The notes under the pieces: generated by a model
What the model was told of the DNA's origin: nothing
Databases searched by the model: none
What the model saw: the letters and a program-made list of their open reading frames with translations, nothing else
Position numbers and translations under genes: made by a program
Assembly: GCA_024653945.1 (NCBI GenBank)
Contig: JANLIT010000002.1
Coordinates: 80,255-144,254 of the forward strand
Direction: 5' to 3'
Length of the DNA stretch: 64,000 bases
DNA from: Candidatus Campbellbacteria bacterium
GTDB taxonomy: Bacteria > Patescibacteriota > Minisyncoccia > Phycocordibacterales > EsbW-18
Shown: piece by piece, positions 1 through 64,000 of the stretch
How the letters are laid out: every line of letters begins with the position of its first letter
Numbering within the stretch: the stretch's first letter is position 1

Positions 1-247
1 AAATTACCTTAAGCGTTTGAGTGATTTGGAAAATATTGCTACATCATTTGAAGGTGTTGAGAAAGCATATGCGATTCAAGCGGGACGTGAGATTCGTATT
101 TTCATCAATCCGGAGAAAATTACCGACATTGAAGCAAAAACAATGGCACGCAGTATCGCTGACCGTATTGAAAAGGAATTAAAATTCCCTGGAGAAATTA
201 AGGTTAATGTGATTCGCGAGAATAGAGTTATAGAATACGCCCGGTAG
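1..247 (+). CDS. rny: Ribonuclease Y, C-terminal end; the gene starts upstream of the window
   Basis: The translation ...[54 protein letters not shown] matches the conserved RNase Y C-terminus (GREIRV..PE.I.D.EA...AR.I...IE.EL.YPG.IKVTVIRETRAVEYAK). Stop is at 245-247. Confidence 0.8.
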
Positions 248-270
248 TCATATAACATGTAACGTGTAAC

Positions 271-310
271 AAAAAAGGTCGGCTCCACCATGGGGCCGAC
301 CTTTGTCGCT
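271..310. terminator. Terminator hairpin between the convergent rny and phosphoesterase genes
   Basis: An A-run at 271-276 is followed by stem AGGTCGGC/GCCGACCT (276-302) with an 11-nt loop. On the minus strand the hairpin is followed by a T-run. Confidence 0.5.
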
Positions 311-330
311 TTAAAGAACCTTCGCGAGTT

Positions 331-759
331 TCACTCGGGTAGTGGTTCGATCCACGCCTCAGCAACAAGTACCAGACGACCCGTTGCCACGTCACGAACG
401 TGGTAGTTTACCCACGTATACGTTTTTCCACAACAAATGTCTTCTCGTATCTCGTTGCCTTCGATGATGCCAGTTCCCACGCGAGCACCCTTAGTGTTGC
501 AGGAAACTCGCGTACCGTTCGGAAGAACCATTTCGGGCCAGAAACATCCTGGAACGAGCTCCAAGTGAACATGGTCATCAGAAATCTCCAGAACCCGCAG
601 GGTCTGGAGGTCCAGAACCAGGTAGATGAGCCACCCCTCTTCCCGCTCACCATACCAAACCTCTTTGAATAGGTGTCCGAGCACGACACCCTGGCCACTC
701 AGTAGGCCAGAGCACACAACCCTCTTCCTCGGTGAAATGACTTCAGATGCACACACCAT
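331..759 (-). CDS. Putative metallophosphoesterase, YfcE/MJ0936-like
   Basis: The 142-aa ORF has a C-terminal region (VGTGIIEGNEIRE...TYTWVNYHVRDVATGRLVLV) resembling the YfcE-type phosphodiesterase C-terminus, and a DDHVH-like metal-ligand motif. The start codon is uncertain. Confidence 0.4.
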   Translation of the reverse strand: MVCASEVISPRKRVVCSGLLSGQGVVLGHLFKEVWYGEREEGWLIYLVLDLQTLRVLEISDDHVHLELVPGCFWPEMVLPNGTRVSCNTKGARVGTGIIEGNEIREDICCGKTYTWVNYHVRDVATGRLVLVAEAWIEPLPE

Positions 760-947
760 TGTTCACTCCCTCTCTACCTAGAAAAATGTTACGTTGAAAT
801 TGTAATCTTCGATAGTTATACATTTTTATATAGAAAATGTCAACTCACCGCCCTTTCTCTTCATATCCACACTATTCTCTAGGGGTATTGCTTAAAAAAC
901 GGCTTCGTTGCTATACTTTTGTATACGGTCGAATAAAAACCATTACC

Positions 948-961
948 AACCACTAGTGGTT
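948..961. promoter_or_regulatory. 14-bp palindrome AACCACTAGTGGTT, 10 bp upstream of the hup start
   Basis: A perfect palindrome lies in the divergent promoter region between the phosphoesterase and hup genes. It is a possible operator. Confidence 0.25.
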
Positions 962-971
962 ATCAAAAAAT

Positions 972-1250
972 ATGAATAAAGCAGCACTTGTCGAGCGCAT
1001 TGCAGAACGTCATGGTGTTACCAAGGCAGACGCAGAGCGCATCATGGACACAGTCATTGATTCAATTACATCAACGCTTAAAGGCGGAGGTGAAGTTGCA
1101 ATCGCTGGATTGGGTGCGTTCAAAGTTCGCGCCCGCGCAGCACGAACAGCACGCAACCCACGCACAGGAGCATTAGTAAATGTTCCCGCAACAAAAGTGC
1201 CAAAGTTTTCAGCAGCAAAGGCACTCAAAGAAGCAGTGAAAGGAAAATAA
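972..1250 (+). CDS. hup: DNA-binding protein HU
   Basis: The 92-aa product MNKAALVERIAE..GEVAIAGLGAFKVRARAARTARNPRTGA..V.. carries the canonical HU/IHF signature including the RNPRTGE-like arm. Confidence 0.9.
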   Translation: MNKAALVERIAERHGVTKADAERIMDTVIDSITSTLKGGGEVAIAGLGAFKVRARAARTARNPRTGALVNVPATKVPKFSAAKALKEAVKGK

Positions 1251-1274
1251 TTTTCATTTCATTGTCCCACATAC

Positions 1275-1301
1275 AAAAAATCTCCTTCGGGAGATTTTTT
1301 G
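1275..1301. terminator. Rho-independent terminator after hup
   Basis: AAAAAA, then stem ATCTCC/GGAGAT with loop TTCG, then TTTTTT. Confidence 0.7.
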
Positions 1302-1373
1302 TATACAATCATTTAATTTTCGGTCACTGAAAGCGACCGTTGCCGCCGCAAGGTGGTGTTTTTGTTTTGTGTG

Positions 1374-1444
1374 TGCGGGATGCCGGAATCGGACCGGCGA
1401 CACCAGTTTGGAAAACTGGAGTTATGCCACTTAACTAATCCCGC
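1374..1444 (-). tRNA. tRNA-Gly (anticodon TCC)
   Basis: On the reverse complement the fold is: acceptor GCGGGAT/ATCCCGC; D-arm GTTA-AGTGGCA-TAAC; anticodon stem CCAGT/ACTGG with loop TTTCCAA (anticodon UCC); T-arm GCCGG-TCCGATT-CCGGC; discriminator A. CCA is not encoded. Confidence 0.75.
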
Positions 1445-1566
1445 CTTCGCTGCGCTTCGGCGGGTAAACCCGCCAGACAATATCCGAACAATACCTACTC
1501 AATGCACAAGCAACACGTAGAAGCATGGTACCAAAAAATTGAGAAACGACAACGCCTACCTACGCA

Positions 1567-1598
1567 GACGCGCCCGCCTCGTATGAGGTGGGCGCGTC
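1567..1598. terminator. 14-bp GC-rich hairpin downstream of the minus-strand acidic ORF
   Basis: Stem GACGCGCCCGCCTC/GAGGTGGGCGCGTC with loop GTAT. No U-run follows. Confidence 0.3.
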
Positions 1599-1622
1599 AA
1601 TCAAGAGTATGTAAAACGTGCA

Positions 1623-1784
1623 CTACTCAGCCGATGAGCCGTCAGCATCTGATTCATCCTCGTCCGCACCTTCTCCATCTTCACCAACCTCAGGTGCCTC
1701 ATCCTCGGGGTCGTTCTCAAGAGGCGTTGCCGCAGGACTTTCATCACCATCTGTTGGAAGTGTAATATCGTCTAAATCTGACAT
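1623..1784 (-). CDS. Small, highly acidic hypothetical protein (53 aa)
   Basis: Translated by hand from the minus strand as MSDLDDITLPTDGDESPAATPLENDPEDEAPEVGEDGEGADEDESDADGSSAE. It falls below the ORF-track length cutoff. Overlapping plus-strand ORFs look like low-complexity artefacts. Confidence 0.35.
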   Translation of the reverse strand: MSDLDDITLPTDGDESPAATPLENDPEDEAPEVGEDGEGADEDESDADGSSAE

Positions 1785-1829
1785 ATATACAATAGGTTAA
1801 TTGGCAATGGTATCCGCATGGTGCGAATT

Positions 1830-1849
1830 CCTGCCTGCCGGCAGGCAGG
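1830..1849. repeat. Perfect 20-bp GC palindrome CCTGCCTGCCGGCAGGCAGG, copy 1 of 2 (26 bp shared with 6636-6655 in inverted orientation)
   Basis: Exact match to 6636-6655, with shared flank AATT-palindrome-CG on opposite sides. It lies 43 bp upstream of the acidic ORF start. Confidence 0.6.
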
Positions 1850-1946
1850 CGCATGAGTATAGCAATGTGTCTGTGTTTGTCAACCAAAATCACCACCATG
1901 TTGCATCAGGGTAATTTTATGCGCCCTTATTTTCTTTATTTTTTAT

Positions 1947-2003
1947 CCCGTTAGAGAATATTTCAATACAACGTCTTGTGTGTCACCCAAGTTCTCTAAC
2001 GGG
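1947..2003. repeat. MITE-like inverted-repeat element, copy a (57 bp)
   Basis: Termini CCCGTTAGAGAA ... TTCTCTAACGGG. Flanked by TTTAT and ATTTAT. Ends 11 nt 3' of the stop of the DoxX-like gene. Confidence 0.55.
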
Positions 2004-2014
2004 ATTTATTACAT

Positions 2015-2395
2015 CTATCGAAACCACTCACGTAGTGTTCGTGGCCACGACAGCATCAACAAAAGTGCGAGAGGGGCTCCCCAGTTTGCAAATCGTTCAA
2101 TGAAATCCCAGATTGATTCTCCAACAATTGGACGAAGAAGTGCGGTCCAAAATCCCCACAACACTGCCCACAACAACACAACGCGAATTGGTTTGAGAAG
2201 AACAACAAGCGCAACAAACATATCAGCAACACCAATCAACATAAGAAGCGTTATTGCAGTACCGAGGTCAGCACCAGTTAATTTTTGTATCCAACCGAGC
2301 CACTGTTCTTTTCCATCAAGGGCTAACATACCATGACCAATAAATTCTCCAGCAACCGCAATTCGCAACACCCACTGAATAAGTTTTGTATTCAT
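2015..2395 (-). CDS. DoxX-like small integral membrane protein
   Basis: The ~127-aa product has 3-4 predicted TM helices (GHGMLAL...LIGVADMFVALVVLL...LWAVLWGFW). The start is taken at MNTKLIQ, whose ATG lies in the left flank of MITE copy b. The ORF track extends to 2443. Confidence 0.45.
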   Translation of the reverse strand: MNTKLIQWVLRIAVAGEFIGHGMLALDGKEQWLGWIQKLTGADLGTAITLLMLIGVADMFVALVVLLKPIRVVLLWAVLWGFWTALLRPIVGESIWDFIERFANWGAPLALLLMLSWPRTLREWFR

Positions 2396-2512
2396 CCCGT
2401 TTAGAGGCAGGTCGCGGTCATTGAAAATTTCCGAAACCTGCAAATTATTCTAGTAAAACAACTACTCATTATCCACCATACAATCCCGGAAGCGACCGCG
2501 GCCTCTAACGGG
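2396..2512. repeat. MITE-like inverted-repeat element, copy b (117 bp), with a perfect 6-bp flanking direct repeat ATTCAT
   Basis: Termini CCCGTTTAGAGGCAGGTCGCGGTC ... GACCGCGGCCTCTAACGGG form a ~22-bp imperfect inverted repeat. ATTCAT sits at 2390-2395 and again at 2513-2518. The left copy supplies the ATG of the DoxX-like gene. Confidence 0.6.
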
Positions 2513-2565
2513 ATTCATGTACTAAAAGTATTAAAAATAAACTACCACACCCAGTGTAGCCTTTC

Positions 2566-2931
2566 TTATTTTTTCTTCCTAGACACTGTGTGAATTGCTT
2601 TTAACACCCACTCTGTAAGCACTTCCCTATCTTCAAGCACGTCTGTGGGAACTTCATAATAGTTTTTCAGCACCTGCTCCTTGCTTGGACGAAAACAATC
2701 CATACCTACGTCAATAAATTTCTGTTTACTTTCGTTATCAGTTTTTACATACAGCACGTTATCAGAAATAATCGCAAAAAATATCCCCTCAGCATACAAA
2801 CCAAAACCACCAAACATTTTTCGTGCGGTTACGTCTGGAATAGCCATAAGCTGATCCAGCACAAAGTCTTTAAATGATTCGTCCACAAGTGTCGGGGCGC
2901 CGAGAATCGGACTCGGTCTATCTGCTCCCAA
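2566..2931 (-). CDS. TfoX/Sxy N-terminal-domain protein (competence-regulator family)
   Basis: KMFGGFGLYAEGIFFAIISDNVLYVKTD matches the TfoX_N hallmark (F.G.GL....fa.i....LYlk.d). Confidence 0.65.
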   Translation of the reverse strand: MGADRPSPILGAPTLVDESFKDFVLDQLMAIPDVTARKMFGGFGLYAEGIFFAIISDNVLYVKTDNESKQKFIDVGMDCFRPSKEQVLKNYYEVPTDVLEDREVLTEWVLKAIHTVSRKKK

Positions 2932-2996
2932 AGCAGACGTACTACCGGTATACTACGCCCCGTAACAAAAACAACAATATCATGTCTATACTGATT

Positions 2997-3401
2997 TTAA
3001 TAGACCCTTTCTTGTTTTATATCATTTTTTCTTTCTTCATCGTGCAATATTCGATGACAATTTGCACAAACAACTTCACATTTATTTATTTCCGACTTAA
3101 TACGCGAGAGACCGACCGCACGACGAAATGTTCCGACTGTAAATAATTTATCTTTTCCATTTTTGTGATGGAAATCAAGAACTCTTGGATCTCCAACTCC
3201 GCACCTACTACACCCTTTTTGTTGTTTGTATTCTAGAATTAATTGATAATAACGATTAATAAGCATTTGTTTTGTAATACGGTAACAATCGCGACACTTT
3301 CTGCGCCTGTACACTTTTTTCTCAGTCGTTAGAGCAACCCCAAAGAAGGACTCTGGGAGCGATTTTCCACAATATTTACAAACTTTTTCGCACTTTTTCA
3401 T
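2997..3401 (-). CDS. HNH endonuclease
   Basis: Cys-rich N-terminus plus DFHHKNGKDK...CEVVCANCHRILH, the HNH motif (His-Asn-His with Zn-binding Cys pairs). Confidence 0.8.
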   Translation of the reverse strand: MKKCEKVCKYCGKSLPESFFGVALTTEKKVYRRRKCRDCYRITKQMLINRYYQLILEYKQQKGCSRCGVGDPRVLDFHHKNGKDKLFTVGTFRRAVGLSRIKSEINKCEVVCANCHRILHDEERKNDIKQERVY

Positions 3402-3459
3402 GTCCCAATCCTAGCGCATCAAGATAAATTTGGGATAAAGTAAAGTATCCCAAATTTTT

Positions 3460-3530
3460 CGGGCCGTCGTATAGTGGCAGTACACAAGGCTGGGGGTCTT
3501 GTAGTGAGAGTTCGATTCTCTCCGGCCCGA
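3460..3530 (+). tRNA. tRNA-Pro (anticodon GGG)
   Basis: Acceptor CGGGCCG/CGGCCCG; D-arm GTAT-AGTGGCA-GTAC; anticodon stem CAAGG/TCTTG with loop CTGGGGG; T-arm GAGAG-TTCGATT-CTCTC; discriminator A followed by CC. Confidence 0.75.
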
Positions 3531-3538
3531 CCGTAGTT

Positions 3539-3958
3539 CTAAAGGACATTCTCAATGAAGAGTGTATGAGCTGTTTTGTCCTTTAGATTAAGTCGAATTG
3601 CCACAACATCTACCTGATACCGTGTTTCACGTGAAATATGTTTCTCAACTAGGTATGTCTGAATTGCCCTAGAAAGTCGCTCGAGCTTTTCACGCGTAAC
3701 GTGTTCCTCAGGTCTGATCATCGAGGTTAAACCTTGATAACCTGTTTCACGTGAAACGACACCGTTCCCTGTTTCGCATGAAACACATTTAACTTCAACA
3801 AATCTCAAAACTTTATTCTTTTGGGCAATAATATCTATCTCTCCCCATTTCTTTAGATAGTGTCTTTCTGTAATCTTAAAACCTCGTTTCACAAGAAACA
3901 GACACGCTAATTCTTCTCCTATTTTGCCTATTTTGATGTGTTTTGGGTCATTTTTCAT
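3539..3958 (-). CDS. YraN/UPF0102-family endonuclease-like protein carrying in-frame palindromic repeat insertions
   Basis: N-terminus GKIGEELACLFLVKRGFKI...WGEIDIIAQKNKVLRFVEVK and C-terminus RYQVDVVAI match UPF0102. The central part contains the repeated peptide VSRET, encoded by GTTTCACGTGAAAC palindromes. Confidence 0.6.
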   Translation of the reverse strand: MKNDPKHIKIGKIGEELACLFLVKRGFKITERHYLKKWGEIDIIAQKNKVLRFVEVKCVSCETGNGVVSRETGYQGLTSMIRPEEHVTREKLERLSRAIQTYLVEKHISRETRYQVDVVAIRLNLKDKTAHTLFIENVL

Positions 3959-4008
3959 GGAAAATAAGATTTCATGTGTAACAAATACCTATATGTTTCA
4001 CGTGAAAC
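3624..4008. repeat. Array of five copies of the 14-bp palindrome GTTTCACGTGAAAC (two exact, three 1-2 mismatch)
   Basis: Copies at 3624-3637 (GTTTCACGTGAAAT), 3744-3757 (exact), 3771-3784 (GTTTCGCATGAAAC), 3886-3899 (GTTTCACAAGAAAC) and 3995-4008 (exact, in the promoter region upstream of the YraN-like start). Confidence 0.7.
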
Positions 4009-4061
4009 ACTTATATCGGACATTATTAGAGACAAATTCTATAATATGGCTTAACTGGGCT

Positions 4062-4118
4062 ATTTTACACTGATATTTGCCTTTATTTTACACATGTCCA
4101 ATTGCCTGTCTTTTACAC
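4062..4118. repeat. Three iteron-like direct repeats (A)TTTTACAC spaced 23-25 bp apart
   Basis: ctATTTTACACtgatatttgcc, ttATTTTACACatgtccaattgcc and tcTTTTACACatatcc. They lie in the divergent region between the YraN-like gene and the tRNA cluster. Confidence 0.4.
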
Positions 4119-4285
4119 ATATCCCCGTTGTTGTCCACAGTTTTAGCCATTTTACCCTTTTAAAATAAAGTTTTCTTAAAGACATGGTTGTTTTGTCTTT
4201 ATAAAAATTTTATCTATTATCTTTTGGTCGAGAGTTGGTTAGAATTTGCTAAATTTTTTTATCTGATTTGCTCACAAAAAGATTA

Positions 4286-4317
4286 TTGACATACAAATTA
4301 TCGTATATTGTTATAAA
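4286..4317 (+). promoter_or_regulatory. Candidate promoter for the tRNA-Gly/tRNA-Arg transcription unit
   Basis: TTGACA at 4286-4291, with TGtTATAAA-like extended -10 elements downstream. The spacing is ambiguous. Confidence 0.3.
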
Positions 4318-4388
4318 CATATGGTAAATTCAGTGAAAATAGATATACTGTTCTTTGCGGTGGACTCGTCCGCCGAACAACGTGCAAG

Positions 4389-4459
4389 GCGGGCATGGTT
4401 TAGTGGTAGAACACGTCCTTGCCAAGGACGAGACGGGAGTTCGATTCTCCCTGCCCGCA
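4389..4459 (+). tRNA. tRNA-Gly (anticodon GCC)
   Basis: Acceptor GCGGGCA/TGCCCGC; D-arm GTTT-AGTGGTA-GAAC; anticodon stem CGTCC/GGACG with loop TTGCCAA; T-arm GGGAG-TTCGATT-CTCCC; discriminator A. Confidence 0.8.
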
Positions 4460-4498
4460 CACAGAAACAGGTTATAATAAATAAAGCTTATTAATGTT

Positions 4499-4570
4499 GC
4501 TCCCGTGGTGAAATGGATATCATGACAGGCTTCGAACCTGTTGTTGGGGGTTCGAATCCCTCCGGGAGCA
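4499..4570 (+). tRNA. tRNA-Arg (anticodon TCG)
   Basis: Acceptor GCTCCCG/CGGGAGC; D-arm GTGA-AATGGATA-TCAT; anticodon stem ACAGG/CCTGT with loop CTTCGAA; T-arm GGGGG-TTCGAAT-CCCTC; discriminator A. Confidence 0.7.
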
Positions 4571-4592
4571 CAGAGTGTAATACAATGTTTTC

Positions 4593-4712
4593 GAAGGGAT
4601 TCGAAAGTCGGAGCGCGACGGCGCGACACAGTAGGTCAATGTACTCATTGAGACGGGCAATCAGTAGATTGTGCCGAAGTAGGCTTCGAAAATAATTGCG
4701 ATCGAATCCCTT
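4593..4712 (+). other. Long-range inverted repeat (GAAGGGATTCGA ... TCGAATCCCTT) enclosing ~97 nt of the cca leader
   Basis: 12-bp arms at 4593-4604 and 4702-4712. The interior has a tandem GCGCGAC GGCGCGAC. It ends 20 nt before the cca ATG. Confidence 0.3.
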
Positions 4713-4732
4713 ACAATAGTTGCAAGAACTGT

Positions 4733-6196
4733 ATGAAAGACCTACCAAAAGAAGCGCGGGGGATTGTGGCCCTACTGCAACATAACGGGTACGAGGCGTA
4801 TCTTGTTGGTGGTTGCGTGCGCGACATGTACCTTGATTGCACACCAAAGGATTGGGATGTGACCACAAATGCAAATCCCGAACAAATTCAGGCGCTTTTT
4901 CCACATACTTTTTATGAAAATGAGTACGGAACCGTTGGTGTGGTGAACGATGAAACAGAAGATGCAACACTCAAAGCAATTGAAGTCACGCCATATCGAA
5001 AGGAGAGCGGGTACAGCGACAAACGACACCCAGATAGTGTTTCTTTTGGCACATCTCTTGAAGAAGACCTTGCGCGACGAGATTTTACCATCAACGCATT
5101 CGCGTTTGATACCACAACCAACACACTTGTTGATGTATATGATGGAAAAAAAGATTTGAAGGACAAACTCATCCGCGCGGTTGGTGATGCGGAGAAACGA
5201 TTCAATGAAGATGCACTCCGCATGTTGCGCGCTGTTCGTTTTGCAACGGAATTTGGTTTTGATATTGAAAAAAAGACGTCGGATGCAATTCTCAAACACG
5301 CAGATGACCTCGCACATATATCGGCCGAGCGTATTCGTGATGAATTCACTAAAATGCTTTTGTCAGACAGCCCATTTCGTGGAGTACGGCTTCTCCACGA
5401 ACACAAATTGCTCTCGTACATTGTTCCAGAATTAGAGAAGGGAATTGATGTGGGTCAAAATCAGGCCCATTCTTACACGGTTTTTGAGCACATTGGACGA
5501 ACACTGCAAGCTGCTGCTGATAAAAAATTCTCACTTGAACTTCGTCTTGCGACACTTTTTCATGACATCGCAAAACCACATACAAAAGCGATGGACACAA
5601 AGAAAAATGATTGGTCTTTCCATGGACATGAAGTTGTGGGCTCACGTCTTGCACGCAAACGAATGCAAGAGTTACGTTTTCCAACAGAGATTGTTGAAAA
5701 AGTGACGAAACTTGTTCGATGGCACATGTTTTTCTCCGATACAGAACAAATTACACACTCCGCTGTGCGTCGTCTCATTCGAAATGTTGGTCCAGAGAAT
5801 GTTGAAGATATTTTGAATGTGCGCATCTGTGATCGAATTGGAACAGGACGACCAAAAGAACAACCATATCGTTTGCGTAAATACAAAGCCATGATTGATG
5901 AGGTGCTGCGCGACCCGGTGTCTGTTGGAATGCTTAGTATTGATGGTAAACAGCTTATGGAGCTCCTTGGAGAGCGTCCCGGACCACGTATTGGATGGAT
6001 TCTCCATGCACTCCTTGAAGATGTACTTGATGACCCAACACAAAATACAAAAGAGTATTTGGAAACTCGCGCACAAACACTTGTAAAGCTTCCCGACGCA
6101 GAACTCCGCATACTTGGTGAAAAAGGGAGAGATGCACAGGAAGAAGCTGAGGAAAAAGAAGTTAAAAAAATCCGCTCCAAACATCACGTGGAGTGA
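4733..6196 (+). CDS. cca: CCA-adding tRNA nucleotidyltransferase / poly(A) polymerase family protein with HD domain
   Basis: GGCVRDMYL...DWDVTT nucleotidyltransferase head, RDFTINA motif, and an HD domain (LFHDIAKP...HGHEVVG). Confidence 0.85.
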   Translation: MKDLPKEARGIVALLQHNGYEAYLVGGCVRDMYLDCTPKDWDVTTNANPEQIQALFPHTFYENEYGTVGVVNDETEDATLKAIEVTPYRKESGYSDKRHPDSVSFGTSLEEDLARRDFTINAFAFDTTTNTLVDVYDGKKDLKDKLIRAVGDAEKRFNEDALRMLRAVRFATEFGFDIEKKTSDAILKHADDLAHISAERIRDEFTKMLLSDSPFRGVRLLHEHKLLSYIVPELEKGIDVGQNQAHSYTVFEHIGRTLQAAADKKFSLELRLATLFHDIAKPHTKAMDTKKNDWSFHGHEVVGSRLARKRMQELRFPTEIVEKVTKLVRWHMFFSDTEQITHSAVRRLIRNVGPENVEDILNVRICDRIGTGRPKEQPYRLRKYKAMIDEVLRDPVSVGMLSIDGKQLMELLGERPGPRIGWILHALLEDVLDDPTQNTKEYLETRAQTLVKLPDAELRILGEKGRDAQEEAEEKEVKKIRSKHHVE

Positions 6197-6312
6197 GAAG
6201 AAGCTTGTTAGCTTCGTTAGCTTGTAGCTTATTAGCTTTTTAGTTTGTGGAGAAAACAAAACCTGCCCGAGCCGAAGCTGGGGCAGAAGTGCGTCGCTGT
6301 GGACAGAGAAAG

Positions 6313-6537
6313 CTATCTCTGCCAAACCCGAAGTGCCGGGAATCCGTTCACAGCGTCTAGAGTCATCAGATTACCAGGAGCCGTAACGTAAAGTTCACTC
6401 TCCCGAGTCCTCGCTTGAATCTCCGCGTGTTGGAAGAATCCCCTCAGTGAGGTGGTGGCGGTCTTGTTCATGATGAATACCTCACCAAACGGGTTCACGC
6501 GGACGAGAATGCGACCGTCGTCAAAAACCGTTTTCAT
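6313..6537 (-). CDS. Hypothetical small protein (74 aa)
   Basis: Intact ORF with a strong sigma70-type promoter upstream on the minus strand. No recognisable domain. Confidence 0.4.
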   Translation of the reverse strand: MKTVFDDGRILVRVNPFGEVFIMNKTATTSLRGFFQHAEIQARTRESELYVTAPGNLMTLDAVNGFPALRVWQR

Positions 6538-6589
6538 GACTTTCTCCTCCTGTTTTTTTGAGCACGGTTGCTCGAGAACATTCGGTAGT

Positions 6590-6617
6590 ATTATATTACA
6601 TTTTTTATTATTGTCAA
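6590..6617 (-). promoter_or_regulatory. Sigma70-type promoter (TTGACA-16-TATAAT) for the 6313-6537 gene
   Basis: The minus strand reads TTGACAataataaaaaatgtaaTATAAT. The 20-bp GC palindrome sits 19 bp upstream of the -35. Confidence 0.55.
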
Positions 6618-6635
6618 TATTCTCTAATTCGCACG

Positions 6636-6655
6636 CCTGCCTGCCGGCAGGCAGG
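6636..6655. repeat. Perfect 20-bp GC palindrome, copy 2 of 2
   Basis: Identical to 1830-1849. The flanks show the two copies are mutually inverted (aatt-palindrome-cg is shared). Confidence 0.6.
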
Positions 6656-6702
6656 AATTAGTCCTCTTCCAACTTCCATTATTTTAAATTAAATACGCAT
6701 AC

Positions 6703-6748
6703 GCATATGTGACTTATAGCCACGACCGTGGCTATAAGTCACATATGC
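6703..6748. repeat. 46-bp near-perfect palindrome with 22-bp arms (GCATATGTGACTTATAGCCACG AC CGTGGCTATAAGTCACATATGC)
   Basis: The arms are exact reverse complements around a 2-nt centre. Preceded by tandem ACGCAT ACGCAT. Sits in a ~700-bp noncoding region. Confidence 0.6.
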
Positions 6749-7133
6749 AAAAAGCCGCCCTGAAGTCACGGAACGCAATTCGGTGAAGAATAACCTTCTG
6801 TAACAGTGCAAGACGGCCTTGGCTTAGGATTGCTCGGAGAGAAATCCTTGTGTGGATATGGGGTAAGAAGAGCCTGAACGTATAGACTGGAGGTGCGTAT
6901 GTGGGGCGCACTATTCTCGTGTCTTGTCTTGCGAGACAATTTCACGCAAAACCGTTTGTTGCTTTTTTCCTCAATCCCTATCCTTGGGAAAGAACGAATG
7001 TGTCAGAAAGAGGCAAGGAGATTTGTGTGGGGTATATTTAATTGGGCCCCTTTGCTCTGACTCTGGTAGTAAGTGTAAAGGACATGCATACGAGTGTAAA
7101 GGACAAAAGTGCATAACTCTACTCTTAATGTCC

Positions 7134-7169
7134 TTTACTCAGCACTTAAGAATTTAAGTGCTGAGTAAA
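7134..7169. other. 16-bp stem hairpin (TTTACTCAGCACTTAA-GAAT-TTAAGTGCTGAGTAAA) plus upstream GTAAAGGAC repeats
   Basis: GTAAAGGAC occurs as two direct copies (7073-7106) and one inverted copy that pairs with them. Structured noncoding region 3' of xth. Confidence 0.35.
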
Positions 7170-7180
7170 TGCCGGACATC

Positions 7181-7208
7181 AAAAAACCTTTGTATACAAA
7201 GGTTTTTT
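7181..7208. terminator. Bidirectional rho-independent terminator
   Basis: AAAAAA-CCTTTGTATACAAAGG-TTTTTT, a perfect palindrome with flanking A and T runs. Confidence 0.7.
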
Positions 7209-7218
7209 GGCTTACTAC

Positions 7219-7261
7219 TTTTCCCGACGTTTCAGTCGGGACCCCGACCACAGCGTCGGGG
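7219..7261. repeat. Two-hairpin 46-bp repeat, copy A, abutting the xth stop
   Basis: CCCGACGTTTCAGTCGGG plus ACCCCGACCACAGCGTCGGGG. Copies at 22322-22367 and 24344-24392 (inverted) have a few loop changes (copy C almost identical, copy B three or four differences). Confidence 0.65.
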
Positions 7262-8035
7262 CTACTTACTACTTACTTCTAACCCAACCGGGCAGTGATC
7301 GGAGCCGTACACATCCGAAAGTATTTCTGAACGTTTAATTTTTGGAAGAAGATTTTGAGAAACAATAAAGTAGTCCAATCGCCAACCAATATTTCTATCT
7401 CGTGCGCGAGAAATGGTATCCCAATATGAGTAGGCATTTTTTGTGTCGGGATGAAAATGTCGGAATGTGTCAACAAATCCGGCGGAGAGAACTTCATCCA
7501 TCCACGCGCGTTCTTCTGGCAAAAATCCAACGTGTCCTTCATTTTCTTTCGGTCGAGCAATGTCTATTTCTTCATGCGCGACATTGACGTCACCACAAAA
7601 AATCACCTTTTTGCCATTTTTCCTTAGTTTTTTAATGTGTTCCAAAAATGCGTCATAAAAATCAAGCTTGTACTGAAGCTTTTCTGGAGAACCCCCTCCG
7701 TTTGGAAAATAGACATTCAAAAGTACAAAATCTTCAAAAGCGGCTTCAATAAGACGTCCTTGGGTGTTGAACTTTTCAGGTAACACATCAAAAGAGACAC
7801 TTTTAGGCTCTTTTTTTGAGTACACGGCTACACCACTATATCCTTTTCGTTCTTTTGATGAGTTGAAATAGGCAAAATAACCTTCTGGCTTTTGAACTTC
7901 TGGAGAAAGTTGGCCTTCTTCTACTTTCGTTTCTTGAAGGCAAAAAATATCAGGTTTTTCTTGTTCAAACCAATCCCAATACCCTTGATTAAAGAGTGAG
8001 CGAAGTCCGTTTACATTCCACGAGATAATTCTCAT
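7262..8035 (-). CDS. xth: Exodeoxyribonuclease III (AP endonuclease)
   Basis: MRIISWNVNGLRS...IFCLQETK...GDVNVAHEEIDI...SDHCPV are the ExoIII/EEP signatures. The start is taken at MRIIS; the ORF track extends upstream to 8074. The ATG lies within the left flank of MITE copy c. The last four codons plus stop are encoded by CTACTTACTACTTAC. Confidence 0.85.
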   Translation of the reverse strand: MRIISWNVNGLRSLFNQGYWDWFEQEKPDIFCLQETKVEEGQLSPEVQKPEGYFAYFNSSKERKGYSGVAVYSKKEPKSVSFDVLPEKFNTQGRLIEAAFEDFVLLNVYFPNGGGSPEKLQYKLDFYDAFLEHIKKLRKNGKKVIFCGDVNVAHEEIDIARPKENEGHVGFLPEERAWMDEVLSAGFVDTFRHFHPDTKNAYSYWDTISRARDRNIGWRLDYFIVSQNLLPKIKRSEILSDVYGSDHCPVGLEVSSK

Positions 8036-8154
8036 CCCGTTAGAGATAGGAAATGCGGGGCATTTCCGTATCATGTTTATCTTTCTTTAAAAATTCGACC
8101 ATGTTTTTAATTCTCCACACATCGCCCGTTCAAAACTGAGAGATCTCTAACGGG
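8036..8154. repeat. MITE-like inverted-repeat element, copy c (119 bp)
   Basis: Termini CCCGTTAGAGATAGG ... GAGATCTCTAACGGG. Flanks are TTCTCAT and ACTCAT (shared CTCAT). There is an internal hairpin GGAAATGCGGGGCATTTCC. It starts immediately after the xth ATG. Confidence 0.6.
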
Positions 8155-8297
8155 ACTCATACAATGATTGTATCCAGCACTAAACGTTTCTCCAAATGCA
8201 CTGGAGCATTTAGTGCTGGATGTACTTTCTGATACAATACACGTGCTTATAACATTATTATTTAAATACATTTGGAGGTCTGGCCTCCCAAAAACAT

Positions 8298-8582
8298 ATG
8301 ATGAAAGGAAAATGTGGAGTGGCAAAAATTATTTGGATTTTGATTATTGTTGGAGCAATTAACTGGGGTCTTGTAGGTCTCGGTGGATTCTTCCAGAGTA
8401 ACTGGAACATCGTCAACCTTATTTTTGGCAGTTTGGGATGGTGGGTTGAGGGTGTTGTCTACGTTCTCGTCGGAGTAGCCGGTGTTATGTCACTCTTTCA
8501 CTGTAAGTGTGCGAAATGTAGTACGTGTGAATCATGTGGTGCAAACAACATGAAAAAGGAAGTGCCAATGCAACAGATGTAA
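8298..8582 (+). CDS. DUF378-family small membrane protein with a C-terminal Cys-rich tail
   Basis: IWILIIVGAINWGLVGL...VVYVLVGVAGV is the DUF378 hallmark (two TM helices). The tail CKCAKCSTCESC is unusual for the family. Confidence 0.55.
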   Translation: MMKGKCGVAKIIWILIIVGAINWGLVGLGGFFQSNWNIVNLIFGSLGWWVEGVVYVLVGVAGVMSLFHCKCAKCSTCESCGANNMKKEVPMQQM

Positions 8583-8590
8583 TTCAGAAA

Positions 8591-8626
8591 AGACCGGACC
8601 TCCTCTTGGAGGTCCGGTCTTTTTTA
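8591..8626 (+). terminator. Rho-independent terminator after the DUF378 gene
   Basis: Stem AGACCGGACCTCC/GGAGGTCCGGTCT with loop TCTT, then TTTTTT. A second GC hairpin at 8627-8668 faces the convergent minus-strand gene. Confidence 0.7.
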
Positions 8627-8688
8627 TAACAACACCCCGCTCGAGTACGAGCGGGGTGTTGTGTTGTTATTGGAACTTTTAGGAGAAA

Positions 8689-11127
8689 CTAATTACTATA
8701 CTTAGTTAGTGGCACTGTTCCGTTTGTTGGTTGTGAATACAGTGTTTGAATTACACAACTAGTGTATGTGAGCCAAGAACTCAACATGGTGTCAGCACCT
8801 ATAACTTGTGTTCCGCTGACTTGTAATGTTGGAAGGTGGCAACCTGGAACCTCACCTCCACCCCCACCTCCGTCTCCGGGAGGAACTGGGGGTACCGGTG
8901 GTCCCACTGGCACCACATTACTATCAAAGAGATACGCGTTACGTATACCTCCGGCCATTATTTTTCCCTGCGGAGTCATAAAGAGGTGTAAAGGTTGTCC
9001 TGCCGATTCACCTATACTGGCTGTTCCATAATCTCGGCGTAGAGGTGCTTCTGCGACACCGGCAAGCGTGCCGTCGTGCCACAAGGTGAAATATCTCTCA
9101 TCAATACCCGGATAACCAGCAAACACCAGGTATGAGCCGGCAACCGCAAAAGCAGGAAATATGGCCATGTCTCGTCTGTTGATATTTGTAAGAACGCTTT
9201 CTGGTACTGTCAATTCTCCTGCAGGTTCCAATCCGTTTGCGCCACTCGTAAAAAGAAAAATTCGATTTGAGTAATTAAGATTTCTTCCCGACTGGCCAGT
9301 GTGTGAAGTCACCGCCAAGCGTTTTGGAGTAGATGTGTAATCAATTGCCACTCTTCCGGGACACAAATTATCCGGCAGTGTTAGTTCTTGTACTGATGTG
9401 ATCCCACCGTCTGATTCGGCTCTGAAAACAGTTGGCGTATACGAGACTGGGGTAGTACACCTGTCAGATGAATTTCCTACGCGTCCAAGTATGTAATCTC
9501 CAAAACCCACAAGAGGTCTCAGCGAGTGTTCCTCTCGCTCCGCAAGTATCTGGAGTGATGGTGTGGAAAGGGTTACATCTCTACCACTGTTTCCATCAAG
9601 ACCAACTTGTACGTTACCGATTACTTTGCCATTGGCGGCGGCAAAGTTACTGTTGCGAATAATAAAATTTGATGAGGGTGAGAAAAGTACACCCCCCCCA
9701 GAAACTTGATAATATCCCGCGTGTTCGGCTCCCGCTCCATACGTATTTCCCGAGACACTTCCACCGTTCGAGCGAACTGCCATAAAAAATCCTCTATCAC
9801 CATCGGCAACCATTTGAGATTCGGCATTTCCGTGGAAGAACAGCGTCTGAAACCTCGAACCACCATCCATGCAAAGATCACGTTGAGAAATAAGTGTACC
9901 ATCATCTTTAAAGAACCACGCTCCACCTTGTCGAAAAGGTGGATATGAGCTCAAGTAATTTTGATCTTTAGGACCACCACACGCACCAGAGAATGCGAAC
10001 GCACCGTTTGCATATGCTGCACTTTGGATATTCTGAGTGCCAAATCTTGGTCCTGGATACACCATTAAATTAGGTAGATCAAGCAGTGTCGCAACAAGCG
10101 GTAATCGCAAACCCGCCTCTGGCGCAGCAACAAAAGGCACTTCAAGATCACAGTGACGCGTTCCGTGAGAATTTGAAACCGTCATAGTAAAGACAGTGTC
10201 TTTTGTTATTGGTCCAGTTACAATACTGCCTGTTTGTTGAGAGTCCGCACGTGCAGGATCTGGAGCACCAACAGTTGGTGTACCTGAAGGAGTAGCTGGA
10301 GCATCATCAGCTTCTATTGAAATAGTTGTTGGTAAATATCCCACGGTGTACGCGAGCGTTACCGTTCCCCCCGTTGCTGTTTCCGGATTACTTCTCATTT
10401 GACAATTTGGTGCGTGGGGAGAGGGTGGTGCACCAGAAGTAACAGTTAAATTTGATGATATGGTGAGGCCGGCATACATGGCGTTAATCTGCGCAACACC
10501 CGCATGAAGTCCCAAAATTTCTTGTAGATTTCCACCGTGAGGAGAACCTGCGTTGTGAATAATCGTACCTTCCTGTGGAGAAGAAAATGTTGTGTAGCCA
10601 CTCACATCATTCCAACTCCCTCCATCGGCACTATATTCGGAACCAAAAATAGCGGGGTTACTACCGGCCTGCACCGTTTGAGGCGCTGGGTTCATGCGCA
10701 AAGATGGCCCGCCAGATGGAGCCGCTGGTTCATACCCAAGAAAAAACAATATTGAAGTTTCAAAAGGACATTGAATTGTTGCGGTTGGGGGATTACCTGC
10801 ATTAATCAACACAAGACGAGAGGTTCCAGCCATTGGCTCTACATCAATACGATATCCCCCAGGAGGTAATGGGGCACCACTATTTGTTGTGTTAACACTC
10901 TGAAAGGTTTGACCATTTCCTGGGAAAAAACGTGATGAGGAAATGACGGTCCCAGCGGGTCCTGTGATAGTAAAGGCGGGGTATGTGTTGAGAGGAAGTT
11001 GGCTACGTGAAAAACCGACACTAATATGATTACATGCATCCACAGCTGATGCGTTTTGAATATTAAACGACGCAAACCCAACAACGCTCAGAGCGACGAC
11101 AGCTATTCCAAGGAGATATTTTTTCAT
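8689..11127 (-). CDS. Large secreted protein (812 aa), possibly beta-helix/adhesin-like
   Basis: Signal peptide MKKYLLGIAVVALSVVGFASFNIQNASA. Gly/Ser/Asn-rich with repeated NG/SG motifs and a C-terminal PPVPPVPPGDGGGGGG linker. Function unknown. Confidence 0.6.
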   Translation of the reverse strand: MKKYLLGIAVVALSVVGFASFNIQNASAVDACNHISVGFSRSQLPLNTYPAFTITGPAGTVISSSRFFPGNGQTFQSVNTTNSGAPLPPGGYRIDVEPMAGTSRLVLINAGNPPTATIQCPFETSILFFLGYEPAAPSGGPSLRMNPAPQTVQAGSNPAIFGSEYSADGGSWNDVSGYTTFSSPQEGTIIHNAGSPHGGNLQEILGLHAGVAQINAMYAGLTISSNLTVTSGAPPSPHAPNCQMRSNPETATGGTVTLAYTVGYLPTTISIEADDAPATPSGTPTVGAPDPARADSQQTGSIVTGPITKDTVFTMTVSNSHGTRHCDLEVPFVAAPEAGLRLPLVATLLDLPNLMVYPGPRFGTQNIQSAAYANGAFAFSGACGGPKDQNYLSSYPPFRQGGAWFFKDDGTLISQRDLCMDGGSRFQTLFFHGNAESQMVADGDRGFFMAVRSNGGSVSGNTYGAGAEHAGYYQVSGGGVLFSPSSNFIIRNSNFAAANGKVIGNVQVGLDGNSGRDVTLSTPSLQILAEREEHSLRPLVGFGDYILGRVGNSSDRCTTPVSYTPTVFRAESDGGITSVQELTLPDNLCPGRVAIDYTSTPKRLAVTSHTGQSGRNLNYSNRIFLFTSGANGLEPAGELTVPESVLTNINRRDMAIFPAFAVAGSYLVFAGYPGIDERYFTLWHDGTLAGVAEAPLRRDYGTASIGESAGQPLHLFMTPQGKIMAGGIRNAYLFDSNVVPVGPPVPPVPPGDGGGGGGEVPGCHLPTLQVSGTQVIGADTMLSSWLTYTSCVIQTLYSQPTNGTVPLTKYSN

Positions 11128-11157
11128 GAGTATATATTACTAATAGTTCTTTACATT

Positions 11158-12090
11158 CTACTCTTTTTCGCGATTAGTGTGAAACTTGCTGTGGACTTCT
11201 TTGAGGTGTTTGTCCGTCACGTGTGTATAAATTTGCGTCGTGGTGATGTTAGCGTGACCAAGAAGCGCTTGTACGCTTCGTAAATCGGCACCATTCTCCA
11301 GTAGATCAGTGGCAAATGAGTGGCGAATGACGTGTGGTGTTACTTTTTTGCTAATACCAACCTTAATCGCATATCGTTTTACCAATCTTTCAACAGAGCG
11401 CGCGGTGAGACGCAAATCTTTTGCATTCTTTGACGCTTTTCCAAACTGAATGAACATCGCATCATCCATGTCGGTTCGTTTCTTCAAATAGTCGTTGACG
11501 GCATCACGCGCGGAAGGGGAGACAAACACAACACGCACCTTTTCACCTTTTCCACGAATGGAAAATTCCCCGCGTGACAAATCAATATCTCGAGGAAGTG
11601 ACACCAGCTCTGACACGCGCATGCCTGTTGAAAAAAGAAGTTCCAATAATGCCTTATCACGAAGAGCGCCGACCAAATCGCCCTCGGGCGCTTTCATAAT
11701 GCGGACCAATTCAACTGGCGTAATCAAATCAAGGTCGCGATCTCCGACTTTTGCGAGTTCAATGGCTTCTGGTTGGAGTGTTGTAATGTTTCGTTTGCGT
11801 AAAAATTTCAAGAATGCCCGTAAGGCAATCAAATAATAATTTTGTGTGTTCTTTTTGAGCGTTCCGCTGTTTTGTGCTTCATGTTTCATGGTTCGTGCCT
11901 GCTGACGATTGAGCCACAAACGAAACTCGCGCACGGATGTTTCGGTGATATCAACAGGTTTAGAAATCTTAGAAAAACCAACAAATCTTGAGAGGTACCT
12001 ATCATAGTTTTCAATCGTCTTGGTAGAGCGCCCACGTTCAATCTCAAGGTATTCAAGAAATTCGTGTTTTAATTTTTCAACAGGGTTCAT
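11158..12090 (-). CDS. Tyrosine recombinase, XerC/XerD family
   Basis: N-terminal SAM-like domain (EFLEYLEIERGRSTKTIENY), catalytic LRHSFATDLLENGADLRSVQALLGHANITTTQIYTHV, R..H..RY motifs. The ATG lies within the left flank of MITE copy d. Confidence 0.85.
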   Translation of the reverse strand: MNPVEKLKHEFLEYLEIERGRSTKTIENYDRYLSRFVGFSKISKPVDITETSVREFRLWLNRQQARTMKHEAQNSGTLKKNTQNYYLIALRAFLKFLRKRNITTLQPEAIELAKVGDRDLDLITPVELVRIMKAPEGDLVGALRDKALLELLFSTGMRVSELVSLPRDIDLSRGEFSIRGKGEKVRVVFVSPSARDAVNDYLKKRTDMDDAMFIQFGKASKNAKDLRLTARSVERLVKRYAIKVGISKKVTPHVIRHSFATDLLENGADLRSVQALLGHANITTTQIYTHVTDKHLKEVHSKFHTNREKE

Positions 12091-12208
12091 CGCACTAGAG
12101 ATAGAAAACGTGAAACGTTTTCGTGGTTATATTGGTAATGTACAAATCAATACACACATTTTTTGTTCGAGTAAGAGTGGTTTTCATAACTGAGAAATCT
12201 CTAATGTG
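12091..12208. repeat. MITE-like element, degenerate copy d (118 bp)
   Basis: CGCACTAGAGATAGAAAACGTGAAACGTTTTC ... CTGAGAAATCTCTAATGTG, homologous to copy c (8036-8154). Flanked by TTCAT (12086-12090) and ATTCAT (12209-12214). Confidence 0.5.
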
Positions 12209-12274
12209 ATTCATACTCCCTATTCTCCCGCACTTTCTAGTGTCGCACAATATTATTTTGCGCAACTTCTCTGC

Positions 12275-12303
12275 TTGACAACAAGAGCTATTCTGTGTAG
12301 AGT
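12275..12303 (+). promoter_or_regulatory. Sigma70-type promoter TTGACA-17-TAGAGT
   Basis: cTTGACAacaagagctattctgtgTAGAGT. An AAGGAGAGG SD and the ATG at 12340 follow. Confidence 0.5.
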
Positions 12304-12339
12304 GTGCGCAGAAAGATCGGCAACCAAAGGAGAGGTGGT

Positions 12340-12708
12340 ATGAGCAACGGAAGGTTTCCGAATTACCCCGGCTCAAAAAAAGAGGGGATGCTTCTGAAGT
12401 TTCCAAGCTCTTCGAGCATTGGAAAGGGGATTGTTGTGGAAATGGGAAGCGAAACCGAGAAGCCAGCGACTTCAAGGGCAGAAGTTGCCAGAAAGTTCTA
12501 CCGAATGGAGCTCTACCTTGGAGCTCTTCAGGGAAGGATCCGGCCCGAGAACATCGCCAGTAGGAAGTCGGGCCTCAAGGAGTTGAGTGACTCTCAGCTT
12601 CTCAACGTGGTTGAGAACTCGAGCGAGACGACGTGGGGGGTGCACCCGAGTTTCTACTGGGCGCTGTCGGAAATCATTCGTGAACGAGGCATTCCGCTTC
12701 TTCCGTGA
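12340..12708 (+). CDS. Hypothetical protein (122 aa)
   Basis: The ORF is preceded by SD AAGGAGAGGTGG 2 nt from the ATG and by the promoter at 12275. Confidence 0.45.
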   Translation: MSNGRFPNYPGSKKEGMLLKFPSSSSIGKGIVVEMGSETEKPATSRAEVARKFYRMELYLGALQGRIRPENIASRKSGLKELSDSQLLNVVENSSETTWGVHPSFYWALSEIIRERGIPLLP

Positions 12709-12745
12709 TGGTAACCATGTTCTTTAACAAAAGGGAGAGATGGGT

Positions 12746-12997
12746 ATGAACTGGATGAACATGTTGTACTGGGTCATCGGTATCATCGGATACATCCTGA
12801 TGGGCGGTTTGGTCGTTCGGACTGCCCGAAACAGGGGCTACGATAAACCCGAATTTTGGTGGGGAATGCCCAGATTCCTCATCATTCTACTCGTACCGAG
12901 TCCCCTCATGGGTCTTCTGTGGCCACTCTCGGTCCTGACCCACATCGTTTTGGACGGTATCGAGTTTGTTTTCAAAAGCCTCAACGGCTTCAAATAG
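12746..12997 (+). CDS. Small hypothetical membrane protein (83 aa)
   Basis: Two hydrophobic helices (LYWVIGIIGYILMGGLVV; FLIILLVPSPLMGLLWPLSVL). SD GGGAGAGA. Terminator downstream. Confidence 0.45.
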   Translation: MNWMNMLYWVIGIIGYILMGGLVVRTARNRGYDKPEFWWGMPRFLIILLVPSPLMGLLWPLSVLTHIVLDGIEFVFKSLNGFK

Positions 12998-13010
12998 CCG
13001 TGTTCTTCAA

Positions 13011-13060
13011 ACCGATTCGCACGTTGTTTTTTCAACGGCGCGAATCGGTTTTTTCTTTTT
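13011..13060 (+). terminator. Rho-independent terminator
   Basis: Stem ACCGATTCGC/GCGAATCGGT with a 19-nt loop, then TTTTTTCTTTTTC. A second GC hairpin follows at 13064-13088. Confidence 0.6.
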
Positions 13061-13295
13061 CTGCCCCGCCCTCGTATTGAGGGCGGGGTTCTAAAAAATC
13101 ATAGTCGTTTCACTCCTTGATTTTTTGAACTTGCAAAAAACCCATAATTTGATATAGTGTTTTTGGTCTGGTTTGGACAGCAACAATGCTTTCCCCGCAG
13201 CCATCTGTGCCTTTGTAAGCGGAGCATCAACCTCCGCGACCCTCTCGGGCCATAGGGTGACGCGACATAAAGCAGCGTTCTCGCCAAATCACACC

Positions 13296-13328
13296 GTGGG
13301 GGTACTCGTTCGTACCCCCACTTTTCTT
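13296..13328 (+). terminator. Rho-independent terminator ending an unannotated plus-strand transcript upstream of rpsO
   Basis: Stem GTGGGGGTAC/GTACCCCCAC with loop TCGTTC, then TTTTCTT. Confidence 0.6.
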
Positions 13329-13405
13329 AAAATCGTGGGGTAGTGGTATACTCCAAGTGTTCACAACGTTTTAATCCTAGTTTCCAGTATCAAGTCTCTA
13401 TTTAT

Positions 13406-13666
13406 ATGTTATCCAAGAAAAAGAAAATCAAAGTTATTAAGGAAAGTGCTCGACACGATGCCGACACAGGCTCTCCTGAAGTACAAATCAATTTGCTCTC
13501 AAAGCGTATTGATGAGCTTTCAAAGCACTTGAAAGACAACCGTAAGGACAAACACTCACGGCGCGGTCTTCTCGGAATGGTGGCACAACGCCGAACGCAT
13601 TTGGCATACCTCAAAAAGAAAAACCCAGCTAAACACGCCGAACTACTCAAGAAGATCAAAGAATAA
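13406..13666 (+). CDS. rpsO: 30S ribosomal protein S15
   Basis: DTGSPEVQINLLSKRIDELSKHLKDNRKDKHSRRGLLGMVAQRRTHLAYLKKKN matches the S15 consensus (TGS.EVQ...T.RI..L..HL....KD.HSRRGL..MV..RR.LL.YL). Confidence 0.85.
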   Translation: MLSKKKKIKVIKESARHDADTGSPEVQINLLSKRIDELSKHLKDNRKDKHSRRGLLGMVAQRRTHLAYLKKKNPAKHAELLKKIKE

Positions 13667-13794
13667 TTCCTTGCACGCAAGGACTGCAAAATATCAAATA
13701 CCAAATGACAAACAATCCTGTTATCATTTGGATTAAGGTCGTTGAATTTTTTTGATATTTGTTATTTGAACTTTGTAATTTATTTTAAATATTT

Positions 13795-14334
13795 ATGACC
13801 ATAATCAAACAGAAGGCACAGCGTGTTGCCGTTTTTATCGACGCGCAAAATCTCTATCATAGTGCACGACATCTCTACAGCGCTCGCGTTAATTTCGCAG
13901 CAATCGTTAAGGATGCAATAGGGGAGCGACCGCTCATTCGTGCAATCGCATACGTTATTTCTACCGAATCAGGTGAAGAAAAAACATTTTTTGAAGCTCT
14001 TACCAAAATGGGTATTGAGGTAAAAACAAAAGATTTACAAATTTTTGCAGGAGGCGCTAAGAAAGCTGACTGGGATGTTGGACTTGCTATGGACGCAGTG
14101 AAACTCGCACCAAAGTTGGATGCCGTTGTCATTGTGTCTGGAGACGGAGACTATGTTCCGCTCGTTGAGTACTTGCAGATTAGCCAAGGATGTCAGGTGG
14201 AAGCCATCGCATTCGGACGCTCAACATCTGCAAAACTCATTGAAGCCGCAGACCACTTCACCAATCTTGATGACGATCCCCGCAAGTACCTCATGGGGTA
14301 CCGCGGACGAAATGAGAGAAAAAATGTCAAATAG
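13795..14334 (+). CDS. NYN-domain protein (LabA/DUF88-like)
   Basis: VAVFIDAQNLYHSARH...AIAYV...VVIVSGDGDYVPLVEYLQ is the NYN/LabA motif set. Confidence 0.7.
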   Translation: MTIIKQKAQRVAVFIDAQNLYHSARHLYSARVNFAAIVKDAIGERPLIRAIAYVISTESGEEKTFFEALTKMGIEVKTKDLQIFAGGAKKADWDVGLAMDAVKLAPKLDAVVIVSGDGDYVPLVEYLQISQGCQVEAIAFGRSTSAKLIEAADHFTNLDDDPRKYLMGYRGRNERKNVK

Positions 14335-14340
14335 CAAATA

Positions 14341-14393
14341 GTAGAAAGTAGAAGGTAGAAGGTAGAAAGTAGTAAGTAGAAGGTGGTAAGCAA
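14341..14393. repeat. Low-complexity (AGTAGAAAG/GTAGAAG)n tract
   Basis: agtagaaagtagaaggtagaaggtagaaagtagtaagtagaaggtggtaagc. Its reverse complement belongs to the (TACTTN)n motif class seen at many gene ends in the window. Confidence 0.6.
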
Positions 14394-14394
14394 G

Positions 14395-14430
14395 AAAACC
14401 TCGCCGGCATGATGCCGGCGAGGTTTTTCT
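14395..14430. terminator. Bidirectional terminator after the NYN gene
   Basis: AAAA, then stem CCTCGCCGGC/GCCGGCGAGG with loop ATGAT, then TTTTT. Confidence 0.7.
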
Positions 14431-14522
14431 GTGTTGACTTTATTGCTTTTTAAGTGCAAAATCACGACCAGAAACAACCAGTTCGCTCTTTATCAACCGT
14501 AGTTCAAACCAAGGAGATTGTG

Positions 14523-14774
14523 ATGGAAAACGTGCTTCTCGACGTTGGGCTTTCTCTCCTCAAGATTCTGTACATGATGACCGCGTCGCTTCTGCTGACT
14601 GTGATGGTAAAAATCATCATCTGGGTCTGGCGCAAAGCAACCCCGAACAGTAGGGACCGCGGACTCGATATGTTGAAGTACCTCAGCCTTGTTGATGTTT
14701 GGTTTATTCTTTTTCTCATACTCTACCTGGCCAAAAGTATGGCCGAGATCTTGGAAGATGTTGCAAAAATGTAA
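14523..14774 (+). CDS. Small hypothetical membrane protein (83 aa)
   Basis: SD AAGGAG 7 nt upstream. Two TM helices. Its own GC-hairpin terminator follows. Confidence 0.45.
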   Translation: MENVLLDVGLSLLKILYMMTASLLLTVMVKIIIWVWRKATPNSRDRGLDMLKYLSLVDVWFILFLILYLAKSMAEILEDVAKM

Positions 14775-14799
14775 TTCTGACGTTCTGCGAGTAATCACT

Positions 14800-14840
14800 C
14801 GCCCCGCCTGTGCACCTCGTGTGCTCGGCGGGGCTTTTTT
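14800..14840 (+). terminator. GC-hairpin terminator (GCCCCGCC...GGCGGGGC family)
   Basis: cGCCCCGCCtgtgcacctcgtgtgctcGGCGGGGCtttttt. The loop is related to those of the terminators at 15387 and 15906. Confidence 0.65.
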
Positions 14841-14847
14841 GTTAAAC

Positions 14848-14875
14848 TTGACAAACATGTATTTAGGCATATAAT
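14848..14875 (+). promoter_or_regulatory. Sigma70-type promoter TTGACA-16-TATAAT
   Basis: cTTGACAaacatgtatttaggcaTATAATg, upstream of the sigma-region-4 protein gene. Confidence 0.6.
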
Positions 14876-14931
14876 GCGTGCCAGATTAGAGACACCGCAG
14901 TACGCAATGGCCTTTGGCCAAGGAGGTAAAG

Positions 14932-15369
14932 ATGGCGAGAGCACAGAAGTCCAAGCTTTCCACGATGGGTTCCCTGATGAAGGCAATCAGGGAGGCACTC
15001 AACCGACAAGTCAGCGTCGCGGCGGTGGAGATCAACTACCGCCTCACCCTCACCGCCGACGAGGTCCGTTCGACCCCCTGGCTTGCGGGTCTCGGGACAC
15101 AGCCCCTGAACCCCGAAGAGATTGCTGGACAACACGAGCTCCACAAACTCATCGAGGGCATTCTCCACCAGGAGAAGTTCCTCTCCAAGAGGGAGAAAGA
15201 GGTCCTGAGGCTCTACTTCGGGTTTGGGTGCAAGGAACACTCAACCTTCAAAGAGGTGGGGAAAGTTCTAGGGATTAGCGCCAACTGCGCCTGCCAGCAC
15301 CTCCACAAGGCCGTTAAGAAGTTGCGCCGTTCCCCCAAAGGACGGCAACTCGAGGCCTTCCTCAAGTAG
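14932..15369 (+). CDS. Sigma-70 region 3/4-only protein (145 aa) lacking region 2
   Basis: LSKREKEVLRLYFGFGCKEHSTFKEVGKVLGISANCACQHLHKAVKKLRR is a sigma70 region-4 HTH. No region 2 (-10 recognition) is present in this or any neighbouring ORF. SD AAGGAGG. Confidence 0.55.
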   Translation: MARAQKSKLSTMGSLMKAIREALNRQVSVAAVEINYRLTLTADEVRSTPWLAGLGTQPLNPEEIAGQHELHKLIEGILHQEKFLSKREKEVLRLYFGFGCKEHSTFKEVGKVLGISANCACQHLHKAVKKLRRSPKGRQLEAFLK

Positions 15370-15386
15370 CAGTTCCTTCCACCGTT

Positions 15387-15430
15387 GCCCCGCCGACGCA
15401 CCTTGTGTGCGAGGCGGGGCTTCTTTTTTT
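15387..15430 (+). terminator. GC-hairpin terminator of the same family
   Basis: GCCCCGCCgacgcaccttgtgtgcgaGGCGGGGCttcttttttt. Confidence 0.65.
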
Positions 15431-15503
15431 ATACACCGCGCACACACGAACAACCTCATTATTTTGTATACTTAGACTTAGATTTGAACATTGAGGAGGT
15501 GTC

Positions 15504-15902
15504 ATGCGACGAATATTTTTTGCGGTGCTCATTCTTGCAATTGGTATAGGTGCCGTGTTCTCTGTTGCACATTATATGAATGCGTACGATGTGTTCCACA
15601 AGAGAATCACTGTACTTGAAAATCGTGTTTATGCTCTTGAACAAAAACAGCGATCAGAAACCCAAGCACAACAGGTTGTGTTTGGGTTGATGAAGGGTAG
15701 GAATATTTTTGAGTGCGCAACATTTTCAAAAAAAGTATTTGGTGGCAATGTGTTCCTCCGCTACGACGACGGACGCGCCTCAAGAGGAACACTTGAGTAC
15801 GATGAGCACTCCCCAAAACCAAAACCCGGAGACCGGGTCGCAGTAACACGCACATCAAAAGGAACGACGCTTGTGCTCGTATCTCCCGAGTTGTGTAAGT
15901 AA
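15504..15902 (+). CDS. Hypothetical N-terminally membrane-anchored protein (132 aa)
   Basis: SD GAGGAGG. N-terminal TM helix (IFFAVLILAIGIGAVFSVA), then coiled-coil and globular parts. Confidence 0.45.
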   Translation: MRRIFFAVLILAIGIGAVFSVAHYMNAYDVFHKRITVLENRVYALEQKQRSETQAQQVVFGLMKGRNIFECATFSKKVFGGNVFLRYDDGRASRGTLEYDEHSPKPKPGDRVAVTRTSKGTTLVLVSPELCK

Positions 15903-15905
15903 TTT

Positions 15906-15950
15906 GCCCCGCCAATGCACTTCGTGCTAGGCGGGGCTTTTTTATTTTTC
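15906..15950 (+). terminator. GC-hairpin terminator of the same family
   Basis: GCCCCGCCaatgcacttcgtgctagGCGGGGCttttttatttttc. Confidence 0.65.
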
Positions 15951-15951
15951 T

Positions 15952-15970
15952 ATCGAGGTTTAACCTCGAT
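15952..15970. repeat. Hairpin ATCGAGG-TTTAA-CCTCGAT, related to 16888-16914
   Basis: Both hairpins share ATCGAGG...CCTCGATATT and flank the gene at 16066-16791. Confidence 0.4.
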
Positions 15971-15974
15971 ATTG

Positions 15975-16002
15975 TTGACTTTTTTTAAAAAGGGTGTATT
16001 GT
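15975..16002 (+). promoter_or_regulatory. Candidate promoter TTGACT-16-TATTGT
   Basis: gTTGACTttttttaaaaagggtgTATTGTcc. Confidence 0.4.
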
Positions 16003-16065
16003 CCACACCAGATGCACCGACCACACGGTGTGTGTCGGTTTGATTTCAGGAAAGGAGCTGGTGTC

Positions 16066-16791
16066 ATGTGTGAGTTCGTCTCATGGATACAGCCAATGGT
16101 CGGAGATCCTGTGTTTCTCGTAGACCGCGACCTCAAAGACAAGGTTATTCGCAAGCGCGTCGAGGGGTCCCAAGGAAAGGACTTCATTGGTCATGGAGCC
16201 ATCCGAGCCGCATTCCCTGAACTAAGGGGTGGAAATCGGGAGGAGCAACGGATTTGGGAGTCCTGGCGATTCCCAGAGAAGATTCAGCCGTACCTCAAGA
16301 ATCCCGCCACCGTTTTGGCAACTTGGGGAAAAATGCTTATCCTAGGACTCGATGCAAGTGGTCTTGAATTCATTGTTGAGAACGCACCGCCCGCGTGGTG
16401 GAAACCCATCGTTGATTTCTTCGTCGCGAAGAAGGCGAAGGATTCTAAGTGGGCGTATAGCCTGCTCGACACCGTGCACAATCTCACGAGGAGACAGCGG
16501 CAGATACTCGTCGAGAGTGTGGCAAAAAATCCGCAGTTGGCAGACAGTGCGCTTTTCAATTTTTCTGGTCTCACAAAGAAACAGATACAGATACTTGTTG
16601 AAGGTGCTGCAAAAAACCCAGAGTGGGCATACAGCGCACTCCGCGATACCCCTGATCTCTCAAGGAAGCAGAAGCAGGTGCTCATCGAGGGCGTGGTAAA
16701 GGATCCGAGATTTGCGGACGATACGCTCGCTCTCCCGGGTTTCACAAAGAAACAGAGGCAGATACTCGAGTCTGCTATTCGCACCAAGTAG
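16066..16791 (+). CDS. Hypothetical protein with four C-terminal ~30-aa tandem repeats (K/RQxQ-I/V-L-V/I-E-x-x-AKNP...)
   Basis: SD AAGGAG. Repeats: TRRQRQILVESVAKNPQLADSALFNFSGL, TKKQIQILVEGAAKNPEWAYSALRDTPDL, SRKQKQVLIEGVVKDPRFADDTLALPGF, TKKQRQILESAIRTK. Confidence 0.5.
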   Translation: MCEFVSWIQPMVGDPVFLVDRDLKDKVIRKRVEGSQGKDFIGHGAIRAAFPELRGGNREEQRIWESWRFPEKIQPYLKNPATVLATWGKMLILGLDASGLEFIVENAPPAWWKPIVDFFVAKKAKDSKWAYSLLDTVHNLTRRQRQILVESVAKNPQLADSALFNFSGLTKKQIQILVEGAAKNPEWAYSALRDTPDLSRKQKQVLIEGVVKDPRFADDTLALPGFTKKQRQILESAIRTK

Positions 16792-16823
16792 TTTTTTGCT
16801 CTTTCCTGTCTCATATCGAATTC

Positions 16824-16859
16824 ACGGCGGAATCCTTTTTAGGGATTCCGCCGTTTTTC
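16824..16859 (+). terminator. Rho-independent terminator
   Basis: Stem CGGCGGAATCC/GGATTCCGCCG with loop TTTTTAG, then TTTTT. Confidence 0.6.
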
Positions 16860-16875
16860 ATTCCAAGTTTTACAA

Positions 16876-16914
16876 GGCAACGCCTCCTAATATCGAGGCG
16901 TTGCCTCGATATTA
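16876..16914. repeat. Overlapping alternative hairpins (GGCAACGCCTC...GAGGCGTTGCC versus TAATATCGAGG...CCTCGATATTA)
   Basis: The two inverted repeats share the GAGGCGTTGCC segment, so both folds cannot form at once. Confidence 0.4.
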
Positions 16915-16996
16915 GAAATTGACTTTCTTAAGTTTCAAGCGTACAGTCTCGTCAGAAAATGTAGCATGCAGTGGCCCTTGGCCTAAGGAGGTTGTG

Positions 16997-17308
16997 ATGA
17001 GAAAAGATGTGCAAAGAAACGTGTTTTTTGTAGGAAGTGCTCTTACGGTAGTTGCTATTGTGGGTATCCTTTGTTTCACTTTCGGACGCGAAACGTCCGA
17101 ACAACATCTCGCTCGAGAAACTGCCCAGGTTCAGGCGAAAAATCAAAATGTCGCCAATGATCTCCTTGGTAGCCTTCGGTACATGAAAGACCCGCGGACA
17201 GGAATTTGTTTTGCGTTCACACCGACCTTCTATCCCAACGAGTTTGCGTTTACGACCATTCCGTGTGAGGCAATTCCGCCAGAGCTTCTCATCACCCCAA
17301 CACAGTGA
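16997..17308 (+). CDS. Hypothetical N-terminally membrane-anchored protein (103 aa)
   Basis: SD AAGGAGG preceded by the TGGCCCTTGGCC hairpin motif shared with the 14932 gene. TM helix VFFVGSALTVVAIVGILCF. Confidence 0.45.
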   Translation: MRKDVQRNVFFVGSALTVVAIVGILCFTFGRETSEQHLARETAQVQAKNQNVANDLLGSLRYMKDPRTGICFAFTPTFYPNEFAFTTIPCEAIPPELLITPTQ

Positions 17309-17341
17309 GAAGCACCTCTGCTTTCAAAAGGAGAAACGAAA

Positions 17342-17551
17342 ATGGCACGAGGTAGACTAGTTCTGAAACAGAAGGTGAAGTCGTTCTTTGAACCATTGGG
17401 CCAAGGTCCGGCCCTCGTATATCGCCACCTTGACGAGATGGTGAATGCCCTTGGTGCGACCAAAATCATCTCGATCAAAGATGACGTGTATGAGTACCCC
17501 GACAGAAGCAGGGCCATCATCCGCGTCGTTGTGTACGAAACCAACAAGTAG
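17342..17551 (+). CDS. Small hypothetical protein (69 aa)
   Basis: SD AAAGGAGAAA. Terminator at 17574-17603. Confidence 0.4.
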   Translation: MARGRLVLKQKVKSFFEPLGQGPALVYRHLDEMVNALGATKIISIKDDVYEYPDRSRAIIRVVVYETNK

Positions 17552-17573
17552 CCGTTCGCCCCGCTCCGCAGGA

Positions 17574-17603
17574 AGCCCCACGCTTCTCTGTGGGGCTTTT
17601 TCT
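17574..17603 (+). terminator. Rho-independent terminator
   Basis: Stem AGCCCCAC/GTGGGGCT with loop GCTTCTCT, then TTTTTCTTT. Confidence 0.6.
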
Positions 17604-17646
17604 TTACAGGAGTTTCGCTCCTGTGCAGGAGCGAAACTCCTGTAAA
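17603..17646. repeat. 44-bp perfect palindrome H3 (TTTACAGGAGTTTCGCTCCTG TGC AGGAGCGAAACTCCTGTAAA)
   Basis: Shares the outer arms TTTRCAGGAGT...ACTCCTGYAAA with 31956-31999. The inner arms differ, and in each copy the two strands change together so the stem stays perfect. Confidence 0.6.
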
Positions 17647-17789
17647 TTGATTTTTGTGCTATATTCTCAGTATTACAAAGGGGTAATTGCTCGCCTTTAC
17701 ATATACGGGTTTGAACATCATTCCGGGGTCTGCAACCGAGGGGAGATGAAAGTCAGATCTGCAATGTGAAGACGAGCTCAGTTTAGAGT

Positions 17790-20042
17790 ATGAAAAGCAA
17801 AACATTTGAGGTGGCCTTTGGTAACAAGACCCTCTCCGCAGAGTTTAACGACCTCGCCATGCAGGCGAACGGTTCGGTGATTGTTCGCTATGGCAACACC
17901 GCCGTTCTTGCAACTGCAGTCATGGGTTCAAAGGAACGTGAAGGACTGGATTATTTTCCTCTCACCGTTGATTACGAAGAAAAGTTTTACGCTGCGGGAC
18001 AAATTCTTGGAGGCAAGTACATGCGCCGAGAAGGGAAGCCGTCGGATGAAGCAATTCTCTCTGGTCGCGCAGTGGACCGCACAGTGCGTCCGCTCTTTGA
18101 CCAGCGTTTGCGTATTGAGGTGCAAGTTGTCACGACCATTCTTTCAATTGGAGAAGACGACCCAGATGTTATTGCCATTCTTGCAGCATCTCTCGCACTC
18201 AGCGTGTCAGATATTCCATGGGCAGGACCAGTTGGTGCAGTTCGTCTTGGGCGAACACCAGACGGCGCGTGGATAATTAACCCAAACTACGAAGAACGCA
18301 AAACAAATGTGCTTGATTTGCTTGTATGTGGTGCACAACAAAAGGTGAACATGATTGAAACGGGTGCACACCAAGTTTCTGAAGACATTATTATTGAAGG
18401 ACTCACCAAAGCAGTTGAAGAAATTACAAAACTTGAAACATTCCAAAACAATATCATCAAAGAATTAGGAAAAGAGAAAAAAGTATTCACATTTCCAACA
18501 CTCACCGATGCTACTCTCGCACTTTTTGAAAAAGAAATCACACCACAACTTACAGATGCCGTGTTCTGTGGTATTTCTGGTGGAGAAAAAGTTGGTGAAC
18601 TACACCACGCATGGCATGAGCTCCTCAAAACAAGTGCACCCGAGGAAAGTCGTGAACTAGCAGACTTATATTTTGAAGAAAAAGTTGAAGCGGTGTTTGA
18701 CGTTGGAATTCTTTCAGGTAAACGACCTGATGGACGCGACTTTGATACAGTTCGAGAAATCTACACACAAGCAGGAGGCGTTGCGCCAATGCTTCACGGT
18801 GCGGGTGTCTTCTACCGAGGTGAAACACACGTGCTTGCAGCACTCACGCTCGGTGGTCCTGAAGCGGTACAAGAAATGGAAGGGATGGAGGTCAAAGGCA
18901 AAAAAAGCTTTATGTTACACTACAATTTTCCTCCGTACTCAACAGGTGAAACGGGGCGCATGGGTGGCACTAACCGCCGCATGATTGGTCACGGAGCACT
19001 CGCAGAAAAAGCACTCTCCGCCGTTATTCCTCCAAAAGAGCAATTCCCATACACCATTCGTATTGTGTCAGAAGTGATGTCATCAAACGGTTCATCATCA
19101 ATGGGTTCCGTGTGCGGAGGAACGCTTGCACTTCTTGATGCGGGTGTGCCTATTCTTGCCCCTGTTGCAGGTATTGCGATGGGAGTAGTTATTGAAGAAA
19201 TATCAAATGACAAATCACAAATAGCAAAGTATAAGGTGCTTACGGATATTCAAGGACCGGAAGATCACTACGGTGACATGGACTTCAAAGTTGCAGGAAC
19301 GCGCGACGGTGTGACCGCAATGCAAATGGATGTGAAAGTTGCTGGAGTTCCACTTTCTGTTTTTCCAGAAGCATTTGAAAAAGCAAAAAAAGCGCGTCTC
19401 TTCATTTTGGATAAAATTGCAGAGACATTACCAACACACCGTGCAGAAATGAATGTACACGCACCACGTATTCTCGTCACAAAGATTAAAAAAGAATTTA
19501 TTGGTGCAGTGATTGGTGGCGGAGGAAAAACAATCAACCAAATCCGTGAACTAACCGGAACAGAAATTACGATTGAAGAAGATGGAACGGTCTTCATCAC
19601 AGGAAATGTTGAAGGGGCAGAGAAAACAAAGAAAATTATTGAAGGGATTGCGCGTGAGTATCTTGTTGGAGAAAAGTTCGAGGGTGTTGTCACACGCATC
19701 GCAGACTTTGGTTTGTTTGTGCGCATGGGCGATGAAAGCCCATTATCTGGAATGAAGGACACTGAAGGACTCGTGCACATTTCTGAAATTGCACCGTTTC
19801 GTCTTGCATCAATGGACGGTGTTGCAAATGTTGGAGACAAAGTACCCGTCATCATCAAAGAACTTGGTGAAGAAGGAAAAATTAAACTCTCTATCAAAGA
19901 TGCTGATCCTGAATTTGCCGTACGCAAAGGTTTGAAAGAGGGAACTTCCGCTGGAGGAGATTTCCGTTCAGGTGGAGACCACCGACACAGTTCTGGAGGA
20001 TACCGAGGTGGTTCAAGCCACCACAGCGGGCCACGGAGATAG
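17790..20042 (+). CDS. pnp: Polyribonucleotide nucleotidyltransferase (PNPase)
   Basis: 750 aa with two RNase PH domains, KH (IGAVIGGGGKTINQIRE) and S1 (GEKFEGVVTRIADFGLFV) domains, and a Gly/Ser/His-rich C-terminal tail. Confidence 0.92.
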   Translation: MKSKTFEVAFGNKTLSAEFNDLAMQANGSVIVRYGNTAVLATAVMGSKEREGLDYFPLTVDYEEKFYAAGQILGGKYMRREGKPSDEAILSGRAVDRTVRPLFDQRLRIEVQVVTTILSIGEDDPDVIAILAASLALSVSDIPWAGPVGAVRLGRTPDGAWIINPNYEERKTNVLDLLVCGAQQKVNMIETGAHQVSEDIIIEGLTKAVEEITKLETFQNNIIKELGKEKKVFTFPTLTDATLALFEKEITPQLTDAVFCGISGGEKVGELHHAWHELLKTSAPEESRELADLYFEEKVEAVFDVGILSGKRPDGRDFDTVREIYTQAGGVAPMLHGAGVFYRGETHVLAALTLGGPEAVQEMEGMEVKGKKSFMLHYNFPPYSTGETGRMGGTNRRMIGHGALAEKALSAVIPPKEQFPYTIRIVSEVMSSNGSSSMGSVCGGTLALLDAGVPILAPVAGIAMGVVIEEISNDKSQIAKYKVLTDIQGPEDHYGDMDFKVAGTRDGVTAMQMDVKVAGVPLSVFPEAFEKAKKARLFILDKIAETLPTHRAEMNVHAPRILVTKIKKEFIGAVIGGGGKTINQIRELTGTEITIEEDGTVFITGNVEGAEKTKKIIEGIAREYLVGEKFEGVVTRIADFGLFVRMGDESPLSGMKDTEGLVHISEIAPFRLASMDGVANVGDKVPVIIKELGEEGKIKLSIKDADPEFAVRKGLKEGTSAGGDFRSGGDHRHSSGGYRGGSSHHSGPRR

Positions 20043-20141
20043 GCGAGAAGAAAATATCAAATAACAAATACCCAATTTGCACAAAAAACGGCTCAGGTGG
20101 GCTGTTTTTTGTGCTTCTTGTCTGCAAGATAACAGTAATAC

Positions 20142-20230
20142 TTGACAAATATTATTATTTATGTATAATGGAGTTTGGACATACCCAACCCGAGTATTCC
20201 ACTTGAGTTGGTTCGAGAACGGGGGGAAAA
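20142..20230 (+). promoter_or_regulatory. Promoter (TTGACA-16-TATAAT) plus conserved leader hairpin of small-membrane-protein cassette 1
   Basis: TTGACAaatattattatttatgTATAAT, then TACCCAACCCGAGtattccaCTTGAGTTGG, a 9/10-bp stem. It is homologous to 29099-29192. Confidence 0.55.
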
Positions 20231-20416
20231 ATGACATCTAGTAGAATTTTTGTCGTCGGTGGGGGACTGTTCTTCGTTATAGGTTGGGTAGCGAACCTCT
20301 TGATCGACAACGACACAAACCACCCCGCCTATGGTGTCGTGTTGGCTCTCCTGATTTTGGGGGGTACCTTCATTGTCGCGGGGGTGAGTTCGAGAACTTT
20401 TTGGGGTAAACAGTAA
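20231..20416 (+). CDS. Small membrane protein (61 aa), paralog of 29193-29381
   Basis: MTSSRIFVVGGGLFFVIGWVANLLIDNDTNHPAYGVVLALLILGGTFIVAGV aligns with MHLSRISFLIGFCLSGFAALETVAIFWYGNETAHYEWAITARLTVGMALMIFGIGV. Two TM helices. Confidence 0.5.
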   Translation: MTSSRIFVVGGGLFFVIGWVANLLIDNDTNHPAYGVVLALLILGGTFIVAGVSSRTFWGKQ

Positions 20417-20452
20417 ACGCAGACAGAAACAACCCCCAGCCGCCCAAGAAAG

Positions 20453-20490
20453 TCGCCCGTGCGTCTTTCACGGGCGGCTTTTCTTTTTCT
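20453..20490 (+). terminator. Rho-independent terminator
   Basis: Stem TCGCCCGTG/CACGGGCGG, then CTTTTCTTTTTCT. A second GC hairpin (GTAGCCCCGCCTCTT-ACAA-GAGGCGGGGCTAC) follows at 20498-20527. Confidence 0.6.
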
Positions 20491-20630
20491 CAAAACGTAG
20501 CCCCGCCTCTTACAAGAGGCGGGGCTACTTACCACTTATTTTTTATAGTTGTATAAAAAAGACCAAACTGGTATTGTCTCGGCAGAGTTGTTCGTTGACA
20601 GGGTAACACTACCCAGAAAGGGACTGGTTT

Positions 20631-22220
20631 ATGAACAATGGTGTCCGCAGATTCGTTTTGTTGGTTTTGGTGGCGTCGCTTTTTCTGATGCAACCCGCCG
20701 TTGCACAAGTGCCGACGGTAACGCCAACACTGACGTTCAACAATCCACTGATTCACCCGTTCGGCCAGCACGTGCTTCACCGAGACGGATGGGACCGCTA
20801 CTTGATGTATTTTTCTATCAACAGTGCGGTACGACACGGAAAGCCTGTTGGTGAAGACTTCACACCCGGCGATTCTGGCACGTACAATACTGCGTGTCAT
20901 ACGTGGTGGGCAGATCGCATTTGGCTCACGTGGAGCTTCGGCGACGGAAAAGACCCATCGGGTTGGAATCAGAATGATGGATACGGAAATACTCCGCCCA
21001 TTTTACTTCTCAACATCGGGGGTCAAGACATCGACGGTGATGGTGTCATGGAGTATGAGGGAGTCGGTGAGCAGGCACTCATCGGCGATCCGTATGTGGT
21101 CTACTGGAACAATCAGTGGCACATGTACTATGAAGGAACCTCAAACTGTGACACGAGCGACGGCATGCTCTTCCACGCAACGGCCGACCACTGGTTCGGT
21201 CCATGGATAAAGAGGGGTCCTGTGAATGGACTTCTCGGCTCTCATGCAAATAGTGGATTGGCGTGGGCAACTGTTTTGCTTGATGAGGGTAACCTCTATC
21301 TGTACTACACGGACGGCAACGTGAGTCTGCGCGCGGCCACGGCATCTGACACCACCGGCCAGAACTTTGTATCTCAAACGATTCCGGTCATTGGACAAAT
21401 GATGTCTCGTGGACATGTGGTAAAAGTGCCTGGAGGCTACAAACTCATCTACGATCTCTTTGTTGGTCTTCCGGTTGTTACTGAAATGCGGTCATCGTTC
21501 TCGATGAATCGATTTTCTTTCCCCGTTGGAGTGAAGATACTCTCCTCAAAGCCCGACTACTTCGGATTTTCCGACACAGGTATGGGGCTACCAACATACT
21601 TGAAAGTTGGAAACGAGGAGCGGGTATATTTCACTGGCCACACGTATTCAGAATCACAGTGGCCGGGTTGGGAGGTCTCGCAAATATGCGTTGCTGTTTT
21701 GGGAACGCAAATTGAGCGACTCTCAAACGGTGGTTTTGAAACAATCACAGCAAACACCAACACTGCTCCTGATGGCTCGTGGATGCGGTACCGATACACA
21801 GGTACCAACTCCAACGTCCTCGTGGCAAACTCTGGAGTTGCCCGTAGTGGAGCTGATAGTGTCCGCCTTGGTGTCAATAACTCGTCGTCGCAGACACTTG
21901 ATCACGTGGCGATAGTAATTCCTGCAAACGCGACGAGTGCGATTCTTAGTTTCTGGTTGTCGGTTGCAACGAGCGAAACTGGCACAACTGCCACGGACAC
22001 TCTCAGTGTGAAGATTGCAAACGCAACTGGCACAGGCACGCTGGGAACGGTGCTCACGTTCAGTAATCGGAGCAATCCAAACGAGGGGTACTTTTTGAAA
22101 GCAGTTGATGTAACGAGATTCCGTGGACAAACCGTCAGGGTTCGATTTATCGGAGCAAACAACTCGACGAGACCTACAGAATTTCGAATTGACGACGTGA
22201 GTCTTACATCAGATGAATAG
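20631..22220 (+). CDS. Secreted protein with a beta-propeller glycoside-hydrolase-like core and a C-terminal beta-sandwich (CBM-like) domain
   Basis: Signal peptide RRFVLLVLVASLFLMQPAVAQ. DPYVVYWNNQWHMYYEG is GH43/GH32-like. The C-terminal LSNGGFE...RVRFIGAN...FRIDDVSL looks like a carbohydrate-binding-type module. Assignment is tentative. Confidence 0.5.
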   Translation: MNNGVRRFVLLVLVASLFLMQPAVAQVPTVTPTLTFNNPLIHPFGQHVLHRDGWDRYLMYFSINSAVRHGKPVGEDFTPGDSGTYNTACHTWWADRIWLTWSFGDGKDPSGWNQNDGYGNTPPILLLNIGGQDIDGDGVMEYEGVGEQALIGDPYVVYWNNQWHMYYEGTSNCDTSDGMLFHATADHWFGPWIKRGPVNGLLGSHANSGLAWATVLLDEGNLYLYYTDGNVSLRAATASDTTGQNFVSQTIPVIGQMMSRGHVVKVPGGYKLIYDLFVGLPVVTEMRSSFSMNRFSFPVGVKILSSKPDYFGFSDTGMGLPTYLKVGNEERVYFTGHTYSESQWPGWEVSQICVAVLGTQIERLSNGGFETITANTNTAPDGSWMRYRYTGTNSNVLVANSGVARSGADSVRLGVNNSSSQTLDHVAIVIPANATSAILSFWLSVATSETGTTATDTLSVKIANATGTGTLGTVLTFSNRSNPNEGYFLKAVDVTRFRGQTVRVRFIGANNSTRPTEFRIDDVSLTSDE

Positions 22221-22232
22221 TCACAGCACAGT

Positions 22233-22268
22233 GCCGAGCGATACCCTTTGGGTTCGCTCGGCTTTTTT
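22233..22268 (+). terminator. Rho-independent terminator
   Basis: Stem CCGAGCGATACCC/GGGTTCGCTCGG, then CTTTTTT. A GC hairpin CCCGCCTCTT-GT-AAGAGGCGGG follows at 22286-22307. Confidence 0.6.
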
Positions 22269-22321
22269 ATTTCCCAAAACGAAGTCCCGCCTCTTGTAAG
22301 AGGCGGGGCGTTTCTATTTTC

Positions 22322-22367
22322 TTTTCCCGACGTTTCGGTCGGGACCCCGACCGTAGCGTCGGGGCTA
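22322..22367. repeat. Two-hairpin 46-bp repeat, copy B
   Basis: CCCGACGTTTCGGTCGGG plus ACCCCGACCGTAGCGTCGGGG, followed by CTACTTACTAC. Confidence 0.65.
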
Positions 22368-22445
22368 CTTACTACATTCTACTTATTATTTTCTTATTCT
22401 TTTTTGAGTTTTGGATTTCACATTTTAGTTTTATACTATTCATAT

Positions 22446-23942
22446 ATGGTTGAACCATTTCAAAACGATCCGTCCTTTGGACTTCCTCCAGAAATTCCAA
22501 CAGGAACTTCCACTCCTGTTCCAGATGAAGTTGTTGTCACACCACCACCTGTTGTAAACAACACCATTCTTCCAGAACACAAACATGCAGCTACACCGAG
22601 ACAAACCCTCATTGATGTTCTTGGTCCTGAAGCCGTTTCAACATCACCAAACACGCCAACCTTCCAACCAATTCATACAGATATTCCAAAACCAGCACCA
22701 GCCCCCGCACCAGCTCAAGAGCAAACATTGCCAACCATTGAAGAGCCCCCATTTGAACGCGCCGTTCCACTAAAAACAGTTTCGTTTGGTATTCCGACAG
22801 AGCAAACACAACCTAAACCACCTGTTGAAGAAAAACCAACAGTGTCACAGCCAGTCACACCTCCCACACAAAATACACCACCACAAACTCCACCAACCAC
22901 CGCCGTAAGTGAAGCTATTCGTCGTGCATCTATCCGAACACTTGAATCGGACGCAGCAGAAACTATTCATAGTCAAAACCTTTCCGTTTCAAGTATTGCA
23001 CTCGCCCAACAACAAAAAGAATCAGAGAGAGCGGTGCGCGATATTCTCCCTGAAGAAAAGTCGGGTACCATACCATGGGTTCTTGGTGGTGTTGGTCTCG
23101 CAGTTCTTGGTGTCATCGTCGTAACTGTCGCATACCTCATGCAAACACAGGCCTCTGATGCACCAGTCACGGTGACTCCAGCAAATGCACTTATTCCTGG
23201 TGTTGAAGAAACAACACTTGATGTAACAGACATGACGCGAACAAAACTTTCTCAAACGCTGTCCGCACTTCCTTCTGCATACGCACAAAAAAGTGGTATC
23301 TCCCTCGTACGGCTCGTCACCTATGTTGAACAAACAGATACCGACGGAAAAGTGATGCGAGTTGTACAAGACATGTTGCCAGAAGATTTTTTTCAAACAC
23401 TTTCTGCGCGCAACACTGACCGCCTCGAACGCTCTCTCGGCAAGCTCACCTATTTCGGTATTGTGTCAAAGGGAGGAAAGGTATCTCCTTTTCTTGCGTT
23501 TGAAGTAGTGTCATACGAATCAGCATTTGCTGGACTTCTTGAGTGGGAGCCGGCACTTCCGGAGGACATCTCATTTATAGTTCGCGCGCCAGCGTCTCTT
23601 CCACCACCCCCCGCGCCAATACTTCCCCCCGTTTCTACAACAACACTCGGCACCGCATCAATCCCGACGTCCCAAGGAGTCGGGACTTCGACCTCTTCTC
23701 CGAAGAGCGTCGGAGCAACACTGGCGCCACAACCAACGGTCGTCAGGGTCACGTCCTCCGCCGTACCAATTTTTAAAGACTTGTCTGTAAAAAACAAAGA
23801 CACACGAGCGTATATTGGAGAGGATGGTATGGTACGTATTCTGTATTCGTTCCTCTCCCAAAAACTGCTCATTGTTGCCCAGGACGAGGAAACTCTTACT
23901 GCTATTATTGATTACATCTCTACCGCCCGTTTTTCGGGGTAG
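22446..23942 (+). CDS. Proline/threonine-rich single-pass membrane protein (498 aa)
   Basis: The start is taken at MVEPFQ; the ORF track extends upstream over the repeat region. PT-rich N-terminal half, TM helix IPWVLGGVGLAVLGVIVVTVAYL, C-terminal globular domain. Confidence 0.45.
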   Translation: MVEPFQNDPSFGLPPEIPTGTSTPVPDEVVVTPPPVVNNTILPEHKHAATPRQTLIDVLGPEAVSTSPNTPTFQPIHTDIPKPAPAPAPAQEQTLPTIEEPPFERAVPLKTVSFGIPTEQTQPKPPVEEKPTVSQPVTPPTQNTPPQTPPTTAVSEAIRRASIRTLESDAAETIHSQNLSVSSIALAQQQKESERAVRDILPEEKSGTIPWVLGGVGLAVLGVIVVTVAYLMQTQASDAPVTVTPANALIPGVEETTLDVTDMTRTKLSQTLSALPSAYAQKSGISLVRLVTYVEQTDTDGKVMRVVQDMLPEDFFQTLSARNTDRLERSLGKLTYFGIVSKGGKVSPFLAFEVVSYESAFAGLLEWEPALPEDISFIVRAPASLPPPPAPILPPVSTTTLGTASIPTSQGVGTSTSSPKSVGATLAPQPTVVRVTSSAVPIFKDLSVKNKDTRAYIGEDGMVRILYSFLSQKLLIVAQDEETLTAIIDYISTARFSG

Positions 23943-23977
23943 ATTTTACGGAAAAAACCTGCTAAGATGCCCCTCAT

Positions 23978-24340
23978 ATGACACACATAACCGATGAGCA
24001 ACTAGCTCACTTCAAACAAGTATTAACCGACGAAAAGACGCGCCTTGAAAGCGAGCTTTCAAACGTAGGTATTAAAAATCCAAACAAAGCAGGGGATTGG
24101 TCACCTGTCGTCGACGAAGCTATTGACGCTTCAACTTCAGACAAAAACGAACTTGCAGACAAATTTGAGGATTTGGAAGAAAATACTGCTATTTCAGACA
24201 CACTTGAGATGCAACTCAAAGAAGTTGCTGACGCACTCGCACGAATTGAAAACGGCACGTATGGAGTAGATGAAAATACAAATGAACCAATTCCTGTTGA
24301 CCGCCTCGAAGCAAATCCTTCAGCACGAACGAATATTTAA
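23978..24340 (+). CDS. DksA/TraR-family protein with a degenerate (Cys-less) zinc finger
   Basis: The C-terminus LARIENGTYGVDENTNEPIPVDRLEANPSARTNI parallels IENGTYG.CE.CG..I...RL.A.P.A..C of DksA/YocK, but all four Cys positions are replaced. Confidence 0.5.
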   Translation: MTHITDEQLAHFKQVLTDEKTRLESELSNVGIKNPNKAGDWSPVVDEAIDASTSDKNELADKFEDLEENTAISDTLEMQLKEVADALARIENGTYGVDENTNEPIPVDRLEANPSARTNI

Positions 24341-24343
24341 ATA

Positions 24344-24392
24344 GTAGCCCCGACGCTATGGTCGGGGTCCCGACTGAAACGTCGGGAAAAGT
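24344..24392. repeat. Two-hairpin 46-bp repeat, copy C (inverted orientation), immediately 3' of the DksA-like stop
   Basis: The reverse complement reads CCCGACGTTTCAGTCGGG plus ACCCCGACCATAGCGTCGGGG. Confidence 0.65.
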
Positions 24393-24405
24393 AGAAAGCA
24401 AAAAG

Positions 24406-24437
24406 AAAAACCGCGAGCCCTAAAGCTGGCGGTTTTT
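24406..24437. terminator. Bidirectional terminator
   Basis: AAAAA, stem CCGCGAGC/GCTGGCGG, TTTTT. Confidence 0.55.
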
Positions 24438-24448
24438 GACGAAAGAAC

Positions 24449-24835
24449 TTAGTAATCTCGTCTATGACGCTCGTCATAGCTCGCGAAGATGCTGTGCCAA
24501 TCAAAAACAACTTCCTCCAACAAAAGTAGAAGGTCATTCTTGGAAGGGTGGTTGTGAATGTAATTTTCTTCCCCACACACAGGGCAACGAACATGACACA
24601 CACCCACCCCGGAAGGAGTCCAATAATCACCTCCAGAGCAACTAAAAGGTGAAACATAATTCATCTTCTGAATGAATGCCCACTGGTGGAGGGGTCGACG
24701 ACTGTTACACCTCTGACACTTAAAGTTGAATTTGCGAGCAATGTTGAGCTTCTTGGAGCGCGCTTCCCTAAGAGCTTCGTTGAGTCGCCTCTCTTCTGCG
24801 TTGACCTCTCTAAACAACTTCGCAACGTTGGTCAT
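24449..24835 (-). CDS. Hypothetical zinc-ribbon protein
   Basis: CQRCNS...CHVRCPVCGEE Cys pairs. The start is taken at MTNVAKLF. Confidence 0.4.
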   Translation of the reverse strand: MTNVAKLFREVNAEERRLNEALREARSKKLNIARKFNFKCQRCNSRRPLHQWAFIQKMNYVSPFSCSGGDYWTPSGVGVCHVRCPVCGEENYIHNHPSKNDLLLLLEEVVFDWHSIFASYDERHRRDY

Positions 24836-24957
24836 GTGTGTCTCCTTAGCAAGCAACAAATCTATCGCGAGTGTATACGCTCACTACCACATAGTCAATT
24901 TAAAAAGAAGCCCGCCATTCTTTGAAAGAATGGCGGAGTTTTTTGGTGCTGTGTTGT

Positions 24958-25200
24958 TCAACCGTCAGAATCGTACCAAATAAGTTCATTTTGGTCTAAG
25001 GGCGGTGGAATAATCTTCGCGCCCTTGCGGTAATCTTCTAGAGTTATACCAACCATTACGCGCAACGTTCCGTCGTGTTGTACAACAATGTCAATTCTCA
25101 GAAACGAGAGGTCTCTCTGAGACAGTTGCCACGCAATCTGTTCGGCAATCTGCTCTTGGTTCATGGGACCGACGACCACATCAACCAGTCCATCTTTCAT
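24958..25200 (-). CDS. Hypothetical protein (80 aa)
   Basis: Intact ORF. No recognisable domain. Confidence 0.35.
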   Translation of the reverse strand: MKDGLVDVVVGPMNQEQIAEQIAWQLSQRDLSFLRIDIVVQHDGTLRVMVGITLEDYRKGAKIIPPPLDQNELIWYDSDG

Positions 25201-25264
25201 GATTTCTCCTTTCGAGTCTGTACGAATCTACACAAAACATACTCGCAAGATACATTACTGTCAA

Positions 25265-25373
25265 TTTTTCTTTCTACTTTTTACATACTACTGATTTTAT
25301 CCTTGGTATTTGTTTCGAATTTCGATATTCGGATTTTCATTGGTTATTGTTACTTGGCCCTTGGTTATTCCAA
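25265..25373 (+). repeat. ~110-bp upstream repeat, copy 1 (homologous to 29781-29890), containing a tandem (ATTTCG)n-like tract
   Basis: TTTTTCTTTCTACTTTTTACATACTACT...TTTCGAATTTCGATATTCGGATTTTCATTGGTTATTG..TTGG..TTATT aligns with 29781-29890. It ends ~40 bp before the comM GTG start. Confidence 0.6.
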
Positions 25374-25409
25374 GATTTTATCCTTCCTTTATCTCAAAAG
25401 GATAAAATC
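25374..25409 (+). promoter_or_regulatory. Hairpin GATTTTATCC...GGATAAAATC enclosing the only SD-like AAAGGA upstream of comM
   Basis: 10-bp arms at 25374-25383 and 25400-25409. A third GATTTTATCC lies at 25293-25302. Confidence 0.3.
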
Positions 25410-25414
25410 TTGGC

Positions 25415-26977
25415 GTGTCCTTCGCAAAAGTATACAGTGCCCAAACGTCTCTACTCGCGGCTCATATTATTTCCGTCGAGGTGGATGTTTCTAATGGTCT
25501 TCACGCGTTTTCAATTGTGGGACTTCCTGACAAGGCGGTTGAGGAATCTCGCGACCGCGTATCTGCCGCAATAAAAAATAGCAATTTTGAATCGCCCAAA
25601 AGTCGCAACCAAAAAATAGTTATCTCTCTTGCACCGGCCGATATCAAAAAAGAAGGGCCATTGTTTGATGTTGCCATTGCACTTGCATATCTGCGTTCAC
25701 AAGACGATATTCGTTTTAATCCAGAGAAAAAATTATTTCTCGGTGAACTTTCTCTTGATGGGGACGTTCGGCGCATCAGTGGTGTTCTTCCTCTTGTTAT
25801 CAAAGCACAACAAATGGGTTTCACGGAGGTGTTTGTGCCAAGCGACAACACGGCAGAGGCTGCGCTTGTTCGAGGGATTTCCGTGTTTGGTATACGCACA
25901 CTCAAAGAACTCATTGTTCATCTCAATGAAAAGAAAAATCCTGATGATGACGGTAATGATATTCCTAAAATAAAAATACCAACAACACCCGAGACAGAAT
26001 ACATTCCAACGGTTGCACAACACAGTATTGATTTCTCAGATGTGCGCGGACAAACAACGGCAAAACGCGCTCTAGAAATCGCCGCCGCAGGCGGACACAA
26101 CATCGCACTGTGGGGTCCGCCCGGTACAGGAAAAACACTCCTTGCAAAAGCACTCGTGGGTATTCTTCCACCACTCTCATTTGATGAAATGTTAGAAGTA
26201 ACAGCGATTCATTCTGTTGCAGGATTACTTAAAGAACACACCGTCACACACCCACCGTTCCGCTCACCTCACCACACGAGTTCATATGTTTCACTCGTTG
26301 GTGGGGGTGCATTTCCAAAGCCCGGAGAAATTACGCTTGCACATCGTGGTGTTCTTTTCCTAGATGAATTTCCTGAATTTGATAGGCGCGTGATTGAAAG
26401 TTTGCGACAACCACTTGAAGACCGCGTCGTGTCTGTTGCTCGCGTCCGCGGAAGTGCGCAATTTCCTGCAGATACACTCTTGGTCGCCGCACTCAACCCT
26501 TGTCCGTGCGGTAAATGGGGAAGTGGGCGCGCGTGCACCTGCTCACCCCATATTCTTCTTCACTACCAACGGAAAATATCTGGACCAGTGATGGATAGAA
26601 TTGATTTGTGGGTTGAGGTTGCACCGGTTGAACACGCGGACCTTTCTCGTGGAGGGGACGGTGAAGCAAGCGCTGTTGTGCGAGAACGTGTACTGTCTGC
26701 GCGAGCTCTACAGACAAAAAGATTTGAAAACACTACCCGTAGAAAAAACAGCGATATGAATGTGCGGGACCTAGATATATTCACGCCTCTCACAAAAGAG
26801 GTCCGCGACATTCTCAACACATCAGCAAAAAAGTTGGACCTCTCAGCACGTGCGTACCATCGAGTTATTAAAATTGCACGCACCATTGCCGATTTAGAAA
26901 ATACAGAACACATAGAACGCCATCACATTCTTGAAGCGCTCCAATATCGTCCGAAAATGTTTGGAGCTGGAATGTAA
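25415..26977 (+). CDS. comM: YifB/ComM-family Mg-chelatase-like AAA+ ATPase
   Basis: GTG start. The N-terminal ChlI-like domain aligns with YifB from residue 1. Walker A GPPGTGKT. Cys cluster CPCGKWGSGRACTC. Typical C-terminal domain. Confidence 0.85.
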   Translation: MSFAKVYSAQTSLLAAHIISVEVDVSNGLHAFSIVGLPDKAVEESRDRVSAAIKNSNFESPKSRNQKIVISLAPADIKKEGPLFDVAIALAYLRSQDDIRFNPEKKLFLGELSLDGDVRRISGVLPLVIKAQQMGFTEVFVPSDNTAEAALVRGISVFGIRTLKELIVHLNEKKNPDDDGNDIPKIKIPTTPETEYIPTVAQHSIDFSDVRGQTTAKRALEIAAAGGHNIALWGPPGTGKTLLAKALVGILPPLSFDEMLEVTAIHSVAGLLKEHTVTHPPFRSPHHTSSYVSLVGGGAFPKPGEITLAHRGVLFLDEFPEFDRRVIESLRQPLEDRVVSVARVRGSAQFPADTLLVAALNPCPCGKWGSGRACTCSPHILLHYQRKISGPVMDRIDLWVEVAPVEHADLSRGGDGEASAVVRERVLSARALQTKRFENTTRRKNSDMNVRDLDIFTPLTKEVRDILNTSAKKLDLSARAYHRVIKIARTIADLENTEHIERHHILEALQYRPKMFGAGM

Positions 26978-27018
26978 TAACAAATTTCAAATGACAAATA
27001 GCAAATGACAAACAATAT

Positions 27019-27558
27019 ATGAAAGCACTTACCTTAGAAACACTTGCGGAACGAATTTACTTCATTCGCAATAAACGAGTAATGACCGATAGTGATTTGG
27101 CAGAATTATATGAAGTAACAACAAAAGTACTCAACCAAGCAGTCCGAAGAAATATGGAGCGTTTTCCAGAAGATTTTATGTTTCAACTCACCAAAGAGGA
27201 GAACTTGATATTCCAAAGTGGAACATCAGGTTCTAGATATTTGAAGTCACAGTTTGTGACTTCAAGGTCGTGGGGTGGCCGACGCAAGCCAGTGTTCGTA
27301 TTTACTCAGGAGGGAGTTGCCATGCTTTCTGGAATACTTCGTAGCCCAAGGGCGGTGCAAGTTAATATTGTCATTATGCGCGCATTTGTGCATCTTCGGG
27401 AAATACTTTCCACACACAAAGAGCTTTTGCAACGACTTATCGAGCTAGAGAAAAAATACGACGAACGGTTTAGAATTGTGTTTGAGGCAATTCAGCAGAT
27501 GATGCGCGAACCAGACCCGCCAAGACATCCAATTGGATTTCAACCAAACACCAAATAG
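27019..27558 (+). CDS. ORF6N-domain (KilA-N-like) DNA-binding protein
   Basis: The N-terminal IYFIRNKRVMTDSDLAELYEVTTKVLNQAVRRNMERF fits the ORF6N/KilA-N family. Confidence 0.6.
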   Translation: MKALTLETLAERIYFIRNKRVMTDSDLAELYEVTTKVLNQAVRRNMERFPEDFMFQLTKEENLIFQSGTSGSRYLKSQFVTSRSWGGRRKPVFVFTQEGVAMLSGILRSPRAVQVNIVIMRAFVHLREILSTHKELLQRLIELEKKYDERFRIVFEAIQQMMREPDPPRHPIGFQPNTK

Positions 27559-27590
27559 TTTTGAATTTTGATATTTGAAATTGGTCATTA

Positions 27591-27626
27591 AGCATAAAAA
27601 CCGCCATCACTGGCGGTTTTTATGCT
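27591..27626. terminator. Bidirectional terminator with a 16-bp stem
   Basis: AGCATAAAAACCGCCA-TCAC-TGGCGGTTTTTATGCT. Confidence 0.7.
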
Positions 27627-27746
27627 TTGGGTATTTCTAGATCAAAACCCGTAGTGCGTGACCCCACTCACTACCGGCTCCACCCTAGAATTTCTTTACT
27701 GTTTTTCTCATGTGCTTTCTACTTTCTACCTACATACTATCTACTA

Positions 27747-27760
27747 CATACCAGCTACCA
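27747..27760. repeat. Intergenic copy of the 14-mer CATACCAGCTACCA within a (TACNNN)n tract
   Basis: Identical to the tandem 14-mers inserted in pcrA at 30218-30245. It lies just 3' of the M23 peptidase stop. Confidence 0.6.
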
Positions 27761-27764
27761 TTCT

Positions 27765-28793
27765 TTAGAACGGATTCGTTGCTCCACGAACCTCAAAGTG
27801 AACATGCGAGCCAGTTGAGCGTCCTGTTGAGCCAACATAACCAATCACATCACCCTGCGCCACGGTCTGACCAACTGAAACTGCATTACTACTGTTGTGG
27901 GAGTACAGCGTCTGTGTTCCGTTATCATGCTTAATAACCACGTAGTTTCCATATCCACCATTCCACCCACCACTTGAAGAAACGATGACCTCCCCCGCGG
28001 CCGCTGCCCAAATCGGCGTCCCTGCTGGAGAGCCAATGTCAATACCATTATTTCCATGCAATCCCTGAGTCTTAATACCCCTTGTTGGTCGCATATAGTA
28101 TCCCGCGTATGTGGGACCCGCATATGCACGAGACGCCCCACCAACTGAGCTTTTTGACGGTACGGCAACAATTTCACCATCAGGAATGATAATCTCACTT
28201 CCAACGGCAAGGGCGGAGTCAATCTCAATACCGTTATACTGCAAAATTTCATCCAAATCACCCTTGTACTTCTTGGCAATACTCTTTACCGTATCACCCT
28301 TCTTCACTATGTGTTGAATTCCTGTAACTGGCAAAATGACGAGTGTCTGGCCCGGTCGAATGAGTGATTTTCCTGAAAGGTCATTTGCCCAACGAATGGT
28401 ATTGATGGAAACATTAAACATGTCCGCAATCGTGGAAAGAGAGTCACCCTCGCGGACGATATATGTGGAAATTTGGTCAGATGTTGCTGATAGTCGTCGC
28501 TCATCAGCTATTGGGTTGTCGTTGTATGCAAGGGCAACACCGTAGATAATATTGGAATGTGTTGCCACAGCAAACTTTGGATTGGGATTTCCTGTGCTTT
28601 CTAAAAGGGGTATGTTGAGCGATGTAAGGTGAATTCCCGGAAATTCCTCTTGAGCACCTACTGACGGCAAGAAACCATAGATACCCAGCAAGGCCCCATA
28701 TGAAACGAAAGGAAGCACCGTGGCGAGTATACGAAAAACAAAACCACGCCAGAAGCGCTGTGACTGAAAACCGTGTTTCATCCGACTCGTCAA
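27765..28793 (-). CDS. LysM-domain M23-family peptidoglycan endopeptidase
   Basis: Two LysM repeats (DSLSTIADMFNVSINTIRWAN; DTVKSIAKKYKGDLDEILQYN) and the M23 motifs HxxxD...GSTGRSTGSHVHFE. Confidence 0.8.
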   Translation of the reverse strand: MTSRMKHGFQSQRFWRGFVFRILATVLPFVSYGALLGIYGFLPSVGAQEEFPGIHLTSLNIPLLESTGNPNPKFAVATHSNIIYGVALAYNDNPIADERRLSATSDQISTYIVREGDSLSTIADMFNVSINTIRWANDLSGKSLIRPGQTLVILPVTGIQHIVKKGDTVKSIAKKYKGDLDEILQYNGIEIDSALAVGSEIIIPDGEIVAVPSKSSVGGASRAYAGPTYAGYYMRPTRGIKTQGLHGNNGIDIGSPAGTPIWAAAAGEVIVSSSGGWNGGYGNYVVIKHDNGTQTLYSHNSSNAVSVGQTVAQGDVIGYVGSTGRSTGSHVHFEVRGATNPF

Positions 28794-29098
28794 AAAAGAA
28801 ATGGACGAGCCAAAATCACGATAGGGAGATAGTATATGGTGAGGTTAATGGTAATCCTGCTTTGTCTGGCGTTCCCACCAAGGTGGGAGGATTCTTCACT
28901 TCTGCAACCCTTACAATTCTACGGGAATGGAGATAAAGGGGCAATAAAGAAGTGGACTACTCCGTGGATAAAAATTATGTCAAAAACGGCTCTACAGAGC
29001 CGTTTTTTGGATTTTAGACACCCCGTGGACTATTGACATCACACATGTTTTCATTGTAAAAAACATTTCCAATGTAACTTTTTGGACACATGGCAGGA

Positions 29099-29192
29099 TT
29101 GACAAATACTATAATTCGTATATAATAGCGTCTGAATGTACCCAACCCGAGCATTTCGCTTGAGTTGGCTCAAAAACAAGGGGAGATGTCCC
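29099..29192 (+). promoter_or_regulatory. Promoter (TTGACA-16-TATAAT) plus conserved leader hairpin of small-membrane-protein cassette 2
   Basis: TTGACAaatactataattcgtaTATAAT, then TACCCAACCCGAGcatttcgCTTGAGTTGG, ending in SD GGGGAG. It is homologous to 20142-20230. Confidence 0.55.
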
Positions 29193-29381
29193 ATGCACCT
29201 GTCAAGAATTTCCTTCCTCATCGGTTTTTGTCTCTCCGGATTTGCGGCGCTGGAAACAGTTGCCATCTTCTGGTACGGCAACGAGACCGCCCACTACGAA
29301 TGGGCCATCACAGCCCGGCTGACTGTGGGAATGGCCCTGATGATTTTCGGCATCGGCGTGGAGGTCTTCCGTAAGAAGTAA
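29193..29381 (+). CDS. Small membrane protein (62 aa), paralog of 20231-20416
   Basis: See the paralog alignment under 20231-20416. The ORF track lists a longer 29136 start, which is unlikely given the SD and leader. Confidence 0.5.
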   Translation: MHLSRISFLIGFCLSGFAALETVAIFWYGNETAHYEWAITARLTVGMALMIFGIGVEVFRKK

Positions 29382-29437
29382 CCTCGATTCAAATTGGGCA
29401 ATCCTGCCCGAGTTGGCTCAAAAAGGAGACTGTAGGC

Positions 29438-29710
29438 ATGAGAAGTGAGACGAGTGACGACGGCGTCACGAGTATCGAGTATGTGGAAAACAGGGGTCAT
29501 GTCGTTGTCCACGGCCATACTGCCGTCGCCGTGAGCAACGACCTTGCGGGAGTTCTGATGAACATCGCCCTCTTCCAGAAGGAGATGTCCGCCCGGTGGA
29601 AGCTCATAGGCCCTATCCAGCAAGGTTCAGGGCCCCGCGGAACTTTCTATGCGACGATGGTCTTCGAAGACCTCGCCGCGGTCAACGTCGACGGTGGGGA
29701 AATCGATTAG
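29438..29710 (+). CDS. Hypothetical protein (90 aa)
   Basis: Its leader carries the 3' half of the cassette leader (CCCGAGTTGGCTCAAAAAGGAG). No recognisable domain. Confidence 0.4.
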   Translation: MRSETSDDGVTSIEYVENRGHVVVHGHTAVAVSNDLAGVLMNIALFQKEMSARWKLIGPIQQGSGPRGTFYATMVFEDLAAVNVDGGEID

Positions 29711-29780
29711 TATTCTCGTCTCTGCCACCACTATCGCCCGCCGGCCAAGCAACATGCACAAGCATGTGCTCGGTCGGCGG

Positions 29781-29890
29781 TTTTTCTTTTCTACTTTCTA
29801 CTTACTACTTTCTACTCGTTTAGGTTTCGGATTTCGATATTCGAATTTCGTATTTTCATTGATTATTGGTGCTTGGTTATTGGTCATTTC
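29781..29890 (+). repeat. ~110-bp upstream repeat, copy 2, upstream of pcrA
   Basis: TTTTTCTTTTCTACTTTCTACTTACTACT...TTTCGGATTTCGATATTCGAATTTCGTATTTTCATTGATTATTGGTGCTTGGTTATTGG aligns with 25265-25373. Confidence 0.6.
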
Positions 29891-29984
29891 TTACCGCTTA
29901 CTACTTACTACTTTCTACTCTTGTTTGTATTTTGTTATTTGCCATTTGATATTTGCTATTTGGCCACCATGCTATTATGCGTCC

Positions 29985-31946
29985 ATGCACTACCTTGAAA
30001 GCCTCAATCCTGCACAAAAACGAGCTGTTTCACATACTGACGGTGCTCTTATGATTATTGCTGGTGCCGGGACAGGAAAGACACGCGTCATAACCACCCG
30101 CATACTCCACCTTATTAATAGTGGTGTCCTTCCCGAGAAGATTCTCGCCATTACCTTCACCAATAAAGCGGCGACCGAGATGCGCGAACGGGTTGGACAT
30201 CTCCTTGGAACCGACCTACATACCAGCTACCACATACCAGCTACCACCTCTCCTTTTGTGGGAACCTTTCATTCCCTCGGTGTCAAAATCTTGCGAGAAA
30301 ATGTGACACGTCTTGGTGTGACAAAGTACTTCACCATTTTTGACCGCGATAATTCTCTTTCGGCAATCAAACGAATTGTAAAAGACCTCGGATTAGATCC
30401 CAAACAACATTCACCAAACGCATTTCTCTCCGTTATTTCAAAAAACAAAGGCGAGGCAACAACACTTTCAAAGTTTAAGGAAAAAAGTGGGCTCAACTAT
30501 TTTGAGCGACTCGTTGTTCCTGTGTGGGAGAAATACGCCGAGGTGCTTACAAAAGAAAAAGCATTTGATTTTGATGATTTACTTCTTTCTACATTGGAAC
30601 TCCTCAAAAAGAATCCAGATATTCTTGAACACTACCAGAAGCGTTGGTCACACATTCACGTTGATGAGTATCAAGACACCAACACGGTGCAGTATGAACT
30701 CACCAAACTACTCGCGAGCGGACATGGGAATATTTGTGTTGTCGGTGACCACGACCAATGCATTTACACATGGCGAAGTGCCGACATGCGCAATCTCGCG
30801 CGATTTGAAAAAGATTTCTCCCACGTAACAGTTGTGATGTTGGAAGAAAATTATCGTTCAACACAAACAATTCTCTCTGCAGCAAATAGCGCCATCGCAC
30901 AAAATGAATTTAGAAAAGAAAAGAATTTGTTTACTAACAGTGCTGATGGAGCAAAAATAGAACTCTACACTGCGGCAAATGAAAATGACGAAGCAATGTG
31001 GATTGCTGCGCGTGCTGCAGAATTAATTGCGTCTGGTACTCCCGCAAACGAAATCGCCGTGTTGTTTCGTGCAAACTTTCAGTCACGCGTACTTGAAGAA
31101 GCGTTTCTCAACACGCACGTACCATACCAAATGCTTGGTGTACGTTTTTTTGAACGAAAAGAGGTGAAGGATATTCTCTCGTACATTATTGCCGCACTTA
31201 ATCCAGACAGCACAACCGCTATTTCTCGAATTATAAATGTTCCAGCGCGCGGTATTGGAAAAACAACACTCCTTAAAATTCTTTCATACCAAGAACATGA
31301 CTTGCCAGCAAAGATGAAAGAAAAGATTGAACGATTTCGTGCGCTACTTGGACGCATTGCGGAATACACCCACACACACAAACCATCCGAGGTAGTTAAA
31401 TTTGTCATCAAAGAAAGTGGAATTGAATTAGACCTCATACATGGAGGTGATGACGACATTGAACGTCTCGCCAACATGAAAGAGCTCGCCACACTCGCGG
31501 TGCGATATGACACTCTTCCACCAGAAGAGGGCGTCTCAACATTTTTGGAAAACGCATCACTGGCAAGTGATCAAGACGCACTCCGCAATGACGAATCATC
31601 GGTGAAACTTATGACCATTCACGCTGCAAAAGGGCTTGAATTTGCTCATGTTTTTATTTCTGGTCTTGAAGAGGGGCTCTTTCCCGATGAACGAAGTGAG
31701 ACGCGCGAAACACCCGAGGAACGCGAGGAGGAACGCCGACTTTTTTATGTTGCACTCACACGTGCACGACACCAAGCACATCTTTCGTACGCATTTATCC
31801 GCACCATTTTCGGAACACCAACCATCAACACACCGTCACGATTTATAACTGAAATGGATAGTGAGCTTGTGGAAGATGTTACCCCTACAAATGAGTGGAA
31901 ACCCCAAGGAGGTTTTGGAAAAGGCCTTTTGGATATAGATTTTTAA
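29985..31946 (+). CDS. pcrA: UvrD/PcrA-family ATP-dependent DNA helicase carrying an in-frame low-complexity insertion
   Basis: Walker A AGAGTGKT, motifs TFTNKAA, VDEYQDTN, and the C-terminal helicase domain. The start is taken at MHYLESLNPAQKRAV; the upstream in-frame extension in the ORF track is low-complexity. An insert DLHTSYHIPATTSP is encoded by tandem CATACCAGCTACCA. Confidence 0.85.
   Translation: MHYLESLNPAQKRAVSHTDGALMIIAGAGTGKTRVITTRILHLINSGVLPEKILAITFTNKAATEMRERVGHLLGTDLHTSYHIPATTSPFVGTFHSLGVKILRENVTRLGVTKYFTIFDRDNSLSAIKRIVKDLGLDPKQHSPNAFLSVISKNKGEATTLSKFKEKSGLNYFERLVVPVWEKYAEVLTKEKAFDFDDLLLSTLELLKKNPDILEHYQKRWSHIHVDEYQDTNTVQYELTKLLASGHGNICVVGDHDQCIYTWRSADMRNLARFEKDFSHVTVVMLEENYRSTQTILSAANSAIAQNEFRKEKNLFTNSADGAKIELYTAANENDEAMWIAARAAELIASGTPANEIAVLFRANFQSRVLEEAFLNTHVPYQMLGVRFFERKEVKDILSYIIAALNPDSTTAISRIINVPARGIGKTTLLKILSYQEHDLPAKMKEKIERFRALLGRIAEYTHTHKPSEVVKFVIKESGIELDLIHGGDDDIERLANMKELATLAVRYDTLPPEEGVSTFLENASLASDQDALRNDESSVKLMTIHAAKGLEFAHVFISGLEEGLFPDERSETRETPEEREEERRLFYVALTRARHQAHLSYAFIRTIFGTPTINTPSRFITEMDSELVEDVTPTNEWKPQGGFGKGLLDIDF
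30213..30252 (+). repeat. In-frame tandem 14-mer (CATACCAGCTACCA x2) inside pcrA
   Basis: Positions 30218-30231 and 30232-30245 are identical, and identical to intergenic 27747-27760. Confidence 0.65.
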
Positions 31947-31955
31947 GGTATATTC

Positions 31956-31999
31956 TTTGCAGGAGTCTTGCTTCTGTACAGAAGCAAGACTCCTGCAAA
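31956..31999. repeat. 44-bp perfect palindrome H4 between the pcrA stop and the rsmA start
   Basis: TTTGCAGGAGTCTTGCTTCTG TAC AGAAGCAAGACTCCTGCAAA. Same family as 17603-17646. Confidence 0.6.
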
Positions 32000-32007
32000 A
32001 TAAAAAC

Positions 32008-32808
32008 ATGGCACACCGTGCAAAAAAAGAACTTGGACAAAATTTTTTGAAATCTAAACTTGCGATTAGCAAAATCGTTGAAGTGGCTTCCTTATCCGCA
32101 ACAGACACCGTTCTTGAAATTGGACCAGGCAAGGGAGCACTTACACGAGCACTCCTTGATACTGGATGCACTGTTATTGCAATTGAAAAAGATGGTGAAC
32201 TTATTGTATTGTTGCAAAAAACTTTTGCAGAAGAGATTGCATCAAAAAAACTAACACTGATTCAAGGCGACATTCGCACTGTTGATTTTTCTCATTACCT
32301 GCTACAAGCTACGAGCTACAAGCTCATTGCCAACATTCCCTACTACATCACGGGAGAAATTTTAGAATTATTTCTTGAACACGGACCACAACCAGAACGC
32401 ATTGTGGTACTTGTACAAAAAGAAGTTGCACAACGAATTGTAGCACGTGATAAAAAAGAAAGTATTCTCTCACTGTCGGTGAAAGCGTATGGCACACCGA
32501 AGATTGTGATGAATGTGTCAAAGAAATATTTTTCTCCTGCACCAAAAGTTGATTCGGCCGTGTTGTGCATTTCAGATATTTCAAAAAAGAAATTTGCAGG
32601 TGGTGATGAAAAGAAATTTTTTACACTCGTCAAAGCTGGCTTCGCACACAAACGAAAACAACTCGTCCCGAATCTTGCGAGCCTGGTACCAAAAGAAACG
32701 CTTTCGCGTTTCTTGACGGAGCACGGACACTCCGCGAGGGAGCGTGCGGAGGAATTGTCGGTTGATGATTGGCTTGCGTTATCTCAAACTACAAATCCGA
32801 CCCTGTAA
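32008..32808 (+). CDS. rsmA: 16S rRNA (adenine1518-N6/adenine1519-N6)-dimethyltransferase
   Basis: GQNFL, SAM-binding VLEIGPGKGALT, and NIPY motifs. The start is taken at MAHRAKKELGQNFL. Confidence 0.85.
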   Translation: MAHRAKKELGQNFLKSKLAISKIVEVASLSATDTVLEIGPGKGALTRALLDTGCTVIAIEKDGELIVLLQKTFAEEIASKKLTLIQGDIRTVDFSHYLLQATSYKLIANIPYYITGEILELFLEHGPQPERIVVLVQKEVAQRIVARDKKESILSLSVKAYGTPKIVMNVSKKYFSPAPKVDSAVLCISDISKKKFAGGDEKKFFTLVKAGFAHKRKQLVPNLASLVPKETLSRFLTEHGHSARERAEELSVDDWLALSQTTNPTL

Positions 32809-33922
32809 TAAATGATATAACCCCCATGGTTGGAATAAGAAGTGGCTCACCTTCGTATGTGATATAACAGGTTTGGGTTCCTGGTACATACAATCCTATT
32901 GTCTTCGACGCAAAGGGCATATTCCAGTTCGCATATCCTTGAGCATATGTGTACCCGACCCATGCAGGTGTGAGCATGCCCGGGGGAGCAATGACGATTG
33001 CCCATGTGTCGCTGTAATAACAGAAGAAACGATAATAAATAGTTCCACCAAAAGGAAGTAGGCTGACGGCAAGTGCTTCTTTTGGTTTTAAAATAGTAAC
33101 AACCGACGTTAAGAAGCGAAAAAGGAGGTTCCCTGTTTTTTGTGCTTGAGGAATCGCCCAAGTAATGTCGTCCGAGGACTGTATTAATTCAATAATATCT
33201 TTTTTTGAGTCTTTACGAATTTGGTTCTTAACAGCATCTTTTGTTTTTGAATCCATGTCATTCAAATATCCTCCCTCATCCAAAAAGGCAATGAGTATTT
33301 CAACATTGTTTTCATTTTGATTTTGTACGAGATCCATCACCGCCCTTGTCGTCGGCGGACTCGCAATGGTTTCTGGGACAATCTCCGTATCCTTTCTTGC
33401 CATCAACATCTCTGTATCAGAAATAACCACCAAATTCATGCGCGACACAATACTGGTAAATAGTTCTTTTGTTTTTGCATCTGGGCCCACTTCAGCAGGT
33501 ATAGTACTGCCAGTGCCCATATCTTCAATGACAATAGTAGGTGTATCACTTATAAACGCACGCGTACTTGGACCAAAAAAACCGGTTCCTGACACTAATC
33601 CAGCTGGTATAAGTATTTCTTCGCGATACAGCTCCTGATACCTCCGTACCGCATCAGCGGTCAGCACACCATAATACGACGTTTCATACCCCGGAGACCC
33701 GTCGCCTGCTTCCGCAACATGCGTTACTGTGTTTTGATTCAAAAGTATTTGTAACTGCCACACATCACCACCAGAGTCGCCGAGACGCAGGTTGCGGGAA
33801 AACGTTTCCGCAGAAGCACGGGCGGACAGCAACAAAAAAAATACACCGATAAAAAAACTGGCGCCCAATACCAGACGTGCGCTGGAGGGCGTGCCCCAAA
33901 AAGCCTTTTTGTGCGTGGACAT
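32789..33922 (-). CDS. Secreted protein with an N-terminal peptidoglycan-binding (PG_binding_1-like) domain
   Basis: Signal anchor. GDSGGDVWQLQILLN...GYFGPSTR is the PG-binding repeat. The C-terminal domain is unknown. Confidence 0.5.
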   Translation of the reverse strand: MSTHKKAFWGTPSSARLVLGASFFIGVFFLLLSARASAETFSRNLRLGDSGGDVWQLQILLNQNTVTHVAEAGDGSPGYETSYYGVLTADAVRRYQELYREEILIPAGLVSGTGFFGPSTRAFISDTPTIVIEDMGTGSTIPAEVGPDAKTKELFTSIVSRMNLVVISDTEMLMARKDTEIVPETIASPPTTRAVMDLVQNQNENNVEILIAFLDEGGYLNDMDSKTKDAVKNQIRKDSKKDIIELIQSSDDITWAIPQAQKTGNLLFRFLTSVVTILKPKEALAVSLLPFGGTIYYRFFCYYSDTWAIVIAPPGMLTPAWVGYTYAQGYANWNMPFASKTIGLYVPGTQTCYITYEGEPLLIPTMGVISFITGSDL

Positions 33923-33980
33923 ATATATAGTATAGCGTAGAATAAAGGATGATAATACGTGGGGTATACACTTTTATTCT

Positions 33981-34970
33981 ATGCAACCTGATTCTTTTTT
34001 ACACAAACCAAGCAAACGTATTTTTGCCCTCGGAATAATTGCTATCGCGGTGATTGCTTCTGTTGTTCTTTTTAAAATAAAACCATCAACCACCCAACAG
34101 GGCGTGCTCAAAAATGAGGTGGTAAGCGGTACCATTGTTACCGAAATAGATTCTGATGCAGACGGACTCAAAGATTGGGAGGAGGCACTTTGGGGTACCG
34201 ACCCAAAAATGACGGACTCGAATGGAGATGGAATTGGTGACCTTGCAGAAGTGCGAAATAAAAAAATCGAAATACAGACGACACGAGAACAAATTCTTAA
34301 TTCTGCAACGAGCAGTATGTTTTCTTATTTTGAACAGGGTACAAACATCACCAAAACCGATGCTCTTTCTCGAGCACTCTTTGAACAAGTTATTGCATTT
34401 AAAACTGCGGGAATTCCTCTCACGAAAGAAGATGCAATACACATCGCTTCAACGCTCGGAAGTGTGATTGAACAGGCACCAGACACAAACCAGAAACAAT
34501 TTCAATTAAGCAACCTCAGTATTATTGAAACACCAACCACTGCACAGTTACATACCTATGGAAACACTGTTGCAGGAGCGCTTAAGGTTACTGTGTCCGA
34601 ACAAAATAACGAATTTTTTGTATTTGAAGAGTTTGCAAAAACAGGAAACGTTGCCTCTTTTGTAAAACTGAGCCCCGTTATTCAGCACTACAAAGATGTT
34701 GTTGCCAAGCTACGCGGTATTGCCACCCCACGAGACATTTCCGCAAGCTACCTTGATTTTATTAATACAACACAAATAACAGCAACTATACTTGGACAAC
34801 TTCAGACCGCCTCCGTCGACTCCGTGGCTATTATTCCCGTGTTACAAACATACCAAACAAACTACGACGCCCGAGTTGCCGCACTTCGTGCCATTAAAAC
34901 GTATCTTGTTGCGCAAAATATCACCTATACCGACTTTGAAGACGGGTTTTTACTTGTTACTATGGACTAG
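33981..34970 (+). CDS. Hypothetical N-terminally anchored protein, first gene of the T4SS-like cluster
   Basis: N-terminal TM helix IFALGIIAIAVIASVVLF. No recognisable domain. Confidence 0.4.
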   Translation: MQPDSFLHKPSKRIFALGIIAIAVIASVVLFKIKPSTTQQGVLKNEVVSGTIVTEIDSDADGLKDWEEALWGTDPKMTDSNGDGIGDLAEVRNKKIEIQTTREQILNSATSSMFSYFEQGTNITKTDALSRALFEQVIAFKTAGIPLTKEDAIHIASTLGSVIEQAPDTNQKQFQLSNLSIIETPTTAQLHTYGNTVAGALKVTVSEQNNEFFVFEEFAKTGNVASFVKLSPVIQHYKDVVAKLRGIATPRDISASYLDFINTTQITATILGQLQTASVDSVAIIPVLQTYQTNYDARVAALRAIKTYLVAQNITYTDFEDGFLLVTMD

Positions 34971-34978
34971 TTCTGTAC

Positions 34979-37900
34979 ATGTTCTCTCATTTTTATACAA
35001 AAATAGTCGTTACTCTCCTCGTTGTGCTTTTTGTCATAACACCCGTTGGTTTATCTCTTTCTACGGGCATGCAAGTACAACGTGTCCAAGCAGGATCACT
35101 GCCTCTTGGCGAGCTTGGTAAGGGCTTTGTTTCCACGGTTGCAGCGTGTGCTATAACTGCATTTATAATGAAATATGTATCTGGTGTTGTTGCAATTTTG
35201 CCATCTGCGACAGTGCCCGCAGGAACGGCGGAAACTCCTGTGAAAAAAATGCTTGACTGTATTCTCTATGGTGTTGTAAACGTAATTATTGAGGACATGA
35301 TAAAGAGCATCACGAGGTGGGCACAGAGTGGGTTTGAAGGAAACCCCGTGTTTGTTACTCAATTGGACTCCTACATGCGCGATGTTGTTGATAAACAGAT
35401 AGGGTTATATCTTGAAAGCAAAATTCCACTGCTTTGTTCTCCGTTTAAACTTGATGTCCAGCTCGCCCTCATGCAGTCATACCAAACAAGTTCCGGGAGA
35501 TATCAAGGGAGCTGTTCGCTCACAGAGGCGGTTGGGAACGTTGAGGGATTTCTTGGTGGAAACTTTTATGACGGTGGCTGGAATGGGTGGGTAGATTTGG
35601 TAAGCAACCCATACAGCAATCCCTACGGCTCATACCTTGAAGCGGACAGAGAGATGAAAATAAAAATCTTAGCAACTACAGATAAACAAACAAAAGATAT
35701 AGCCCAAGGGGCGGGGTACTTGTCTAAGCAGGTGCAACAGTGTTATGCGATGGTTGACGGGACAAGGGTTGATATGACAGCAGAGGATTATGAAAACGCC
35801 AATACTCCCGCTGGTGCAGATGATGTTGGTTGTGATGAACCACGGACAGTCACCCCTGGTTCATATATTCAAGAGCAGGTTGCAAAGACAACTGGACTTT
35901 CTATGGAGCGACTGTCTTTTGCAGATGAACTTAATGAAATGATAACGGCCATTGTTGCCTTCTTGGTACGCGATGTTCTTCTCGGAGAAAAAGGTCTTGC
36001 GGGATACGACCCGAACGATTTCCTCGACGACACATATCCAGACCTTCCAAGTCTTGATGAGATTGAAATACCTGGGGTTGATACGGGTGGTGATTTTCAA
36101 ATGTGTTTGCCAGAAAATTTGTGGGAAATATACCCACTTTCCGATGGAGTACCTGGTCAAGCGATAAGAATTCCATCAAGCCAATACCCTGCAACTGGCT
36201 TGCCATTTACCTCAACGCCTTCAAACCCAAGCTTAGAGATTCCTATCAACATGGGCGTAAAACAAAACTACTCACGTGTACAAATTTCGTTTACTGTAAC
36301 CGTTGGTGACCAATATCAATGTGTTCCGGTCGATCCACCCACACCCGAATGTCCGGTATCTCTTGGTGACCAATACAATGTTTTTTGGCTTCACAGAGAT
36401 ACGGGTTGGGGGCAAAACGATGTGGTTGAACTTGTTTCAAGACAACACGGAGGACAACTGGCCTTTAAGACAAGTGTTAATCTAGTCAATGGAAGTCCTT
36501 GTGCGGCAACACTAAACAATGGTTCTCGTTTTTCTTTTGTTGCTGGTCAGACATATCGCGTTGAAGTAGATTACAACCCGGGCCTAAGGGGTTTTGAGTC
36601 CGGCGCTTTTGGCCAAATGTCGTTAAAAATTAATGGCTCTGCTGTTGCAAGCCTAAACACCGGCACTAACGGCCAGGGTATTAATGTGTTGCAGAGTAAT
36701 CCTCCTTTTGGAAAACATAAGGGCAAGGGTGGTTTTAAAATAGTGCTCGGTGGTGCAGAAAATGCTGAGGGTAATGAGGGTGCCCCCTATGGTTGGACAT
36801 GGAGAGATCTGAATGTTGTATTTACACCCGGTCCGGCAACCACCGCGGATAGTGGTGATGATGATGGCAGCGGTTGTGTTCCTTGGGGAACAACAACGTG
36901 TGAAGGCCCTGTTCCAACAGCAACACTCACCGCAACAAGCCCAGTGAACTCTGGAACTCCCACAACTATTTCGTGGAGTTCAACGGACGCAACATCGTGT
37001 GACGTAACGCAGGGCTCAAATGCAGGATTTTCTACTGGTAGCGCACTATCAGGAAGCGATACCTCGTTTAATCTCACCGCAACTACAACGTTTGCAATTC
37101 GCTGTAGAGGAACGGGTGGGGCAGCAAACAAAAGTGCAACTGTTACTATCGGTGGTGCACCAACAGCAACCCTCACCGCTTCTCCAAACCCCGTAAACCC
37201 ACAAAGCCCAACAATACTGACGTGGAGTTCCACTGGTGCAACAGCGTGTTCAGTAACAGCGGGCTCAGATTCAGGATTTGAAATCGTCGGCAGTGCACCT
37301 TCGGGAAGTGATGACTCAGACGACCTTATAGCTTCGGCAACAACATTTGCAATTCTCTGTACAGGAACAGGCGGAACGGCCACCGCAAGTGTTGTTGTTA
37401 ATGCTGACGCAACACCGACGCCACTACGACTCTTTATTGACGATCGCGACACCCCCGGACAGATGGAACTCTATAAAGAAGCGAGTTCTGGAATCACGAA
37501 ACTCTCTGGACCACTTGTGGCCGACGGAAACGTACTCTTCTTTAAGGTCTCGCAGAATGGCCGGTACGTGGCGTACAGTGCCAGTGCTCGTAATTACCTA
37601 GACTATGAACTGTACACCGTGCCAATCACGGGTGGTGCTGTTACGCGCATTAGCCACACCTTGCCGTTTGACTATGATGTGAAGAATTTTGATTTCTCGC
37701 CAGACGGTCAGCGTGTCGTCTACCAAGCAGGCCGAACATCTATTGGGTTGTGGGAGCTGTTCTCCACACCAAGCGCGAGCGCTGGAGCACTGCGTATCAG
37801 CCAACAAATGGACGCTGGCGAGAATGTGCAGGTACAGCCAGGACAGGAAGAGTTTAAAATAAGTTGTGATAGTGAAACGGTCTACTTCCTCGCCGACACA

Positions 37901-38008
37901 ACGGCAACAGAAGTATATGAGGCATACTCGGTGCCCATCGGTGGTGGCACGATTACACTAATTCCAGGAGGTCAGTTGCCGGTGTTTCCATGTGTGGTTC
38001 CTTTTTAG
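34979..38008 (+). CDS. Large (1009 aa) membrane-anchored surface protein with two ~85-aa Ig-like repeats
   Basis: N-terminal TM. Repeats PTATLTATSPVNSGTPTTISWSSTDATSCDVTQGS...AIRCRGTGGAANKSATV and APTATLTASPNPVNPQSPTILTWSSTGATACSVTAGS...AILCTGTGGTATASVVV. Confidence 0.5.
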   Translation: MFSHFYTKIVVTLLVVLFVITPVGLSLSTGMQVQRVQAGSLPLGELGKGFVSTVAACAITAFIMKYVSGVVAILPSATVPAGTAETPVKKMLDCILYGVVNVIIEDMIKSITRWAQSGFEGNPVFVTQLDSYMRDVVDKQIGLYLESKIPLLCSPFKLDVQLALMQSYQTSSGRYQGSCSLTEAVGNVEGFLGGNFYDGGWNGWVDLVSNPYSNPYGSYLEADREMKIKILATTDKQTKDIAQGAGYLSKQVQQCYAMVDGTRVDMTAEDYENANTPAGADDVGCDEPRTVTPGSYIQEQVAKTTGLSMERLSFADELNEMITAIVAFLVRDVLLGEKGLAGYDPNDFLDDTYPDLPSLDEIEIPGVDTGGDFQMCLPENLWEIYPLSDGVPGQAIRIPSSQYPATGLPFTSTPSNPSLEIPINMGVKQNYSRVQISFTVTVGDQYQCVPVDPPTPECPVSLGDQYNVFWLHRDTGWGQNDVVELVSRQHGGQLAFKTSVNLVNGSPCAATLNNGSRFSFVAGQTYRVEVDYNPGLRGFESGAFGQMSLKINGSAVASLNTGTNGQGINVLQSNPPFGKHKGKGGFKIVLGGAENAEGNEGAPYGWTWRDLNVVFTPGPATTADSGDDDGSGCVPWGTTTCEGPVPTATLTATSPVNSGTPTTISWSSTDATSCDVTQGSNAGFSTGSALSGSDTSFNLTATTTFAIRCRGTGGAANKSATVTIGGAPTATLTASPNPVNPQSPTILTWSSTGATACSVTAGSDSGFEIVGSAPSGSDDSDDLIASATTFAILCTGTGGTATASVVVNADATPTPLRLFIDDRDTPGQMELYKEASSGITKLSGPLVADGNVLFFKVSQNGRYVAYSASARNYLDYELYTVPITGGAVTRISHTLPFDYDVKNFDFSPDGQRVVYQAGRTSIGLWELFSTPSASAGALRISQQMDAGENVQVQPGQEEFKISCDSETVYFLADTTATEVYEAYSVPIGGGTITLIPGGQLPVFPCVVPF

Positions 38009-38050
38009 GTGGAGTTTTAAGATTGGGGTGGTACGGTTGAGGTACATAAA

Positions 38051-40435
38051 ATGAAGCAAATCAAAAAGTGTGTAACTCTAAAAAATATGTTCACGTGGGG
38101 TAAAAAAAATCCAAGTCCAGAACTTTGCCAAGCGACATTATCTCGCGGGGCAAAAAGCGCGCAAAAAAAGTGCTGGATTAAGTTTGTGTTGCCACTTCTG
38201 TTTGTGGTTGCTGTTCTTACCACATTCTCCGTACCAACCCAGGCACACGCATACGAATGTGACCCGCCACGAGAAGGTTACGTGGACATGCACATGGGTT
38301 CTGGGTGTGTACTTCTTCCAGACAATCCTAACCTTGAGGGGACGGGCGCAGAGGACAAAGAAAGTGGTGGCTTTTGGGATATCATAACAAAGCCAAGAAT
38401 CCTTGTTGCGTGGATACTTTATATTGTTCTTGAAATACTTGGAATACTTCTTGCGGTAAGTGGTGCTCTTTTAGATTTCAGTATTCAGTTCTCCATAGTA
38501 AACATGAGTCAGTTTATTTCCGGAACAAACGGAATAAATGAGGGTTGGACAATTATCCGAGACCTCATGAATATTGTCTTTGTGTTTGCACTTCTCTTTG
38601 TGGGAATTAATACCATACTTGGTTCATGGTCTAGTTCATCTTTCAACACAAAACTCATTCCCAAAATTCTCTTGGCCGCCCTGTTTATCAACTTCAGCAT
38701 GATGATTACCAAGGTTGTTATAGACACATCAAACATTCTCACTCTTGAACTTTATGTTGCTACGAAAAAAATCTCTGAACCCGTAGCAGGTGTTACACCT
38801 CCTGAGGGTATTAACATGAATACTACGGGACTTGCGGGGGGGATAATGAACAGCCTGCACATGACCTCTTTTCTAAATGGAAAACTCACAAAAGAGGGGA
38901 GGGCTGTCGCAATACCCGACTCGGCAGATAGAAGTTTGTTGACCAATGTGACCATGGGAATCATTGTTGTGCTCGTTGCCATGTTTATTTTTCTCATCAT
39001 GGCATTTATGTTCTTGGCGCGAATGGTTATTTTTATTATTTTGATAGTTACCTCACCAATAGCATTTATGGGGGGGCTTATTCCTCAGCTCAAATCTCAA
39101 GCGGATAAGTGGTGGGAAGCGTTGTGGGGTCAAGCATTTTTTGCTCCAATCTTTTTTGCAATGCTCTTAGTGGTATTCAAAATACTTAATGACCCCCATT
39201 TTCAAGATTTTGCAGCCCGTCCCCTTGATCCTAATGGTACTGGTATTGAGGGTCTTGATTTATCAAACTTTGTTGCTGGCAGCGCTGAAGTTATTGTTAA
39301 ATATATCATCGTCATCTACCTCCTTGTTACTGCACTCATTGTTGCTAAAAAAGTTTCAAGTGATGCAGGAAAGGGTGCTGCTGGTTTGGGTTCAAAACTG
39401 GCGGGTGGCGCAATATTTGGAGGCGGAGCACTTCTCGCCCGACAAACACTTGGACGCGCCGGAGAAGGGTTGGCAAAATCTGGGAGGGTTGGAAGGTTGG
39501 CAGAGTCAACAAACCCATTCATAAAACGTGTTGGCCAATCACTCTCTGCGGCAGGAAACTGGACACAAAAGGCAAGTTTTGATACACGGGGTCTCAAAGC
39601 TGCCGCTAGCCTTGATGCTGGAAAAGCTGCTGGTGAAGGTGGTCTGATTGGTAGACGCGAAGCACGAAGTAAGGGGAAGGAGGAGCGTCTTACTATGTAC
39701 GCAAAGAACAGAGCAATAGCAGGACAAGAGGTGGCAGTACGAGAAGCCGAGGCAGATGTTTCGAAGAAAACGAAAGAGGGCGCAAGTGACGATGACATAA
39801 AGAAGGCAAATGACAATCTTGCTATACAGAAAAGCGCGCTTGTTGAAATGAGGGGTGGCCCATCAAAAGAGCGCAGAGAACTTGCTGAAGCAAGTGCAAA
39901 GCTTACTCTTGCAGAAGAAACAGAGCTTAACACTACAATGAAAATAATTGCACTGCGAAAAGAATATATTGAAGACCTTGAAAACCGAAGAGACATTGCA
40001 AAAGAGGGTTCAGATGAGAAGAGGAAGCTTGAAGAGGAAGTAACAGACGCCAAGAAAAACCTTGAGGAATACAAGAACGGTATAAAAGGTGCGGATGGCA
40101 CGGTGACTGGGGCTAAATCAAAAAACATATTGGATGTGATTGGACTAATGGAGACACGGGGCAAAATTGAAAAAGCCCAAAAAACCACCACCGCAACGGC
40201 CCTACGAAAATTGGGTGAGGAGTATGCTACTTCAGTAGTTGTAGCAACACATGATGCGGGAGTAAGAGTAATACGAAAAGGACTAGAGGACTCAGAAAAA
40301 GGTAGTCTCGCCAAAGAAATCGCAAAGTTGAAGGCGGAAAAAAAGGACGCGAAAGAACCTGAAGTGAAGACACCGGCACCGGCGGCGCCGGGGGGACCAG
40401 TGCCACAGCTAGGAAACCCACACAGCCCAGAATAG
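38051..40435 (+). CDS. VirB6/TrbL-like polytopic membrane protein with a long charged coiled-coil C-terminus (794 aa)
   Basis: 6-7 predicted TM helices in the first 450 aa. The K/E-rich C-terminal half. Its position beside the VirB4 and PrgI-like genes supports the call. Confidence 0.4.
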   Translation: MKQIKKCVTLKNMFTWGKKNPSPELCQATLSRGAKSAQKKCWIKFVLPLLFVVAVLTTFSVPTQAHAYECDPPREGYVDMHMGSGCVLLPDNPNLEGTGAEDKESGGFWDIITKPRILVAWILYIVLEILGILLAVSGALLDFSIQFSIVNMSQFISGTNGINEGWTIIRDLMNIVFVFALLFVGINTILGSWSSSSFNTKLIPKILLAALFINFSMMITKVVIDTSNILTLELYVATKKISEPVAGVTPPEGINMNTTGLAGGIMNSLHMTSFLNGKLTKEGRAVAIPDSADRSLLTNVTMGIIVVLVAMFIFLIMAFMFLARMVIFIILIVTSPIAFMGGLIPQLKSQADKWWEALWGQAFFAPIFFAMLLVVFKILNDPHFQDFAARPLDPNGTGIEGLDLSNFVAGSAEVIVKYIIVIYLLVTALIVAKKVSSDAGKGAAGLGSKLAGGAIFGGGALLARQTLGRAGEGLAKSGRVGRLAESTNPFIKRVGQSLSAAGNWTQKASFDTRGLKAAASLDAGKAAGEGGLIGRREARSKGKEERLTMYAKNRAIAGQEVAVREAEADVSKKTKEGASDDDIKKANDNLAIQKSALVEMRGGPSKERRELAEASAKLTLAEETELNTTMKIIALRKEYIEDLENRRDIAKEGSDEKRKLEEEVTDAKKNLEEYKNGIKGADGTVTGAKSKNILDVIGLMETRGKIEKAQKTTTATALRKLGEEYATSVVVATHDAGVRVIRKGLEDSEKGSLAKEIAKLKAEKKDAKEPEVKTPAPAAPGGPVPQLGNPHSPE

Positions 40436-40445
40436 AGGGAGATCT

Positions 40446-41108
40446 GTGGTGGTTAATATAGTACATTGTATGAACGAAGAATCTCAAAAAATCATCAAAG
40501 AAAAATTTGCCCAGCTTCCTCCTGCTTTACAAAAAGCATTTACGGAGATTGATCTTTTGGGTCGTGTGCGAAATATCATAACCAAAAATAATCTGCGAGT
40601 GGACGACGGGGGGTTGTTTGAGGATGAGGTTATGTTTATATTACTTGGTTTAGAGCATCCAAATAACTTTATTGCGAACCTTACCACCCGACTGCATGTT
40701 CCCCTTATCACTATTGAAAAACTTGTTATTGATGTAGAGAAGGAAGTTTTTCTTCCTGTGAGAGAGTCCTTGATGAAGATGTTTCCAACTGGGGAACACG
40801 GAGCAACCCCCGAAAAACTACCTGTCGCACCAGCAACGTCTCAACAACACTCCCCAACCGTTATCTACCCGCAAAAACCCGCCGTACAAGCACCAGTATC
40901 ACAAGCGGTACCTCCTGCAAATCTTCCAATCACACCACAACCACAGACAGCCCCTGGACTAACCCGCACACTTCCAAAAGATATTGTACAAACAAAACTT
41001 GAACAAAGTTTCCGCATGCCTCCAACAACGACAACCATTAAAGAAAGTACGCCACCAACACCTGTGACACAAAAGGTGGTAGATCCGTACCGCGAACCAA
41101 CTGAGTGA
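40446..41108 (+). CDS. Hypothetical protein with a Pro/Thr/Gln-rich C-terminus (alternative start at 40470)
   Basis: The ORF track starts at GTG 40446. The first ATG (MNEESQK) is at 40470. Confidence 0.4.
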   Translation: MVVNIVHCMNEESQKIIKEKFAQLPPALQKAFTEIDLLGRVRNIITKNNLRVDDGGLFEDEVMFILLGLEHPNNFIANLTTRLHVPLITIEKLVIDVEKEVFLPVRESLMKMFPTGEHGATPEKLPVAPATSQQHSPTVIYPQKPAVQAPVSQAVPPANLPITPQPQTAPGLTRTLPKDIVQTKLEQSFRMPPTTTTIKESTPPTPVTQKVVDPYREPTE

Positions 41109-41196
41109 CATGTAGCATGTAGCACGAAGCATGTAACATGTAGCTTGAAACAAGAAGTTTTAGAAAAAATTTAGGACAGGGAGTTATTGTATACTG

Positions 41197-41559
41197 GTGA
41201 ACAAAAACTCACCGGAAACATTTCATCAAAAACTTCAAACATTGATGTACTCTTTTGTGCACAGTGTCTATGATGCAACTAAAACATTCCCCGGAGACGA
41301 GATTTTTGGTGTAACAAGTCAACTGCGTCGAGCAACACTATCTGTTGCCCTAAATTATACAGAGGGATACGCTCGTCATGGTAAAAGGGAGCTTGCTCAT
41401 TTTCTTAAGATTTCTTATGGCTCACTCAAAGAATCCATGTATCTTGTGCAGTTTGCTAAAGACAGAGAGTGGATATCTCTAGAAACACATCAAAAACTGT
41501 ACCAAATGGGGGATGAGATTGGTAAAATGTTGTGGTCAAGTTTTTCACATATGACATAA
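41197..41559 (+). CDS. Four-helix-bundle protein (23S rRNA intervening-sequence protein family)
   Basis: FHQKLQTLMYSFVHSVYDATKTFPGDEIFGVTSQLRRATLSVALNYTEGYAR...LKISYGSLKESMYLVQFAKD matches the TIGR02436-type family. Confidence 0.6.
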   Translation: MNKNSPETFHQKLQTLMYSFVHSVYDATKTFPGDEIFGVTSQLRRATLSVALNYTEGYARHGKRELAHFLKISYGSLKESMYLVQFAKDREWISLETHQKLYQMGDEIGKMLWSSFSHMT

Positions 41560-41605
41560 GATATATAACGTGTATCATGTAGCATATAATGCACAACAAA
41601 AATAT

Positions 41606-41633
41606 GTTACATGTTTCGTGTTACATGTTTCGT
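41606..41633 (+). repeat. Tandem 14-bp direct repeat GTTACATGTTTCGT x2, immediately upstream of the PrgI-like gene
   Basis: 41606-41619 and 41620-41633 are identical. Related CATGTAGC/CATGTAAC motifs cluster at 41109-41150 and 41576-41590, flanking the four-helix-bundle gene. Confidence 0.55.
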
Positions 41634-41641
41634 GTCCTACC

Positions 41642-42064
41642 ATGAAATTTGAAGTCCCTCAATTCATTGACATAGAAGACAAGGTGTTCGGACCACTCAC
41701 CTTTAAACAGTTCATCTATCTTGCGGGTAGTGCTGGTCTTTCGGTGGTTATTTGGGTTTTTCTACCACTTCTTCTTGCCATTCCACTTATTGGTGTTGTT
41801 GTCGGACTTGGTGTTGCGCTTGCATTCTATAAAGTGAACAACGAACCATTTATTGCTCTCATTGAGTCAGCGCTTCGATACTCTCTCGGGCATAAACTGT
41901 ATATTTGGAAAAAAATGCCGAAAAAAGTTACCAAAGAAAAAGAAGATGGCACACAGGAGTCCGGTATGCTTGTTCCCCGCATCGCAGATAGTAAGTTGCG
42001 CGACCTTGCGTGGAGTTTGGATGTACACGATTCACTCAATGGGGGCGGGGAATCACCACTGTAA
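41642..42064 (+). CDS. PrgI-like (VirB3-analog) small membrane protein
   Basis: MKFEVPQFIDIEDKVFGPLTFKQFIYLAGSAGLSVVIWVFLPLLLAIPLIGVVVGL shows the Gram-positive-type PrgI pattern: N-terminal amphipathic segment, GPLT, two TM helices. Confidence 0.4.
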   Translation: MKFEVPQFIDIEDKVFGPLTFKQFIYLAGSAGLSVVIWVFLPLLLAIPLIGVVVGLGVALAFYKVNNEPFIALIESALRYSLGHKLYIWKKMPKKVTKEKEDGTQESGMLVPRIADSKLRDLAWSLDVHDSLNGGGESPL

Positions 42065-42105
42065 GTGTTGGTGAGACGCACTTTCTCGGCTACAATATAT
42101 ACATT

Positions 42106-42777
42106 ATGGCCCAACCAAAAGCCGAATCGACACAGGCATTCGTGCCCATCAAAGAAATTCGTAGTGGTGTTGTTGTACTCAAAGATGGGTCTCTTCGTGC
42201 TGTCCTTCTTGCATCATCTCTCAACTTTGCTCTCAAATCTGAAGATGAGCAATCTGCCATCATCATGCAATTTCAAAACATGTTGAACTCTATTGAGTTT
42301 CCCATTCAGATACTCGTGCAATCCCGCAGACTTGATATTCGCCCATACATTGCCTTGCTAGAAAACCAACTAAAGGAACAAACAATTGACCTCATTAAGG
42401 TGCAAACACGTGAGTACATTGAATTTGTGAAAGGATTCACCGAGAATGTGAGCATCATGACAAAATATTTTTATATTGTGGTGCCCTACACTGGCGCAAT
42501 TGTGAGTGCCTCAAAGGGCGGTGTTCTCGGTGGACTCAAGGGGCTCTTTGGAAAAAAGAATCGTACCAATTCCGAACAAAAACTTACCGCTTTTGAAGAG
42601 AGTCGCAGTCAGCTCGAACAACGCGTTACCGCTGTAACACAAAACCTTGCGCGTACGGGCATTCGCTCAACACAACTAAGAACTGAAGAGCTTGTTGAGT
42701 TGTACTACAAAATGTTTAATCCTGGCGACTCAGAAAAACCTATTGTTCTGCAAGGACTTCAGGGGGTTCAAAAATAA
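42106..42777 (+). CDS. virB4: VirB4/TraC-family ATPase, N-terminal domain, encoded as a separate ORF (split gene or pseudogene)
   Basis: AFVPIKEIRSGVVVLKDGSLRAVLLASSLNFALKSEDEQSAIIMQFQNMLNSIEFPIQILVQSRRLDI is the canonical VirB4 N-terminus. TAA at 42775-42777 lies 3 nt before the ATG of the ATPase ORF. Confidence 0.55.
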   Translation: MAQPKAESTQAFVPIKEIRSGVVVLKDGSLRAVLLASSLNFALKSEDEQSAIIMQFQNMLNSIEFPIQILVQSRRLDIRPYIALLENQLKEQTIDLIKVQTREYIEFVKGFTENVSIMTKYFYIVVPYTGAIVSASKGGVLGGLKGLFGKKNRTNSEQKLTAFEESRSQLEQRVTAVTQNLARTGIRSTQLRTEELVELYYKMFNPGDSEKPIVLQGLQGVQK

Positions 42778-42780
42778 TAT

Positions 42781-44709
42781 ATGGGAATTCTTGATTTTAT
42801 AAAAGGAAAACCAAAAAAGGCGGCACAAATTACCCCCGTGCTTCCAAAGGATATTTACGAGGCTGGTGTGCTTGAACTCCAAGACGTTATTGCACCATCT
42901 GCTCTCAAAATAACACCCCGCGCACTCAACCTTGGGGACAAGGTGGTGCGAACGTTCTTTGCTATTTCATACCCACGCTTTCTTCCAGACAATTGGCTTT
43001 CACCAGTTATCAACATGGACAAGGTGTTTGATCTCTCTATCTCTATTATTCCTGTTGATACCGCACAAGTGCTCAAAGAATTCAGAAAGCGTGTTGCAGA
43101 AGTACAAAGCCAAATTCACATGCGCGAAGATAAGGGAATGGTGCGTGACCCAATGCTTGATAGTGCCTATGAAAATCTTGAATCACTTCGTGACCAACTA
43201 CAACAAGCAACTGAGAAACTATTTGATGTTGGACTGTATATCTCCATCTATTCAGAAAATGAGAGTGACCTTGATAAAACAGAATCAGAAATTCGCTCAC
43301 TTCTTGAATCACGTCTTATTTATCTCAAACCCGCGCTCTTCCAACAAGAGCAGGGATTCAAGAGCGTGCTTCCTGTGGGAACCGACGAACTTGGTATCCA
43401 CAGCAAACTCAACACAGCACCTCTCTCAAGCTTTTTTCCATTTGTGTCATTTGATCTTTCATCAAATCAGGGAATTCTCTATGGTGTGAACCGCCACAAC
43501 TCTGGACTCATTCTGTTTGACCGATTCTCTATGCCAAACTACAACTCAGTTATGTTTGCAACATCAGGGGCAGGAAAAAGTTACGCAACGAAGTTGGAAA
43601 TTCTTCGTACGCTCATGTTTGACACCGAAGTTATTGTAATTGACCCAGAGCGTGAGTATGAATTTATGGTTGATGCTATGGGTGGACGCTATTTTGATAT
43701 TTCACTTACATCTCAACACCACATCAATCCCTTTGACCTACCTCCAGTGCGCGAAGATGAAACCCCAGCAAACGTATTGCGTTCAAACATTATTACACTT
43801 GTGGGACTCTTCCGTATTATGTTTGGTGGGCTCACGCCAGAAGAGGATGCCATTATTGACCGAGCTATTACTGAAGTGTATGCACTCAAAGATATTACTG
43901 GAGAACACGATTTTGCGGGTGTTGAGCCACCCCTTTTGTCTGATTTTGAACTCGTGCTTGCGGGTATGAACGGTGGAGAATCGCTCGTACAACGACTTTC
44001 AAAGTACACCAAAGGAACGTGGTCTGGCTTCATCAACCAACCAACTAACGTGGATATCAATAAAAAATTTATTGTGTTCTCTGTACGTGACATGGAAGAG
44101 GAGCTCAAGCCGGTTGCTATGTATTTGATTACACACTATATCTGGAGTGCAGTACGCCGTACACTCAAAAAGCGCCTCCTTGTGGTGGACGAGGCATGGC
44201 TCATGATGAAGGATGAAAATACCGCATCGTTGTTGTTTGGGTTGGCAAAACGTGGACGAAAGTACTTCCTCGGCATTGCCACCATCACGCAGGATGTTGG
44301 GGACTTCCTACGTTCCCCATACGGACTTCCAATTATCACCAACTCTTCAATTCAGTTGCTCTTAAAACAGTCTCCGTCGTCTATTGATCTCGTGCAACAA
44401 ACATTTAACCTCACCGACGAGGAAAAGTTCTTGCTTCTTGAATCTGAGCGCGGGGAGGGCATTTTCTTTGCTGGACTCAAGCACGTGGCAATAAAAAGTA
44501 TTGCATCGTATACCGAAGACCAAATTATTACCTCGGACCCGTCACAACTTCTTGCACTCAAAAAATCACGAGAAGAATTACAGGCAACAAAAGAGAGTGA
44601 CGTGGTAAAAACAAGTGATGTTGAACCTCTTGCAGAAAAAGTATCACAATCTGAACAACACAAAAACGAGCTTCTCACCCAGGCTGTGGATATGAAAAAC
44701 GTAGAATAA
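42781..44709 (+). CDS. virB4: VirB4/TraC/CagE-family type IV secretion ATPase (C-terminal two thirds)
   Basis: Walker A ATSGAGKS, Walker B LLVVDEAW, and conserved FDxxGxxY and ATQ motifs. Confidence 0.8.
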   Translation: MGILDFIKGKPKKAAQITPVLPKDIYEAGVLELQDVIAPSALKITPRALNLGDKVVRTFFAISYPRFLPDNWLSPVINMDKVFDLSISIIPVDTAQVLKEFRKRVAEVQSQIHMREDKGMVRDPMLDSAYENLESLRDQLQQATEKLFDVGLYISIYSENESDLDKTESEIRSLLESRLIYLKPALFQQEQGFKSVLPVGTDELGIHSKLNTAPLSSFFPFVSFDLSSNQGILYGVNRHNSGLILFDRFSMPNYNSVMFATSGAGKSYATKLEILRTLMFDTEVIVIDPEREYEFMVDAMGGRYFDISLTSQHHINPFDLPPVREDETPANVLRSNIITLVGLFRIMFGGLTPEEDAIIDRAITEVYALKDITGEHDFAGVEPPLLSDFELVLAGMNGGESLVQRLSKYTKGTWSGFINQPTNVDINKKFIVFSVRDMEEELKPVAMYLITHYIWSAVRRTLKKRLLVVDEAWLMMKDENTASLLFGLAKRGRKYFLGIATITQDVGDFLRSPYGLPIITNSSIQLLLKQSPSSIDLVQQTFNLTDEEKFLLLESERGEGIFFAGLKHVAIKSIASYTEDQIITSDPSQLLALKKSREELQATKESDVVKTSDVEPLAEKVSQSEQHKNELLTQAVDMKNVE

Positions 44710-44716
44710 CCCGGCT

Positions 44717-45520
44717 ATGTCAGAAAATGATTCTCAAGAAAATAAAAAACCGAAACGAATTGATTCTACAACACGCTACTTGTTGATTGGAACCGCAATT
44801 ATTTTTGATCTTATCAGCATTATCCCTGTTGTTGGACAGTTCTTGGCCATTGGAGGGGCGGGTATCACTTTTTATATTTGGTTCAAGACACTCGGCGTAT
44901 CATTCATAAGCCCAAAACGAATTGTAACCACCGCCGTTGAGTATATTGGCGAAGCAATTCCTGTTGTAAGTGCTCTTCCCCTTATAACAACTGGAACAAT
45001 TATTATGATTGTGTTAACTGACATTGAGGACAAAACGGGAATCGGTTTGGCAAGTTTGGCAGCTGGAAAAATGTCAAAAGGGAAAGTGTCCACAACAGCA
45101 CAACGAACAGAAAGAAAGGCTGCACGTAGAGCGGCCGATCCCGAACGAGCAACTCGGGCACGAGAACGCCTAGCCAAAATGAAAGAAAAAAAGGTTGGTA
45201 TAGCGACAAAAACGAATCCTCAGGGAATGATGAGGGATTTAAAGCCAACCGAAAAGTACAATTATGGAGATGGTGGGGCAAAGGTGACATTTAAAAACCC
45301 TTGGCAGAAATTAAAGTTTAGAGTAGGAAAACCACAAATAAAGGCGACTGGTGGAGAGGAGTGGGAGCAAAACCCTGCAAGTGAACGCCTACGACTCATT
45401 CGAGGTGGTGGCCAGGGAATAAGTGCACCTAGTCAGCCACTATCAAAGTACAACGAGCCTCTCACCGACCATTCTCCTCCAACTGGTCCTGTGGAAAACA
45501 AAGAAAAAGGAACCGCTTAA
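44717..45520 (+). CDS. Hypothetical membrane protein (267 aa) in the T4SS-like cluster
   Basis: Three hydrophobic helices in the N-terminal 110 aa. Charged C-terminus. Confidence 0.4.
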   Translation: MSENDSQENKKPKRIDSTTRYLLIGTAIIFDLISIIPVVGQFLAIGGAGITFYIWFKTLGVSFISPKRIVTTAVEYIGEAIPVVSALPLITTGTIIMIVLTDIEDKTGIGLASLAAGKMSKGKVSTTAQRTERKAARRAADPERATRARERLAKMKEKKVGIATKTNPQGMMRDLKPTEKYNYGDGGAKVTFKNPWQKLKFRVGKPQIKATGGEEWEQNPASERLRLIRGGGQGISAPSQPLSKYNEPLTDHSPPTGPVENKEKGTA

Positions 45521-45547
45521 AATATAAAAGAGTGCTAGTATAAAGGT

Positions 45548-46261
45548 ATGACAACGCTTCAAAAAACAGCCATCCTTGTCTTTCTTTTTCTTTTTGGTGC
45601 TGTTGCCAACGCCCAAATAAACGTTACTACAGAAATTATCCGACCAACAGTTGAAATGATATGGGAAGCGCATTCTTATATTCCACCTTTTTATAAAGGA
45701 AAAGCACTCTATCCGATTGGTGGGGAAGTAACCGTCTTAGCGCTTCCTCCTGCTTCGTTGGGAAATCCAAACGCTCTCACCTACACATGGAAACGAGATG
45801 GGCAAGTGCAGGGGTCTCTTTCTGGTGTTGGAAAAAGTTCTTTTAGTTTCTCTGGTTCACAATTTGGAGACATACCACTCGTTGTTGTTGAGGTTTCTAG
45901 CGGAAACGCGAGAGCTGTTGGGGCGCTTCAAATTCAACAAATAAATCCAGTCATTAGGTTCTATGAAAATAAACCACTGGAAGGTGTTGCTCTTGAACAC
46001 GCACTTCCTCAAACTCTCACAACGACAAAAAAGGACATAGCACTTGAGGTATACCCGTATTTTTTCTCAGCAAATACTAACAACGACAGCTCGCTTGCAT
46101 ACTCGTGGTCAGCAAATGGAAAAAAAATTCTTGATGCAAAAGGTCCAAGTATTGTTGTACAAAGTGATGAACCTCGTTCCATCATCATGTTACTTTCCAT
46201 GAATCATGTTGCTCAAATTCTTCAACGAGCAAGTACTAGTATTCTCGTTACCTTTGAATAG
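45548..46261 (+). CDS. Secreted hypothetical protein (237 aa)
   Basis: Signal peptide LQKTAILVFLFLFGAVANA. SD AAAGG. Confidence 0.4.
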   Translation: MTTLQKTAILVFLFLFGAVANAQINVTTEIIRPTVEMIWEAHSYIPPFYKGKALYPIGGEVTVLALPPASLGNPNALTYTWKRDGQVQGSLSGVGKSSFSFSGSQFGDIPLVVVEVSSGNARAVGALQIQQINPVIRFYENKPLEGVALEHALPQTLTTTKKDIALEVYPYFFSANTNNDSSLAYSWSANGKKILDAKGPSIVVQSDEPRSIIMLLSMNHVAQILQRASTSILVTFE

Positions 46262-46262
46262 T

Positions 46263-47168
46263 ATGCGTATACTCACTAGAAAAAATGTTGTCTTTGTTTT
46301 AACTCTTGTCGTTTTCCTTGTACCCATCTTTTTTATTCATGCCGCAACAGAACCATACACACTTCTTGTCAATGATATTCCGGGTCTTGGAGAGACGGTA
46401 ACACCTGGTGCGGGAGGTGGGGTGGGTGCATATCTCAATACCATTTTTAGAATAGGTCTGGGTATTGCCGTAACACTTGCCATTCTTATGTTTGTCTACA
46501 ACGGAGTCATCTACATGACATCCGACATTGTTGGAAACAAAGAGGGTGCAAAAAAAGCATTCTTGAGTATTTTAGGAGGGCTCGTGCTTGTATTTAGCTC
46601 TGTGCTTATTCTTGAGGTCATCAATCCCCAACTTGTTAACTTTGGAATCTTTGAAACACTAGGAGCAATTGAACCCGCACCAGGTGGCGGGGGTGGGGGC
46701 GGAACGCCTCCTCCCCCTGGAGGGGATGGAACAACCGACCCCGCCATGGAAACCAGTGCTCGTGCATATTTAGATGCTAACCATATCACCGTAAATCAAG
46801 CCGCCTGTACTCCTGGACAAGGGGCTCCAAGTTGTATAAACGTTGGTGACATGTCGACACCTGTTGCACATCAACTTGTCGCTTTGGCTGAAGCCTGTGG
46901 ATGCAACATAAACATCACAGGTGGAACAGAGCGGGGTCACACAACACACGGACCAGACAAACCTATGTATGATTTTAGTAAAAAAATAATAAACGGCCAG
47001 ACACCGCCTATTACCACCTACCTTGAGGGCCTGCAAAAAGTGAAGGTGGTCGGTGGCGGACAAGTATATACTGATGGAACGAGTGAGTTCTGGGATGAGC
47101 CCGCAAATCCGGGTAGCAATTGGGGTTCACACTGGCATGCGTGTATTGGAACAACGTGTCGTTTTTAA
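46263..47168 (+). CDS. Pilin-like (TrbC/VirB2-like double-TM) N-terminus fused to a Cys/His-rich C-terminal domain
   Basis: Signal anchor plus a second hydrophobic segment (FRIGLGIAVTLAILMFVYNG...SILGGLVLVFSSVLILEVI). G/P-rich linker. C-terminus with CTPGQGAPSC, ACGC, HTTHG, HWHAC resembles a zinc-hydrolase fold. Confidence 0.35.
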   Translation: MRILTRKNVVFVLTLVVFLVPIFFIHAATEPYTLLVNDIPGLGETVTPGAGGGVGAYLNTIFRIGLGIAVTLAILMFVYNGVIYMTSDIVGNKEGAKKAFLSILGGLVLVFSSVLILEVINPQLVNFGIFETLGAIEPAPGGGGGGGTPPPPGGDGTTDPAMETSARAYLDANHITVNQAACTPGQGAPSCINVGDMSTPVAHQLVALAEACGCNINITGGTERGHTTHGPDKPMYDFSKKIINGQTPPITTYLEGLQKVKVVGGGQVYTDGTSEFWDEPANPGSNWGSHWHACIGTTCRF

Positions 47169-47180
47169 TAAATATAGTGT

Positions 47181-48425
47181 ATGAAAAAAATTGTTATTTT
47201 TATAATCGTATTTGTTGTCGCTCTTTTTTTGGCAGGGAGTGTGTGGTGGTTTTTTACGAAAAATGATTTAGCAACGACGGGAGACGGTACACAACAGGGA
47301 ACTCAAACATTTAACCCGTTTGGACTTTTTGGAGACATCACACCAATACGTCCCAGCGCAACGAGCACAGACGGACAAACACCCGACACTGGTGTACAAC
47401 AAAAAAAGTTTCTTACCGCTATTTCTGAAAAAGTAGTTGCTGGTTCCACATTTGCCATCATTACACATGGCACCTCTACCGATATGTTGGTGCGTTATGT
47501 TGAACGAGAAACAGGACACATTTTTGACTACTCACTTTCAACGGGGCTTACGACTCGTATTTCAAACACTACCGTTCCTCGCGTTCGTGAGGCATTGTGG
47601 GGAAACAACGCTTCAACCGTTGCGTTACGCTATCTTACTGAGGACGGTTCTATAGAAACATTTTTAGGAACCATTGCAACATCAAGCGCAAATTTGGACA
47701 ACGGATCACTTCTATCTGGATCATTCCTGCCAAAAGACATTGTATCTCTTTCTATTCACCCAACACTTCCAAAAACTTTTTATCTTACAAAAACAAATGC
47801 TGGTGGTGTTGGGTATGTTTTGAGTGAAAAAATTACAAAAAGTGTGTTTTTACACCCTTTTTCACAATGGCAAACCTCGTGGAGTGGAGCATCGTCCGTT
47901 CTTTTAACAACGGCACCGTCCTCTCAATCTAACGGAAACGCTTTCTTGCTTAACACAACAACGAAGACCTTTGACCGCATCGCCAGCAGCACGACCGCAT
48001 TAACAGCACACCCTTCTCCAGACGGATTGCGTGTTCTTTTTGGATCCGTAGGACAAGCCGGTATGCGACTCTTTATATATGATGTTATGAAAAAACAAAG
48101 AACCGCACTTTCTTTCAGCACGCTTCCAGAAAAATGTGCGTGGGTAGGGGCGGGAACCCTGTATTGCGCCATTCCTGATATTCAAATTCAAACAGGGCTT
48201 CCTGATGTGTGGTATCAAGGTGTTGTGTCGTTTTCTGACGAGCTTTGGAAAATTGATACACAAACAGGAAATGCAACATTCATTTTCGACCCACACGACA
48301 CAATTTCCGGTGGTGCCGACATGATTGATATAGGGGTGAGTGCTGGTGGAGGGTTTCTTTCATTCACAAATAAAAAAGACGGCCGGCTGTGGCTCGTTGA
48401 TTTTTCCGCCCAACCCGTAGAATAA
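47181..48425 (+). CDS. Hypothetical N-terminally anchored protein (414 aa), possibly beta-propeller-like
   Basis: N-terminal TM helix. Ser/Thr-rich. Last gene of the cluster before the bidirectional terminator. Confidence 0.4.
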   Translation: MKKIVIFIIVFVVALFLAGSVWWFFTKNDLATTGDGTQQGTQTFNPFGLFGDITPIRPSATSTDGQTPDTGVQQKKFLTAISEKVVAGSTFAIITHGTSTDMLVRYVERETGHIFDYSLSTGLTTRISNTTVPRVREALWGNNASTVALRYLTEDGSIETFLGTIATSSANLDNGSLLSGSFLPKDIVSLSIHPTLPKTFYLTKTNAGGVGYVLSEKITKSVFLHPFSQWQTSWSGASSVLLTTAPSSQSNGNAFLLNTTTKTFDRIASSTTALTAHPSPDGLRVLFGSVGQAGMRLFIYDVMKKQRTALSFSTLPEKCAWVGAGTLYCAIPDIQIQTGLPDVWYQGVVSFSDELWKIDTQTGNATFIFDPHDTISGGADMIDIGVSAGGGFLSFTNKKDGRLWLVDFSAQPVE

Positions 48426-48441
48426 CTTTGTTTAGTATTTT

Positions 48442-48479
48442 AAAAAGATGGACTTCTAAATTAGAAGTCCATCTTTTTG
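48442..48479. terminator. Bidirectional terminator between the T4SS-like cluster and yidC
   Basis: AAAAAGATGGACTTCTA...TAGAAGTCCATCTTTTT. Confidence 0.7.
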
Positions 48480-48483
48480 CTTG

Positions 48484-49218
48484 CTACTTACTACTTACTA
48501 CTTTTTCCGTATCCAATTTCTTTCGTATCATTCCTTCTTGTGCAATTGAAAAAAGGTTGCTTGTTGTCCAGTACAGAGCGACACTTGCTGGGAGTGCGTA
48601 TGAAATAAACACAATGATGACAGGGAAGACATATTTCATTTGGAGTGACATACTTTTTGCAAAATCTGCACCAAACCCCTTTTTACTTCCAACCTCTGGC
48701 GCCTTCATAAAGTACGCTTGAAAAAATTGAGAAACACCAGCAAGAACGGCTAGGGGTATGCTTTTTTGAGCAACATCAAGAAATCCAAGAAACATTGTTG
48801 AAATAGAACCTGGGTTTGATACAAATGAGTACAGAAAATCGGGGTGAATTTCAGGTAATCCTGTACGCACAAACATGTAATACAGCCCAAAAATAATGGG
48901 AATTTGGACAAGGAGAAAGAAGATACTTGCAAAAGGATTTACCTTATATGCCTTATACAGCTTCATCGTTTCCTGTGCTTGTCTGGCTGAATCATTTTTA
49001 AACTTTGTACGCACCTCATCCATCGCGGGCTGAATATTTTGCATTGCCATCTGTGTTCGAAGCGCTTTTTGTGCAAGAGGAAAGAGAATAAATCGTACGA
49101 TAACCGTAAAGACAACAACAATCACACCCAGGTCCGCCCACGGAAGTGCGTGCATGAGAATTACAACACCGTTGTAGAGAGGTTGTGTAACGAGTGTAAA
49201 GAAAAAACCTTGAGACAT
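48484..49218 (-). CDS. yidC: Membrane protein insertase YidC/Oxa1 family (short form)
   Basis: Five TM helices with the conserved Oxa1/YidC core (PLAQKALRTQMAMQNIQP...VNPFAS). The C-terminal ...VVSSK* is encoded by CTACTTACTACTTAC. Confidence 0.85.
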   Translation of the reverse strand: MSQGFFFTLVTQPLYNGVVILMHALPWADLGVIVVVFTVIVRFILFPLAQKALRTQMAMQNIQPAMDEVRTKFKNDSARQAQETMKLYKAYKVNPFASIFFLLVQIPIIFGLYYMFVRTGLPEIHPDFLYSFVSNPGSISTMFLGFLDVAQKSIPLAVLAGVSQFFQAYFMKAPEVGSKKGFGADFAKSMSLQMKYVFPVIIVFISYALPASVALYWTTSNLFSIAQEGMIRKKLDTEKVVSSK

Positions 49219-49236
49219 GAGCGTATTGTACTCTTT

Positions 49237-49566
49237 TTAGGAGGAGCGTCTAGTGAGTGTGTCGCCAAGCTCTTTTTGTATTTCGGCAGGAGTCGCCACA
49301 AACGGTTTTGAAAGAATAATGATGTAGTGTCCTGCAAAAGTATTTTGTTCTTTTGAGAGATTTTCTATCGCGGAATATATTTTTCTTCGTAATGCATTTC
49401 TACCTACTGCTGTACGAATATGTTTTTTAGGAACAACAACTGCCCATTGTGTTTTTGTGGGAGAGGGGAGGTGTCGTATAGCAAAGTGTGGTGTACGAAT
49501 AAGTGCGCCAGCTGAAAATGCTGTATCAAACTGTTGTGTGGAGAGTCGTTTGTTTTTAGAAAGCAT
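49237..49566 (-). CDS. rnpA: Ribonuclease P protein component
   Basis: KNKRLSTQQFDTAFSAG..IRTPHF...RNALRRKIYSAIENL is the RnpA RNR motif. Located immediately downstream of rpmH. Confidence 0.8.
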   Translation of the reverse strand: MLSKNKRLSTQQFDTAFSAGALIRTPHFAIRHLPSPTKTQWAVVVPKKHIRTAVGRNALRRKIYSAIENLSKEQNTFAGHYIIILSKPFVATPAEIQKELGDTLTRRSS

Positions 49567-49578
49567 GAAGCCGGGGGC

Positions 49579-49713
49579 TTATGCAGAAATCTTTTTTCGT
49601 CCCTTGGCACGACGTCGTTTAATCATTCGTCGTCCTGTTGATGTTCTCATACGAACACGAAACCCGTGTGTCATTGCTCGCTTTCTTTTCTTTGGTTGAT
49701 ATTTTCGTTTCAT
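49579..49713 (-). CDS. rpmH: 50S ribosomal protein L34
   Basis: Hand-translated as [44 protein letters not shown]. Not in the ORF track because it is under 60 aa. Confidence 0.85.
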
Positions 49714-49974
49714 ACGATTTCACAAAATCGCGTCGCGCAAGTGTTGATTTTACGAAATCATGTCACGTACCGTCAATTGAGACGTGACACAGAGCGCGAC
49801 GGGTGCTGGGTGATTAGTTTGGTAGTTAGTAAAAATTGTTGACTTTTGTACTATGTGTTTTGTGTTACCTATTTTATGCTTCCGTTGTCCCCATATTATT
49901 AACATAGTTTTCATATTTTTTCAAGCTCACGGCTTGGAGAAGGAGTATATAATAACCAGGCATCAAATCTCCAA

Positions 49975-51339
49975 ATGAACATCACACCAACAGACACAAA
50001 AACATTATGGAAAGAAGTTCTTGGAATGATAGAGCTAACGGTGTCTAAGGCGGTATTTCGGACATGGTTTAAAGACACCCACATCGTCAAGGTAGAGGAC
50101 GGGGTGGTATTTGTGGGTGTTCCAAACCTCTTTGCAAAGGATTGGGTGTCTGAAAAACACCACAAAATGATATTGAAGAGCCTCCGTGACATATCAGACA
50201 CCATTCGGTCTGTTGAATACATCATTTCTACAAAAGCACCAAGTGAGACCAAGATACAATCATATACTCAGGTTTCCCCCGGAAACTCGCCCGACGAACT
50301 TCCTCTACGAGACCTCTACATCAATAAATTAGACAACCTTAACCCGCGATACACCTTTGACACGTTTGTGGTTGGGTCATTCAACGAGCTCGCCTATGCG
50401 GCCGCACAGGCGATTTTAGAGCGCCCCGGAACACGATATAACCCATTTTTTGTGTACGGGCAGACCGGTCACGGGAAAACACACCTTATTCAAGCAGTGG
50501 GAAACGAGATGCGAAAAAAATATCCGGACAAAAAAGTGTACTACGTAACATCTGAACGATTTGCACAAGATCTTGTCAATTCAATTCAACTTAATACAAC
50601 AAGTAATTTTAAAGAAAAATATAGAAAGTTTGATGTGTTAATTATGGATGATGTCCAATTTCTTTCAAATAAAGAAAAAATGCAGGAGGAGCTCTTCCAT
50701 TTATTTAATGAAATTTATGATAAAAATGGTCAAATTATCTTTTCCTCGGATAGACACCCTAACTATATACAAAGCCTTGCTGAACGTCTTAAATCACGCT
50801 TTAACGCTGGTATGACGGTGGATATACCGGCGCCTGATTCTGAGTCACGAATGGCGATTGTAAAAACGAAAGCGGCTGAAAATAATATTGTGTTGTCTGA
50901 TGAGATTGTAACCTACCTATCACACTCCATGGATGGAAACATTCGGGAGATTGAGGGGGCGCTTAACTCAATTATGTGCCAAATTTTACTCAAAAAGAGA
51001 GATTTAAGCCTTCAAGAAATTAAAGAGGTGGTTAAAAACAATATAAAACCGAAAAAAATGGTTGCTGTGAAGGATGTGGTAAAGATTGTTGCTGGTTTTT
51101 ACAATCTTGATGAAGAAAGTATTTATAAAAAGAGTCGTAAAAAAGAAGTGGTAAAACCACGGCAGGTAATTATGTATATTCTTCGTGAAGATTTTGCACT
51201 ACCATATCCAACCATTGGTCAAAAACTTGGTGGGAGAGACCACACAACGGTTATTCATTCGTATGAAAAAATTAAAAGGGAATTAGAAACAGATCATCAG
51301 TTGGGCCAAGAATTAACTCAGGTTCGTGCGATGTTATAG
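49975..51339 (+). CDS. dnaA: Chromosomal replication initiator protein DnaA
   Basis: Walker A GQTGHGKTHL, box VII, and the C-terminal DNA-binding HTH (GQKLGGRDHTTVIHSYEKI). Confidence 0.92.
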   Translation: MNITPTDTKTLWKEVLGMIELTVSKAVFRTWFKDTHIVKVEDGVVFVGVPNLFAKDWVSEKHHKMILKSLRDISDTIRSVEYIISTKAPSETKIQSYTQVSPGNSPDELPLRDLYINKLDNLNPRYTFDTFVVGSFNELAYAAAQAILERPGTRYNPFFVYGQTGHGKTHLIQAVGNEMRKKYPDKKVYYVTSERFAQDLVNSIQLNTTSNFKEKYRKFDVLIMDDVQFLSNKEKMQEELFHLFNEIYDKNGQIIFSSDRHPNYIQSLAERLKSRFNAGMTVDIPAPDSESRMAIVKTKAAENNIVLSDEIVTYLSHSMDGNIREIEGALNSIMCQILLKKRDLSLQEIKEVVKNNIKPKKMVAVKDVVKIVAGFYNLDEESIYKKSRKKEVVKPRQVIMYILREDFALPYPTIGQKLGGRDHTTVIHSYEKIKRELETDHQLGQELTQVRAML

Positions 51340-51574
51340 GTGTGGATATGTTTTGTATAAGTGTGTGTAGTACTTCTGTATAAATAGAGTAAGAAATGTG
51401 TTTAAAAAACGTATAAAAACCTAAAAATCTGAACATCGCTTTTTTAATCATTTTTTATCTTCCCTCTATACAATTCAATTCACAAGGCACTTTCTAAAAA
51501 ACCAATACAACACACGGCCTTAAAAACTTATACACATATTCACCCTCTTAATAGTAATAATAAGTTTTATATAT
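51340..51574. other. Candidate oriC (AT-rich dnaA-dnaN intergenic region with DnaA-box-like 9-mers)
   Basis: TGTGGATAT at 51341-51349 is 8/9 of TGTGGATAA. TTATACACA at 51528-51536 fits TTATNCACA. The region is AT-rich and lies between dnaA and dnaN. Confidence 0.35.
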
Positions 51575-52675
51575 ATGAAAATACTCCTACAAAAAGAACA
51601 TCTGTATAACGCTCTGGTGGCAACAGAAAGAGTCACTGGAAAAAATCTTTCTCTCCCAGTTCTTCGGTGTGTTCTTTTGATTGCAGAAAAAAAAGAGCTT
51701 GTTGTGAGGGCAACAAACTTAGATATTGGAGTTGAAGTACGAGTTCCCGCAGATGTTTCAGAAGAGGGAACGGTTGCTGTTCCTGCAGACACTCTTTTTA
51801 CACTTCTTTCCACACTTTCTTATGAAGGTCCACTAACTCTTTCTCTTGTAGACGGATCAATTGTGCTTTCAACGCCAAAAAGTACAACCCGTGTTGCCAC
51901 ACTTTCTCATGAAGATTTTCCACGATTACCAAAAATATCAGACAATCATCTTTTTACTATTCAGGCAAAAGATTTTGTTACAGGACTAAAAAGCGTGTGG
52001 TGGAGTGCCTCGGTTTCAAGTATTAAACCAGAACTTTCAAGTATTTATTTATACCAAAACGGCGAACACCTTGTGTGTGTTGCAACAGACTCGTTTCGTC
52101 TTGCTGAGAAAAAAATAAAAATTTCAAAAACAGAAAAACTTGACTCACTTCTTATTCCACTTAAAAACGTCGTTGAAATTATACGGCATCTTGAAAATTT
52201 TTCCGGCGACATTTCTGTGTATGGAGACGTACACCAGATTGGCTTTACGCTTGGAAACACGTACATCACCTCCCGTGTTGTTGACGGAGTATTTCCAGAC
52301 TACAAACAAATTATTCCGAAAACATTTGAAACAGAGATGACACTTTTAAAACAAGATCTTGCAGATGCACTTAAACATGTTCGAATTTTTTCAGGACAAT
52401 TTAATAAACTATTGGTTAGTATTAACCATACAAAAAAACAATGTGTCGTTCAAACAACAAACCCTGAATCGGGTGAAAGTAGCGTCTCTCTTGATGCGGC
52501 AATTACAGGTCCGGATATTACTATGAGCTTTAATTATGCGTACATACTTGATGCTCTCCAAACGGTTGCAACAGATTCAGTAACCCTACAATTTGCTGGG
52601 GTTGGAAAACCAACACAAATTCGCAGTGTGGGAGATCAATCATTTTTGTACATTGTGATGCCAATGAACCGATAA
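51575..52675 (+). CDS. dnaN: DNA polymerase III beta sliding clamp
   Basis: 366 aa with a three-domain clamp architecture. Positioned immediately after dnaA. Confidence 0.88.
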   Translation: MKILLQKEHLYNALVATERVTGKNLSLPVLRCVLLIAEKKELVVRATNLDIGVEVRVPADVSEEGTVAVPADTLFTLLSTLSYEGPLTLSLVDGSIVLSTPKSTTRVATLSHEDFPRLPKISDNHLFTIQAKDFVTGLKSVWWSASVSSIKPELSSIYLYQNGEHLVCVATDSFRLAEKKIKISKTEKLDSLLIPLKNVVEIIRHLENFSGDISVYGDVHQIGFTLGNTYITSRVVDGVFPDYKQIIPKTFETEMTLLKQDLADALKHVRIFSGQFNKLLVSINHTKKQCVVQTTNPESGESSVSLDAAITGPDITMSFNYAYILDALQTVATDSVTLQFAGVGKPTQIRSVGDQSFLYIVMPMNR

Positions 52676-52677
52676 GT

Positions 52678-52935
52678 ATGAGAGGAATACTTGATTTTTT
52701 GTCACGATACAAAGAAATTACACCACCAGACATCGTGGTGCGAAGAAAACTTATTGATGTTATTGAAGAAAAAACAAAAATACGATTAGAAGGAAAGGAT
52801 GTTCGTATTATTGGGCCTGTTGCGTATTGTGGTGTTGAAAGCGGTTTAAAAAACATGCTCTTTTTAAAAAAAGAAGATATTTTACAACGTCTTGAAGAAA
52901 CCCTCGGGAAAAAAATAGTAAAAGATATTCAATAG
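52678..52935 (+). CDS. DUF721-like small protein
   Basis: 85 aa immediately after dnaN, the usual position of DUF721. GKDVRIIGPVAYCGVESGLKNMLFLKKEDILQRLEE fits the DUF721 pattern. Confidence 0.45.
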   Translation: MRGILDFLSRYKEITPPDIVVRRKLIDVIEEKTKIRLEGKDVRIIGPVAYCGVESGLKNMLFLKKEDILQRLEETLGKKIVKDIQ

Positions 52936-52945
52936 GTGTATTTAT

Positions 52946-53031
52946 CCCGTTAGAGAATACCCCGTAGCAAACCACGGGGCTTATGTTGTACGAGCGCGGG
53001 GTCTAGTCCCCCGTGTAAGTTCTCTAGCGGG
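52946..53031. repeat. MITE-like inverted-repeat element, copy e (86 bp)
   Basis: CCCGTTAGAGAATACCCCGTAGC ... TTCTCTAGCGGG, with an internal CCCCGTAGCAAACCACGGGG hairpin. Flanked by ATTTAT and ACTTAT. It ends 3 nt before the stop of the minus-strand PBP gene. Confidence 0.55.
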
Positions 53032-53033
53032 AC

Positions 53034-55520
53034 TTATTTAAGTGAAAATGATTTTGTGACACCAACCTTACTGCCATCTGTTTTGTGGAAGATAAAATAG
53101 AGTGCGTTTTCTTCCTCGAGTGTTAAATCTGAATCAATAGGAAACGAGAGGGAGTACGAACCGCGAACAACATCAGGAACCACGGTATTATTTATTAACA
53201 CCTCGGTCTGGTTATTATTATAGCCAGCAGGGAGTGTGAGTCTAAGAGAAATAGTGTCGTCTTTTTGATAGGATGACTTAAGTCCAGTTATACCAATATC
53301 TCCTGAGGTAGCCCCGGTGTCCGAGTTTGATGTAGAAAGTGGTGTGTTGGTAATAATTTTTACACCAGATGAATATCCGTTTTGTGCTGCCCACGCGCGT
53401 ACGGGGTACTCCCAGTATGCGTATTGAGGGTCATTTGAGGGATTGCTTGGAGCAGGGCCGGTTGGGTCGTCGGTATTTATCCAATGAAGAACATCATGCA
53501 CATTTTGGGTCACCTCAATTTTACGAAATGCATCAGGGGTATTGTTTTTTGCGGGACTGCCTGTTCGTGAATCTATTTCTTGAGTATCTCCTCCTTGCCA
53601 AATACCCAAGAGAACGGGTTTGTTTGAGGTTGATTTTTCTGGACTTGAAAAATGTGAGTCGGGATATTTTTGTAAAGCTACGTCCATAAAACGGTGCCAC
53701 AGTGGGGCAATAACAAATCCAGCAACCTTTTTGTCAATAGGTGTGTTGTCGTTGTTTCCTCCCCACGCACCAACGGCAATGTTCGGTGTATATCCGATAA
53801 TCCACACATCACGGTAGTCATTTGTGGTTCCCGTTTTTACCGCAACATCAGTACTTGGAAAATATAACGCAGACGCTGCTCCAAACGACGGTGTGCGTGC
53901 GATATTGTCAGACAAGATGCTTGATATTTGTCGTGCAATATTTTGCTCCAATACACGAGAGGGGTGTTCAGAAAATTGTTCAAGCACAGTCCCATCAGAA
54001 CGTTCAACTTTGAGAATAGATTTTGTTTCGTTGCGTATGCCCCCATTACCAAACACACCGTATGCACTTGTAAGGTCCAGTAAGGTTACTTCTCCACCAC
54101 CAAGCACCAACGTGAGACCGTATCGTGACGCGTCTGCAAGTGTTGAAATGCCCATATCTCGGGCGGTCTTAATAGATGCAGTAATTCCAGCAAGATAGAG
54201 TGCTTTCACCGCAGGAATGTTAATTGACTGTGCAAGTGCGCTGCGAATACTTATTGGTCCACGAAACTTGGAATCGTAGTTTTCAGGATAGTAACAAGGT
54301 GTTGCACTTTTTGTACTTGTTACGGGGCACGCAGTTGAAAATTGTGTTGGAAGATCAAAGAGAACTGTTTCAGGTGTGATTCCTTTTTTAAAAGCGGTTG
54401 CATAGACAAATGGTTTGAACGCAGACCCAGGTTGTCGTTTTGCCGTCGCGATGTTTACATTTCCATCTATTGCGGTATCAAAATAATCACGTGAACCAAC
54501 CATGACAAGAATCTGACCAGTTTTTGGGTCAACGGCAACGAGACCAGCATTTTCTGCTTTAAATTTTGCTTCGTTTTCTAGCGCCCCCTCCCGTACAATT
54601 TCCTCTGCCTGTTCCTGTAATTCATAATCAAGTGTTGTAATGACACGCAGCCCATCTTCTTCAAGTGCGTTTTGTCCATACTTTTGCTCAAGGTATTGAA
54701 GAATATAAAAAACAAAATGAGGCGCAAGGAGTCCTTTTTCTGGACGAGGTTTAAACTCCACCTTTTCTATTTTTGCAGTGTCATACTCTTCTTGTGTAAT
54801 AAATTTGTCTTCAAGCATTCGGCTTAACACAAGATTTTTTCTATCCTCAAGCTTGTCTACGTTGTCACCATACGGAGAATAAAACGTTGGGGCTTGAGGA
54901 AGTGCGGCGAGATATGCAGATTCAGACAAAGTAATTTCTGAGGCATCTTTATGAAAAAAAGTACGACTGGCTTCTTCAACACCATACACACTTCCTCCAT
55001 ATGGTGTTTCATTGAGATACAATGCAAGAATTTCTTCCTTGGAAAGATTTTGTTCCAACTTAAGGGCGAGAACCCACTCTTTTAGTTTTCGTGAAATAGT
55101 TTTTTCTTGTGTAAGGAGAGAGTTTTTTACAACTTGTTGAGTAATAGTAGAACCGCCCTGGCTGTACTGAAGGGAAAGAATATTAACAAGAACTGCTCGA
55201 AAAAGGGAACTCCACTTAATGCCGTGGTGCTGATAAAACTCAGCATCTTCAATAGCAACGGTTGCGTTTTTGACGTTTCGAGAAATTTGGTCAAATGGAA
55301 TAACGGTGCGTTGAATATTTTCATGGAGGTCATACAGAAGGACCTCGCCGGTGCGGTCATATATTTTTGTTGACTGCTGGACCTTTCGCTCTTCAAACAC
55401 ATCAAAATCAGGCAATCGCAATGAGGCGGCCCAAAACAAGACAACCCCAGCACCCAAGGCGCCGAGACCAAGAAGCAAGAGTGCTGCTGTGTAGTACGGG
55501 TGGTGTTTCTTACGAGTCAT
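53034..55520 (-). CDS. Class A penicillin-binding protein (glycosyltransferase GT51 + transpeptidase) with a C-terminal extension
   Basis: N-terminal TM. GT51 motifs (EDAEFYQHHG, GGSTITQQ). Transpeptidase SGSAFKPF, SLN and KTG motifs. Extra ~200-aa C-terminal domain. Confidence 0.88.
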   Translation of the reverse strand: MTRKKHHPYYTAALLLLGLGALGAGVVLFWAASLRLPDFDVFEERKVQQSTKIYDRTGEVLLYDLHENIQRTVIPFDQISRNVKNATVAIEDAEFYQHHGIKWSSLFRAVLVNILSLQYSQGGSTITQQVVKNSLLTQEKTISRKLKEWVLALKLEQNLSKEEILALYLNETPYGGSVYGVEEASRTFFHKDASEITLSESAYLAALPQAPTFYSPYGDNVDKLEDRKNLVLSRMLEDKFITQEEYDTAKIEKVEFKPRPEKGLLAPHFVFYILQYLEQKYGQNALEEDGLRVITTLDYELQEQAEEIVREGALENEAKFKAENAGLVAVDPKTGQILVMVGSRDYFDTAIDGNVNIATAKRQPGSAFKPFVYATAFKKGITPETVLFDLPTQFSTACPVTSTKSATPCYYPENYDSKFRGPISIRSALAQSINIPAVKALYLAGITASIKTARDMGISTLADASRYGLTLVLGGGEVTLLDLTSAYGVFGNGGIRNETKSILKVERSDGTVLEQFSEHPSRVLEQNIARQISSILSDNIARTPSFGAASALYFPSTDVAVKTGTTNDYRDVWIIGYTPNIAVGAWGGNNDNTPIDKKVAGFVIAPLWHRFMDVALQKYPDSHFSSPEKSTSNKPVLLGIWQGGDTQEIDSRTGSPAKNNTPDAFRKIEVTQNVHDVLHWINTDDPTGPAPSNPSNDPQYAYWEYPVRAWAAQNGYSSGVKIITNTPLSTSNSDTGATSGDIGITGLKSSYQKDDTISLRLTLPAGYNNNQTEVLINNTVVPDVVRGSYSLSFPIDSDLTLEEENALYFIFHKTDGSKVGVTKSFSLK

Positions 55521-55608
55521 AACAAGTATGTGATGATTATATCACGCAGTATTTACGGTAGATATCAAATGGAGCGATGTGGCGCACCATGATACACTAC
55601 GATGGTAT

Positions 55609-56841
55609 ATGACGGCAAAAAAGCAAAAAGATACGGTCATAGTTGATTCTGCGCGCATACAGGAGGTTTTGACGCGCGGTGTCGCCGAAACCATTTCATT
55701 TGAGAATTTGAAGAAAAAACTACTGTCTGGAAAACGTTTGCGGGTAAAGCTCGGCATTGACCCAACAAGCCCCAACATACATCTGGGGCGTGCGGTAACC
55801 CTTTTGAAGCTAAGAGATTTTCAGGAGCTTGGACATATTCCGGTTTTGATTATTGGAGATGCAACGGGTGTTATAGGCGATACGTCGGACAAAGATTCCG
55901 GACGGCCTATGTTGTCATCAAAAGAGGTGAAGAACAATGAAAAAACATACCTCAAACAAATTGAAAAAATAGTTGACCTTTCTCGCGCCGAAGTACACCA
56001 CAATTCAAAATGGCTGAACAAACTCTCATTTGCAGAAATTGGCGAACAAGCAGACCAGTTTTCAATCTCTGATTTTATTGCGCGGGATATCATTAAGCGC
56101 CGACTTGTTGCTGGAAAGCGCGTTTCGCTACGAGAAACACTGTACCCACTTATGCAGGGTTATGACAGTGTGGCAATTAAGGCTGACATTGAGATTGGTG
56201 GCACCGACCAACGCTTTAATGTGCTTTCTGGGCGTGTGTTGCAACAACACTATAAACAGGAGTCACAAGATGTCGTCATTATGGAGATGCTTTTGGGAAT
56301 TGATGGAAGAAAGATGAGTTCAAGTTGGGGAAATATTATTGCACTTACCGATACGCCCAATGTGATGTATGCCAACATCATGCGTGTGCACGATAGTTTG
56401 GTAATGAAATATTTTGAAATCTGTACACGTGTTTCAGGAGAAGAAGTGGCACGTTTGCAAAAAGAATTCGCTACTCGTCCACGAGAATTAAAGATGCGAT
56501 TAGCGCGAGAGATTGTGACACTTTATCACTCACCAGGCGCCGCACAAAAAGCAGAAGAGGAATTTGTAAAAGTGTTTAGCAACAAAGAACTTCCAAGCTC
56601 AATGCCGGAGACGCTTATCGGTAACGCGTCTTCATTAGAAGACGTGCTTATGAAAGAGGGGATGGTGCCTTCAAAATCAGAAATCCGTCGACTTATTGAA
56701 GGTGGTGGTTTGCGTGATGCAGAAACAGGAGAAAAAATTCACGAAGTGAAGGCCCCTATTTCAAAGTCAATCATTCTCAAGATTGGAAAGAAAAAGTTTC
56801 TCAAAATCACCCTTAAACATGTTCCCAAAAAGAAGGAATAA
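55609..56841 (+). CDS. tyrS: Tyrosine--tRNA ligase
   Basis: PNIHLGR (HIGH-like), LGHIPVLIIGDATGVIGDTSDK, KMSSS (KMSKS-like), and a C-terminal S4-like domain. Confidence 0.75.
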   Translation: MTAKKQKDTVIVDSARIQEVLTRGVAETISFENLKKKLLSGKRLRVKLGIDPTSPNIHLGRAVTLLKLRDFQELGHIPVLIIGDATGVIGDTSDKDSGRPMLSSKEVKNNEKTYLKQIEKIVDLSRAEVHHNSKWLNKLSFAEIGEQADQFSISDFIARDIIKRRLVAGKRVSLRETLYPLMQGYDSVAIKADIEIGGTDQRFNVLSGRVLQQHYKQESQDVVIMEMLLGIDGRKMSSSWGNIIALTDTPNVMYANIMRVHDSLVMKYFEICTRVSGEEVARLQKEFATRPRELKMRLAREIVTLYHSPGAAQKAEEEFVKVFSNKELPSSMPETLIGNASSLEDVLMKEGMVPSKSEIRRLIEGGGLRDAETGEKIHEVKAPISKSIILKIGKKKFLKITLKHVPKKKE

Positions 56842-56842
56842 C

Positions 56843-56870
56843 AAAAAACCGCCCTCTTGGCGGTTTTTTG
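56843..56870. terminator. Bidirectional terminator
   Basis: AAAAAACCGCC-CTCTT-GGCGGTTTTTT. Confidence 0.7.
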
Positions 56871-56879
56871 TTTGAGAAC

Positions 56880-57092
56880 TTATAGTTCTTCATCAAGTTC
56901 GTCCGAAAGCAATCCAATATCATCATCTTCTTCCTCATCCTCATCGAGTGGTGCAACTGGTTTTGGCACAATAGAATCTTCCTCCTCATCTGGTTCTACA
57001 GGAACAGGAACATCTACGGCGTCATCCCACGGAGACAGTGCATCATCGTCCTCTGCGATGAGTGGTGCAAGAGATGCGTCTGCGTCAAACAT
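56880..57092 (-). CDS. Small, highly acidic hypothetical protein (70 aa)
   Basis: MFDADASLAPLIAEDDDALSPWDDAV...DEDEEEDDDIGLLSDELDEEL. Has a terminator on its 3' side. The Ser-rich plus-strand ORF 56857-57156 is the alternative and is rejected. Confidence 0.35.
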   Translation of the reverse strand: MFDADASLAPLIAEDDDALSPWDDAVDVPVPVEPDEEEDSIVPKPVAPLDEDEEEDDDIGLLSDELDEEL

Positions 57093-57336
57093 AGGCTCAC
57101 TATTAGGTAGTAAAAACGCTGTGCGCGTTTGTATTAGCTCCTCGGCTCGGAAATAAAAGAATGTTTCCTTTTATTTCACTCGCCCCTCGTCGCTAATAAT
57201 CTCTCACAAAAACAGTGCCAGTGCGAGAGTGGGTATGTTGTACCAAATCATGCGCAGGAGTTCAAGACCCCCCAGACCCTCAGGTGAATAATGTGTGGAC
57301 AACTGAATAGAAAGGAAAAGAGGGTATACTTTCACC

Positions 57337-57810
57337 ATGAAGGTACTTGGTATAGATCCTGGATATGGCCGCCTCGGTATTTCCGTACTTGAGGGCGACA
57401 GACAAAAACAACGCATTCTTTTTTCTGAATGTTTTGTAACTGATTCTAAAGAAGATTTTTCAAAACGACTATTGAAATCAATACGGCGTGTTGAAGCTAT
57501 TTGTACAGAATATGCTCCTGACGCAGTTGCACTCGAGACGCTTTTTTTTAGTAACAATCAAAAAACTGCAATGAATGTTGCGGAAGTTCGTGGGGCGCTT
57601 GTGTATCTTGCAGAAGATAAAGAAATACCGCTTGCTCAATATTCACCACAAGAAATAAAAATGGCAGTGTCTGGATATGGAAAAAGTTCAAAAGCAGATA
57701 TTGCAACAATGCTTACAAAACTTCTCGTCATCCCAAAGAAAAAAATGTTGGATGATGAATACGATGCAATTGGTGTTGCTCTCACACACCTTGTTAGTGC
57801 AAAACACTGA
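57337..57810 (+). CDS. ruvC: Crossover junction endodeoxyribonuclease RuvC
   Basis: MKVLGIDPGYGRLGISVLE...ALETLFF...DEYDAIGVALTH are the RuvC catalytic motifs. Confidence 0.85.
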   Translation: MKVLGIDPGYGRLGISVLEGDRQKQRILFSECFVTDSKEDFSKRLLKSIRRVEAICTEYAPDAVALETLFFSNNQKTAMNVAEVRGALVYLAEDKEIPLAQYSPQEIKMAVSGYGKSSKADIATMLTKLLVIPKKKMLDDEYDAIGVALTHLVSAKH

Positions 57811-57812
57811 CA

Positions 57813-58337
57813 CTACTCGGCGTTTGTATACACCTCCTGCACATCATCATTATCTTCAAGTTCTTCAATGAGGCCGGCGAGTTTCATTCCGTCTTCTTCA
57901 GAAAGGGGAATGGTTGTTGATGGCGCCCACCCTTCGGAGGTTTTGGTGAATGCCCAACTTGCCGATCCGGGGGCTGCAAGCGCGAGCCCATTTTCAGAAA
58001 GAAGGTGTTTCATTTCTTGAGATGTTCTGTTTTTGCTATCGGTGAGTCCTTCAATAATAAGCGCACAGCCCCCCGGTCCGTATGCCTCATAGGTTACTTT
58101 TTCATCAGCAACGGTGTTTTGGGCACTTTGTATTGATCGGTCGATATTATCTTTGGGCATATTTGCTACACGCGCTTTTTCAATAGCCGCCTTGAGGGTT
58201 GGTGCGTTGAGGTCACCCTTCGTAACCCGGGCCTCCGTTTTGATGAGTTTCACCAGTTTGGTAAAGAGTTTTCCGCGTTGTGCATCAACGGCACCCTTCT
58301 TTTGCTTTATTTGGCTCCACTTATTGTGTCCGGACAT
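57813..58337 (-). CDS. YebC/PmpR-family DNA-binding regulatory protein (short form)
   Basis: MSGHNKWSQIKQKKGAVDAQRGKLFTKL is the YebC N-terminal signature. Confidence 0.8.
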   Translation of the reverse strand: MSGHNKWSQIKQKKGAVDAQRGKLFTKLVKLIKTEARVTKGDLNAPTLKAAIEKARVANMPKDNIDRSIQSAQNTVADEKVTYEAYGPGGCALIIEGLTDSKNRTSQEMKHLLSENGLALAAPGSASWAFTKTSEGWAPSTTIPLSEEDGMKLAGLIEELEDNDDVQEVYTNAE

Positions 58338-58552
58338 GGTTGATTTTTTAAGAGCTGAGCGATTAAAAAATCTCCACCCCACCCTCTTAATTTATCTAGT
58401 ATATCAAAGAACGGAAGAAATTTTTAGAGGGCGGGGTTCTCAAAAAATATAGTTGCTCGCGAGACTCGCGCCTTATTTTTTGGAAAAACAAAGGACGCAC
58501 CGAGGTGCGTCCGAAACCGTGCCGACATGTAAGCCATTAGAATTTCCAGCAC

Positions 58553-58906
58553 CTACACAGGCGGGCGGGGGGTGAGGTGTGGAGACTTCAGCGCGCGAAG
58601 CTCCATTTGGGAGCCGTGCACAAACCATAACACCAGACCCCCAACAAGACCGAGGATGAACACAAGCCAGTTTGCACGTGAGAGGTCGGTGGTTAGGGGG
58701 TGAAACCTTGTCGCCGGAAAGAGTGGTGAAAAAAGTATCACCAATGCGAATGCCCAGTTTTGCAACAAAAATCCTCCAGACAGGCGCTCAAGAACACATA
58801 GCGCTCCGACCATAACAAGAGGAAACCAAACCGCTTTCAAAAACTCCCACAGAAGGAATGCAAACCACAACACAATCAGGGTTGCCACTTCGCCGAGCGT
58901 TTCCAT
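58553..58906 (-). CDS. Hypothetical polytopic membrane protein
   Basis: Four hydrophobic helices. The start is taken at METLGEV; the ORF track extends to 58987. Confidence 0.35.
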   Translation of the reverse strand: METLGEVATLIVLWFAFLLWEFLKAVWFPLVMVGALCVLERLSGGFLLQNWAFALVILFSPLFPATRFHPLTTDLSRANWLVFILGLVGGLVLWFVHGSQMELRALKSPHLTPRPPV

Positions 58907-59056
58907 AAGTACCCTCCTTTGGAAAACAACACCGAGAACGTCTCTGTCTCTGAAGGTACCACCAGCGCTGTGTAATGCAATAGCCAAAGAAAAAGCCCCG
59001 CCTTAGCACAAAGTGCTTCGGCTGGGCGAAAGAACATCTTTTTTGCCAAGGCTCTC

Positions 59057-59656
59057 TTAGATATTGTATTCATCAACCAAAAAATGAGAGCCACCCGATA
59101 TCACCCCAGGCCCCTCAGTTGGTGGAGGTGGGGTCTTCTCTTCCTTGGGCCAGTACAACTTGATGGAGTACTTACCCTCGGCGGTCTTGAGAACTTCGTA
59201 GCCAGCTTCTTCGAGCGCCTTGCAGAGATTGAAAAAAATCTCCTGGTACCCCTTGAATGACGTGGTTGCGCTCTCGCTTCTTTCGCGAAGACTGAGGCTT
59301 GGCTCGCGGGCTTGAGACACCTCCGTTTGAAGATCACTGGCAATCTTCGATCCAAGACGAAGATTTACAGCAAGCTTGGTGAGTTTCTCATCAACTTCAT
59401 TTTGTCCGATGAACGAGCTTCGGATGATGAGCTCGTTCCGAAGCTCTTTGAGTTTCTTCAGGATGAGGAAGGTAAGAAGAACAATTCCCATACATCCAAG
59501 AGAAAAGAGGACAATGATATTGGAATCGGTTGGAACACCATCTCGAAACGCCAACATTCCGATGGATGTGAGTACAAACAGAGTACAAGCACCCCACAAT
59601 CTTTTTGTGACAGAGACATCCGACAAATCATATTTCAAATCTCGTTTCACATCCAC
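59057..59656 (-). CDS. Hypothetical membrane protein with two TM helices (199 aa)
   Basis: TM helices LWGACTLFVLTSIGMLAF and IIVLFSLGCMGIVLLTFLIL, followed by a coiled-coil-like C-terminus. Confidence 0.4.
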   Translation of the reverse strand: MDVKRDLKYDLSDVSVTKRLWGACTLFVLTSIGMLAFRDGVPTDSNIIVLFSLGCMGIVLLTFLILKKLKELRNELIIRSSFIGQNEVDEKLTKLAVNLRLGSKIASDLQTEVSQAREPSLSLRERSESATTSFKGYQEIFFNLCKALEEAGYEVLKTAEGKYSIKLYWPKEEKTPPPPTEGPGVISGGSHFLVDEYNI

Positions 59657-59790
59657 CTCCTCCCGCTTTTTGCGGGTGACGTTCCCGCCACAATGGGCCC
59701 ATGAGATCTGCTCGTGAGCAGAGACGATCCGCGCCTCTCAAGGAACATTCGAAACAACAATACGCTTTTGGAGCGTGGTGTCAATCGTAT

Positions 59791-59828
59791 AGAAAAAGCC
59801 CCGCCGCGCACTTGCGTGCAGGCGGGGC
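59791..59828 (-). terminator. GC-hairpin terminator for the 59835-60125 gene
   Basis: GCCCCGCCGCGCAC-TTGC-GTGCAGGCGGGGC. The minus strand has a U-run after it (plus-strand A-run at 59793-59797). Confidence 0.55.
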
Positions 59829-59834
59829 GGGGCA

Positions 59835-60125
59835 TTAGCCACCAGTCGTTCCTCCCAATGAGGGGGAATTCGGAAGCTTCGTCCCGGGCCAGAATTCCTT
59901 CTCGAATCGCTCGGCATCCTCCTGAACTCTGCGGATGATCTGTGCAATCACGGCCCGCAATTTCTCCGGCGAGTCGAACTGGGCCAAGGTGCTCAGCCGT
60001 TCGGAGATGAGAATGGCGGGCATCATCACCTGGGGCGGGGTTCCCACCTCGTACAACCTTCTGAGGATGTAGTCGGCGTGGTACTTGATGAGCTCTTCGT
60101 CACCCTGCAGTCGAGTTTCGGGCAT
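59835..60125 (-). CDS. Hypothetical protein (96 aa)
   Basis: Intact ORF with a downstream terminator. Confidence 0.4.
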   Translation of the reverse strand: MPETRLQGDEELIKYHADYILRRLYEVGTPPQVMMPAILISERLSTLAQFDSPEKLRAVIAQIIRRVQEDAERFEKEFWPGTKLPNSPSLGGTTGG

Positions 60126-60193
60126 TTCAGCCTCCTTGTTGTTGGTGAACAGGTTCGGAAAGTATTATATTTTAAAATATACTTTTGTCAAGT

Positions 60194-61255
60194 CTACAGG
60201 AGTGACTCTTGATCAGCTGGTTTTGCACCAATATGTGCACGTCCTTTACCTGTAATGATACGTCCGCGAGGGGAGCGTTCAATAAAACCAAGTTGCATGA
60301 GATATGGTTCGTACACTTCTTCAATAGTTGCGGAGTCTTCTGACAGAGAAGCTGCAAGTGTTGAGAGTCCGACGGGTCCGCCGTTGAACGTGTCAACAAT
60401 AAGTGAAAGTAATTTTTGGTCTGTCGGCGTGAGTCCGCACTCATCAATACCAAGAAGTGTGAGGGCGTCGAGCACAACCTCGTGTGTAACATCTTTTTTG
60501 TGTACTTGTGCAAAATCGCGCACGCGTTTGAGCAAATAGTTTGCTGTGCGTGGTGTTGAGCGGCTTCGTTTTGCAATTTCTTTCAATGCGGAAGCATCGG
60601 CCTCTACGCCAAGCAGTTTCGCTGAGCGTTTGAGAATAGAAAAAATTTCTTCGTCAGTATAAAACTCCAATCGAAACATTCCTCCAGAAAAACGTGAACG
60701 AAGTGGAGCAGAAAGAAGTGCAATGCGCGTTGTTGCGGCAATCAAGGTGAATGGTGGAAGATCCAATTGCACCGTGCGTGCTGACGGACCCTTGCCGATG
60801 ATGATATCGAGACGCCCCGACTCCATGGCGGGGTAGAGAACTTCTTCAATTGCAGGATTAAGACGATGGATTTCATCAATAAACAAAATATCGTTTGGTG
60901 AAAGATTGGTGAGCACCGACGCGAGGTCACCAACGCGTTCAATTGCTGGGCCCGAAGTAATTTTAATTGCGTTGTTCAGTTCGTGAGCAATGAGGTGTGC
61001 AAGTGTTGTCTTTCCAAGACCCGCCGGTCCATAAAAAAGGATATGTTCTGGTGCATGCCCGCGCTCTTTTGCGGCAGACAATAAAATATGAAGGTTGTCT
61101 TTTGTTTGAGATTGTCCGATGTACTCGTTCCAGTGAGTTGGGCGAAGAGAAGCATCCAAATACACATCGCGGATTTCTTTTGGGGTCTCCTCGGCGGGTT
61201 TTTTGGAGGGACTTGAGCCCGTTAGAGTTTTTTCTTTATCGGAAAAAGATGTCAT
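60194..61255 (-). CDS. ruvB: Holliday junction branch-migration ATPase RuvB
   Basis: [12 protein letters not shown], Walker [12 protein letters not shown], Walker [11 protein letters not shown], sensor motifs. The alternative start at 61333 would add 26 aa. Confidence 0.88.
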
Positions 61256-61316
61256 AGGAGTATGTGCCCATTTTACAGGGTATTTTGATGTGGTCCAAGA
61301 TAAAACTTTAACGGGC

Positions 61317-61345
61317 TTGACATTCTCAATCAAGTATGCTAGGAT
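61317..61345 (+). promoter_or_regulatory. Sigma70-type promoter TTGACA-17-TAGGAT driving an unannotated plus-strand transcript
   Basis: cTTGACAttctcaatcaagtatgcTAGGATact. Confidence 0.45.
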
Positions 61346-61351
61346 ACTGTT

Positions 61352-61658
61352 GTTCTTTTCAGAAGCGGTTTCAGTAAGGGGTGGCGCACGGAAAGTCCTC
61401 TCAAGAGGAACGAATATTTTCTCGTGCTTACTTAACAGACAGGCGAGAAACCTCTAAGCAAACGTCATGGTCACATGCACAAAGTCGGTGAGGACCCGTT
61501 GGTTGTCTCGATCTCGCATCGAGGTAGCGAACAGTATCCTGAACAGATAATGTGGTTTTGCTTAGAGATTTCTCTTCTGTTAACCTACCCTTTATACTAC
61601 TCGTTATTAAGAAATAAGGAAAGCCACACCATATACTGCGGTGTGGCTTTCTTGTTTT
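61352..61658 (+). ncRNA. Candidate ~300-nt structured ncRNA of unknown identity
   Basis: Bounded by the promoter at 61317 and the terminator at 61621-61658 (AAGCCACACC...GGTGTGGCTT plus a U-run). It contains GGAAAGUCC (61389-61397) and ACAGAUAAUGUGGUUUUGCUUA near the 3' end, faint RNase P RNA-like motifs. It has no long ORF. Confidence 0.35.
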
Positions 61659-61749
61659 GTAAAGTTTTTGTTTTCTAACCACCAACCCCTTACTTCTAAC
61701 TTCCAATATCTATTATTTTGGAGCGGGTCTTTTGTGTTTTGTCTACTTT

Positions 61750-63465
61750 TTAGATTTCAGGTGTTGGTGGTGCAGCTTTTTCTTCGGTTGTTAAATCCAC
61801 CACACGCTCAATTTCCTCAAGTGTTGTTTTGCCTTCAAGGACTTTCATAACACCATCTTGAGCCAGTGTGAGAAGACCTTGAAGGTCCGCAGCTTTTCTA
61901 ATTTCACGTTCAGATGGTGAGGATTCAATAATGTCTTCAATTGCGGCGTTCACGATAATTCCTTCATACAAACCCATACGACCCTTATATCCAAGGCCGT
62001 TGCATGCCTCACAGCCACCCTCTCCTGCATGCCACACACGTTCTCGTTGTAGGCTTGCTATTTTACTTGTATCAACAACGGTTCCGAGAACGGCATCAAT
62101 TTTTTCTTTTTCAACACCCTCGAGAGGTACTTCTTTTTTACATTTTTCACAGAGTATTCGCACAAGTCGTTGTGCAAGTGCAAGTGTAAGAGCAGAACCT
62201 AAAATACGAGGATTGATTCCAATGTCGATAAGTCGTGTGAACGCTCCAGCAGCAGAGTTGGTGTGGAGTGTTGAGAACACAAGGTGACCGGTGAGTGCGG
62301 CGTGAATGGCAATTTCCGCAGTTTCATTGTCTCGAATTTCACCCACCATGATGATGTCAGGGTCTTGTCGAAGGGCCGCACGTAGTCCGCTTTGAAATGT
62401 GTAATCGTGCCCACTATCAACCTGCGTTTGGACGACACCCTTCAAGTGATACTCGATTGGGTCTTCAATGGTGATAATTTTGATATCGGGCGTGTGTACT
62501 TTTTTGAGGAATGCGTACAGTGTCGTTGTTTTTCCTGAACCCGTTGGACCAGTAGTGAGAATAAGTCCATTTGGTTTGGCAATTGCAGCGGTTATAATTG
62601 CAAACAAATCATCGCGCATACCAAGCCTTTCAATAGACACAGAGATTGAGTCAGGGTTTAAAATACGCATTACGATAGACTCACCATATTGACCAGGAAG
62701 AATTGATGTACGAATTTCAATACTGATATCTTTAAAATTGATACTAAAACGACCGTCCTGTGCCTCGTTTTGTACGTTGAGCTTGAGGGTTGAGAGAAGT
62801 TTAAAACGTGAAAGTACAAGGTGATATGTTTCCGAATCAATCGTTGCCACATCGGCGAGCACACCGTCCACTCGCATACGAACACGAACATCTTTTTCCT
62901 CGGGTTCTATGTGGATGTCGGATGCTTTTGTTGCAAGGGCACTCGAAAGAAGTACTTCAATAATTCGTGAAATACGGTGTGTCTTTTGCATGGCGAGTGC
63001 TTCCACAAAGAGTTTTTTGATGTCTTCAAGATGTCGTACTTGTGCAACAAGCGCGGTCATGTCTTCAGATCCAATATCGAGCATTCCCTTTTTGCTTCCC
63101 GCTGTGTATGAAAGATCTTTATATCTGTCCCACACAAATGCAAGGCTGTGTGTTGAGGTAAGAGAGAGTGTCGGAGTGAACCCACGACTCTCAAGCTCGG
63201 CAAGAACTGTTTTTGTTGCTGGATTTTCTGGTGCGTGTACCGCCACACTGAGCGCTTTTCCTGTGAGTCCAAACGCAGCAATCATCCCTTCGCGCGCCGA
63301 TTTTTCTGGAATGATAATAAGCGCGTCTGGATTAATTGGAGAAGAGGTGAGGTCAATGTACGGTATAGAATATTTATTTGAAAGCATGTGCATCAAATCC
63401 TCCTCCTCTTGTTCGCGGAGTTGCTCGAACTTTTTATTTTGTTTGTCTTCGTCAAAGGTAATCAT
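61750..63465 (-). CDS. pilB: Type IV pilus assembly ATPase PilB / GspE family
   Basis: N-terminal GSPII_E_N domain, Walker A TGPTGSGKTTTL, Asp box, His box, and the tetracysteine CEKC...CEAC motif. Confidence 0.85.
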   Translation of the reverse strand: MITFDEDKQNKKFEQLREQEEEDLMHMLSNKYSIPYIDLTSSPINPDALIIIPEKSAREGMIAAFGLTGKALSVAVHAPENPATKTVLAELESRGFTPTLSLTSTHSLAFVWDRYKDLSYTAGSKKGMLDIGSEDMTALVAQVRHLEDIKKLFVEALAMQKTHRISRIIEVLLSSALATKASDIHIEPEEKDVRVRMRVDGVLADVATIDSETYHLVLSRFKLLSTLKLNVQNEAQDGRFSINFKDISIEIRTSILPGQYGESIVMRILNPDSISVSIERLGMRDDLFAIITAAIAKPNGLILTTGPTGSGKTTTLYAFLKKVHTPDIKIITIEDPIEYHLKGVVQTQVDSGHDYTFQSGLRAALRQDPDIIMVGEIRDNETAEIAIHAALTGHLVFSTLHTNSAAGAFTRLIDIGINPRILGSALTLALAQRLVRILCEKCKKEVPLEGVEKEKIDAVLGTVVDTSKIASLQRERVWHAGEGGCEACNGLGYKGRMGLYEGIIVNAAIEDIIESSPSEREIRKAADLQGLLTLAQDGVMKVLEGKTTLEEIERVVDLTTEEKAAPPTPEI

Positions 63466-63665
63466 TACCTATAGTTTACCCCGTGAGATACACACTGACT
63501 ATACCTTGTGTGGCTTATGACTCGTACACACTCTTTAAAACGCTTTCAACAACATGCAAATAAAATATCTCACGGGGCGTACCTGGGTATCATGTCGTAG
63601 AAAGTACACCATATTCCCACCCTTCATCAATGAGTGAGTATTTTTGGGGGTGGTACAATAGGGTC

Positions 63666-64000
63666 ATGAAAAGGGTGGAATGCCAGTCGCTGGATGAGGT
63701 GGGCAAGCTCGCACGAGCTTTTTTGGGTACCCTTGTGTCTAGGGAAGATGGGGCAACACTTGTCATCTTAAAAGGGGATCTTGGTGCGGGTAAAACCGCA
63801 TTTGTAAAAGAAACGGCGCGATTGCTCGGCATTACGGAACACGTAACAAGTCCGACGTTTGTTATTGAAAAACGCTACACACTTCCTTCCGGCTTACTAC
63901 CTACTACTTCCTACTTTCGCTCCCTCGTCCACATCGATGCATACAGGATGGAAAGTGCACATGAGCTCGAGGTGCTTGGGTGGCAAGAACTTTTGAAAGA
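63666..64000 (+). CDS. tsaE: tRNA threonylcarbamoyladenosine biosynthesis protein TsaE (5' part; continues beyond the window) with an in-frame low-complexity insertion
   Basis: P-loop GDLGAGKT, then TSPTFVIEKRY. An insert GLLPTTSYFRS is encoded by GGCTTACTACCTACTACTTCCTACTTTCGC (63891-63920) before the conserved HIDAYRM. Confidence 0.65.
   Translation, partial: MKRVECQSLDEVGKLARAFLGTLVSREDGATLVILKGDLGAGKTAFVKETARLLGITEHVTSPTFVIEKRYTLPSGLLPTTSYFRSLVHIDAYRMESAHELEVLGWQELLK

Follow-up and report, generated by a model that had tools for sequence, protein, structure and literature searches.

Two cassettes with a duplicated promoter and leader

The window (the whole 64-kb stretch, from a Candidatus Campbellbacteria MAG, analyzed here) contained two independent transcription units: cassette A (20142-20492), downstream of PNPase, and cassette B (29099-29790), in a slot between the M23 peptidase and UvrD (slot B). 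Both began with a copy of an 86-nt direct repeat, family D5, consisting of promoter and leader (20142-20227 and 29099-29184; 78% identity). The DNA likeness between the cassettes started precisely at the -35 element, and the 60 nt 5' of each repeat copy were 28% identical, the random level. As an earlier note on this DNA had reported, TTGACA and TATAAT were separated by 16 nt in both promoters, each of which matched the consensus at 12 of 12 positions (Table 1). In the 12 kb scanned, A and B alone had such perfect promoters; in the whole window there were five, A and B included, against a chance expectation of 0.03. The -10 element lay 61 nt (A) or 66 nt (B) from the ATG. Each unit closed with an intrinsic terminator, and the one behind the B operon overlapped repeat family D4.

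Table 1. Features of cassettes A and B (window positions)
Feature	Position	Strand	Description
Cassette A promoter	20142-20169	+	-35 TTGACA 20142-20147, 16-nt spacer, -10 TATAAT 20164-20169; 12/12 consensus
Leader hairpin copy A	20185-20211	+	5' arm CCAACCCGAGU, loop AUUCC, 3' arm ACUUGAGUUGG
Copy A linker and RBS	20212-20230	+	A-rich UUCGAGAAC, SD GGGGGG 20221-20226, 4-nt spacer to ATG
Mini-protein A	20231-20416	+	61 aa, two hydrophobic segments; unannotated in public record
Cassette A intrinsic terminator	20448-20492	+	14-bp stem, then T-run
Cassette B promoter	29099-29126	+	-35 TTGACA 29099-29104, 16-nt spacer, -10 TATAAT 29121-29126; 12/12 consensus
Leader hairpin copy B	29142-29168	+	5' arm CCAACCCGAGC, loop AUUUC, 3' arm GCUUGAGUUGG
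Copy B linker and RBS	29169-29192	+	A-rich CUCAAAAACAA, SD GGGGAG 29180-29185, 7-nt spacer to ATG
Mini-protein B	29193-29381	+	62 aa, two TM segments; MCR4274618.1 (NUW02_01025), hypothetical protein
Leader hairpin copy B2	29389-29416	+	UCAAAUUGGGC-AAUCCU-GCCCGAGUUGG; promoterless, between two cistrons
Copy B2 linker and RBS	29417-29437	+	A-rich CUCAAAA, SD AGGAG 29424-29428, 9-nt spacer to ATG
90-aa soluble orphan protein	29438-29710	+	MCR4274619.1 (NUW02_01030)
Intrinsic terminator of B/90-aa operon	29738-29790	+	Long GC-rich inverted repeat, then T-run (sequence reading)

Hydropathy gave two hydrophobic segments for each ORF behind the duplicated leaders, in agreement with the two-TM mini-proteins described earlier. 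Database relatives were lacking throughout: mini-protein A was without a homologue among 5.8 billion proteins and without an exact entry in the collection searched, mini-protein B formed a singleton cluster that matched itself only, the sole match of the 90-aa protein among 1.84 billion representatives was itself, and comparison of the cassette proteins with Pfam and PHROGs returned nothing meaningful. That the two mini-proteins are paralogs, as had been proposed, is hinted at by their local protein alignment (z=4.0, p about 0.002-0.006 against shuffles), but BLASTP found no match between them; globally, they were 32% identical in amino acids, 49% in nucleotides, and 39% at third codon positions. 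An N-terminal extension of mini-protein B from the ATG at 29136 (an 81-aa ORF), or a leader peptide starting there, was rejected because copy A has no ATG at that place.

The promoter and leader were clearly better conserved (78%) than the CDS (49% nt, 32% aa), as the earlier note had observed. Within the leader, conservation was concentrated in the promoter hexamers (12/12 identical) and the hairpin arms (20/20), with spacer, loop, and linkers at 57-69%; given 62% neutral identity, the chance of 20/20 identical arms is about 7e-5. Third codon positions (39%) were more diverged than unconstrained leader positions (about 60-69%), so that either copying or homogenization has affected the leader more recently or the CDS changes at an exceptional rate. 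To speak of a duplicated cassette is therefore an oversimplification. Identical arms and hexamers before a diverged CDS, along with compensatory stems in relatives, point to a leader that is constrained and functional, as first suggested.

The hairpin-linker-SD module

The core anatomy comprised an 11-bp hairpin stem interrupted by one mismatch, a 5-6-nt pyrimidine-rich loop, an A-rich linker, and the SD. The pattern CCAACCCGAG-N7-CTTGAGTTGG occurred exactly twice in the window, at hairpin copies A and B (expected, 0.01). Folding of copy A gave 11 pairs, of which 9 were Watson-Crick, 1 was G.U, and 1 was a C.A mismatch; the apical pair was U-A in copy A and C-G in copy B. Copy A had a free energy of -9.8 kcal/mol and a covariance model score of 48.1 bits, and copy B had -12.2 kcal/mol and 49.6 bits. 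A third module, B2, preceded the 90-aa gene. What had been taken for a partial leader at 29405-29437, reusing the 3' half, was really the 3' part of this complete hairpin, which pairs at 10/11 positions. The 5' arm and loop of B2 have diverged, yet an exact 15-mer, GAGTTGGCTCAAAAA, is common to B2 and copy B. Its free energy was -12.3 kcal/mol, and it was the third-best covariance model match in the window (17.8 bits, E about 0.09-0.18).

The leader had been described as folding into a hairpin that ends in the SD. The hairpin itself was borne out, with free energies of -8.6 to -12.3 kcal/mol across all copies considered here, including those from relatives, although whole-leader folding energies were no better than those of shuffles (z = +1.5 and -0.9). 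Its ending in the SD was not: in cassettes A and B, the hairpin stops 9-11 nt upstream, and the linker between hairpin and SD measured 7-11 nt, mostly A-rich, in 6/6 copies including the promoterless B2. The linker and SD region of copy A was unpaired in the centroid fold; copy B alone had a 4-bp mini-hairpin (GGGA/UCCC) able to cover part of the SD. The stem began 16 nt after the -10 element, about +9 from the inferred transcription start, which predicts a single-stranded 5' tail of ~8-9 nt as judged from the -10 position. An alternative hairpin noticed by eye, CUUGAG-UUGG-YUCRAG, which would exclude the main one, was set aside as much weaker, unpredicted by folding, and unconserved in relatives.

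Pattern and database searches for the module were negative. Rfam gave no leader match, either at gathering thresholds over the whole window or at E up to 10 over both cassettes, where only tRNAs and noise appeared. Scans of species-representative genomes with exact and degenerate hairpin patterns returned 14 self-complementary chance matches in unrelated taxa, and the pattern scan of JGI metagenomes returned 0. There were 0 matches in IMG/VR to the window hairpin or to that of the relative L020, none by blastn between cassette B and phage records, and nothing relevant in literature searches.

Relatives and covariation of the stem

In relatives, the M23-UvrD slot held the same architecture with different but complementary stems. 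The slot B flank and TTGAC at one alignment column were invariant in six genomes, and the loop lay 26-32 nt after the -10 element in copies A and B and in L020, L017, and L018. The sample comprised six hairpin instances from four genomes; since copies A and B are near-duplicates, it amounts to about four independent sequences, and it is biased in that the relatives' hairpins were recognized partly by being hairpins at that position. Not every member was equally clear: the stem of L018 had 5 bp only, and L101 had a small gene in the slot with no equivalent hairpin. A metagenome scan with the M23 peptidase alignment yielded 80 loci from distant Paceibacteria, none of which had a comparable cassette or a covariance-model match better than E 0.3.

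With identical arms, copies A and B alone supply almost no covariation. Across copies, however, the covariation that the earlier note had proposed to look for was seen. In a five-sequence alignment (A4), 7/11 pairs had changed on both sides, for a score of 0.48 versus 0.25 in shuffles (0/500), and RNAalifold predicted the same helix. In a model-based alignment with B2 (A7), which had been fitted to the model's structure, 87% of cells were paired and 6/11 pairs had double changes, the score being 0.62 versus 0.32 in shuffles (0/500) and at most 0.31 in slid registers. Taken together, scores of 0.48-0.62 against 0.25-0.32 come from about four independent sequences. The loop sequence was partly kept (A-U/A-U-Y-C) while stems varied: loop plus closing pair (G-UAUUCCA-C) were the same in copy A and L020 despite stems differing at 6/11 pairs. 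In addition, UUGGGUAU in the 5' arm was common to L020 and L017, and a model built without B2 recovered B2 as its next-best match in the 128 kb searched.

The genomic context was consistent. Each of the six copies was followed, after 7-11 nt, by an SD that serves a small orphan ORF, and four of the six sat in the M23-UvrD slot. Five of the six ORFs encoded small membrane proteins, four of them with two hydrophobic segments and that of L017 (83 aa) possibly with three. Compensatory changes in a consistent context, over about four independent sequences, are the generic marks of a structured cis-regulatory RNA, and by sequence criteria the hairpin would qualify as one.

Candidate functions of the leader

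Several alternatives assign the leader a role at the RNA level. The pyrimidine-rich loop may pair as an anti-SD with the SD 20-25 nt downstream (an H-type pseudoknot), or serve as a docking site for a protein or sRNA acting in trans, and so throttle or switch a potentially harmful membrane protein; we consider this unlikely but deserving of real weight. In 5/6 leaders, the loop's best duplex partner in the downstream tail was the SD core (-4.2 to -6.9 kcal/mol), through UUCC x GGAA (copy A, L020), AUUUC x GAGAU (copy B), UCCU x AGGA (B2), and UAUCUUCA x UGGAGGUA (L017), and it is the loop that is partly conserved while the stems change. For copy B, pairing of the loop was also clearly stronger with the tail that follows it (-5.6) than with those of the other leaders (-1.1 to -3.0). 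Single cases were nevertheless weak (p = 0.04-0.4 with shuffled loops, 0.06-0.6 with random k-mers), matched loop-tail pairs averaged -4.77 kcal/mol, barely better than the -4.17 kcal/mol of mismatched ones, and CU-rich loops complement any purine-rich SD. Moreover, the pseudoknot's second stem had 4 bp only in three copies, the L018 loop paired 5' of the SD rather than with it, and no trans partner with complementarity of at least 14 nt was present within the 64-kb window. Known SD-sequestering pseudoknots (preQ1-II, SAM-II, and ribosomal-protein autoregulatory ones) likewise have a pyrimidine-rich loop complementary to a downstream SD, and the A-rich linker here could occupy the stem groove as in those; they differ in that the second stem here is predicted at 4-8 bp without statistical support, the stem is much simpler, and no Rfam model matched. 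We regard as doubtful the further claim of a novel translational riboregulator, specific to Patescibacteria and made up of hairpin, linker, and SD, that works by pseudoknot or through an unknown factor, is portable, and was repeatedly recruited before accessory genes with fast turnover and a GC3-rich codon usage of foreign appearance; were it true, these accessory genes may mediate episymbiont surface interactions. Nor do we give much credence to a type I toxin-antitoxin-like arrangement in which the hydrophobic mini-proteins are membrane toxins and the leader controls translation and is targeted by antisense RNA. The small hydrophobic orphan ORFs, strong promoters, a leader more conserved than the peptide, and more than one copy at strain-variable intergenic positions recall the type I toxin mRNAs hok, tisB, zorO, and aapA1, which share the conserved structured 5' UTR and the several copies per genome varying between strains. 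Typical type I toxins, however, are shorter than 60 aa and span the membrane once; the proteins here have 60-94 aa and two TM segments, the leader also precedes the soluble 90-aa protein, and no Pfam or PHROG matches were found. The conserved structure also leaves the SD, and any standby site, unsequestered, no antisense or divergent promoter overlapping the mRNAs was found, and the 64-kb window had no antitoxin RNA and no antisense complement of at least 14 nt elsewhere, which makes this arrangement quite improbable. Least probable is the RNA thermometer suggested in the earlier note, in which heat would melt the leader hairpin and free the SD. Proximity of a short 5'-UTR hairpin to the SD is a feature shared with ROSE and fourU thermometers, and the extra GGGA/UCCC of copy B covers part of the SD. 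Yet in 6/6 copies the conserved hairpin stops short of the SD, which lies outside it, the SD-covering mini-hairpin is missing from copy A and relatives, and neither ROSE or fourU features nor an Rfam match were seen. Since the conserved hairpin never covers the SD, a thermometer is unsupported.

Other alternatives place the function in the DNA or deny it altogether. It could be that A and B are alike because a strong promoter-leader was recently copied or spread by gene conversion, and that the relatives' hairpins are unrelated generic 5'-UTR hairpins with no specific function. Unrelated hairpins did occur just upstream of the SD in the strong-promoter cassettes winC, winE, L015_A, and L018_A, indicating that such hairpins are common in the clade, and the sample is small and picked by eye. 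The identity of loop and closing pair between copy A and L020 across otherwise changed stems speaks against this, as do the shared L020/L017 5'-arm motif, the constant distance from the -10 element, the recovery of B2, and shuffle and slide controls that were clearly exceeded, and we judge absence of function distinctly unlikely. An inverted repeat acting as DNA (11-bp arms, 5-7-bp center) would bind a dimeric repressor as its operator, just past the transcription start, or provide the core site at which a tyrosine recombinase exchanges the small-gene cassettes. The 11-6-11 geometry resembles that of Xer/dif-type and other recombinase core sites; every relative has a Phage_integrase/Xer-like gene ~9 kb upstream; both slots vary in content between strains; and the L015 cassette is flanked by 24 duplicated nt from the 3' end of PNPase. 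Even so, arm sequences differ strongly between genomes with complementarity kept, so that selection appears to act on structure and not on a protein-recognized sequence. The six G.U pairs found over the six hairpins are non-complementary in DNA, being mismatches on the antisense strand. The arm half-sites have no other occurrence in the window, the homology break with relatives falls upstream of the -35 element rather than at the hairpin, and B2 lies within an operon, far from promoters; a role as DNA is thus improbable. An integron attC cassette was also considered, given small orphan genes at variable positions, an imperfect hairpin with an unpaired base, and AAC...GTT in the window arms. 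It was rejected: attC sites are 57 nt or more (57-141), lie 3' of a promoterless ORF, carry R''/R' boxes (RYYYAAC/GTTRRRY), and form an intI-adjacent array, whereas the hairpins here are 27-29 nt, lie 5' of the ORF without any array, follow own consensus promoters in A and B, and lack AAC/GTT in L020, L017, and L018. A MITE or Correia-like element was likewise rejected, on size, position, and the absence of terminal inverted repeats.

The reading we tentatively prefer, at somewhat short of an even chance, is that of a lineage-restricted, cis-acting hairpin-plus-RBS leader that would govern how stable, or how well translated, the mRNAs of small accessory genes are. The hairpin probably belongs to a familiar kind of expression-control element, small and specific to the lineage; we infer that it acts as RNA, in the sense orientation, and that it moves together with the RBS and not with the promoter. 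Within one clade of Candidatus Campbellbacteria (Patescibacteria), the module would form part of the mRNAs of accessory genes that are small and evolve fast. The combination of promoter, hairpin, and two-TM mini-gene in slot B may be clade-ancestral; the promoter-leader of copy A would have been copied within the genome, and in B2 the hairpin-RBS module would have been set before an unrelated 90-aa gene within the operon. Because only about four independent sequences exist, the mechanism is something we infer: the hairpin most likely sets protein amount, possibly by barring nucleases from the transcript, or from a downstream cistron after processing, and so stabilizing it, or else by preventing upstream sequence from pairing with the A-rich RBS region next to it, and we read the module as constitutive and not as a sensor. 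The 5'-UTR stabilizer or insulator stem-loops of Escherichia coli ompA and Bacillus subtilis aprE and ermC offer the closest parallels, with a stable leader hairpin without a U-tract, strong transcription, an unstructured strong RBS after the hairpin, and cis action that is movable between CDSs (here, three copies before different ORFs). They differ in having a 5' tail of 4 nt or fewer, compared with the predicted ~8-9 nt; here, in addition, one copy stands between cistrons, and the loop is partly conserved, which a pure stabilizer would not need.

Next to nothing is known of how genes are regulated in CPR/Patescibacteria that have not been cultivated, and descriptions of cis-regulatory RNAs from them are very few. 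The leader is a candidate with a clear anatomy (consensus promoter, covarying hairpin, A-rich linker, SD) that could be assayed by reporter fusion in a heterologous host. The genes behind it are tiny, strain-variable orphans that mostly encode membrane proteins and that annotation in part overlooks, as with mini-protein A. Should the element tune or gate the expression of such proteins, it would shed light on the way in which these reduced genomes make use of rapidly evolving factors at the surface or membrane; a hairpin that does nothing but stabilize would still mark unannotated small genes in this clade.

Leader hairpins of the twin cassettes

The pair of cassettes described in the earlier note, each with TTGACA-16-TATAAT followed by a leader and a 61- or 62-aa two-TM membrane protein, was borne out at both loci, cassettes A and B (see the table of features). 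Perfect promoters of this type number five in the window against 0.03 expected by chance, with a 16-nt spacer in all five; intrinsic terminators lie on both sides of each cassette, making A and B independent transcription units. Similarity between them begins sharply at the -35 element (the preceding 60 nt are 28% identical) and extends over 86 nt at 78% identity. The hairpin arms (20/20 identical, as are the promoter hexamers, 12/12) are better kept than the neighboring leader sequence: 69% for the promoter spacer, 60% from -10 to hairpin, 4/7 in the loop, and 69% from hairpin to Shine-Dalgarno sequence (SD). Given 62% neutral identity, 20 identical arm positions have a probability of ~7e-5, and the window has exactly two copies of the hairpin, CCAACCCGAG-N7-CTTGAGTTGG, versus 0.01 expected.

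Mini-proteins A and B share 32% amino acid, 49% nucleotide, and 39% third-codon-position identity in global alignment; local alignment reaches z ~4 above shuffles, and BLASTP of A against B detected no similarity. The leader is thus better conserved than the protein-coding part, as first proposed, and the whole of it is less diverged than the synonymous sites of the coding sequence, which rules out a simple recent duplication of the entire cassette. This leaves two histories: a promoter-leader copied or homogenized later than the coding sequence, or a coding sequence that evolves extremely fast.

Both copies fold into a stem of 11 pairs, a G.U pair and a C.A mismatch among them, capped by a 5-nt loop (-9.8 kcal/mol in A, -12.2 kcal/mol in B); the apical pair is U-A in A and C-G in B, one compensatory event. 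Folding energies of the whole leaders of A and B were no better than those of shuffled sequences. A hairpin was expected to end in the SD, and the hairpin is there, but it stops 9 to 11 nt short of that site. The SD is unpaired in A and in B is contacted only by a 4-bp hairpin peculiar to that copy, so folding leaves the suggested SD-occluding RNA thermometer unsupported.

Mini-protein B (MCR4274618.1, NUW02_01025) and the 90-aa protein encoded after it (MCR4274619.1, NUW02_01030), both of the Candidatus Campbellbacteria MAG, are singleton orphans; mini-protein A, unlike the annotated B, has no entry in the public protein set and is likely a small gene overlooked by annotation. A chain of weak pairwise similarities (A-B, z=4.0; B-L020, 2.4; L020-L018, 3.6; L018-L101, 5.0; L numbers denote contigs of related genomes) is consistent with a single fast-evolving family of small membrane proteins. 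Codon usage of the cassette open reading frames (ORFs) is foreign-looking, with GC3 of 0.58 to 0.77 versus 0.36 to 0.43 for the PNPase and M23 peptidase genes.

Features in the window and in contigs of related genomes
Feature	Contig	Coordinates	Strand	Details
Promoter, cassette A	window	20142-20169		12/12 consensus match
Promoter, cassette B	window	29099-29126		12/12 consensus match
Direct repeat, 86 nt	window	20142-20227 / 29099-29184
Mini-protein A ORF	window	20231-20416		ATG 20231; 61 aa, two hydrophobic segments, good SD
Mini-protein B ORF	window	ATG 29193		62 aa, two hydrophobic segments, good SD
Hairpin B2	window	29389-29416		model match 29386-29425
90-aa gene	window	29438-29710
Further promoter	window	6590-6617	-	TTGACAA; ORF 6313-6537 (-)
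Further promoter	window	14848-14875	+	TTGACAA; ORF ~14932-15369 (+)
Further promoter	window	60164-60191	-	TTGACAA; ORF 59835-60125 (-)
Sigma-70 region 4 gene	window	14932-15369	+	145 aa
Sigma-70 region 4 gene	L017	1890-2321		143 aa
Slot A homology gap	window	PNPase stop codon to near 22430
Slot B homology gap	window	29086 to 29965
Direct repeat, 51 nt	window	20475-20525 / 22259-22309		86% identical
529-aa ORF	window	20631-22220
Direct repeat, 24 nt	L015	~9886-9909 / 10457-10480
Slots without small gene	L102	17455-17859; 12250-12944
Island region	L103	8044-15959
REP-like modules	window	7218-7280, 22321-22383, 24348-24367		90% identity
Low-complexity repeats	window	29786-29922, 22367-22400, 48472-48505, 63885-63918; 25312-25369 / 29831-29888; 13689-13716, 26975-27016
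tRNA cluster	window	1373-4571	both	five genes

The hairpin between cistrons and in related genomes

A covariance model built from four leaders and run over the window with filters off returned A, B, and then a third match (17.8 bits, E ~0.09), the hairpin B2 ahead of the 90-aa gene. It folds as UCAAAUUGGGC-AAUCCU-GCCCGAGUUGG with 10/11 pairs (-12.3 kcal/mol); relative to B, an A-U and a G.U pair have each become G-C, and the C.A mismatch is repaired to U-A. CUCAAAA-AGGAG follows on the 3' side, then 9 nt to the ATG. That this gene shares the leader had been recognized earlier; what it carries is not a partial leader or 3' half, however, but the full hairpin. B2 is promoterless, starts 8 nt past the stop codon of B, and is a complete hairpin-RBS module between two cistrons; the leader module appears to go with the ribosome-binding site (RBS) and not with the promoter.

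PNPase homologues placed the window in Patescibacteria/Paceibacteria, and contigs with 69 to 92% PNPase identity were compared. Gene order is strongly conserved among them, and two slots are variable: slot A, after the PNPase gene, and slot B, between the M23 peptidase and UvrD genes. DNA homology to the relatives is interrupted across both slots.

Gene content of the two variable slots
Genome	Slot A	Slot B
Window	cassette A + 529-aa gene	B (62 aa) + 90 aa
L015	ORF of ~115 aa (by-eye reading)	contig stops short
L016	759-aa gene, minus strand	contig stops short
L017	70-aa gene, minus strand	83 aa
L018	109-aa gene	60 + 147 aa
L020	no gene	69 + 50 + 64 aa
L101	147-aa gene, minus strand	94 + 171 aa
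L102	no gene	no gene

Across six genomes aligned at slot B the flank is conserved and TTGAC is invariant at one column. L020 has, in order, TTGACA-16-TATAAT, GACCUUGGG-UAUUCCA-CCUUAGGUC, GACAAAAAGAGGAAA, and its 69-aa two-TM protein; the loop matches that of copy A exactly, and the arms have undergone compensatory changes. In L017, CGCUUUGGG-UAUCUUCA-CCCCAAGC precedes GGAGG and an 83-aa membrane protein, and L018 carries a shorter hairpin, GGCGC-AUUUGA-GCGCC, at the corresponding position ahead of a 60-aa two-TM protein. The distance from -10 to loop is 26 to 32 nt in these three and in window copies A and B.

Covariation across copies, which the earlier note had proposed looking for, was found in two alignments. 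The first (A4: window A and B, L020, L017, L018) had 72.7% of cells paired, double-sided changes at 7/11 pairs, and a covariation score of 0.48 (shuffle mean, 0.25), and RNAalifold predicted the same helix. The second (A7: window A and B, B2, L020, L017, fitted to the model) had 87.3%, 6/11, and 0.62 (shuffle mean, 0.32), with slid registers reaching at most 0.31. Neither score was reached by any of 500 shuffles; the covariation is suggestive, not conclusive, since it comes from about four independent sequences. The six hairpins together hold 47 Watson-Crick pairs, 6 G.U pairs, and 5 mismatches, and the G.U pairs point to RNA structure on the sense strand more than to a palindrome in the DNA. 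The leader inventory covered the 64-kb window and ~670 kb of related loci. An equivalent hairpin was not found in L101, where the small gene is present, the gene itself is missing from L102, and 80 more distant Paceibacteria loci yielded neither cassette nor covariance-model match; the motif is thus confined to a narrow clade.

Possible roles of the hairpin

The leaders combine a partly conserved pyrimidine-rich loop with a short, conserved linker, rich in A, that leads to a strong SD, and within one genome the hairpin stands ahead of three different ORFs. We infer that the module acts in cis as RNA, moves together with the RBS, and sets expression; most plausibly it would protect the mRNA, or a processed downstream cistron, and keep the RBS clear of upstream pairing. 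The main rival is a loop acting as an anti-SD. The SD core is indeed the best partner in the downstream tail in 5/6 leaders (-4.2 to -6.9 kcal/mol), yet individual p values run from 0.04 to 0.6 and matched loop-tail pairs are hardly better than mismatched ones.

Other readings have low probability. A type I toxin-antitoxin would involve an antisense promoter and a complementary partner; no such promoter overlaps the mRNAs, and no partner of 14 nt or more was found in the 64-kb window. Were the palindrome a DNA operator or recombinase site, it would be at odds with arms that vary while pairing is retained, with half-sites found nowhere else in the window, and with a homology break away from the hairpin. 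An attC-like site is similarly improbable, its size and position being wrong and the cassettes carrying promoters, and pure chance is an unlikely explanation as well. No Rfam family matches the leader, and neither a viral or phage counterpart nor relevant literature was found. A small cis-regulatory or stabilizing leader hairpin is a familiar kind of object; its value here comes from the setting: the hosts are CPR bacteria, and the slots concerned vary between strains and hold small orphan genes that in most cases encode membrane proteins and whose codon usage looks foreign.

Further small genes, insertions, and repeats

Each of the three further perfect promoters precedes a short GC-rich ORF (GC3 of 0.60 to 0.77 versus 0.36 to 0.43 for PNPase/M23), and two of these ORFs (74 aa and 96 aa) are orphans; the three look like a class of small genes with strong promoters and foreign-looking codon usage. 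The promoter at 6590 (-) has a leader with its own 5-bp hairpin, then AAAAAAACAGGAGG. The 145-aa stand-alone protein, with a perfect promoter upstream, is essentially just a sigma-70 region 4 helix-turn-helix (Pfam PF04545, E 2e-11) and a possible candidate for a factor binding -35-like sequences; in L017, the equivalent position upstream of PNPase encodes a protein with the same domain.

In L102, slot B reads conserved flank and TTGACA, then CTCAAAAAAACGGGAAAT, then UvrD; the mini-gene is therefore dispensable, and the slot B promoter may at first have served UvrD. The 529-aa ORF, a secreted-looking orphan missing at this position in L016 and L017, is flanked by the 51-nt repeat (a terminator tail joined to a hairpin, GCCCCGCCTCTT..AAGAGGCGGGGC) and looks like an insertion that duplicated an intergenic module. 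The relative nearest to the window is L015, at 92% PNPase identity; its 24-nt repeat around the post-PNPase small-gene cassette is the PNPase 3' end (ccaccacagtggaccacggagata) and has the look of a target duplication or an att-like mark of cassette insertion. The terminator of that cassette is similar to that following cassette A in the window (75% across 56 aligned positions). In L103 an apparently truncated ComM/Mg-chelatase gene (337 aa) is followed by an island that breaks synteny and encodes a DNA methylase, MutH, a phage Rep-O-like protein, and serine recombinases.

REP-like intergenic modules in the window pair the hairpins CCCGAC..GTCGGG and CCCCGAC-N6-GTCGGGG, then CTACT... Low-complexity repeat families (CTACTTACTACTTTCTAC..., TTTCGATATTCGAATTTCG..., AAATGACAAATAGCAAATGAC...) are dispersed between genes, one directly past the cassette B terminator. 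The tRNA cluster comprises Gly-TCC, Pro-TGG, Pro-GGG, Gly-GCC, and Arg-TCG.

Follow-up and report, generated by a model that had tools for sequence, protein, structure and literature searches.

Mosaic heptad-repeat tracts upstream of comM and pcrA in a Candidatus Campbellbacteria lineage

The stretch of Candidatus Campbellbacteria DNA analysed here, referred to as the window, is 64 kb long and contains two genes that are each preceded by a T-rich tract, termed copy 1 at comM and copy 2 at pcrA. The YifB/ComM-family Mg-chelatase-like AAA ATPase gene (comM) occupies 25415..26977 on the forward strand from a GTG start at 25415 and scores 567 bits against TIGR00368 (cutoff 362), and the UvrD/PcrA-family helicase gene (pcrA) occupies 29985..31946 on the same strand from an ATG start at 29985 and scores 698 bits against the pcrA model, under the equivalog cutoff of 911, so that the identities that the sequence-only reading gave to both genes hold at family level. 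Gene callers are misled by the T-rich tracts because these are stop-free: a longer pcrA ORF that begins at 29649 is an artefact of this kind, and in the window it lengthens the protein to 765 aa, and homologues of 653 aa are called at 658-673 aa. The loci of relatives used for comparison are L082 (comM) and L105 (pcrA), which belong to one lineage, L104 (CP064977.1), L081 and L083.

The feature that borders the tract upstream is a divergent promoter at comM and an intrinsic terminator at pcrA. The former is a sigma-70-like promoter (TTGACA-17-TATGTT, 25236..25264, reverse strand) of a divergent two-gene operon (ORFs 24958-25200 and 24449-24859), and its counterpart in L082 reads TTGACT-17-TATAGT; ORF 24449-24859 encodes a conserved zinc-ribbon protein of 136 aa. 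Downstream of copy 1, adjoining the tract and separate from it, lies a 16-bp stem-loop (25370..25413, forward strand; dG -22.2, z -6.5) that ends 1 nt before the comM start codon and is kept in L082, L083, and L104, with compensatory changes on both sides at five pairs. The small ORF adjoining copy 1 is not conserved among relatives, and a promoter search at comM gave no assignable promoter. At pcrA, the intrinsic-terminator hairpin of an upstream small ORF (29738..29780, forward strand; dG -32.5 kcal/mol, z -6.5) stands directly upstream of copy 2, and its U-tract forms the first bases of that copy. An extended -10-like element, TGcTATTAT (29970..29978, forward strand), lies 6 nt before the pcrA ATG and, read from the sequence, may belong to a promoter with a leaderless start; TGnTATnAT is kept 6-7 nt before the pcrA ATG in L081, L083, L104, and L105, which would place the tract upstream of the likely core promoter. 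When sigma-70 promoters were sought within the tracts, no heptad TTG, a triplet that recurs every 7 bp, was found 16-18 bp from the pcrA -10. In position, the tract fills the spacer between an upstream feature and the likely core promoter of the next gene.

Copy 1 (25265-25369) and copy 2 (29782-29888) are collinear and 71% identical over 107 nt (BLASTN, unmasked), and their best ungapped match covers 57 nt at 79%. A Smith-Waterman comparison of the two copies scores 46, against 12.5 +/- 2.1 (maximum 20) for dinucleotide shuffles, and permutation of the heptad order of copy 2 gives 17.8 +/- 3.4 (maximum 36), with none of 1000 permutations attaining the score of 44 of the intact heptad chain. 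Given these scores, the similarity exceeds both chance and shared low complexity. The middle block, TTCGnnnTTCGnnnTTCG, has its sole occurrences in copies 1 and 2 among the 1.52 Mb of the window and fetched loci. The two tracts are paralogues, both built as mosaics of heptad repeats, and the initial recognition of two related copies of about 110 bp (25265-25373 and 29781-29890), placed 40-100 bp upstream of comM and pcrA, was correct, the distances being 41 and 94 nt.

Both tracts are mosaics of T-rich heptad arrays in the order (CTACTTN)n, (TTTCGNA)3-4, and four TTGGTN heptads, and all of their blocks are given here on the forward strand. In more general form, the second place of the mosaic is taken by (TTTCGNA)n or (ATTTGNN)n, and the last four heptads are (A/C)TTGGTN. 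Block A of copy 1 (25265..25293) is a T-run with degenerate (CTACTTN) heptads, TTTTTCTTTCTACTTTTTACATACTACTG, which abuts the -35 of the leftward promoter; block B (25313..25333) comprises three TTTCGNA heptads, TTTCGAA TTTCGAT ATTCGGA; and the conserved 41-nt core (25331..25371) is made up of ATTTTC, four TTGGTN-type heptads, and ATTCC. In copy 2, block A (29781..29818) leads from the terminator T-run into (TTTCTAC/TTACTAC) heptads, block B (29825..29852) holds four TTTCGNA heptads and has an exact 13-mer, ATTTCGATATTCG, in common with copy 1, and the conserved 41-nt core (29850..29890) is followed by extra heptads, (CTTACTA)n and then (ATTTGNN)n (29887..29965), that are without counterpart in L105 and L104. 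This pair of extra blocks recurs inverted at 14322-14393, with 78% identity over 72 nt. The three-part anatomy described in the sequence-only reading is right overall but needs correction in the unit length, the unit number, and the end of copy 2: the unit is the heptamer TTTCGNA and not a hexamer (ATTTCG); in place of four to five tandem units there are three clear ones in copy 1 and four in copy 2, with one degenerate TTTTCAT unit after each series; and the heptads of copy 2 run 75 bases further than had been described, up to 29965.

Heptad arrays occur throughout the window, which holds 18 period-7 segments totalling 790 bp, compared with 0-5 segments for other periods and about 0.4-0.9 period-7 segments in dinucleotide shuffles; period 7 and its double, 14, are uniquely enriched. 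Fourteen of these segments are intergenic and four are coding, in a window that is 84% coding, and the other loci (85% coding) have 93 intergenic and 45 coding segments, the density of arrays in intergenic DNA being ~12-18 times that in coding DNA. Units are reused within the 64 kb, CTACTTN-type units at ~10 sites and ATTTGNN-type units at ~8, and arrays adjoin rpsO, pnp, yidC, the M23 peptidase gene, and accessory genes, and once lie within pnp. An inverted pair of (ATTTGNN) arrays is present between rpsO and an NYN-domain gene (13685..13783), and ten heptads of (AAATNNC)n followed by (AGTAGAA)n lie between the stop of the NYN gene and its terminator (14321..14390). A (CAAATNN)n array, expanded relative to L082, lies between the comM stop and the ORF6N gene (26976..27015) and has its inverted partner, (TTTTGAN)n / ATTGGTC, 3' of ORF6N (27555..27589). 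Comparison with relatives indicates that a further heptad tract was inserted directly 3' of the M23 peptidase stop codon (27687..27764). A (CATGTAG)n array (41103..41149) and its inverted partner at 41601-41635 flank a 23S-rRNA-IVP/bAvd-like gene, and a (CTTACTA)n array (48471..48514) adjoins a terminator shared with yidC. Inverted pairs number 16 among 156 arrays and flank terminator-sized cores or small genes. The NYN and ORF6N genes, both array-flanked and 179 aa long, were considered as paralogues and rejected as such.

Intergenic 7-bp tandem arrays are a genome-wide class in this Candidatus Campbellbacteria lineage, and the same class, with other unit sequences, is found in many Paceibacteria, period-7 arrays of diverse units being present in 33 of 80 other loci. 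A heptad vocabulary conserved across Paceibacteria was rejected, the unit sequences being lineage-specific. A strand rule, by which arrays are A-rich after stops and T-rich before starts, is apparent by eye in the window but failed in 83 other loci, where 21 A-rich and 17 T-rich arrays lie near starts and 15 and 9, respectively, near stops.

Comparison of relatives shows arrays that have become longer or shorter by 7 or 14 bp or by entire blocks, blocks that have given way to others, and the complete loss of tracts. Block B upstream of pcrA has one unit in L105 and four in the window, and the comM tract of the window has three; in L082 and L104, block B of comM consists of TTTGATA-type units, with T for C in the same phase of three successive heptads. 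TTTCGNA is a unit common to both loci of one genome and not to the orthologous comM locus of its relatives, and gene conversion between the comM and pcrA loci is probable. C-type heptads number ~4 in the window and eight in L105, and an extra A-D block is confined to the pcrA tract of the window. The array 3' of comM grew from a short seed that is present in L082; the site 3' of the M23 stop has no array in L081 and L083 and is taken up by other units in L082 and L104; and in L104 and L105, TTGGTN heptads also follow the stop codons of pcrA and the M23 gene. A heptad array upstream of a dksA-like gene is kept in L081, L083, and L104 and is missing from the window. L081, which is nested in the clade and has a PcrA 93.7% identical to that of the window, is without the tract at both comM and pcrA, L083 has only short arrays at the two genes, and ORF6N and the divergent two-gene operon are missing from both of these relatives. 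Unit changes of this kind would arise through slipped-strand mispairing, and the tract, lost at both genes in L081, is probably dispensable.

In the window, in L082/L105, and in L104, comM and pcrA are each preceded by a composite whose blocks follow one and the same order and which includes a 41-nt core, GNATTTTCATTGGTTATTGnTnCTTGGTTATTGGTnATTTC; it is on these three lineages and two loci that conservation was measured. Core identity is 78-90% in all ten pairs against 35% expected from composition, and fourfold-degenerate sites of comM and pcrA are 46-55% identical. The core of copy 1 is 83% identical to its L082 and L104 orthologues and 78-90% identical to the pcrA-side copies, and that of copy 2 is 85% identical to the L105 pcrA core and 90% identical to the L104 comM core. 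The sequence TTTCATTGRT is absent elsewhere in the loci of the three lineages, and the single-copy junction TTTCATTGGT is found in every one of the six instances and is confined to them in these loci. The distance from core to start codon is variable, from about 25 to 95 nt. Mismatches between adjacent heptads concentrate in ~2 of the 7 positions, with ~5 kept (z about 9-13), and this concentration by phase is found in the window (z 8.9), in close relatives (z 9.1), and in 80 loci (z 10.6), and persists at lag 14 (z 7.0) and lag 21 (z 5.3). A 14-mer higher-order repeat was rejected as the cause of the patterned mismatches, the mismatch rate at lag 14 being higher than that at lag 7. Two results argue against the tracts being pure junk, namely the phase-limited mismatches and a core that is far better kept than silent sites, and on these comparisons the tract sequence is likely to be under constraint.

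The tracts very probably belong to the class of heptanucleotide repeats that includes LSSRs and STRRs, with 7-nt tandem units, a mostly intergenic position, reuse of units, and variation in unit number. LSSRs with heptanucleotide units (Mrazek, Guo & Shah 2007, in the summaries of PMC4679880 and PMC4692102) have slippage as their accepted origin. Like the tracts, they show over-representation of 7-nt units relative to other lengths, occupy intergenic DNA, and differ in length from one close relative to another, whereas the tracts are set apart by an ordered mosaic of several unit families, by patterned imperfection (~5 positions fixed and 2 free), and by a CPR host; a literature search, incomplete in coverage, returned no report of such heptad repeats for the CPR group. 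Cyanobacterial STRRs draw on a small set of 7-bp unit types that recur at many intergenic loci of one genome, with function unknown (PMC2670836, PMC4692102). They resemble the arrays described here in the reuse of units across loci and in hairpin-forming inverted pairs, but usually repeat a single unit nearly perfectly within each array and come from another phylum, the present host being Candidatus Campbellbacteria and not a heterocystous cyanobacterium. One STRR unit, TTGGTCA, matches the TTGGTNA heptads found here, a match that is no test of relatedness, and the units otherwise differ.

Three further systems bear on how such tracts may act. The TAACTGA repeats of marine Beggiatoaceae, Cyanobacteria, and Bacteroidetes, for which a regulator-binding role has been proposed (PMC4679880), are likewise direct repeats of a heptamer that recur between genes at many places, ahead of genes with unrelated functions; they consist, however, of a single fixed unit in 2-6 copies a few nt from the start codon, whereas the tracts are longer mosaics of several unit families, their distance varies, and the one at pcrA precedes the likely promoter. 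In H. influenzae, perfect (ATCTTTC)n repeats in the 5' UTR of hmw1A/hmw2A base-pair with a G-rich arm, and RNase III cuts them (PMC12721329). There too a gene is preceded by an array of T-rich heptamers with unit numbers that differ between isolates, but no such hairpin is predicted for the tracts, and the pcrA tract seemingly lies upstream of the promoter. On plasmid pSM19035, an RHH protein binds 7-10 contiguous 7-bp repeats, direct or inverted, that overlap promoters, and at least 4 contiguous heptads are required for full activity (PMC9499535). The tracts share with the omega/ParB sites of this plasmid contiguous 7-bp units in promoter regions, with inner positions kept and edges degenerate, and there are four gapless TTGG-type heptads in the core and eight in L105. 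The tracts differ in being chromosomal, in occupying many loci with several unit types, and in having no WATCACW unit, and no RHH or ParA gene was found nearby among neighbouring and small ORFs; binding here is purely inferred.

The possibility that the tracts form a shared regulatory module, such as a competence box analog, was raised in the sequence-only reading. That the module is homologous and common to both genes stands, given the core in three lineages, but neither a competence box nor a DNA-repair regulon emerged. Known promoter boxes of competence and SOS systems include the streptococcal cin-box, TACGAATA, the ComK box, the CRP-S site, and the LexA/Cheo box, and the tracts resemble these only as a common sequence before two DNA-metabolism genes, differing in the lack of a sense-strand motif match or a fixed distance and in their loss in a close relative. 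For the streptococcal cin-box, the tracts have no sense-strand match and have 7/8 matches on the opposite strand, of which the window contains 63. The tract is also absent at dnaA, dnaN, ruvB, and the PilB-like ATPase and XerC-like integrase genes of the window, and at polA, ruvB, ruvC, dnaN, and dnaA of locus L106. A shared operator specific to comM and pcrA, through which a competence or DNA-damage regulon would control both, would fit the restriction of the core composite to these two genes in the ~64 kb sampled per genome (~8% of the genome) of three lineages. It is nevertheless quite unlikely, in view of the absence of the tract at both genes in L081 and the short arrays of L083, the distance to the start codon of about 25 to 95 nt, the lack of conservation of the TTTCGNA block that had seemed the most distinctive part, the TTGGTN heptads after the pcrA and M23 stops of L104 and L105, and the heptad families that adjoin unrelated genes and in one case lie inside pnp. 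Two similar copies 4.5 kb apart, and arrays that accompany accessory insertions (ORF6N and the divergent two-gene operon, missing in L081 and L083), could instead point to a small non-autonomous, MITE-like mobile element or to the end of an inserted gene cassette. Neither copy shows terminal inverted repeats or a target-site duplication, however, and the array that flanks ORF6N is not a fixed terminus, since it grew from the short seed in L082. A scan of metagenome contigs with the core junction TTYGNATTTTCATTGRTYATTG gave 20 hits, nearly all of them chance, and no element family, the hits L089, L092, and L093 carrying unrelated heptad arrays, and a mobile origin is extremely improbable.

An RNA-level role, in which the tract is a 5' leader or terminator-proximal RNA and acts as a U-rich platform, as periodic triplets, or as a length-dependent 5'-UTR SSR, is very unlikely; candidate binders would be S1, Csp, or CsrA (as proposed for the TAACTGA repeats), or a HutP-type protein. 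HutP-type proteins bind UAG-N4 repeats. Many arrays read (UAG-N4)n or (CAA-N4)n on the purine-rich strand between a stop codon and a terminator, the 16 inverted pairs could pair as RNA, and hmw1A (PMC12721329) and the TAACTGA repeats (PMC4679880) are precedents. Both tracts, however, are in the U-rich and not the UAG orientation, and the pcrA tract is probably outside the pcrA mRNA because the conserved extended -10 lies between it and the ATG. Against shuffles, none of the tract folds is significant (z -1.6, -0.8, -0.9) and no purine-rich pairing partner was found, the strong hairpin at comM being due to the separate stem-loop at 25370-25413; among Rfam covariance models, only tRNAs reach the gathering score, and nothing with an E-value of at most 1 overlaps the tracts. 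The lack of a significant fold and of an Rfam match also suits functionless heptanucleotide SSRs, for which slippage would favour 7-nt units that are tolerated in non-coding DNA, and molecular drive (slippage and gene conversion) would keep the consensus and spread variants, conservation being a by-product. In many bacteria the commonest long SSRs are reportedly heptamers, with polymerase slippage as the explanation (Mrazek 2007, in the summaries of PMC4679880 and PMC4692102), and the rapid turnover between close relatives, the loss of whole tracts in L081, the diverse unit vocabularies across Paceibacteria, and the lack of a general orientation rule agree with this explanation. Slippage and conversion should, however, homogenise all seven positions, whereas ~2 phases stay hypervariable and ~5 are kept, at lags 14 and 21 as well; drive within arrays cannot maintain the single-copy junction kept in six instances when silent sites are at ~50%; and block order is kept at orthologous loci. 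Functionless repeats are a somewhat unlikely explanation.

The reading preferred here, held at about even odds, is a slippage-evolving heptad tract of the LSSR/STRR kind that probably serves a heptad-binding protein as a dispensable platform. The platform mechanism itself is proposed tentatively, by analogy, from the four-heptad core, the ~5 kept positions, the placement between terminator or promoter and gene, and the pSM19035 precedent. A small, abundant protein that binds nucleic acids would occupy the arrays cooperatively, each protomer or dimer reading one heptad, as omega/ParB of pSM19035 does on 7-bp WATCACW arrays. The effect on promoter-proximal DNA would be modulatory and dispensable (insulation from the upstream unit, repression, or activation) and would not amount to a gene-specific competence switch. 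No match to an RHH or Omega-type protein was found among 20 small ORFs of the window and the neighbouring ORFs tested, the search yielding only an HU (972-1250) and a protein that carries only sigma-70 region 4 (14914-15369). The absence of the tract in L081 and of the dksA-side array in the window, the variable distance to the start, the lineage-specific units, and the absence of an orientation rule outside the window are points against a platform. A further one is that concerted evolution can hold the units of tandem arrays to a consensus even if they have no function, satellite 'libraries' being an example. A broader and speculative proposal, considered unlikely, is that the arrays are a genome-wide CPR punctuation system in which each unit family, with its conserved core of 4-5 nt, is read by a dedicated small DNA- or RNA-binding protein that polymerises along the array; arrays would mark terminator-promoter boundaries, inverted pairs would flank accessory genes, and through the 41-bp core, as a specific operator, comM and pcrA would both come under one of these proteins.

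The tracts are a further instance of a known, functionally unexplained kind of repeat, and if they are merely slippage products, the finding is ordinary. The core is kept before two genes across lineages in which silent sites are near saturation. In CPR/Patescibacteria, gene regulation is almost unknown and very few regulators are recognisable. If arrays with conserved cores form a class, they would bear on the long-standing puzzle of why bacteria accumulate repeats of 7 nt rather than of other lengths, and would offer a handle on the proteins behind the organisation of transcription units in such minimal genomes.

The two related tracts that the sequence-only reading placed upstream of comM and pcrA are present as described in this genome, a Patescibacteria (CPR) member of the Candidatus Campbellbacteria group. 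Its ComM and PilB-like proteins match those of a Campbellbacteria MAG at 100% identity, and its next-best matching genomes are Paceibacteria. Copy 1 (25265-25373) precedes a YifB/ComM-family AAA ATPase gene (comM, ORF 25415-26977) and copy 2 (29781-29890) a UvrD/PcrA-family helicase gene (pcrA, ORF 29985-31946); the interval between the two genes contains an ORF6N gene, a minus-strand LysM-M23 peptidase gene, and small membrane ORFs. The copies are 71% identical across 107 nt, with a best ungapped stretch of 57 nt at 79% identity, and have the exact 13-mer ATTTCGATATTCG in common. Their Smith-Waterman score is 46, against 12.5 +/- 2.1 for dinucleotide shuffles. Permuting only the heptad order of copy 2 gives 17.8 +/- 3.4, and the score of the intact heptad chain, 44, was reached by 0 of 1000 such permutations, indicating that block order is common to both tracts beyond composition alone. 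The middle block, read earlier as (ATTTCG)n, is indeed a tandem tract, but reading of both copies gives the heptamer TTTCGNA as its unit (three in copy 1, four in copy 2); TTCG at 7-nt spacing, repeated at least three times, occurs only in these two tracts in 1.52 Mb of window and fetched loci. The heptads of copy 2 run on to 29965, past the end first assigned.

A lag-autocorrelation scan of the window found 18 period-7 segments (790 bp), overwhelmingly intergenic, 12 segments at period 14 and 0-5 at each remaining period from 4 to 15, and shuffled windows gave 0.4 (global dinucleotide) or 0.9 (local dinucleotide) period-7 segments. The unit vocabulary of the window is small, comprising CTACTTN (A), TTTCGNA (B), (A/C)TTGGTN (C), ATTTGNN (D), and CATGTAN, and the arrays neighbour rpsO, an NYN-domain gene, pnp, a dksA-like gene, comM, ORF6N, the M23 peptidase gene, pcrA, a 23S-rRNA-IVP-like gene, prgI, and yidC. 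One D-type tract (19194-19231; AAATATC AAATGAC AAATCAC AAATAGC) lies in frame within pnp, the PNPase gene, as a six-residue insertion relative to a related NCBI MAG, L083 (EEISNDKSQIAK against DENAKG). Across 80 Paceibacteria loci, period 7 leads with 2728 bp, followed by its double, period 14 (2008 bp), and the rest (237-1719 bp); arrays with many different AT-rich units occur in 33 of the 80. The tracts are filed with heptanucleotide intergenic repeats of the LSSR/STRR kind. Heptamers have been reported as the commonest long SSR class in bacteria and have no established function (PMC4679880, PMC4692102), and the same holds for function in cyanobacterial STRR sequences (PMC2670836, PMC4692102), TAACTGA repeats (PMC4679880), and G-rich heptamers; a literature search of limited coverage found no report of CPR heptad arrays.

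To compare close relatives, five loci of the same clade were used, covering one syntenic region of about 64 kb per genome: L081 (Logan, comM to pcrA), L083 (pnp to pcrA), L082 and L105 (one JGI sample, comM and pcrA respectively), and L104 (CP064977.1, an 811-kb genome, pnp to traG). Proteins of the window, L081, L104, and L082/L105 are 91-95% identical to one another and 86-90% identical to those of L083, which serves as the outgroup, while fourfold-degenerate sites within the clade are just 46-55% identical. The tract is absent at both genes in L081, and L083 has merely 3-5 D-type heptads. Before pcrA, L105 has one B unit against four in the window and an expansion of C heptads into four 14-mers, and neither L105 nor L104 has the second A-D block of the window; L104 carries an additional D block at comM. 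The site after the M23 stop codon holds different heptad insertions in the window, L082, and L104 and is empty in L081 and L083, and the comM-ORF6N array of the window grew from a seed found in L082. At comM, L082 and L104 have TTTGATA-type units where the window has TTTCGNN. The two types differ by T or C at one and the same phase of three consecutive heptads, and the pcrA tract of the window has the C as well; gene conversion between the two loci would be the simplest account of this common state. Growth and shrinkage of arrays by slippage, together with exchange between loci, is well supported.

In three lineages (the window, L082/L105, and L104), comM and pcrA are each preceded by a composite of A, B or D, and a 41-nt core of four TTGG-type heptads (25331-25371 and 29850-29890 in the window), so that the earlier idea of a shared module holds to the extent that a conserved common module does precede comM and pcrA. 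The core is 78-90% identical in 10 of 10 pairs where composition predicts 35%, its orthologues are not closer to each other than its paralogues, and TTTCATTGRT is restricted to the comM/pcrA composites within these loci. The suggestion that the module resembles a competence box fares poorly: one nested relative lacks the tract, conservation does not extend to its most striking block, and it lies at varying distances from the start. Furthermore, no tract occurs at the sampled dnaA, dnaN, ruvB, ruvC, polA, PilB-like, or XerC-like genes, and the same heptad units adjoin unrelated genes.

A strong terminator hairpin (29738-29780; -32.5 kcal/mol, z -6.5) precedes copy 2, whose opening bases are the hairpin's U-tract, and the heptads that continue from copy 2 stop a few nt short of TGcTATTAT (29970-29978), 6 nt 5' of the pcrA ATG. 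TGnTATnAT without a Shine-Dalgarno lies 6-7 nt before this ATG in the window (29970-29987 including the start), L081 (5800-5821), L083 (10792-10809), L104 (10046-10063), and L105 (113-133). This arrangement points to an extended -10 promoter with a leaderless or near-leaderless transcript, in which case the tract would lie 5' of the core promoter. The dksA-like gene has a similar TGnTAAGAT 8-9 nt before its ATG. The pcrA frame has no stop codon through the T-rich heptads, so the longest ORF (29649-31946) is 765 aa; public calls of close homologues (cluster of P0121) range from 653 to 673 aa, and both are an annotation artefact of the repeats. Copy 1 touches the -35 of a leftward promoter, TTGACA-17-TATGTT. 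On its other side comes a distinct 16-bp stem-loop (25370-25413) that ends 1 nt short of the comM start. This stem-loop is kept in four genomes (L082 1088-1124; L083 7343-7372; L104 about 6412-6447), including L083, where short arrays replace the tract, with both-side compensatory changes at five pairs, and could serve to control translation or transcription. Its outer arms ATTTTATC / GATAnAnT are kept, and its 3' arm carries either SD-like AAGGA/GAGGAG or -10-like TAAAAT/TACAAT/TACAGT 6 nt from the start. The tracts themselves fold no better than shuffles (z -1.6, -0.8, +0.3, +0.7) and matched no Rfam family.

A perfect TTGACA-N16-TATAAT promoter with a conserved leader of ~60 nt (…ACCCAACCCGAG…TTGAGTTGG…GGGGA) occurs twice in the window (20142-20227 and 29099-29184; L104 about 9640-9730), in both cases ahead of a small membrane ORF, and the second stands at the head of the small-ORF unit that ends in the terminator 5' of copy 2. 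A non-coding region of ~230 nt upstream of the LysM-M23 gene (28794-29030, minus strand; L081 5414-5650; L083 10038-10270; L104 9327-9560) is highly conserved in all four genomes, far above silent sites. It matches no Rfam family, and this cell-wall hydrolase gene may thus have a leader or riboswitch-like RNA of an undescribed type. The dksA-like gene and comM are 76 nt apart in L081 (2680-2755) and about 1.1 kb apart in the window (24341-25414), L082, and L104. The longer spacer contains a divergent operon that encodes a non-conserved ORF of 75-80 aa and a conserved CxxC…CPxC zinc-ribbon protein of 131-136 aa with no assigned function.

Arrays also occur in inverted pairs. Three small accessory genes each lie between inverted heptad arrays: NYN domain (13748-13783 / 14321-14390), ORF6N (26976-27015 / 27555-27589), and 23S-rRNA-IVP/bAvd-like (41103-41149 / 41601-41635). 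L081 and L083 lack ORF6N and both its arrays, and L104 has the flanking array and no ORF6N gene. Many Paceibacteria have an A-rich array and its T-rich reverse complement around a core of 15-95 nt that in some cases is a strong hairpin (-18 to -20 kcal/mol), as in L013 (7662-7839), L019 (9298-9398), L066 (16348-16470), L075 (8668-8793), and L062 (2163-2297, 4567-4729, 9861-9996); these resemble greatly extended bidirectional terminators, and the 16 inverted pairs among 156 arrays nearly always run A-rich then T-rich. A 60-nt double-hairpin element, CCCCGACgctatgGTCGGGG-TCCCGACtgaaacGTCGGGA, has three window copies, 90-95% identical, at gene ends with AGTAG heptads on their flanks (7205-7266 and 22311-22369, minus strand; 24343-24404, plus strand). 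Metagenome contigs L092 (about 1290-1440) and L093 (about 240-400), from unrelated, GC-richer organisms (GC 0.53-0.65), have a hairpin surrounded by (TTGGTCA)n arrays and inverted copies of CCAATGACC, and so TTGG-type heptad arrays are not restricted to CPR.

Within arrays, mismatches between neighbouring units cluster in certain phases of the 7-nt register (within-array permutation: window, z 8.9; close relatives, z 9.1; the 80 loci, z 10.6). The majority base has a frequency of 0.55 in the two most variable phases and 0.87 in the other five, a post hoc split, the actual test being the permutation z. Alternating 14-mers do not account for the pattern, given that lag-14 mismatches exceed those at lag 7 (0.36 vs 0.31) and the effect remains at lag 14 (z 7.0) and lag 21 (z 5.3). 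Slippage and random mutation alone would not be expected to produce it, whereas arrays of recognition sites would, an example being pSM19035, on which the RHH protein omega/ParB binds WATCACW heptads in 7-10 contiguous direct or inverted units that overlap promoters, with at least four needed for full activity (PMC9499535). No candidate RHH was found among the neighbouring genes and 20 small ORFs; of the two divergent genes beside copy 1, the nearer ORF lacks conservation, and the 136-aa zinc-ribbon protein that lies behind that ORF is conserved. Heptads of types B, C, and D all have T(T/C)G every 7 bp, resembling the start of a -35 box, which makes a 151-aa protein with sigma-70 region 4 as its sole domain (14914-15369; E 2e-11) a speculative candidate reader; its gene has a consensus promoter in front, and the protein is conserved in L083. 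Constraint on the heptad cores and the four-heptad core is supported on few lineages, and from this constraint we infer that the heptad arrays may serve as a platform for a heptad-reading protein.

Follow-up and report, generated by a model that had tools for sequence, protein, structure and literature searches.

The analysed stretch of 64,000 nucleotides (hereafter the window) carries a pcrA/uvrD gene on the plus strand (29985-31946, ATG at 29985), whose 653-aa product is identical to MCR4274620.1 from a Candidatus Campbellbacteria MAG. Inside this gene lies a 33-nt heptamer array (30214-30246, plus strand), in which ACCTA precedes two exact copies of CATACCAGCTACCA (30219-30246). Each 14-mer is made of two heptamers of the NNTACCA type, and the tandem thus amounts to four phased heptamers; Tandem Repeats Finder called both period 14 and period 7 at 30218-30247, the lag-7 run score was 16/21, and the period-7 run reaches 30250. 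CATACCAGCTACCA has three exact matches in the window, all on the plus strand (30219-30232, 30233-30246, and 27747-27760), a number that was reached in 0/100 shuffles even when two mismatches were allowed. The same pcrA tandem, with one mismatch, is present in the independent assembly of a related genome (L001). The repeated 14-mer and its intergenic copy, first noticed in a sequence-only reading of this DNA, are therefore real, and the tandem is no assembly artefact. Codons 77-90 (30213-30254) give DLHTSYHIPATTSP, flanked by ...ERVGHLLGT and FVGTFHS, and the frame is open throughout, which agrees with the in-frame translation that had been proposed.

In an AlphaFold2 model, the array segment (PcrA residues 78-90, LHTSYHIPATTSP; 30216-30254, plus strand) is predicted to be a coil between helicase motifs Ia and Ib, with the motif Ia helix at residues 60-77 and the motif Ib strand at residues 91-94. 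Mean pLDDT was 64-69 for the residue blocks spanning 71-90, compared with 83 and 92 for the adjoining blocks. Geobacillus PcrA and E. coli UvrD have a loop shorter by 9 aa, seen as a 9-aa gap at this site in the alignment to 1PJR and 2IS1. Since nearly all CPR PcrAs have a loop as long as that of the window, and since the array-free pcrA alleles of the sister lineages L171 and L002 are of equal loop length and align without gaps at the DNA level, these alignments show the array to have replaced an earlier motif Ia-Ib loop sequence with its length unchanged, and not to have been inserted into pcrA as had been suggested. The repeat codons fall in a loop that is variable, and none of them aligns with conserved residues, as the sequence-only reading had anticipated; what was overwritten in PcrA is a dispensable surface loop. 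Because neither 7 nor 14 nt is a multiple of three, adding or dropping a single pcrA unit shifts the reading frame; the frame is therefore kept only via the net length of the array, and the two carriers, the window and L001, are both in frame and of equal length.

Other lineages fill the same PcrA loop with other repeats (CCAATATCAAATAT x2, AGTCACG x3, ATCTCCA x4, and further heptamer arrays). A cluster of PcrAs at least 90% identical to each other holds at least four unrelated loop sequences, two of which are different 14-mer tandems, and its array-free alleles are of equal length. Among 136 pcrA/uvrD genes we found seven period-7 arrays, of which five lie in the motif Ia-Ib loop, each with a different unit. 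A second array within a few kb was present at 6/6 loci with a loop array, compared with 26/133 other loci (Fisher p = 1e-4). In a more distant relative (L172), the same loop carries a 54-nt palindromic in-frame insertion (fold z = -4.1).

Between the window and L001, the pcrA array differs at 2/33 positions overall and at 0/11 third codon (silent) positions, whereas third positions differ at 42% across the gene (array vs gene p = 0.003). On this comparison, the array is far better conserved than would be expected for a neutral loop. The C-terminal third of pcrA is 97% identical to the L171 allele and the N-terminal third is nearer to L001, while for neighbouring genes the window, L001, and L171 are roughly equidistant. 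The conflict between the loop and the PcrA tree is only apparent because pcrA is mosaic, which accounts for the discordance. A recent recombination tract that brought in the loop was also considered and rejected, given that the window and L001 show no more than ordinary identity in the flanks.

The intergenic copy of the 33-mer (27728-27760, plus strand) matches 30214-30246 at 30/33 positions, with the second 14-mer exact. The similarity that had been noticed as a shared 14-mer is thus genuine but longer, and 15 nt of it form an exact stretch that does not follow the consensus of the CTACTTN family. The copy lies in an array-bearing insertion of ~75 nt (27691-27765, plus strand) directly 3' of the stop codon of an M23 peptidase gene (27765-28793, minus strand) and bounded by direct copies of TAGAA (27686-27690 and 27766-27770). 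This insertion is missing from L002, L005, and L171, and the one in L001 has a different right half. The intergenic 14-mer sits in the fast-evolving part of the insertion and L001 lacks it there; as the pcrA copy is common to the window and L001, the direction of transfer originally envisaged, from the intergenic site into pcrA, is not borne out. A further intergenic array (27555-27589) is nearly identical to L001 8045-8079. Upstream of pcrA, five consecutive heptamer arrays (TTTCTAC, TTTCGNA, ATTGGTN, CTTACTA, and TTTGNNA) form a 187-nt block (29779-29965, plus strand) between the terminator hairpin of the upstream gene and the pcrA -10 box. L001 and L170 have other copy numbers in this block, which L171 lacks; TTGGTTATTGGTNC, upstream of pcrA, is present in ~2 copies in the window vs 4 in L170. 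The TTTGNNA units resemble -35 hexamers and abut the -10 box. A promoter and terminator scan added little.

Period-7 arrays are abundant across the window, with 21 observed vs 0.45 expected under a second-order Markov model (maximum 3 in 100 simulations). Period 7 and its multiples were the sole enriched lags; lags that are not multiples of 7 gave 0-5 arrays. Intergenic DNA, 9.2 kb in all, holds 14 of the 21 arrays, and five lie wholly within genes; the contexts range from sites downstream of stop codons or ahead of promoters to 5'UTRs and loops. Each array has its own units (CTACTTN, CAAATNN, ATTGGTN, TTTCGNA, CATACCA/GCTACCA, and others); the arrays are C/A/T-rich, and CTAC-type arrays are ~80% alike in general. 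At orthologous sites of relatives, arrays are present or absent and vary in copy number and sequence, while array positions can persist as units change (prgI 5'UTR, upstream of pcrA, TsaE loop). Array density differs more than tenfold among lineages that are roughly equidistant from the window genome and from each other; the complete relative CP064977.1 (811 kb) is array-rich, and GCA_964631485.1 and the genome behind L171/L169 are array-poor. The families CAAATNN, CTACTTN, ATTGGTN, and CATACYAKCTACCA recur at non-orthologous sites and across genomes, including related CATACYAKCTACCA arrays at other, non-orthologous intergenic sites in L001 (2782-2811) and L167 (4475-4517); the 14-mer itself occurs at two loci in the window, with related 14-mers at other sites in L001 and L167. 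An Rfam scan returned five tRNAs only, none near the arrays, and an origin from a known RNA family or tRNA fragment was accordingly rejected.

Several other conserved genes carry such arrays. In tsaE (63886-63920, plus strand), the units CTTACTA CCTACTA CTTCCTA CTTTCGC occupy the loop between SPTF and HIDAYR, and the tract CTTACTACCTACTACTTCC (63893-63911) is read in frame as GLLPTTSYFRS directly before HIDAYRM. The loop is 6 aa longer than in short-loop relatives, and to this extent the insert proposed for tsaE stands; however, three relatives have TsaE loops of identical length built from three different heptamer arrays. The ksgA/rsmA array (32294-32330, plus strand; GCTACAA GCTACGA GCTACAA) is in the register of the conserved TAC AAG CTN (YKL) codons and leaves the length unchanged vs orthologues; every lineage keeps to its own codon variant (TAC vs TAT) in all its units. 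The array in pnp, which encodes PNPase (19194-19231, plus strand; AAATATC AAATGAC AAATCAC AAATAGC), is translated as EISNDKSQIAK in a loop that exceeds that of L002 by 6 aa and that of L001 by 2 aa. A weak array lies in the N-terminal domain of a XerC/D-type recombinase (11867-11898, minus strand; 1 aa longer than in L002). The arrays of KsgA, PNPase, TsaE, and XerC are all in variable loops.

At a probability of roughly 0.6, we read the pcrA 14-mer tandem as belonging to a population of 7-nt (and 14-nt) arrays spread over the genome, a heptameric SSR phenomenon broadly like the cyanobacterial STRRs, in which slippage or template switching in a 7-nt register is filtered by selection to permissive loops. 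Arrays would be born and turned over locally by strand slippage or template switching, and non-coding arrays would expand freely in the spacers where they are found, after terminator hairpins or stop codons and before promoters. Within genes, survival would be limited to outcomes that create no stop codon, keep the frame, and fall in structurally permissive segments, which would be why arrays are found in the hypervariable surface loops of PcrA, KsgA, PNPase, TsaE, and XerC. The C-terminal tails of Xth and YidC may likewise be array-made, with the GTAG orientation supplying a stop codon, and the pcrA array would simply be translated as LHTSYHIPATT. The identical 14-mer 2.5 kb away could reflect short-tract copying between two CTAC-type arrays, more likely from pcrA to the intergenic site, or into both from a third array. 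Slippage by 7 or 14 nt shifts the frame, and an equal-length replacement in pcrA therefore needs paired events, 21-nt steps, or conversion, none of which is directly observed. Purely local array birth also does not predict that unit families recur at non-orthologous sites and in other genomes. The 0/11 silent differences in the pcrA array and the near-identity of the intergenic array 27555-27589 with L001 count against this reading.

Bacterial SSRs show a known excess of heptamers, for which polymerase slippage is a proposed cause (PMC4692102); that article, which cites a 2007 prokaryotic SSR survey, gives GGGAATC for Xanthomonas and GGGGA(T/C)T for Nostoc as examples. As in our window, such SSRs are strongly over-represented tandem 7-nt units that are mostly intergenic and vary in length and sequence at the same sites between close relatives. 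They differ in that one G-rich unit dominates, whereas here there are dozens of A/T/C-rich units, which also fill internal loops of essential enzymes. The same article cites the STRR heptanucleotide repeats of Calothrix and Nostoc (PMC4692102). STRRs and the small dispersed repeats of Nostoc resemble our arrays as tandem heptamers between genes and as short repeats dispersed genome-wide, respectively, but STRRs belong to a different phylum and have different unit sequences. Their consensus units are not among the array units found here, and STRRs are not known to occupy coding loops. The Nostoc dispersed repeats, reportedly described by Elhai et al. in 2008, are very short sequences spread through the genome. 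The TAACTGA repeats of marine Beggiatoaceae are heptamer direct repeats near start and stop codons, a minority of which lie within ORFs and only in the stop-free orientation (PMC4679880); these have a single unit with ORF copies at protein termini, while our arrays have varied units and five of them fall within internal loops of conserved enzymes. Borg repeats are also fast-evolving, lineage-specific, both intergenic and within ORFs, and often flanked by partial repeats (PMC9879509). The units of genic Borg repeats are all divisible by three and create amino-acid repeats (PMC9879509), in contrast to the 7 or 14 nt here. No relevant work on heptamer repeats in Patescibacteria turned up in a literature search.

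Tentatively, and as a clearly less probable account, sequence rewriting or short-tract copying in a 7-nt register could be actively under way in some Campbellbacteria lineages, overwriting unconstrained DNA (including loops of essential enzymes) without length change and spreading a few unit families genome-wide, while sister lineages ~82% identical in DNA would lack this process; or else the arrays could serve as heptad cis-elements whose conservation extends to silent sites within genes.

We consider it unlikely that the arrays are selected cis-elements, for example heptad sites for a DNA- or RNA-binding protein, or that the 7-nt unit of pcrA is a frameshift-prone switch; in both cases a nucleotide-level function would maintain the coding copies. 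The silent-site conservation in pcrA, the near-identity of the intergenic array 27555-27589 between lineages, the persistence of positions as units change, the recurrence of unit families in different genomes, and the -35-like TTTGNNA units adjoining the pcrA -10 box would all suit such elements, and the TAACTGA heptamers of Beggiatoaceae have been proposed as regulator binding sites (PMC4679880). However, the sisters L171 and L002 are entirely without arrays at the same sites, and the arrays are therefore dispensable; each array has different units, the contexts are many, and there is no Rfam match. With regard to a switch, two perfect 14-mers are short for high-rate phase variation, and both carrier lineages are in frame.

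An equally doubtful alternative is that a very small mobile or copy-pasted sequence of ~33 nt (RPE-, MITE-, or SDR-like) landed in frame in pcrA. It would explain the same 33-mer at two loci, the related CATACYAKCTACCA arrays at non-orthologous sites, the 5-nt direct repeat around the intergenic insertion, and the palindromic insertion in the L172 loop; the absence of silent differences would suit a recent acquisition. Against this, pcrA is no longer than array-free alleles, this unit is found at only two loci in 64 kb among ~20 arrays with other units, identity flanking the array is not raised between the window and L001, and screening of the annotated ORFs revealed no transposase or reverse transcriptase. 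The sequence-only reading had likened the pattern to Rickettsia palindromic elements, which are palindromic, residue-adding repeats of ~150 bp in ten families (PMC10969869). As with RPEs, repeat-derived peptides occur in frame at structurally tolerant sites of unrelated housekeeping proteins (PMC10969869), but the pcrA tract is 28-33 nt long, tandem without inverted repeats, and built of a unit of its own, as is each array. Folding of the pcrA tract (-7.8 kcal/mol, z = +0.95, no better than shuffles) and of the intergenic copy (0 kcal/mol) yields no structure, and the tract is therefore not RPE-like in mechanism. The residue addition typical of RPEs and MITEs is seen for tsaE and pnp and not for pcrA. 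A target of a diversity-generating retroelement (DGR), in which template and variable repeats differ at sense-strand adenines, was also rejected: the three copy mismatches fall on minus-strand adenines (~1% by chance), which is the antisense strand of pcrA, and the changes simply make both pcrA units identical. The 40 scanned ORFs yielded no reverse transcriptase domain, only a 23S_rRNA_IVP/Avd-like gene (41197-41559).

Chance resemblance, low-complexity composition, or an assembly artefact has a basis in the C/A/T-rich bias and in the general likeness of CTAC-type arrays, but is effectively refuted by the shuffles, the 30/33 match with its off-consensus 15-nt stretch, the L001 tandem, and the intact pcrA frame.

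Our reading of the arrays as a heptameric SSR population implies that proteins encoded by an ultra-small genome can be remodelled through repeats whose unit is not a triplet: CPR lineages have rebuilt one loop of an essential helicase from differing 7-nt repeats at preserved length. Such array loops are useless for phylogeny and may mislead insertion calling, and the arrays flag structurally permissive sites in PcrA, KsgA, PNPase, and TsaE. If an active 7-nt process does operate and is missing from the sisters, a specific genetic determinant would be implicated, for example a variant in replication or repair, or a new enzyme. The array-rich and array-poor sister lineages provide a natural comparison for what controls heptamer repeat instability.

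The window holds exactly three copies of the 14-mer CATACCAGCTACCA, two in tandem within pcrA (30219-30232 and 30233-30246) and one between genes (27747-27760); at least three matches, with two mismatches tolerated, were obtained in 0 of 100 shuffles. The similarity extends to 33 nt (30/33 identical between 30214-30246 and 27728-27760). The 14-mer consists of two phased heptamers, CATACCA and GCTACCA, and Tandem Repeats Finder called periods of 7 and 14 for the pcrA tract, with dozens more tracts called likewise across the window. The gene (29985-31946, ATG at 29985) encodes 653 aa, identical to MCR4274620.1 from a Candidatus Campbellbacteria MAG (238,534-bp contig). The reading frame stays open through its codons 77-90 (DLHTSYHIPATTSP), so that the exact copies and unbroken frame described by the sequence-only reading were confirmed. 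Because the tandem is also present, with one mismatch, in the independent assembly of a related genome (locus L001), it is not an artefact.

That reading had also taken the tandem for an insertion. The segment between helicase motifs Ia (FTNKAA) and Ib (GTFHS) is 9 aa longer than in Geobacillus PcrA or E. coli UvrD, but a loop of the window's length is found in nearly all of 120 Patescibacteria homologues. Among PcrA proteins that share 90% or more identity with the window's, at least four unrelated loop sequences are found: two copies of CATACCAGCTACCA in the window and L001, two copies of CCAATATCAAATAT in the related locus L170 (5 aa longer), and the array-free TTPTSGSRETRVPT (L171 and homologue P0245) and TAPSGDARQPHAHT (L002), both equal in length to the window loop. 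The DNA alignment of the window, L171, and L002 is gapless over the loop, where identity is 55-60% compared with ~80% elsewhere in pcrA. Given this alignment and the array-free alleles of equal length, the array replaced the loop sequence without lengthening it, and the insertion reading is not supported for pcrA. In the predicted structure (AlphaFold2, mean pLDDT 83), residues 78-90 form a coil that links helix 60-77 to strand 91-94, with a block pLDDT of 64-69 compared with 83 and 92 in the adjoining blocks. We also note a 54-nt in-frame insertion in the pcrA loop (4225-4297) of a more distant locus, L172 (PcrA ~74% identical), in which GGGAACA heptamers precede their inverted complement, TGTTCCC, to give a hairpin (-17.7 kcal/mol, z = -4.1); in sister alleles (>90% identical) the loop at this site has only 5 aa.

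A survey of 136 non-redundant pcrA/uvrD genes (296 kb of coding sequence, 16/21 threshold) detected seven period-7 arrays, five of them in the motif Ia-Ib loop and each with a different unit: AGTCACG x3 (L005), ATCTCCA x4 (L080), TTTACCA (L015), AAATAAC (L026), and GACTTAG (L135, a Peribacteria MAG). The control non-triplet lags 5, 8, 10, and 11 gave 0, 3, 1, and 0 arrays. Within the few kb covered per locus, all six loop-array loci had a second period-7 array, whereas such an array was present at only 26 of the 133 other loci (Fisher p = 1e-4); arrays thus land in the pcrA loop repeatedly in array-rich genomes.

Across the window, a scan at every lag, requiring 15 or more matches in 21 positions, identified 21 arrays at lag 7, with its multiples also enriched (14 at lag 14, 8 at lag 21) and 0-5 arrays at each remaining lag; second-order Markov simulations gave a mean of 0.45 and a maximum of 3 at lag 7. 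Intergenic DNA, 9.2 kb in all, contains 14 of the 21 arrays, typically directly behind stop codons or terminator hairpins or shortly ahead of promoters or start codons; two more overlap gene ends. Five arrays occupy the 187 nt (29779-29965) between the terminator upstream of pcrA and the extended -10 box TGCTATTAT, which lies 7 nt before the pcrA ATG. The remaining five arrays are wholly inside conserved genes (XerC/D-type recombinase, PNPase, PcrA, KsgA, and TsaE). The proposed theme of repeat-derived peptides inside proteins was right.

The KsgA array (GCTACAA GCTACGA GCTACAA) shares the register of the conserved TAC AAG CTN (YKL) codons and leaves loop length unchanged; L170 has GCTATAA units that match its own TAT codon, and the array is absent at the orthologous site in L001, L171, and L002. 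The PNPase array, AAATATC AAATGAC AAATCAC AAATAGC, codes for EISNDKSQIAK; the loop that holds it exceeds that of L002 by 6 aa and that of L001 by 2 aa. The tsaE tract was as originally described. The TsaE loop exceeds that of short-loop relatives (P0123, P0126, P0127) by 6 aa; L167 and L168 have loops of the window's length built from other heptamers (CAAAT-type, CCAGTCT-type), and no array was found in TsaE of the short-loop locus L169. Two unrelated proteins encoded on the minus strand, Xth (7262-8074) and YidC (48484-49218), share the C-terminal tail ...VSSK* (sites 7262-7283 and 48484-48514), which is read from the GTAGTAAG orientation of a CTACTTA heptamer (CTAC) array, from which the stop codon also derives.

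Array density differed between lineages, with 0.33 arrays per kb in the window, 0.64 in L001, 0.66 in L170, 0.34 in L167, 0.06 in L002, 0 in 10 kb of L171, and 0 in 6.7 kb of L169. The window, L001, and L171 are about equidistant (roughly 82% nucleotide identity over ComM, M23, PcrA, and KsgA). The TTGGTTATTGGTNC unit upstream of pcrA has ~2 copies in the window and four in L170, and L171 has no arrays upstream of pcrA. The intergenic CATACCAGCTACCA copy lies within a ~75-nt insertion immediately after the M23 peptidase stop codon, bounded by direct TAGAA copies; L002, L005, and L171 lack the insertion, and L001 has its left half without the part bearing the 14-mer. Since the pcrA copy is common to lineages and the intergenic one is not, this argues against the suggested movement from the intergenic site into pcrA. 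The pcrA gene is itself a mosaic, its C-terminal third being 97% identical to the L171 allele (90.5% to L001) and its N-terminal third nearer L001, which indicates homologous recombination among co-occurring Campbellbacteria.

Several further repeats and landmarks were observed. Downstream of rpsO (13667-13794), AAATNNC and TTTGNNA arrays in inverted orientation fold together as a long, imperfectly paired hairpin (-25.2 kcal/mol, z = -2.6), and such pairs may double as terminators. Heptamer arrays occupy the prgI 5' untranslated region (41601-41635, after a TATAAT box at ~41582) and the space (array at 41103-41149) between an unannotated gene (40446-41108, no Pfam match) and an Avd-like (23S_rRNA_IVP) gene; L001 has arrays at both positions, with entirely different units. 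An ORF6N-domain gene (27019-27558) is flanked by inverted CAAAT-type arrays (26976-27015 and 27555-27589); it is absent in L001, L002, and L171 and present in L005, with the right-hand array retained in L001, a pattern resembling that of a gene indel with arrays at its borders. A ~60-nt double hairpin, CCCGACGTTTCAGTCGGG then CCCCGACCACAGCGTCGGGG (7205-7266, 22311-22369, 24343-24404; 90-95% identical, both orientations), resembles a dispersed element, either a terminator or REP-like, and two of its three copies run directly into a CTAC heptamer array. An 86-nt duplicate before small ORFs (20142-20227 and 29099-29184, 78% identical) joins a consensus TTGACA/TATAAT promoter to a leader that contains a CCCAACCCGAG...CTTGAGTTGG hairpin; the second copy, which is also conserved in L001 and L005, lies ahead of the ORF of a small membrane protein. 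The duplicate had no Rfam match and may be an unrecognised leader or riboswitch. Just past the M23 peptidase stop codon, a ~65-nt intergenic segment (27626-27690, TTTGGGTATTTCTAGATCAAAACCCGTAG...CTACCGGCTCCACCCTAGAA) is conserved in L001, L002, L005, L171, and L172, and lies in the stretch best conserved with L001 (91%). A dispersed inverted-repeat family of ~14-nt motifs, TCCCGTTAGAGA ... TCTCTAACGGGA, forms three pairs spaced 50-115 nt apart (1937-2009, 8026-8160, 52936-53037) besides a solitary copy (2499-2518). From the gene order at 48484-52675, yidC-rnpA (minus) then dnaA-dnaN (plus), the chromosomal replication origin would lie inside the window, near 49.6-50.0 kb; cumulative GC skew, however, reaches its minimum near 34 kb, not at this putative origin.

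On the simplest reading, slippage or template switching in a 7-nt register would make and homogenise arrays where sequence is unconstrained, and selection would then purge frame breaks, stops, and structural disturbance. Length neutrality would probably arise through paired +7/-7 events, 21-nt steps, or short-tract conversion. We infer slippage itself; the periodicity, the locations, the variation in copy number and presence/absence, and the length-neutral replacement are observations. Heptamers are in excess among bacterial simple repeats, with the polymerase footprint proposed as cause (PMC4692102), and the simplest reading fits both. It is not explained by this mechanism why arrays are conserved and unit families recur. 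The 33-nt pcrA array shows two differences between the window and L001, none at its 11 third codon positions, compared with 42% of third positions gene-wide (third positions p = 0.003); the 60-nt flanks differ at 21% of positions. The intergenic array at 27555-27589 is likewise near-identical in L001, and unit families reappear at non-orthologous sites (CATACYAKCTACCA-type arrays in L001 2782-2811 and L167 4475-4517). These observations keep two alternatives alive, namely copy-and-paste of a very small mobile sequence and arrays of functional cis-elements. A diversity-generating retroelement origin is unsupported, as no reverse transcriptase was found among 40 ORFs scanned.

When compared with known systems, the pcrA tract qualifies as a heptameric simple sequence repeat by every structural criterion. 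The proposed likeness to Rickettsia palindromic elements (PMC10969869) fails for pcrA, which differs in size, palindromy, and length gain. The tract lacks the units of the cyanobacterial heptanucleotide repeats (STRRs). TAACTGA repeats of Beggiatoaceae (PMC4679880) follow the same orientation rule within ORFs but have one unit only and lie at protein termini, unlike the arrays here, and genic Borg repeats (PMC9879509) have units always divisible by three, unlike 7-nt arrays. No report of heptamer arrays in Patescibacteria was found in the literature searched. The repeat-derived peptides belong to a wider and more interesting pattern in which 7-nt arrays remodel permissive loops in this CPR clade.
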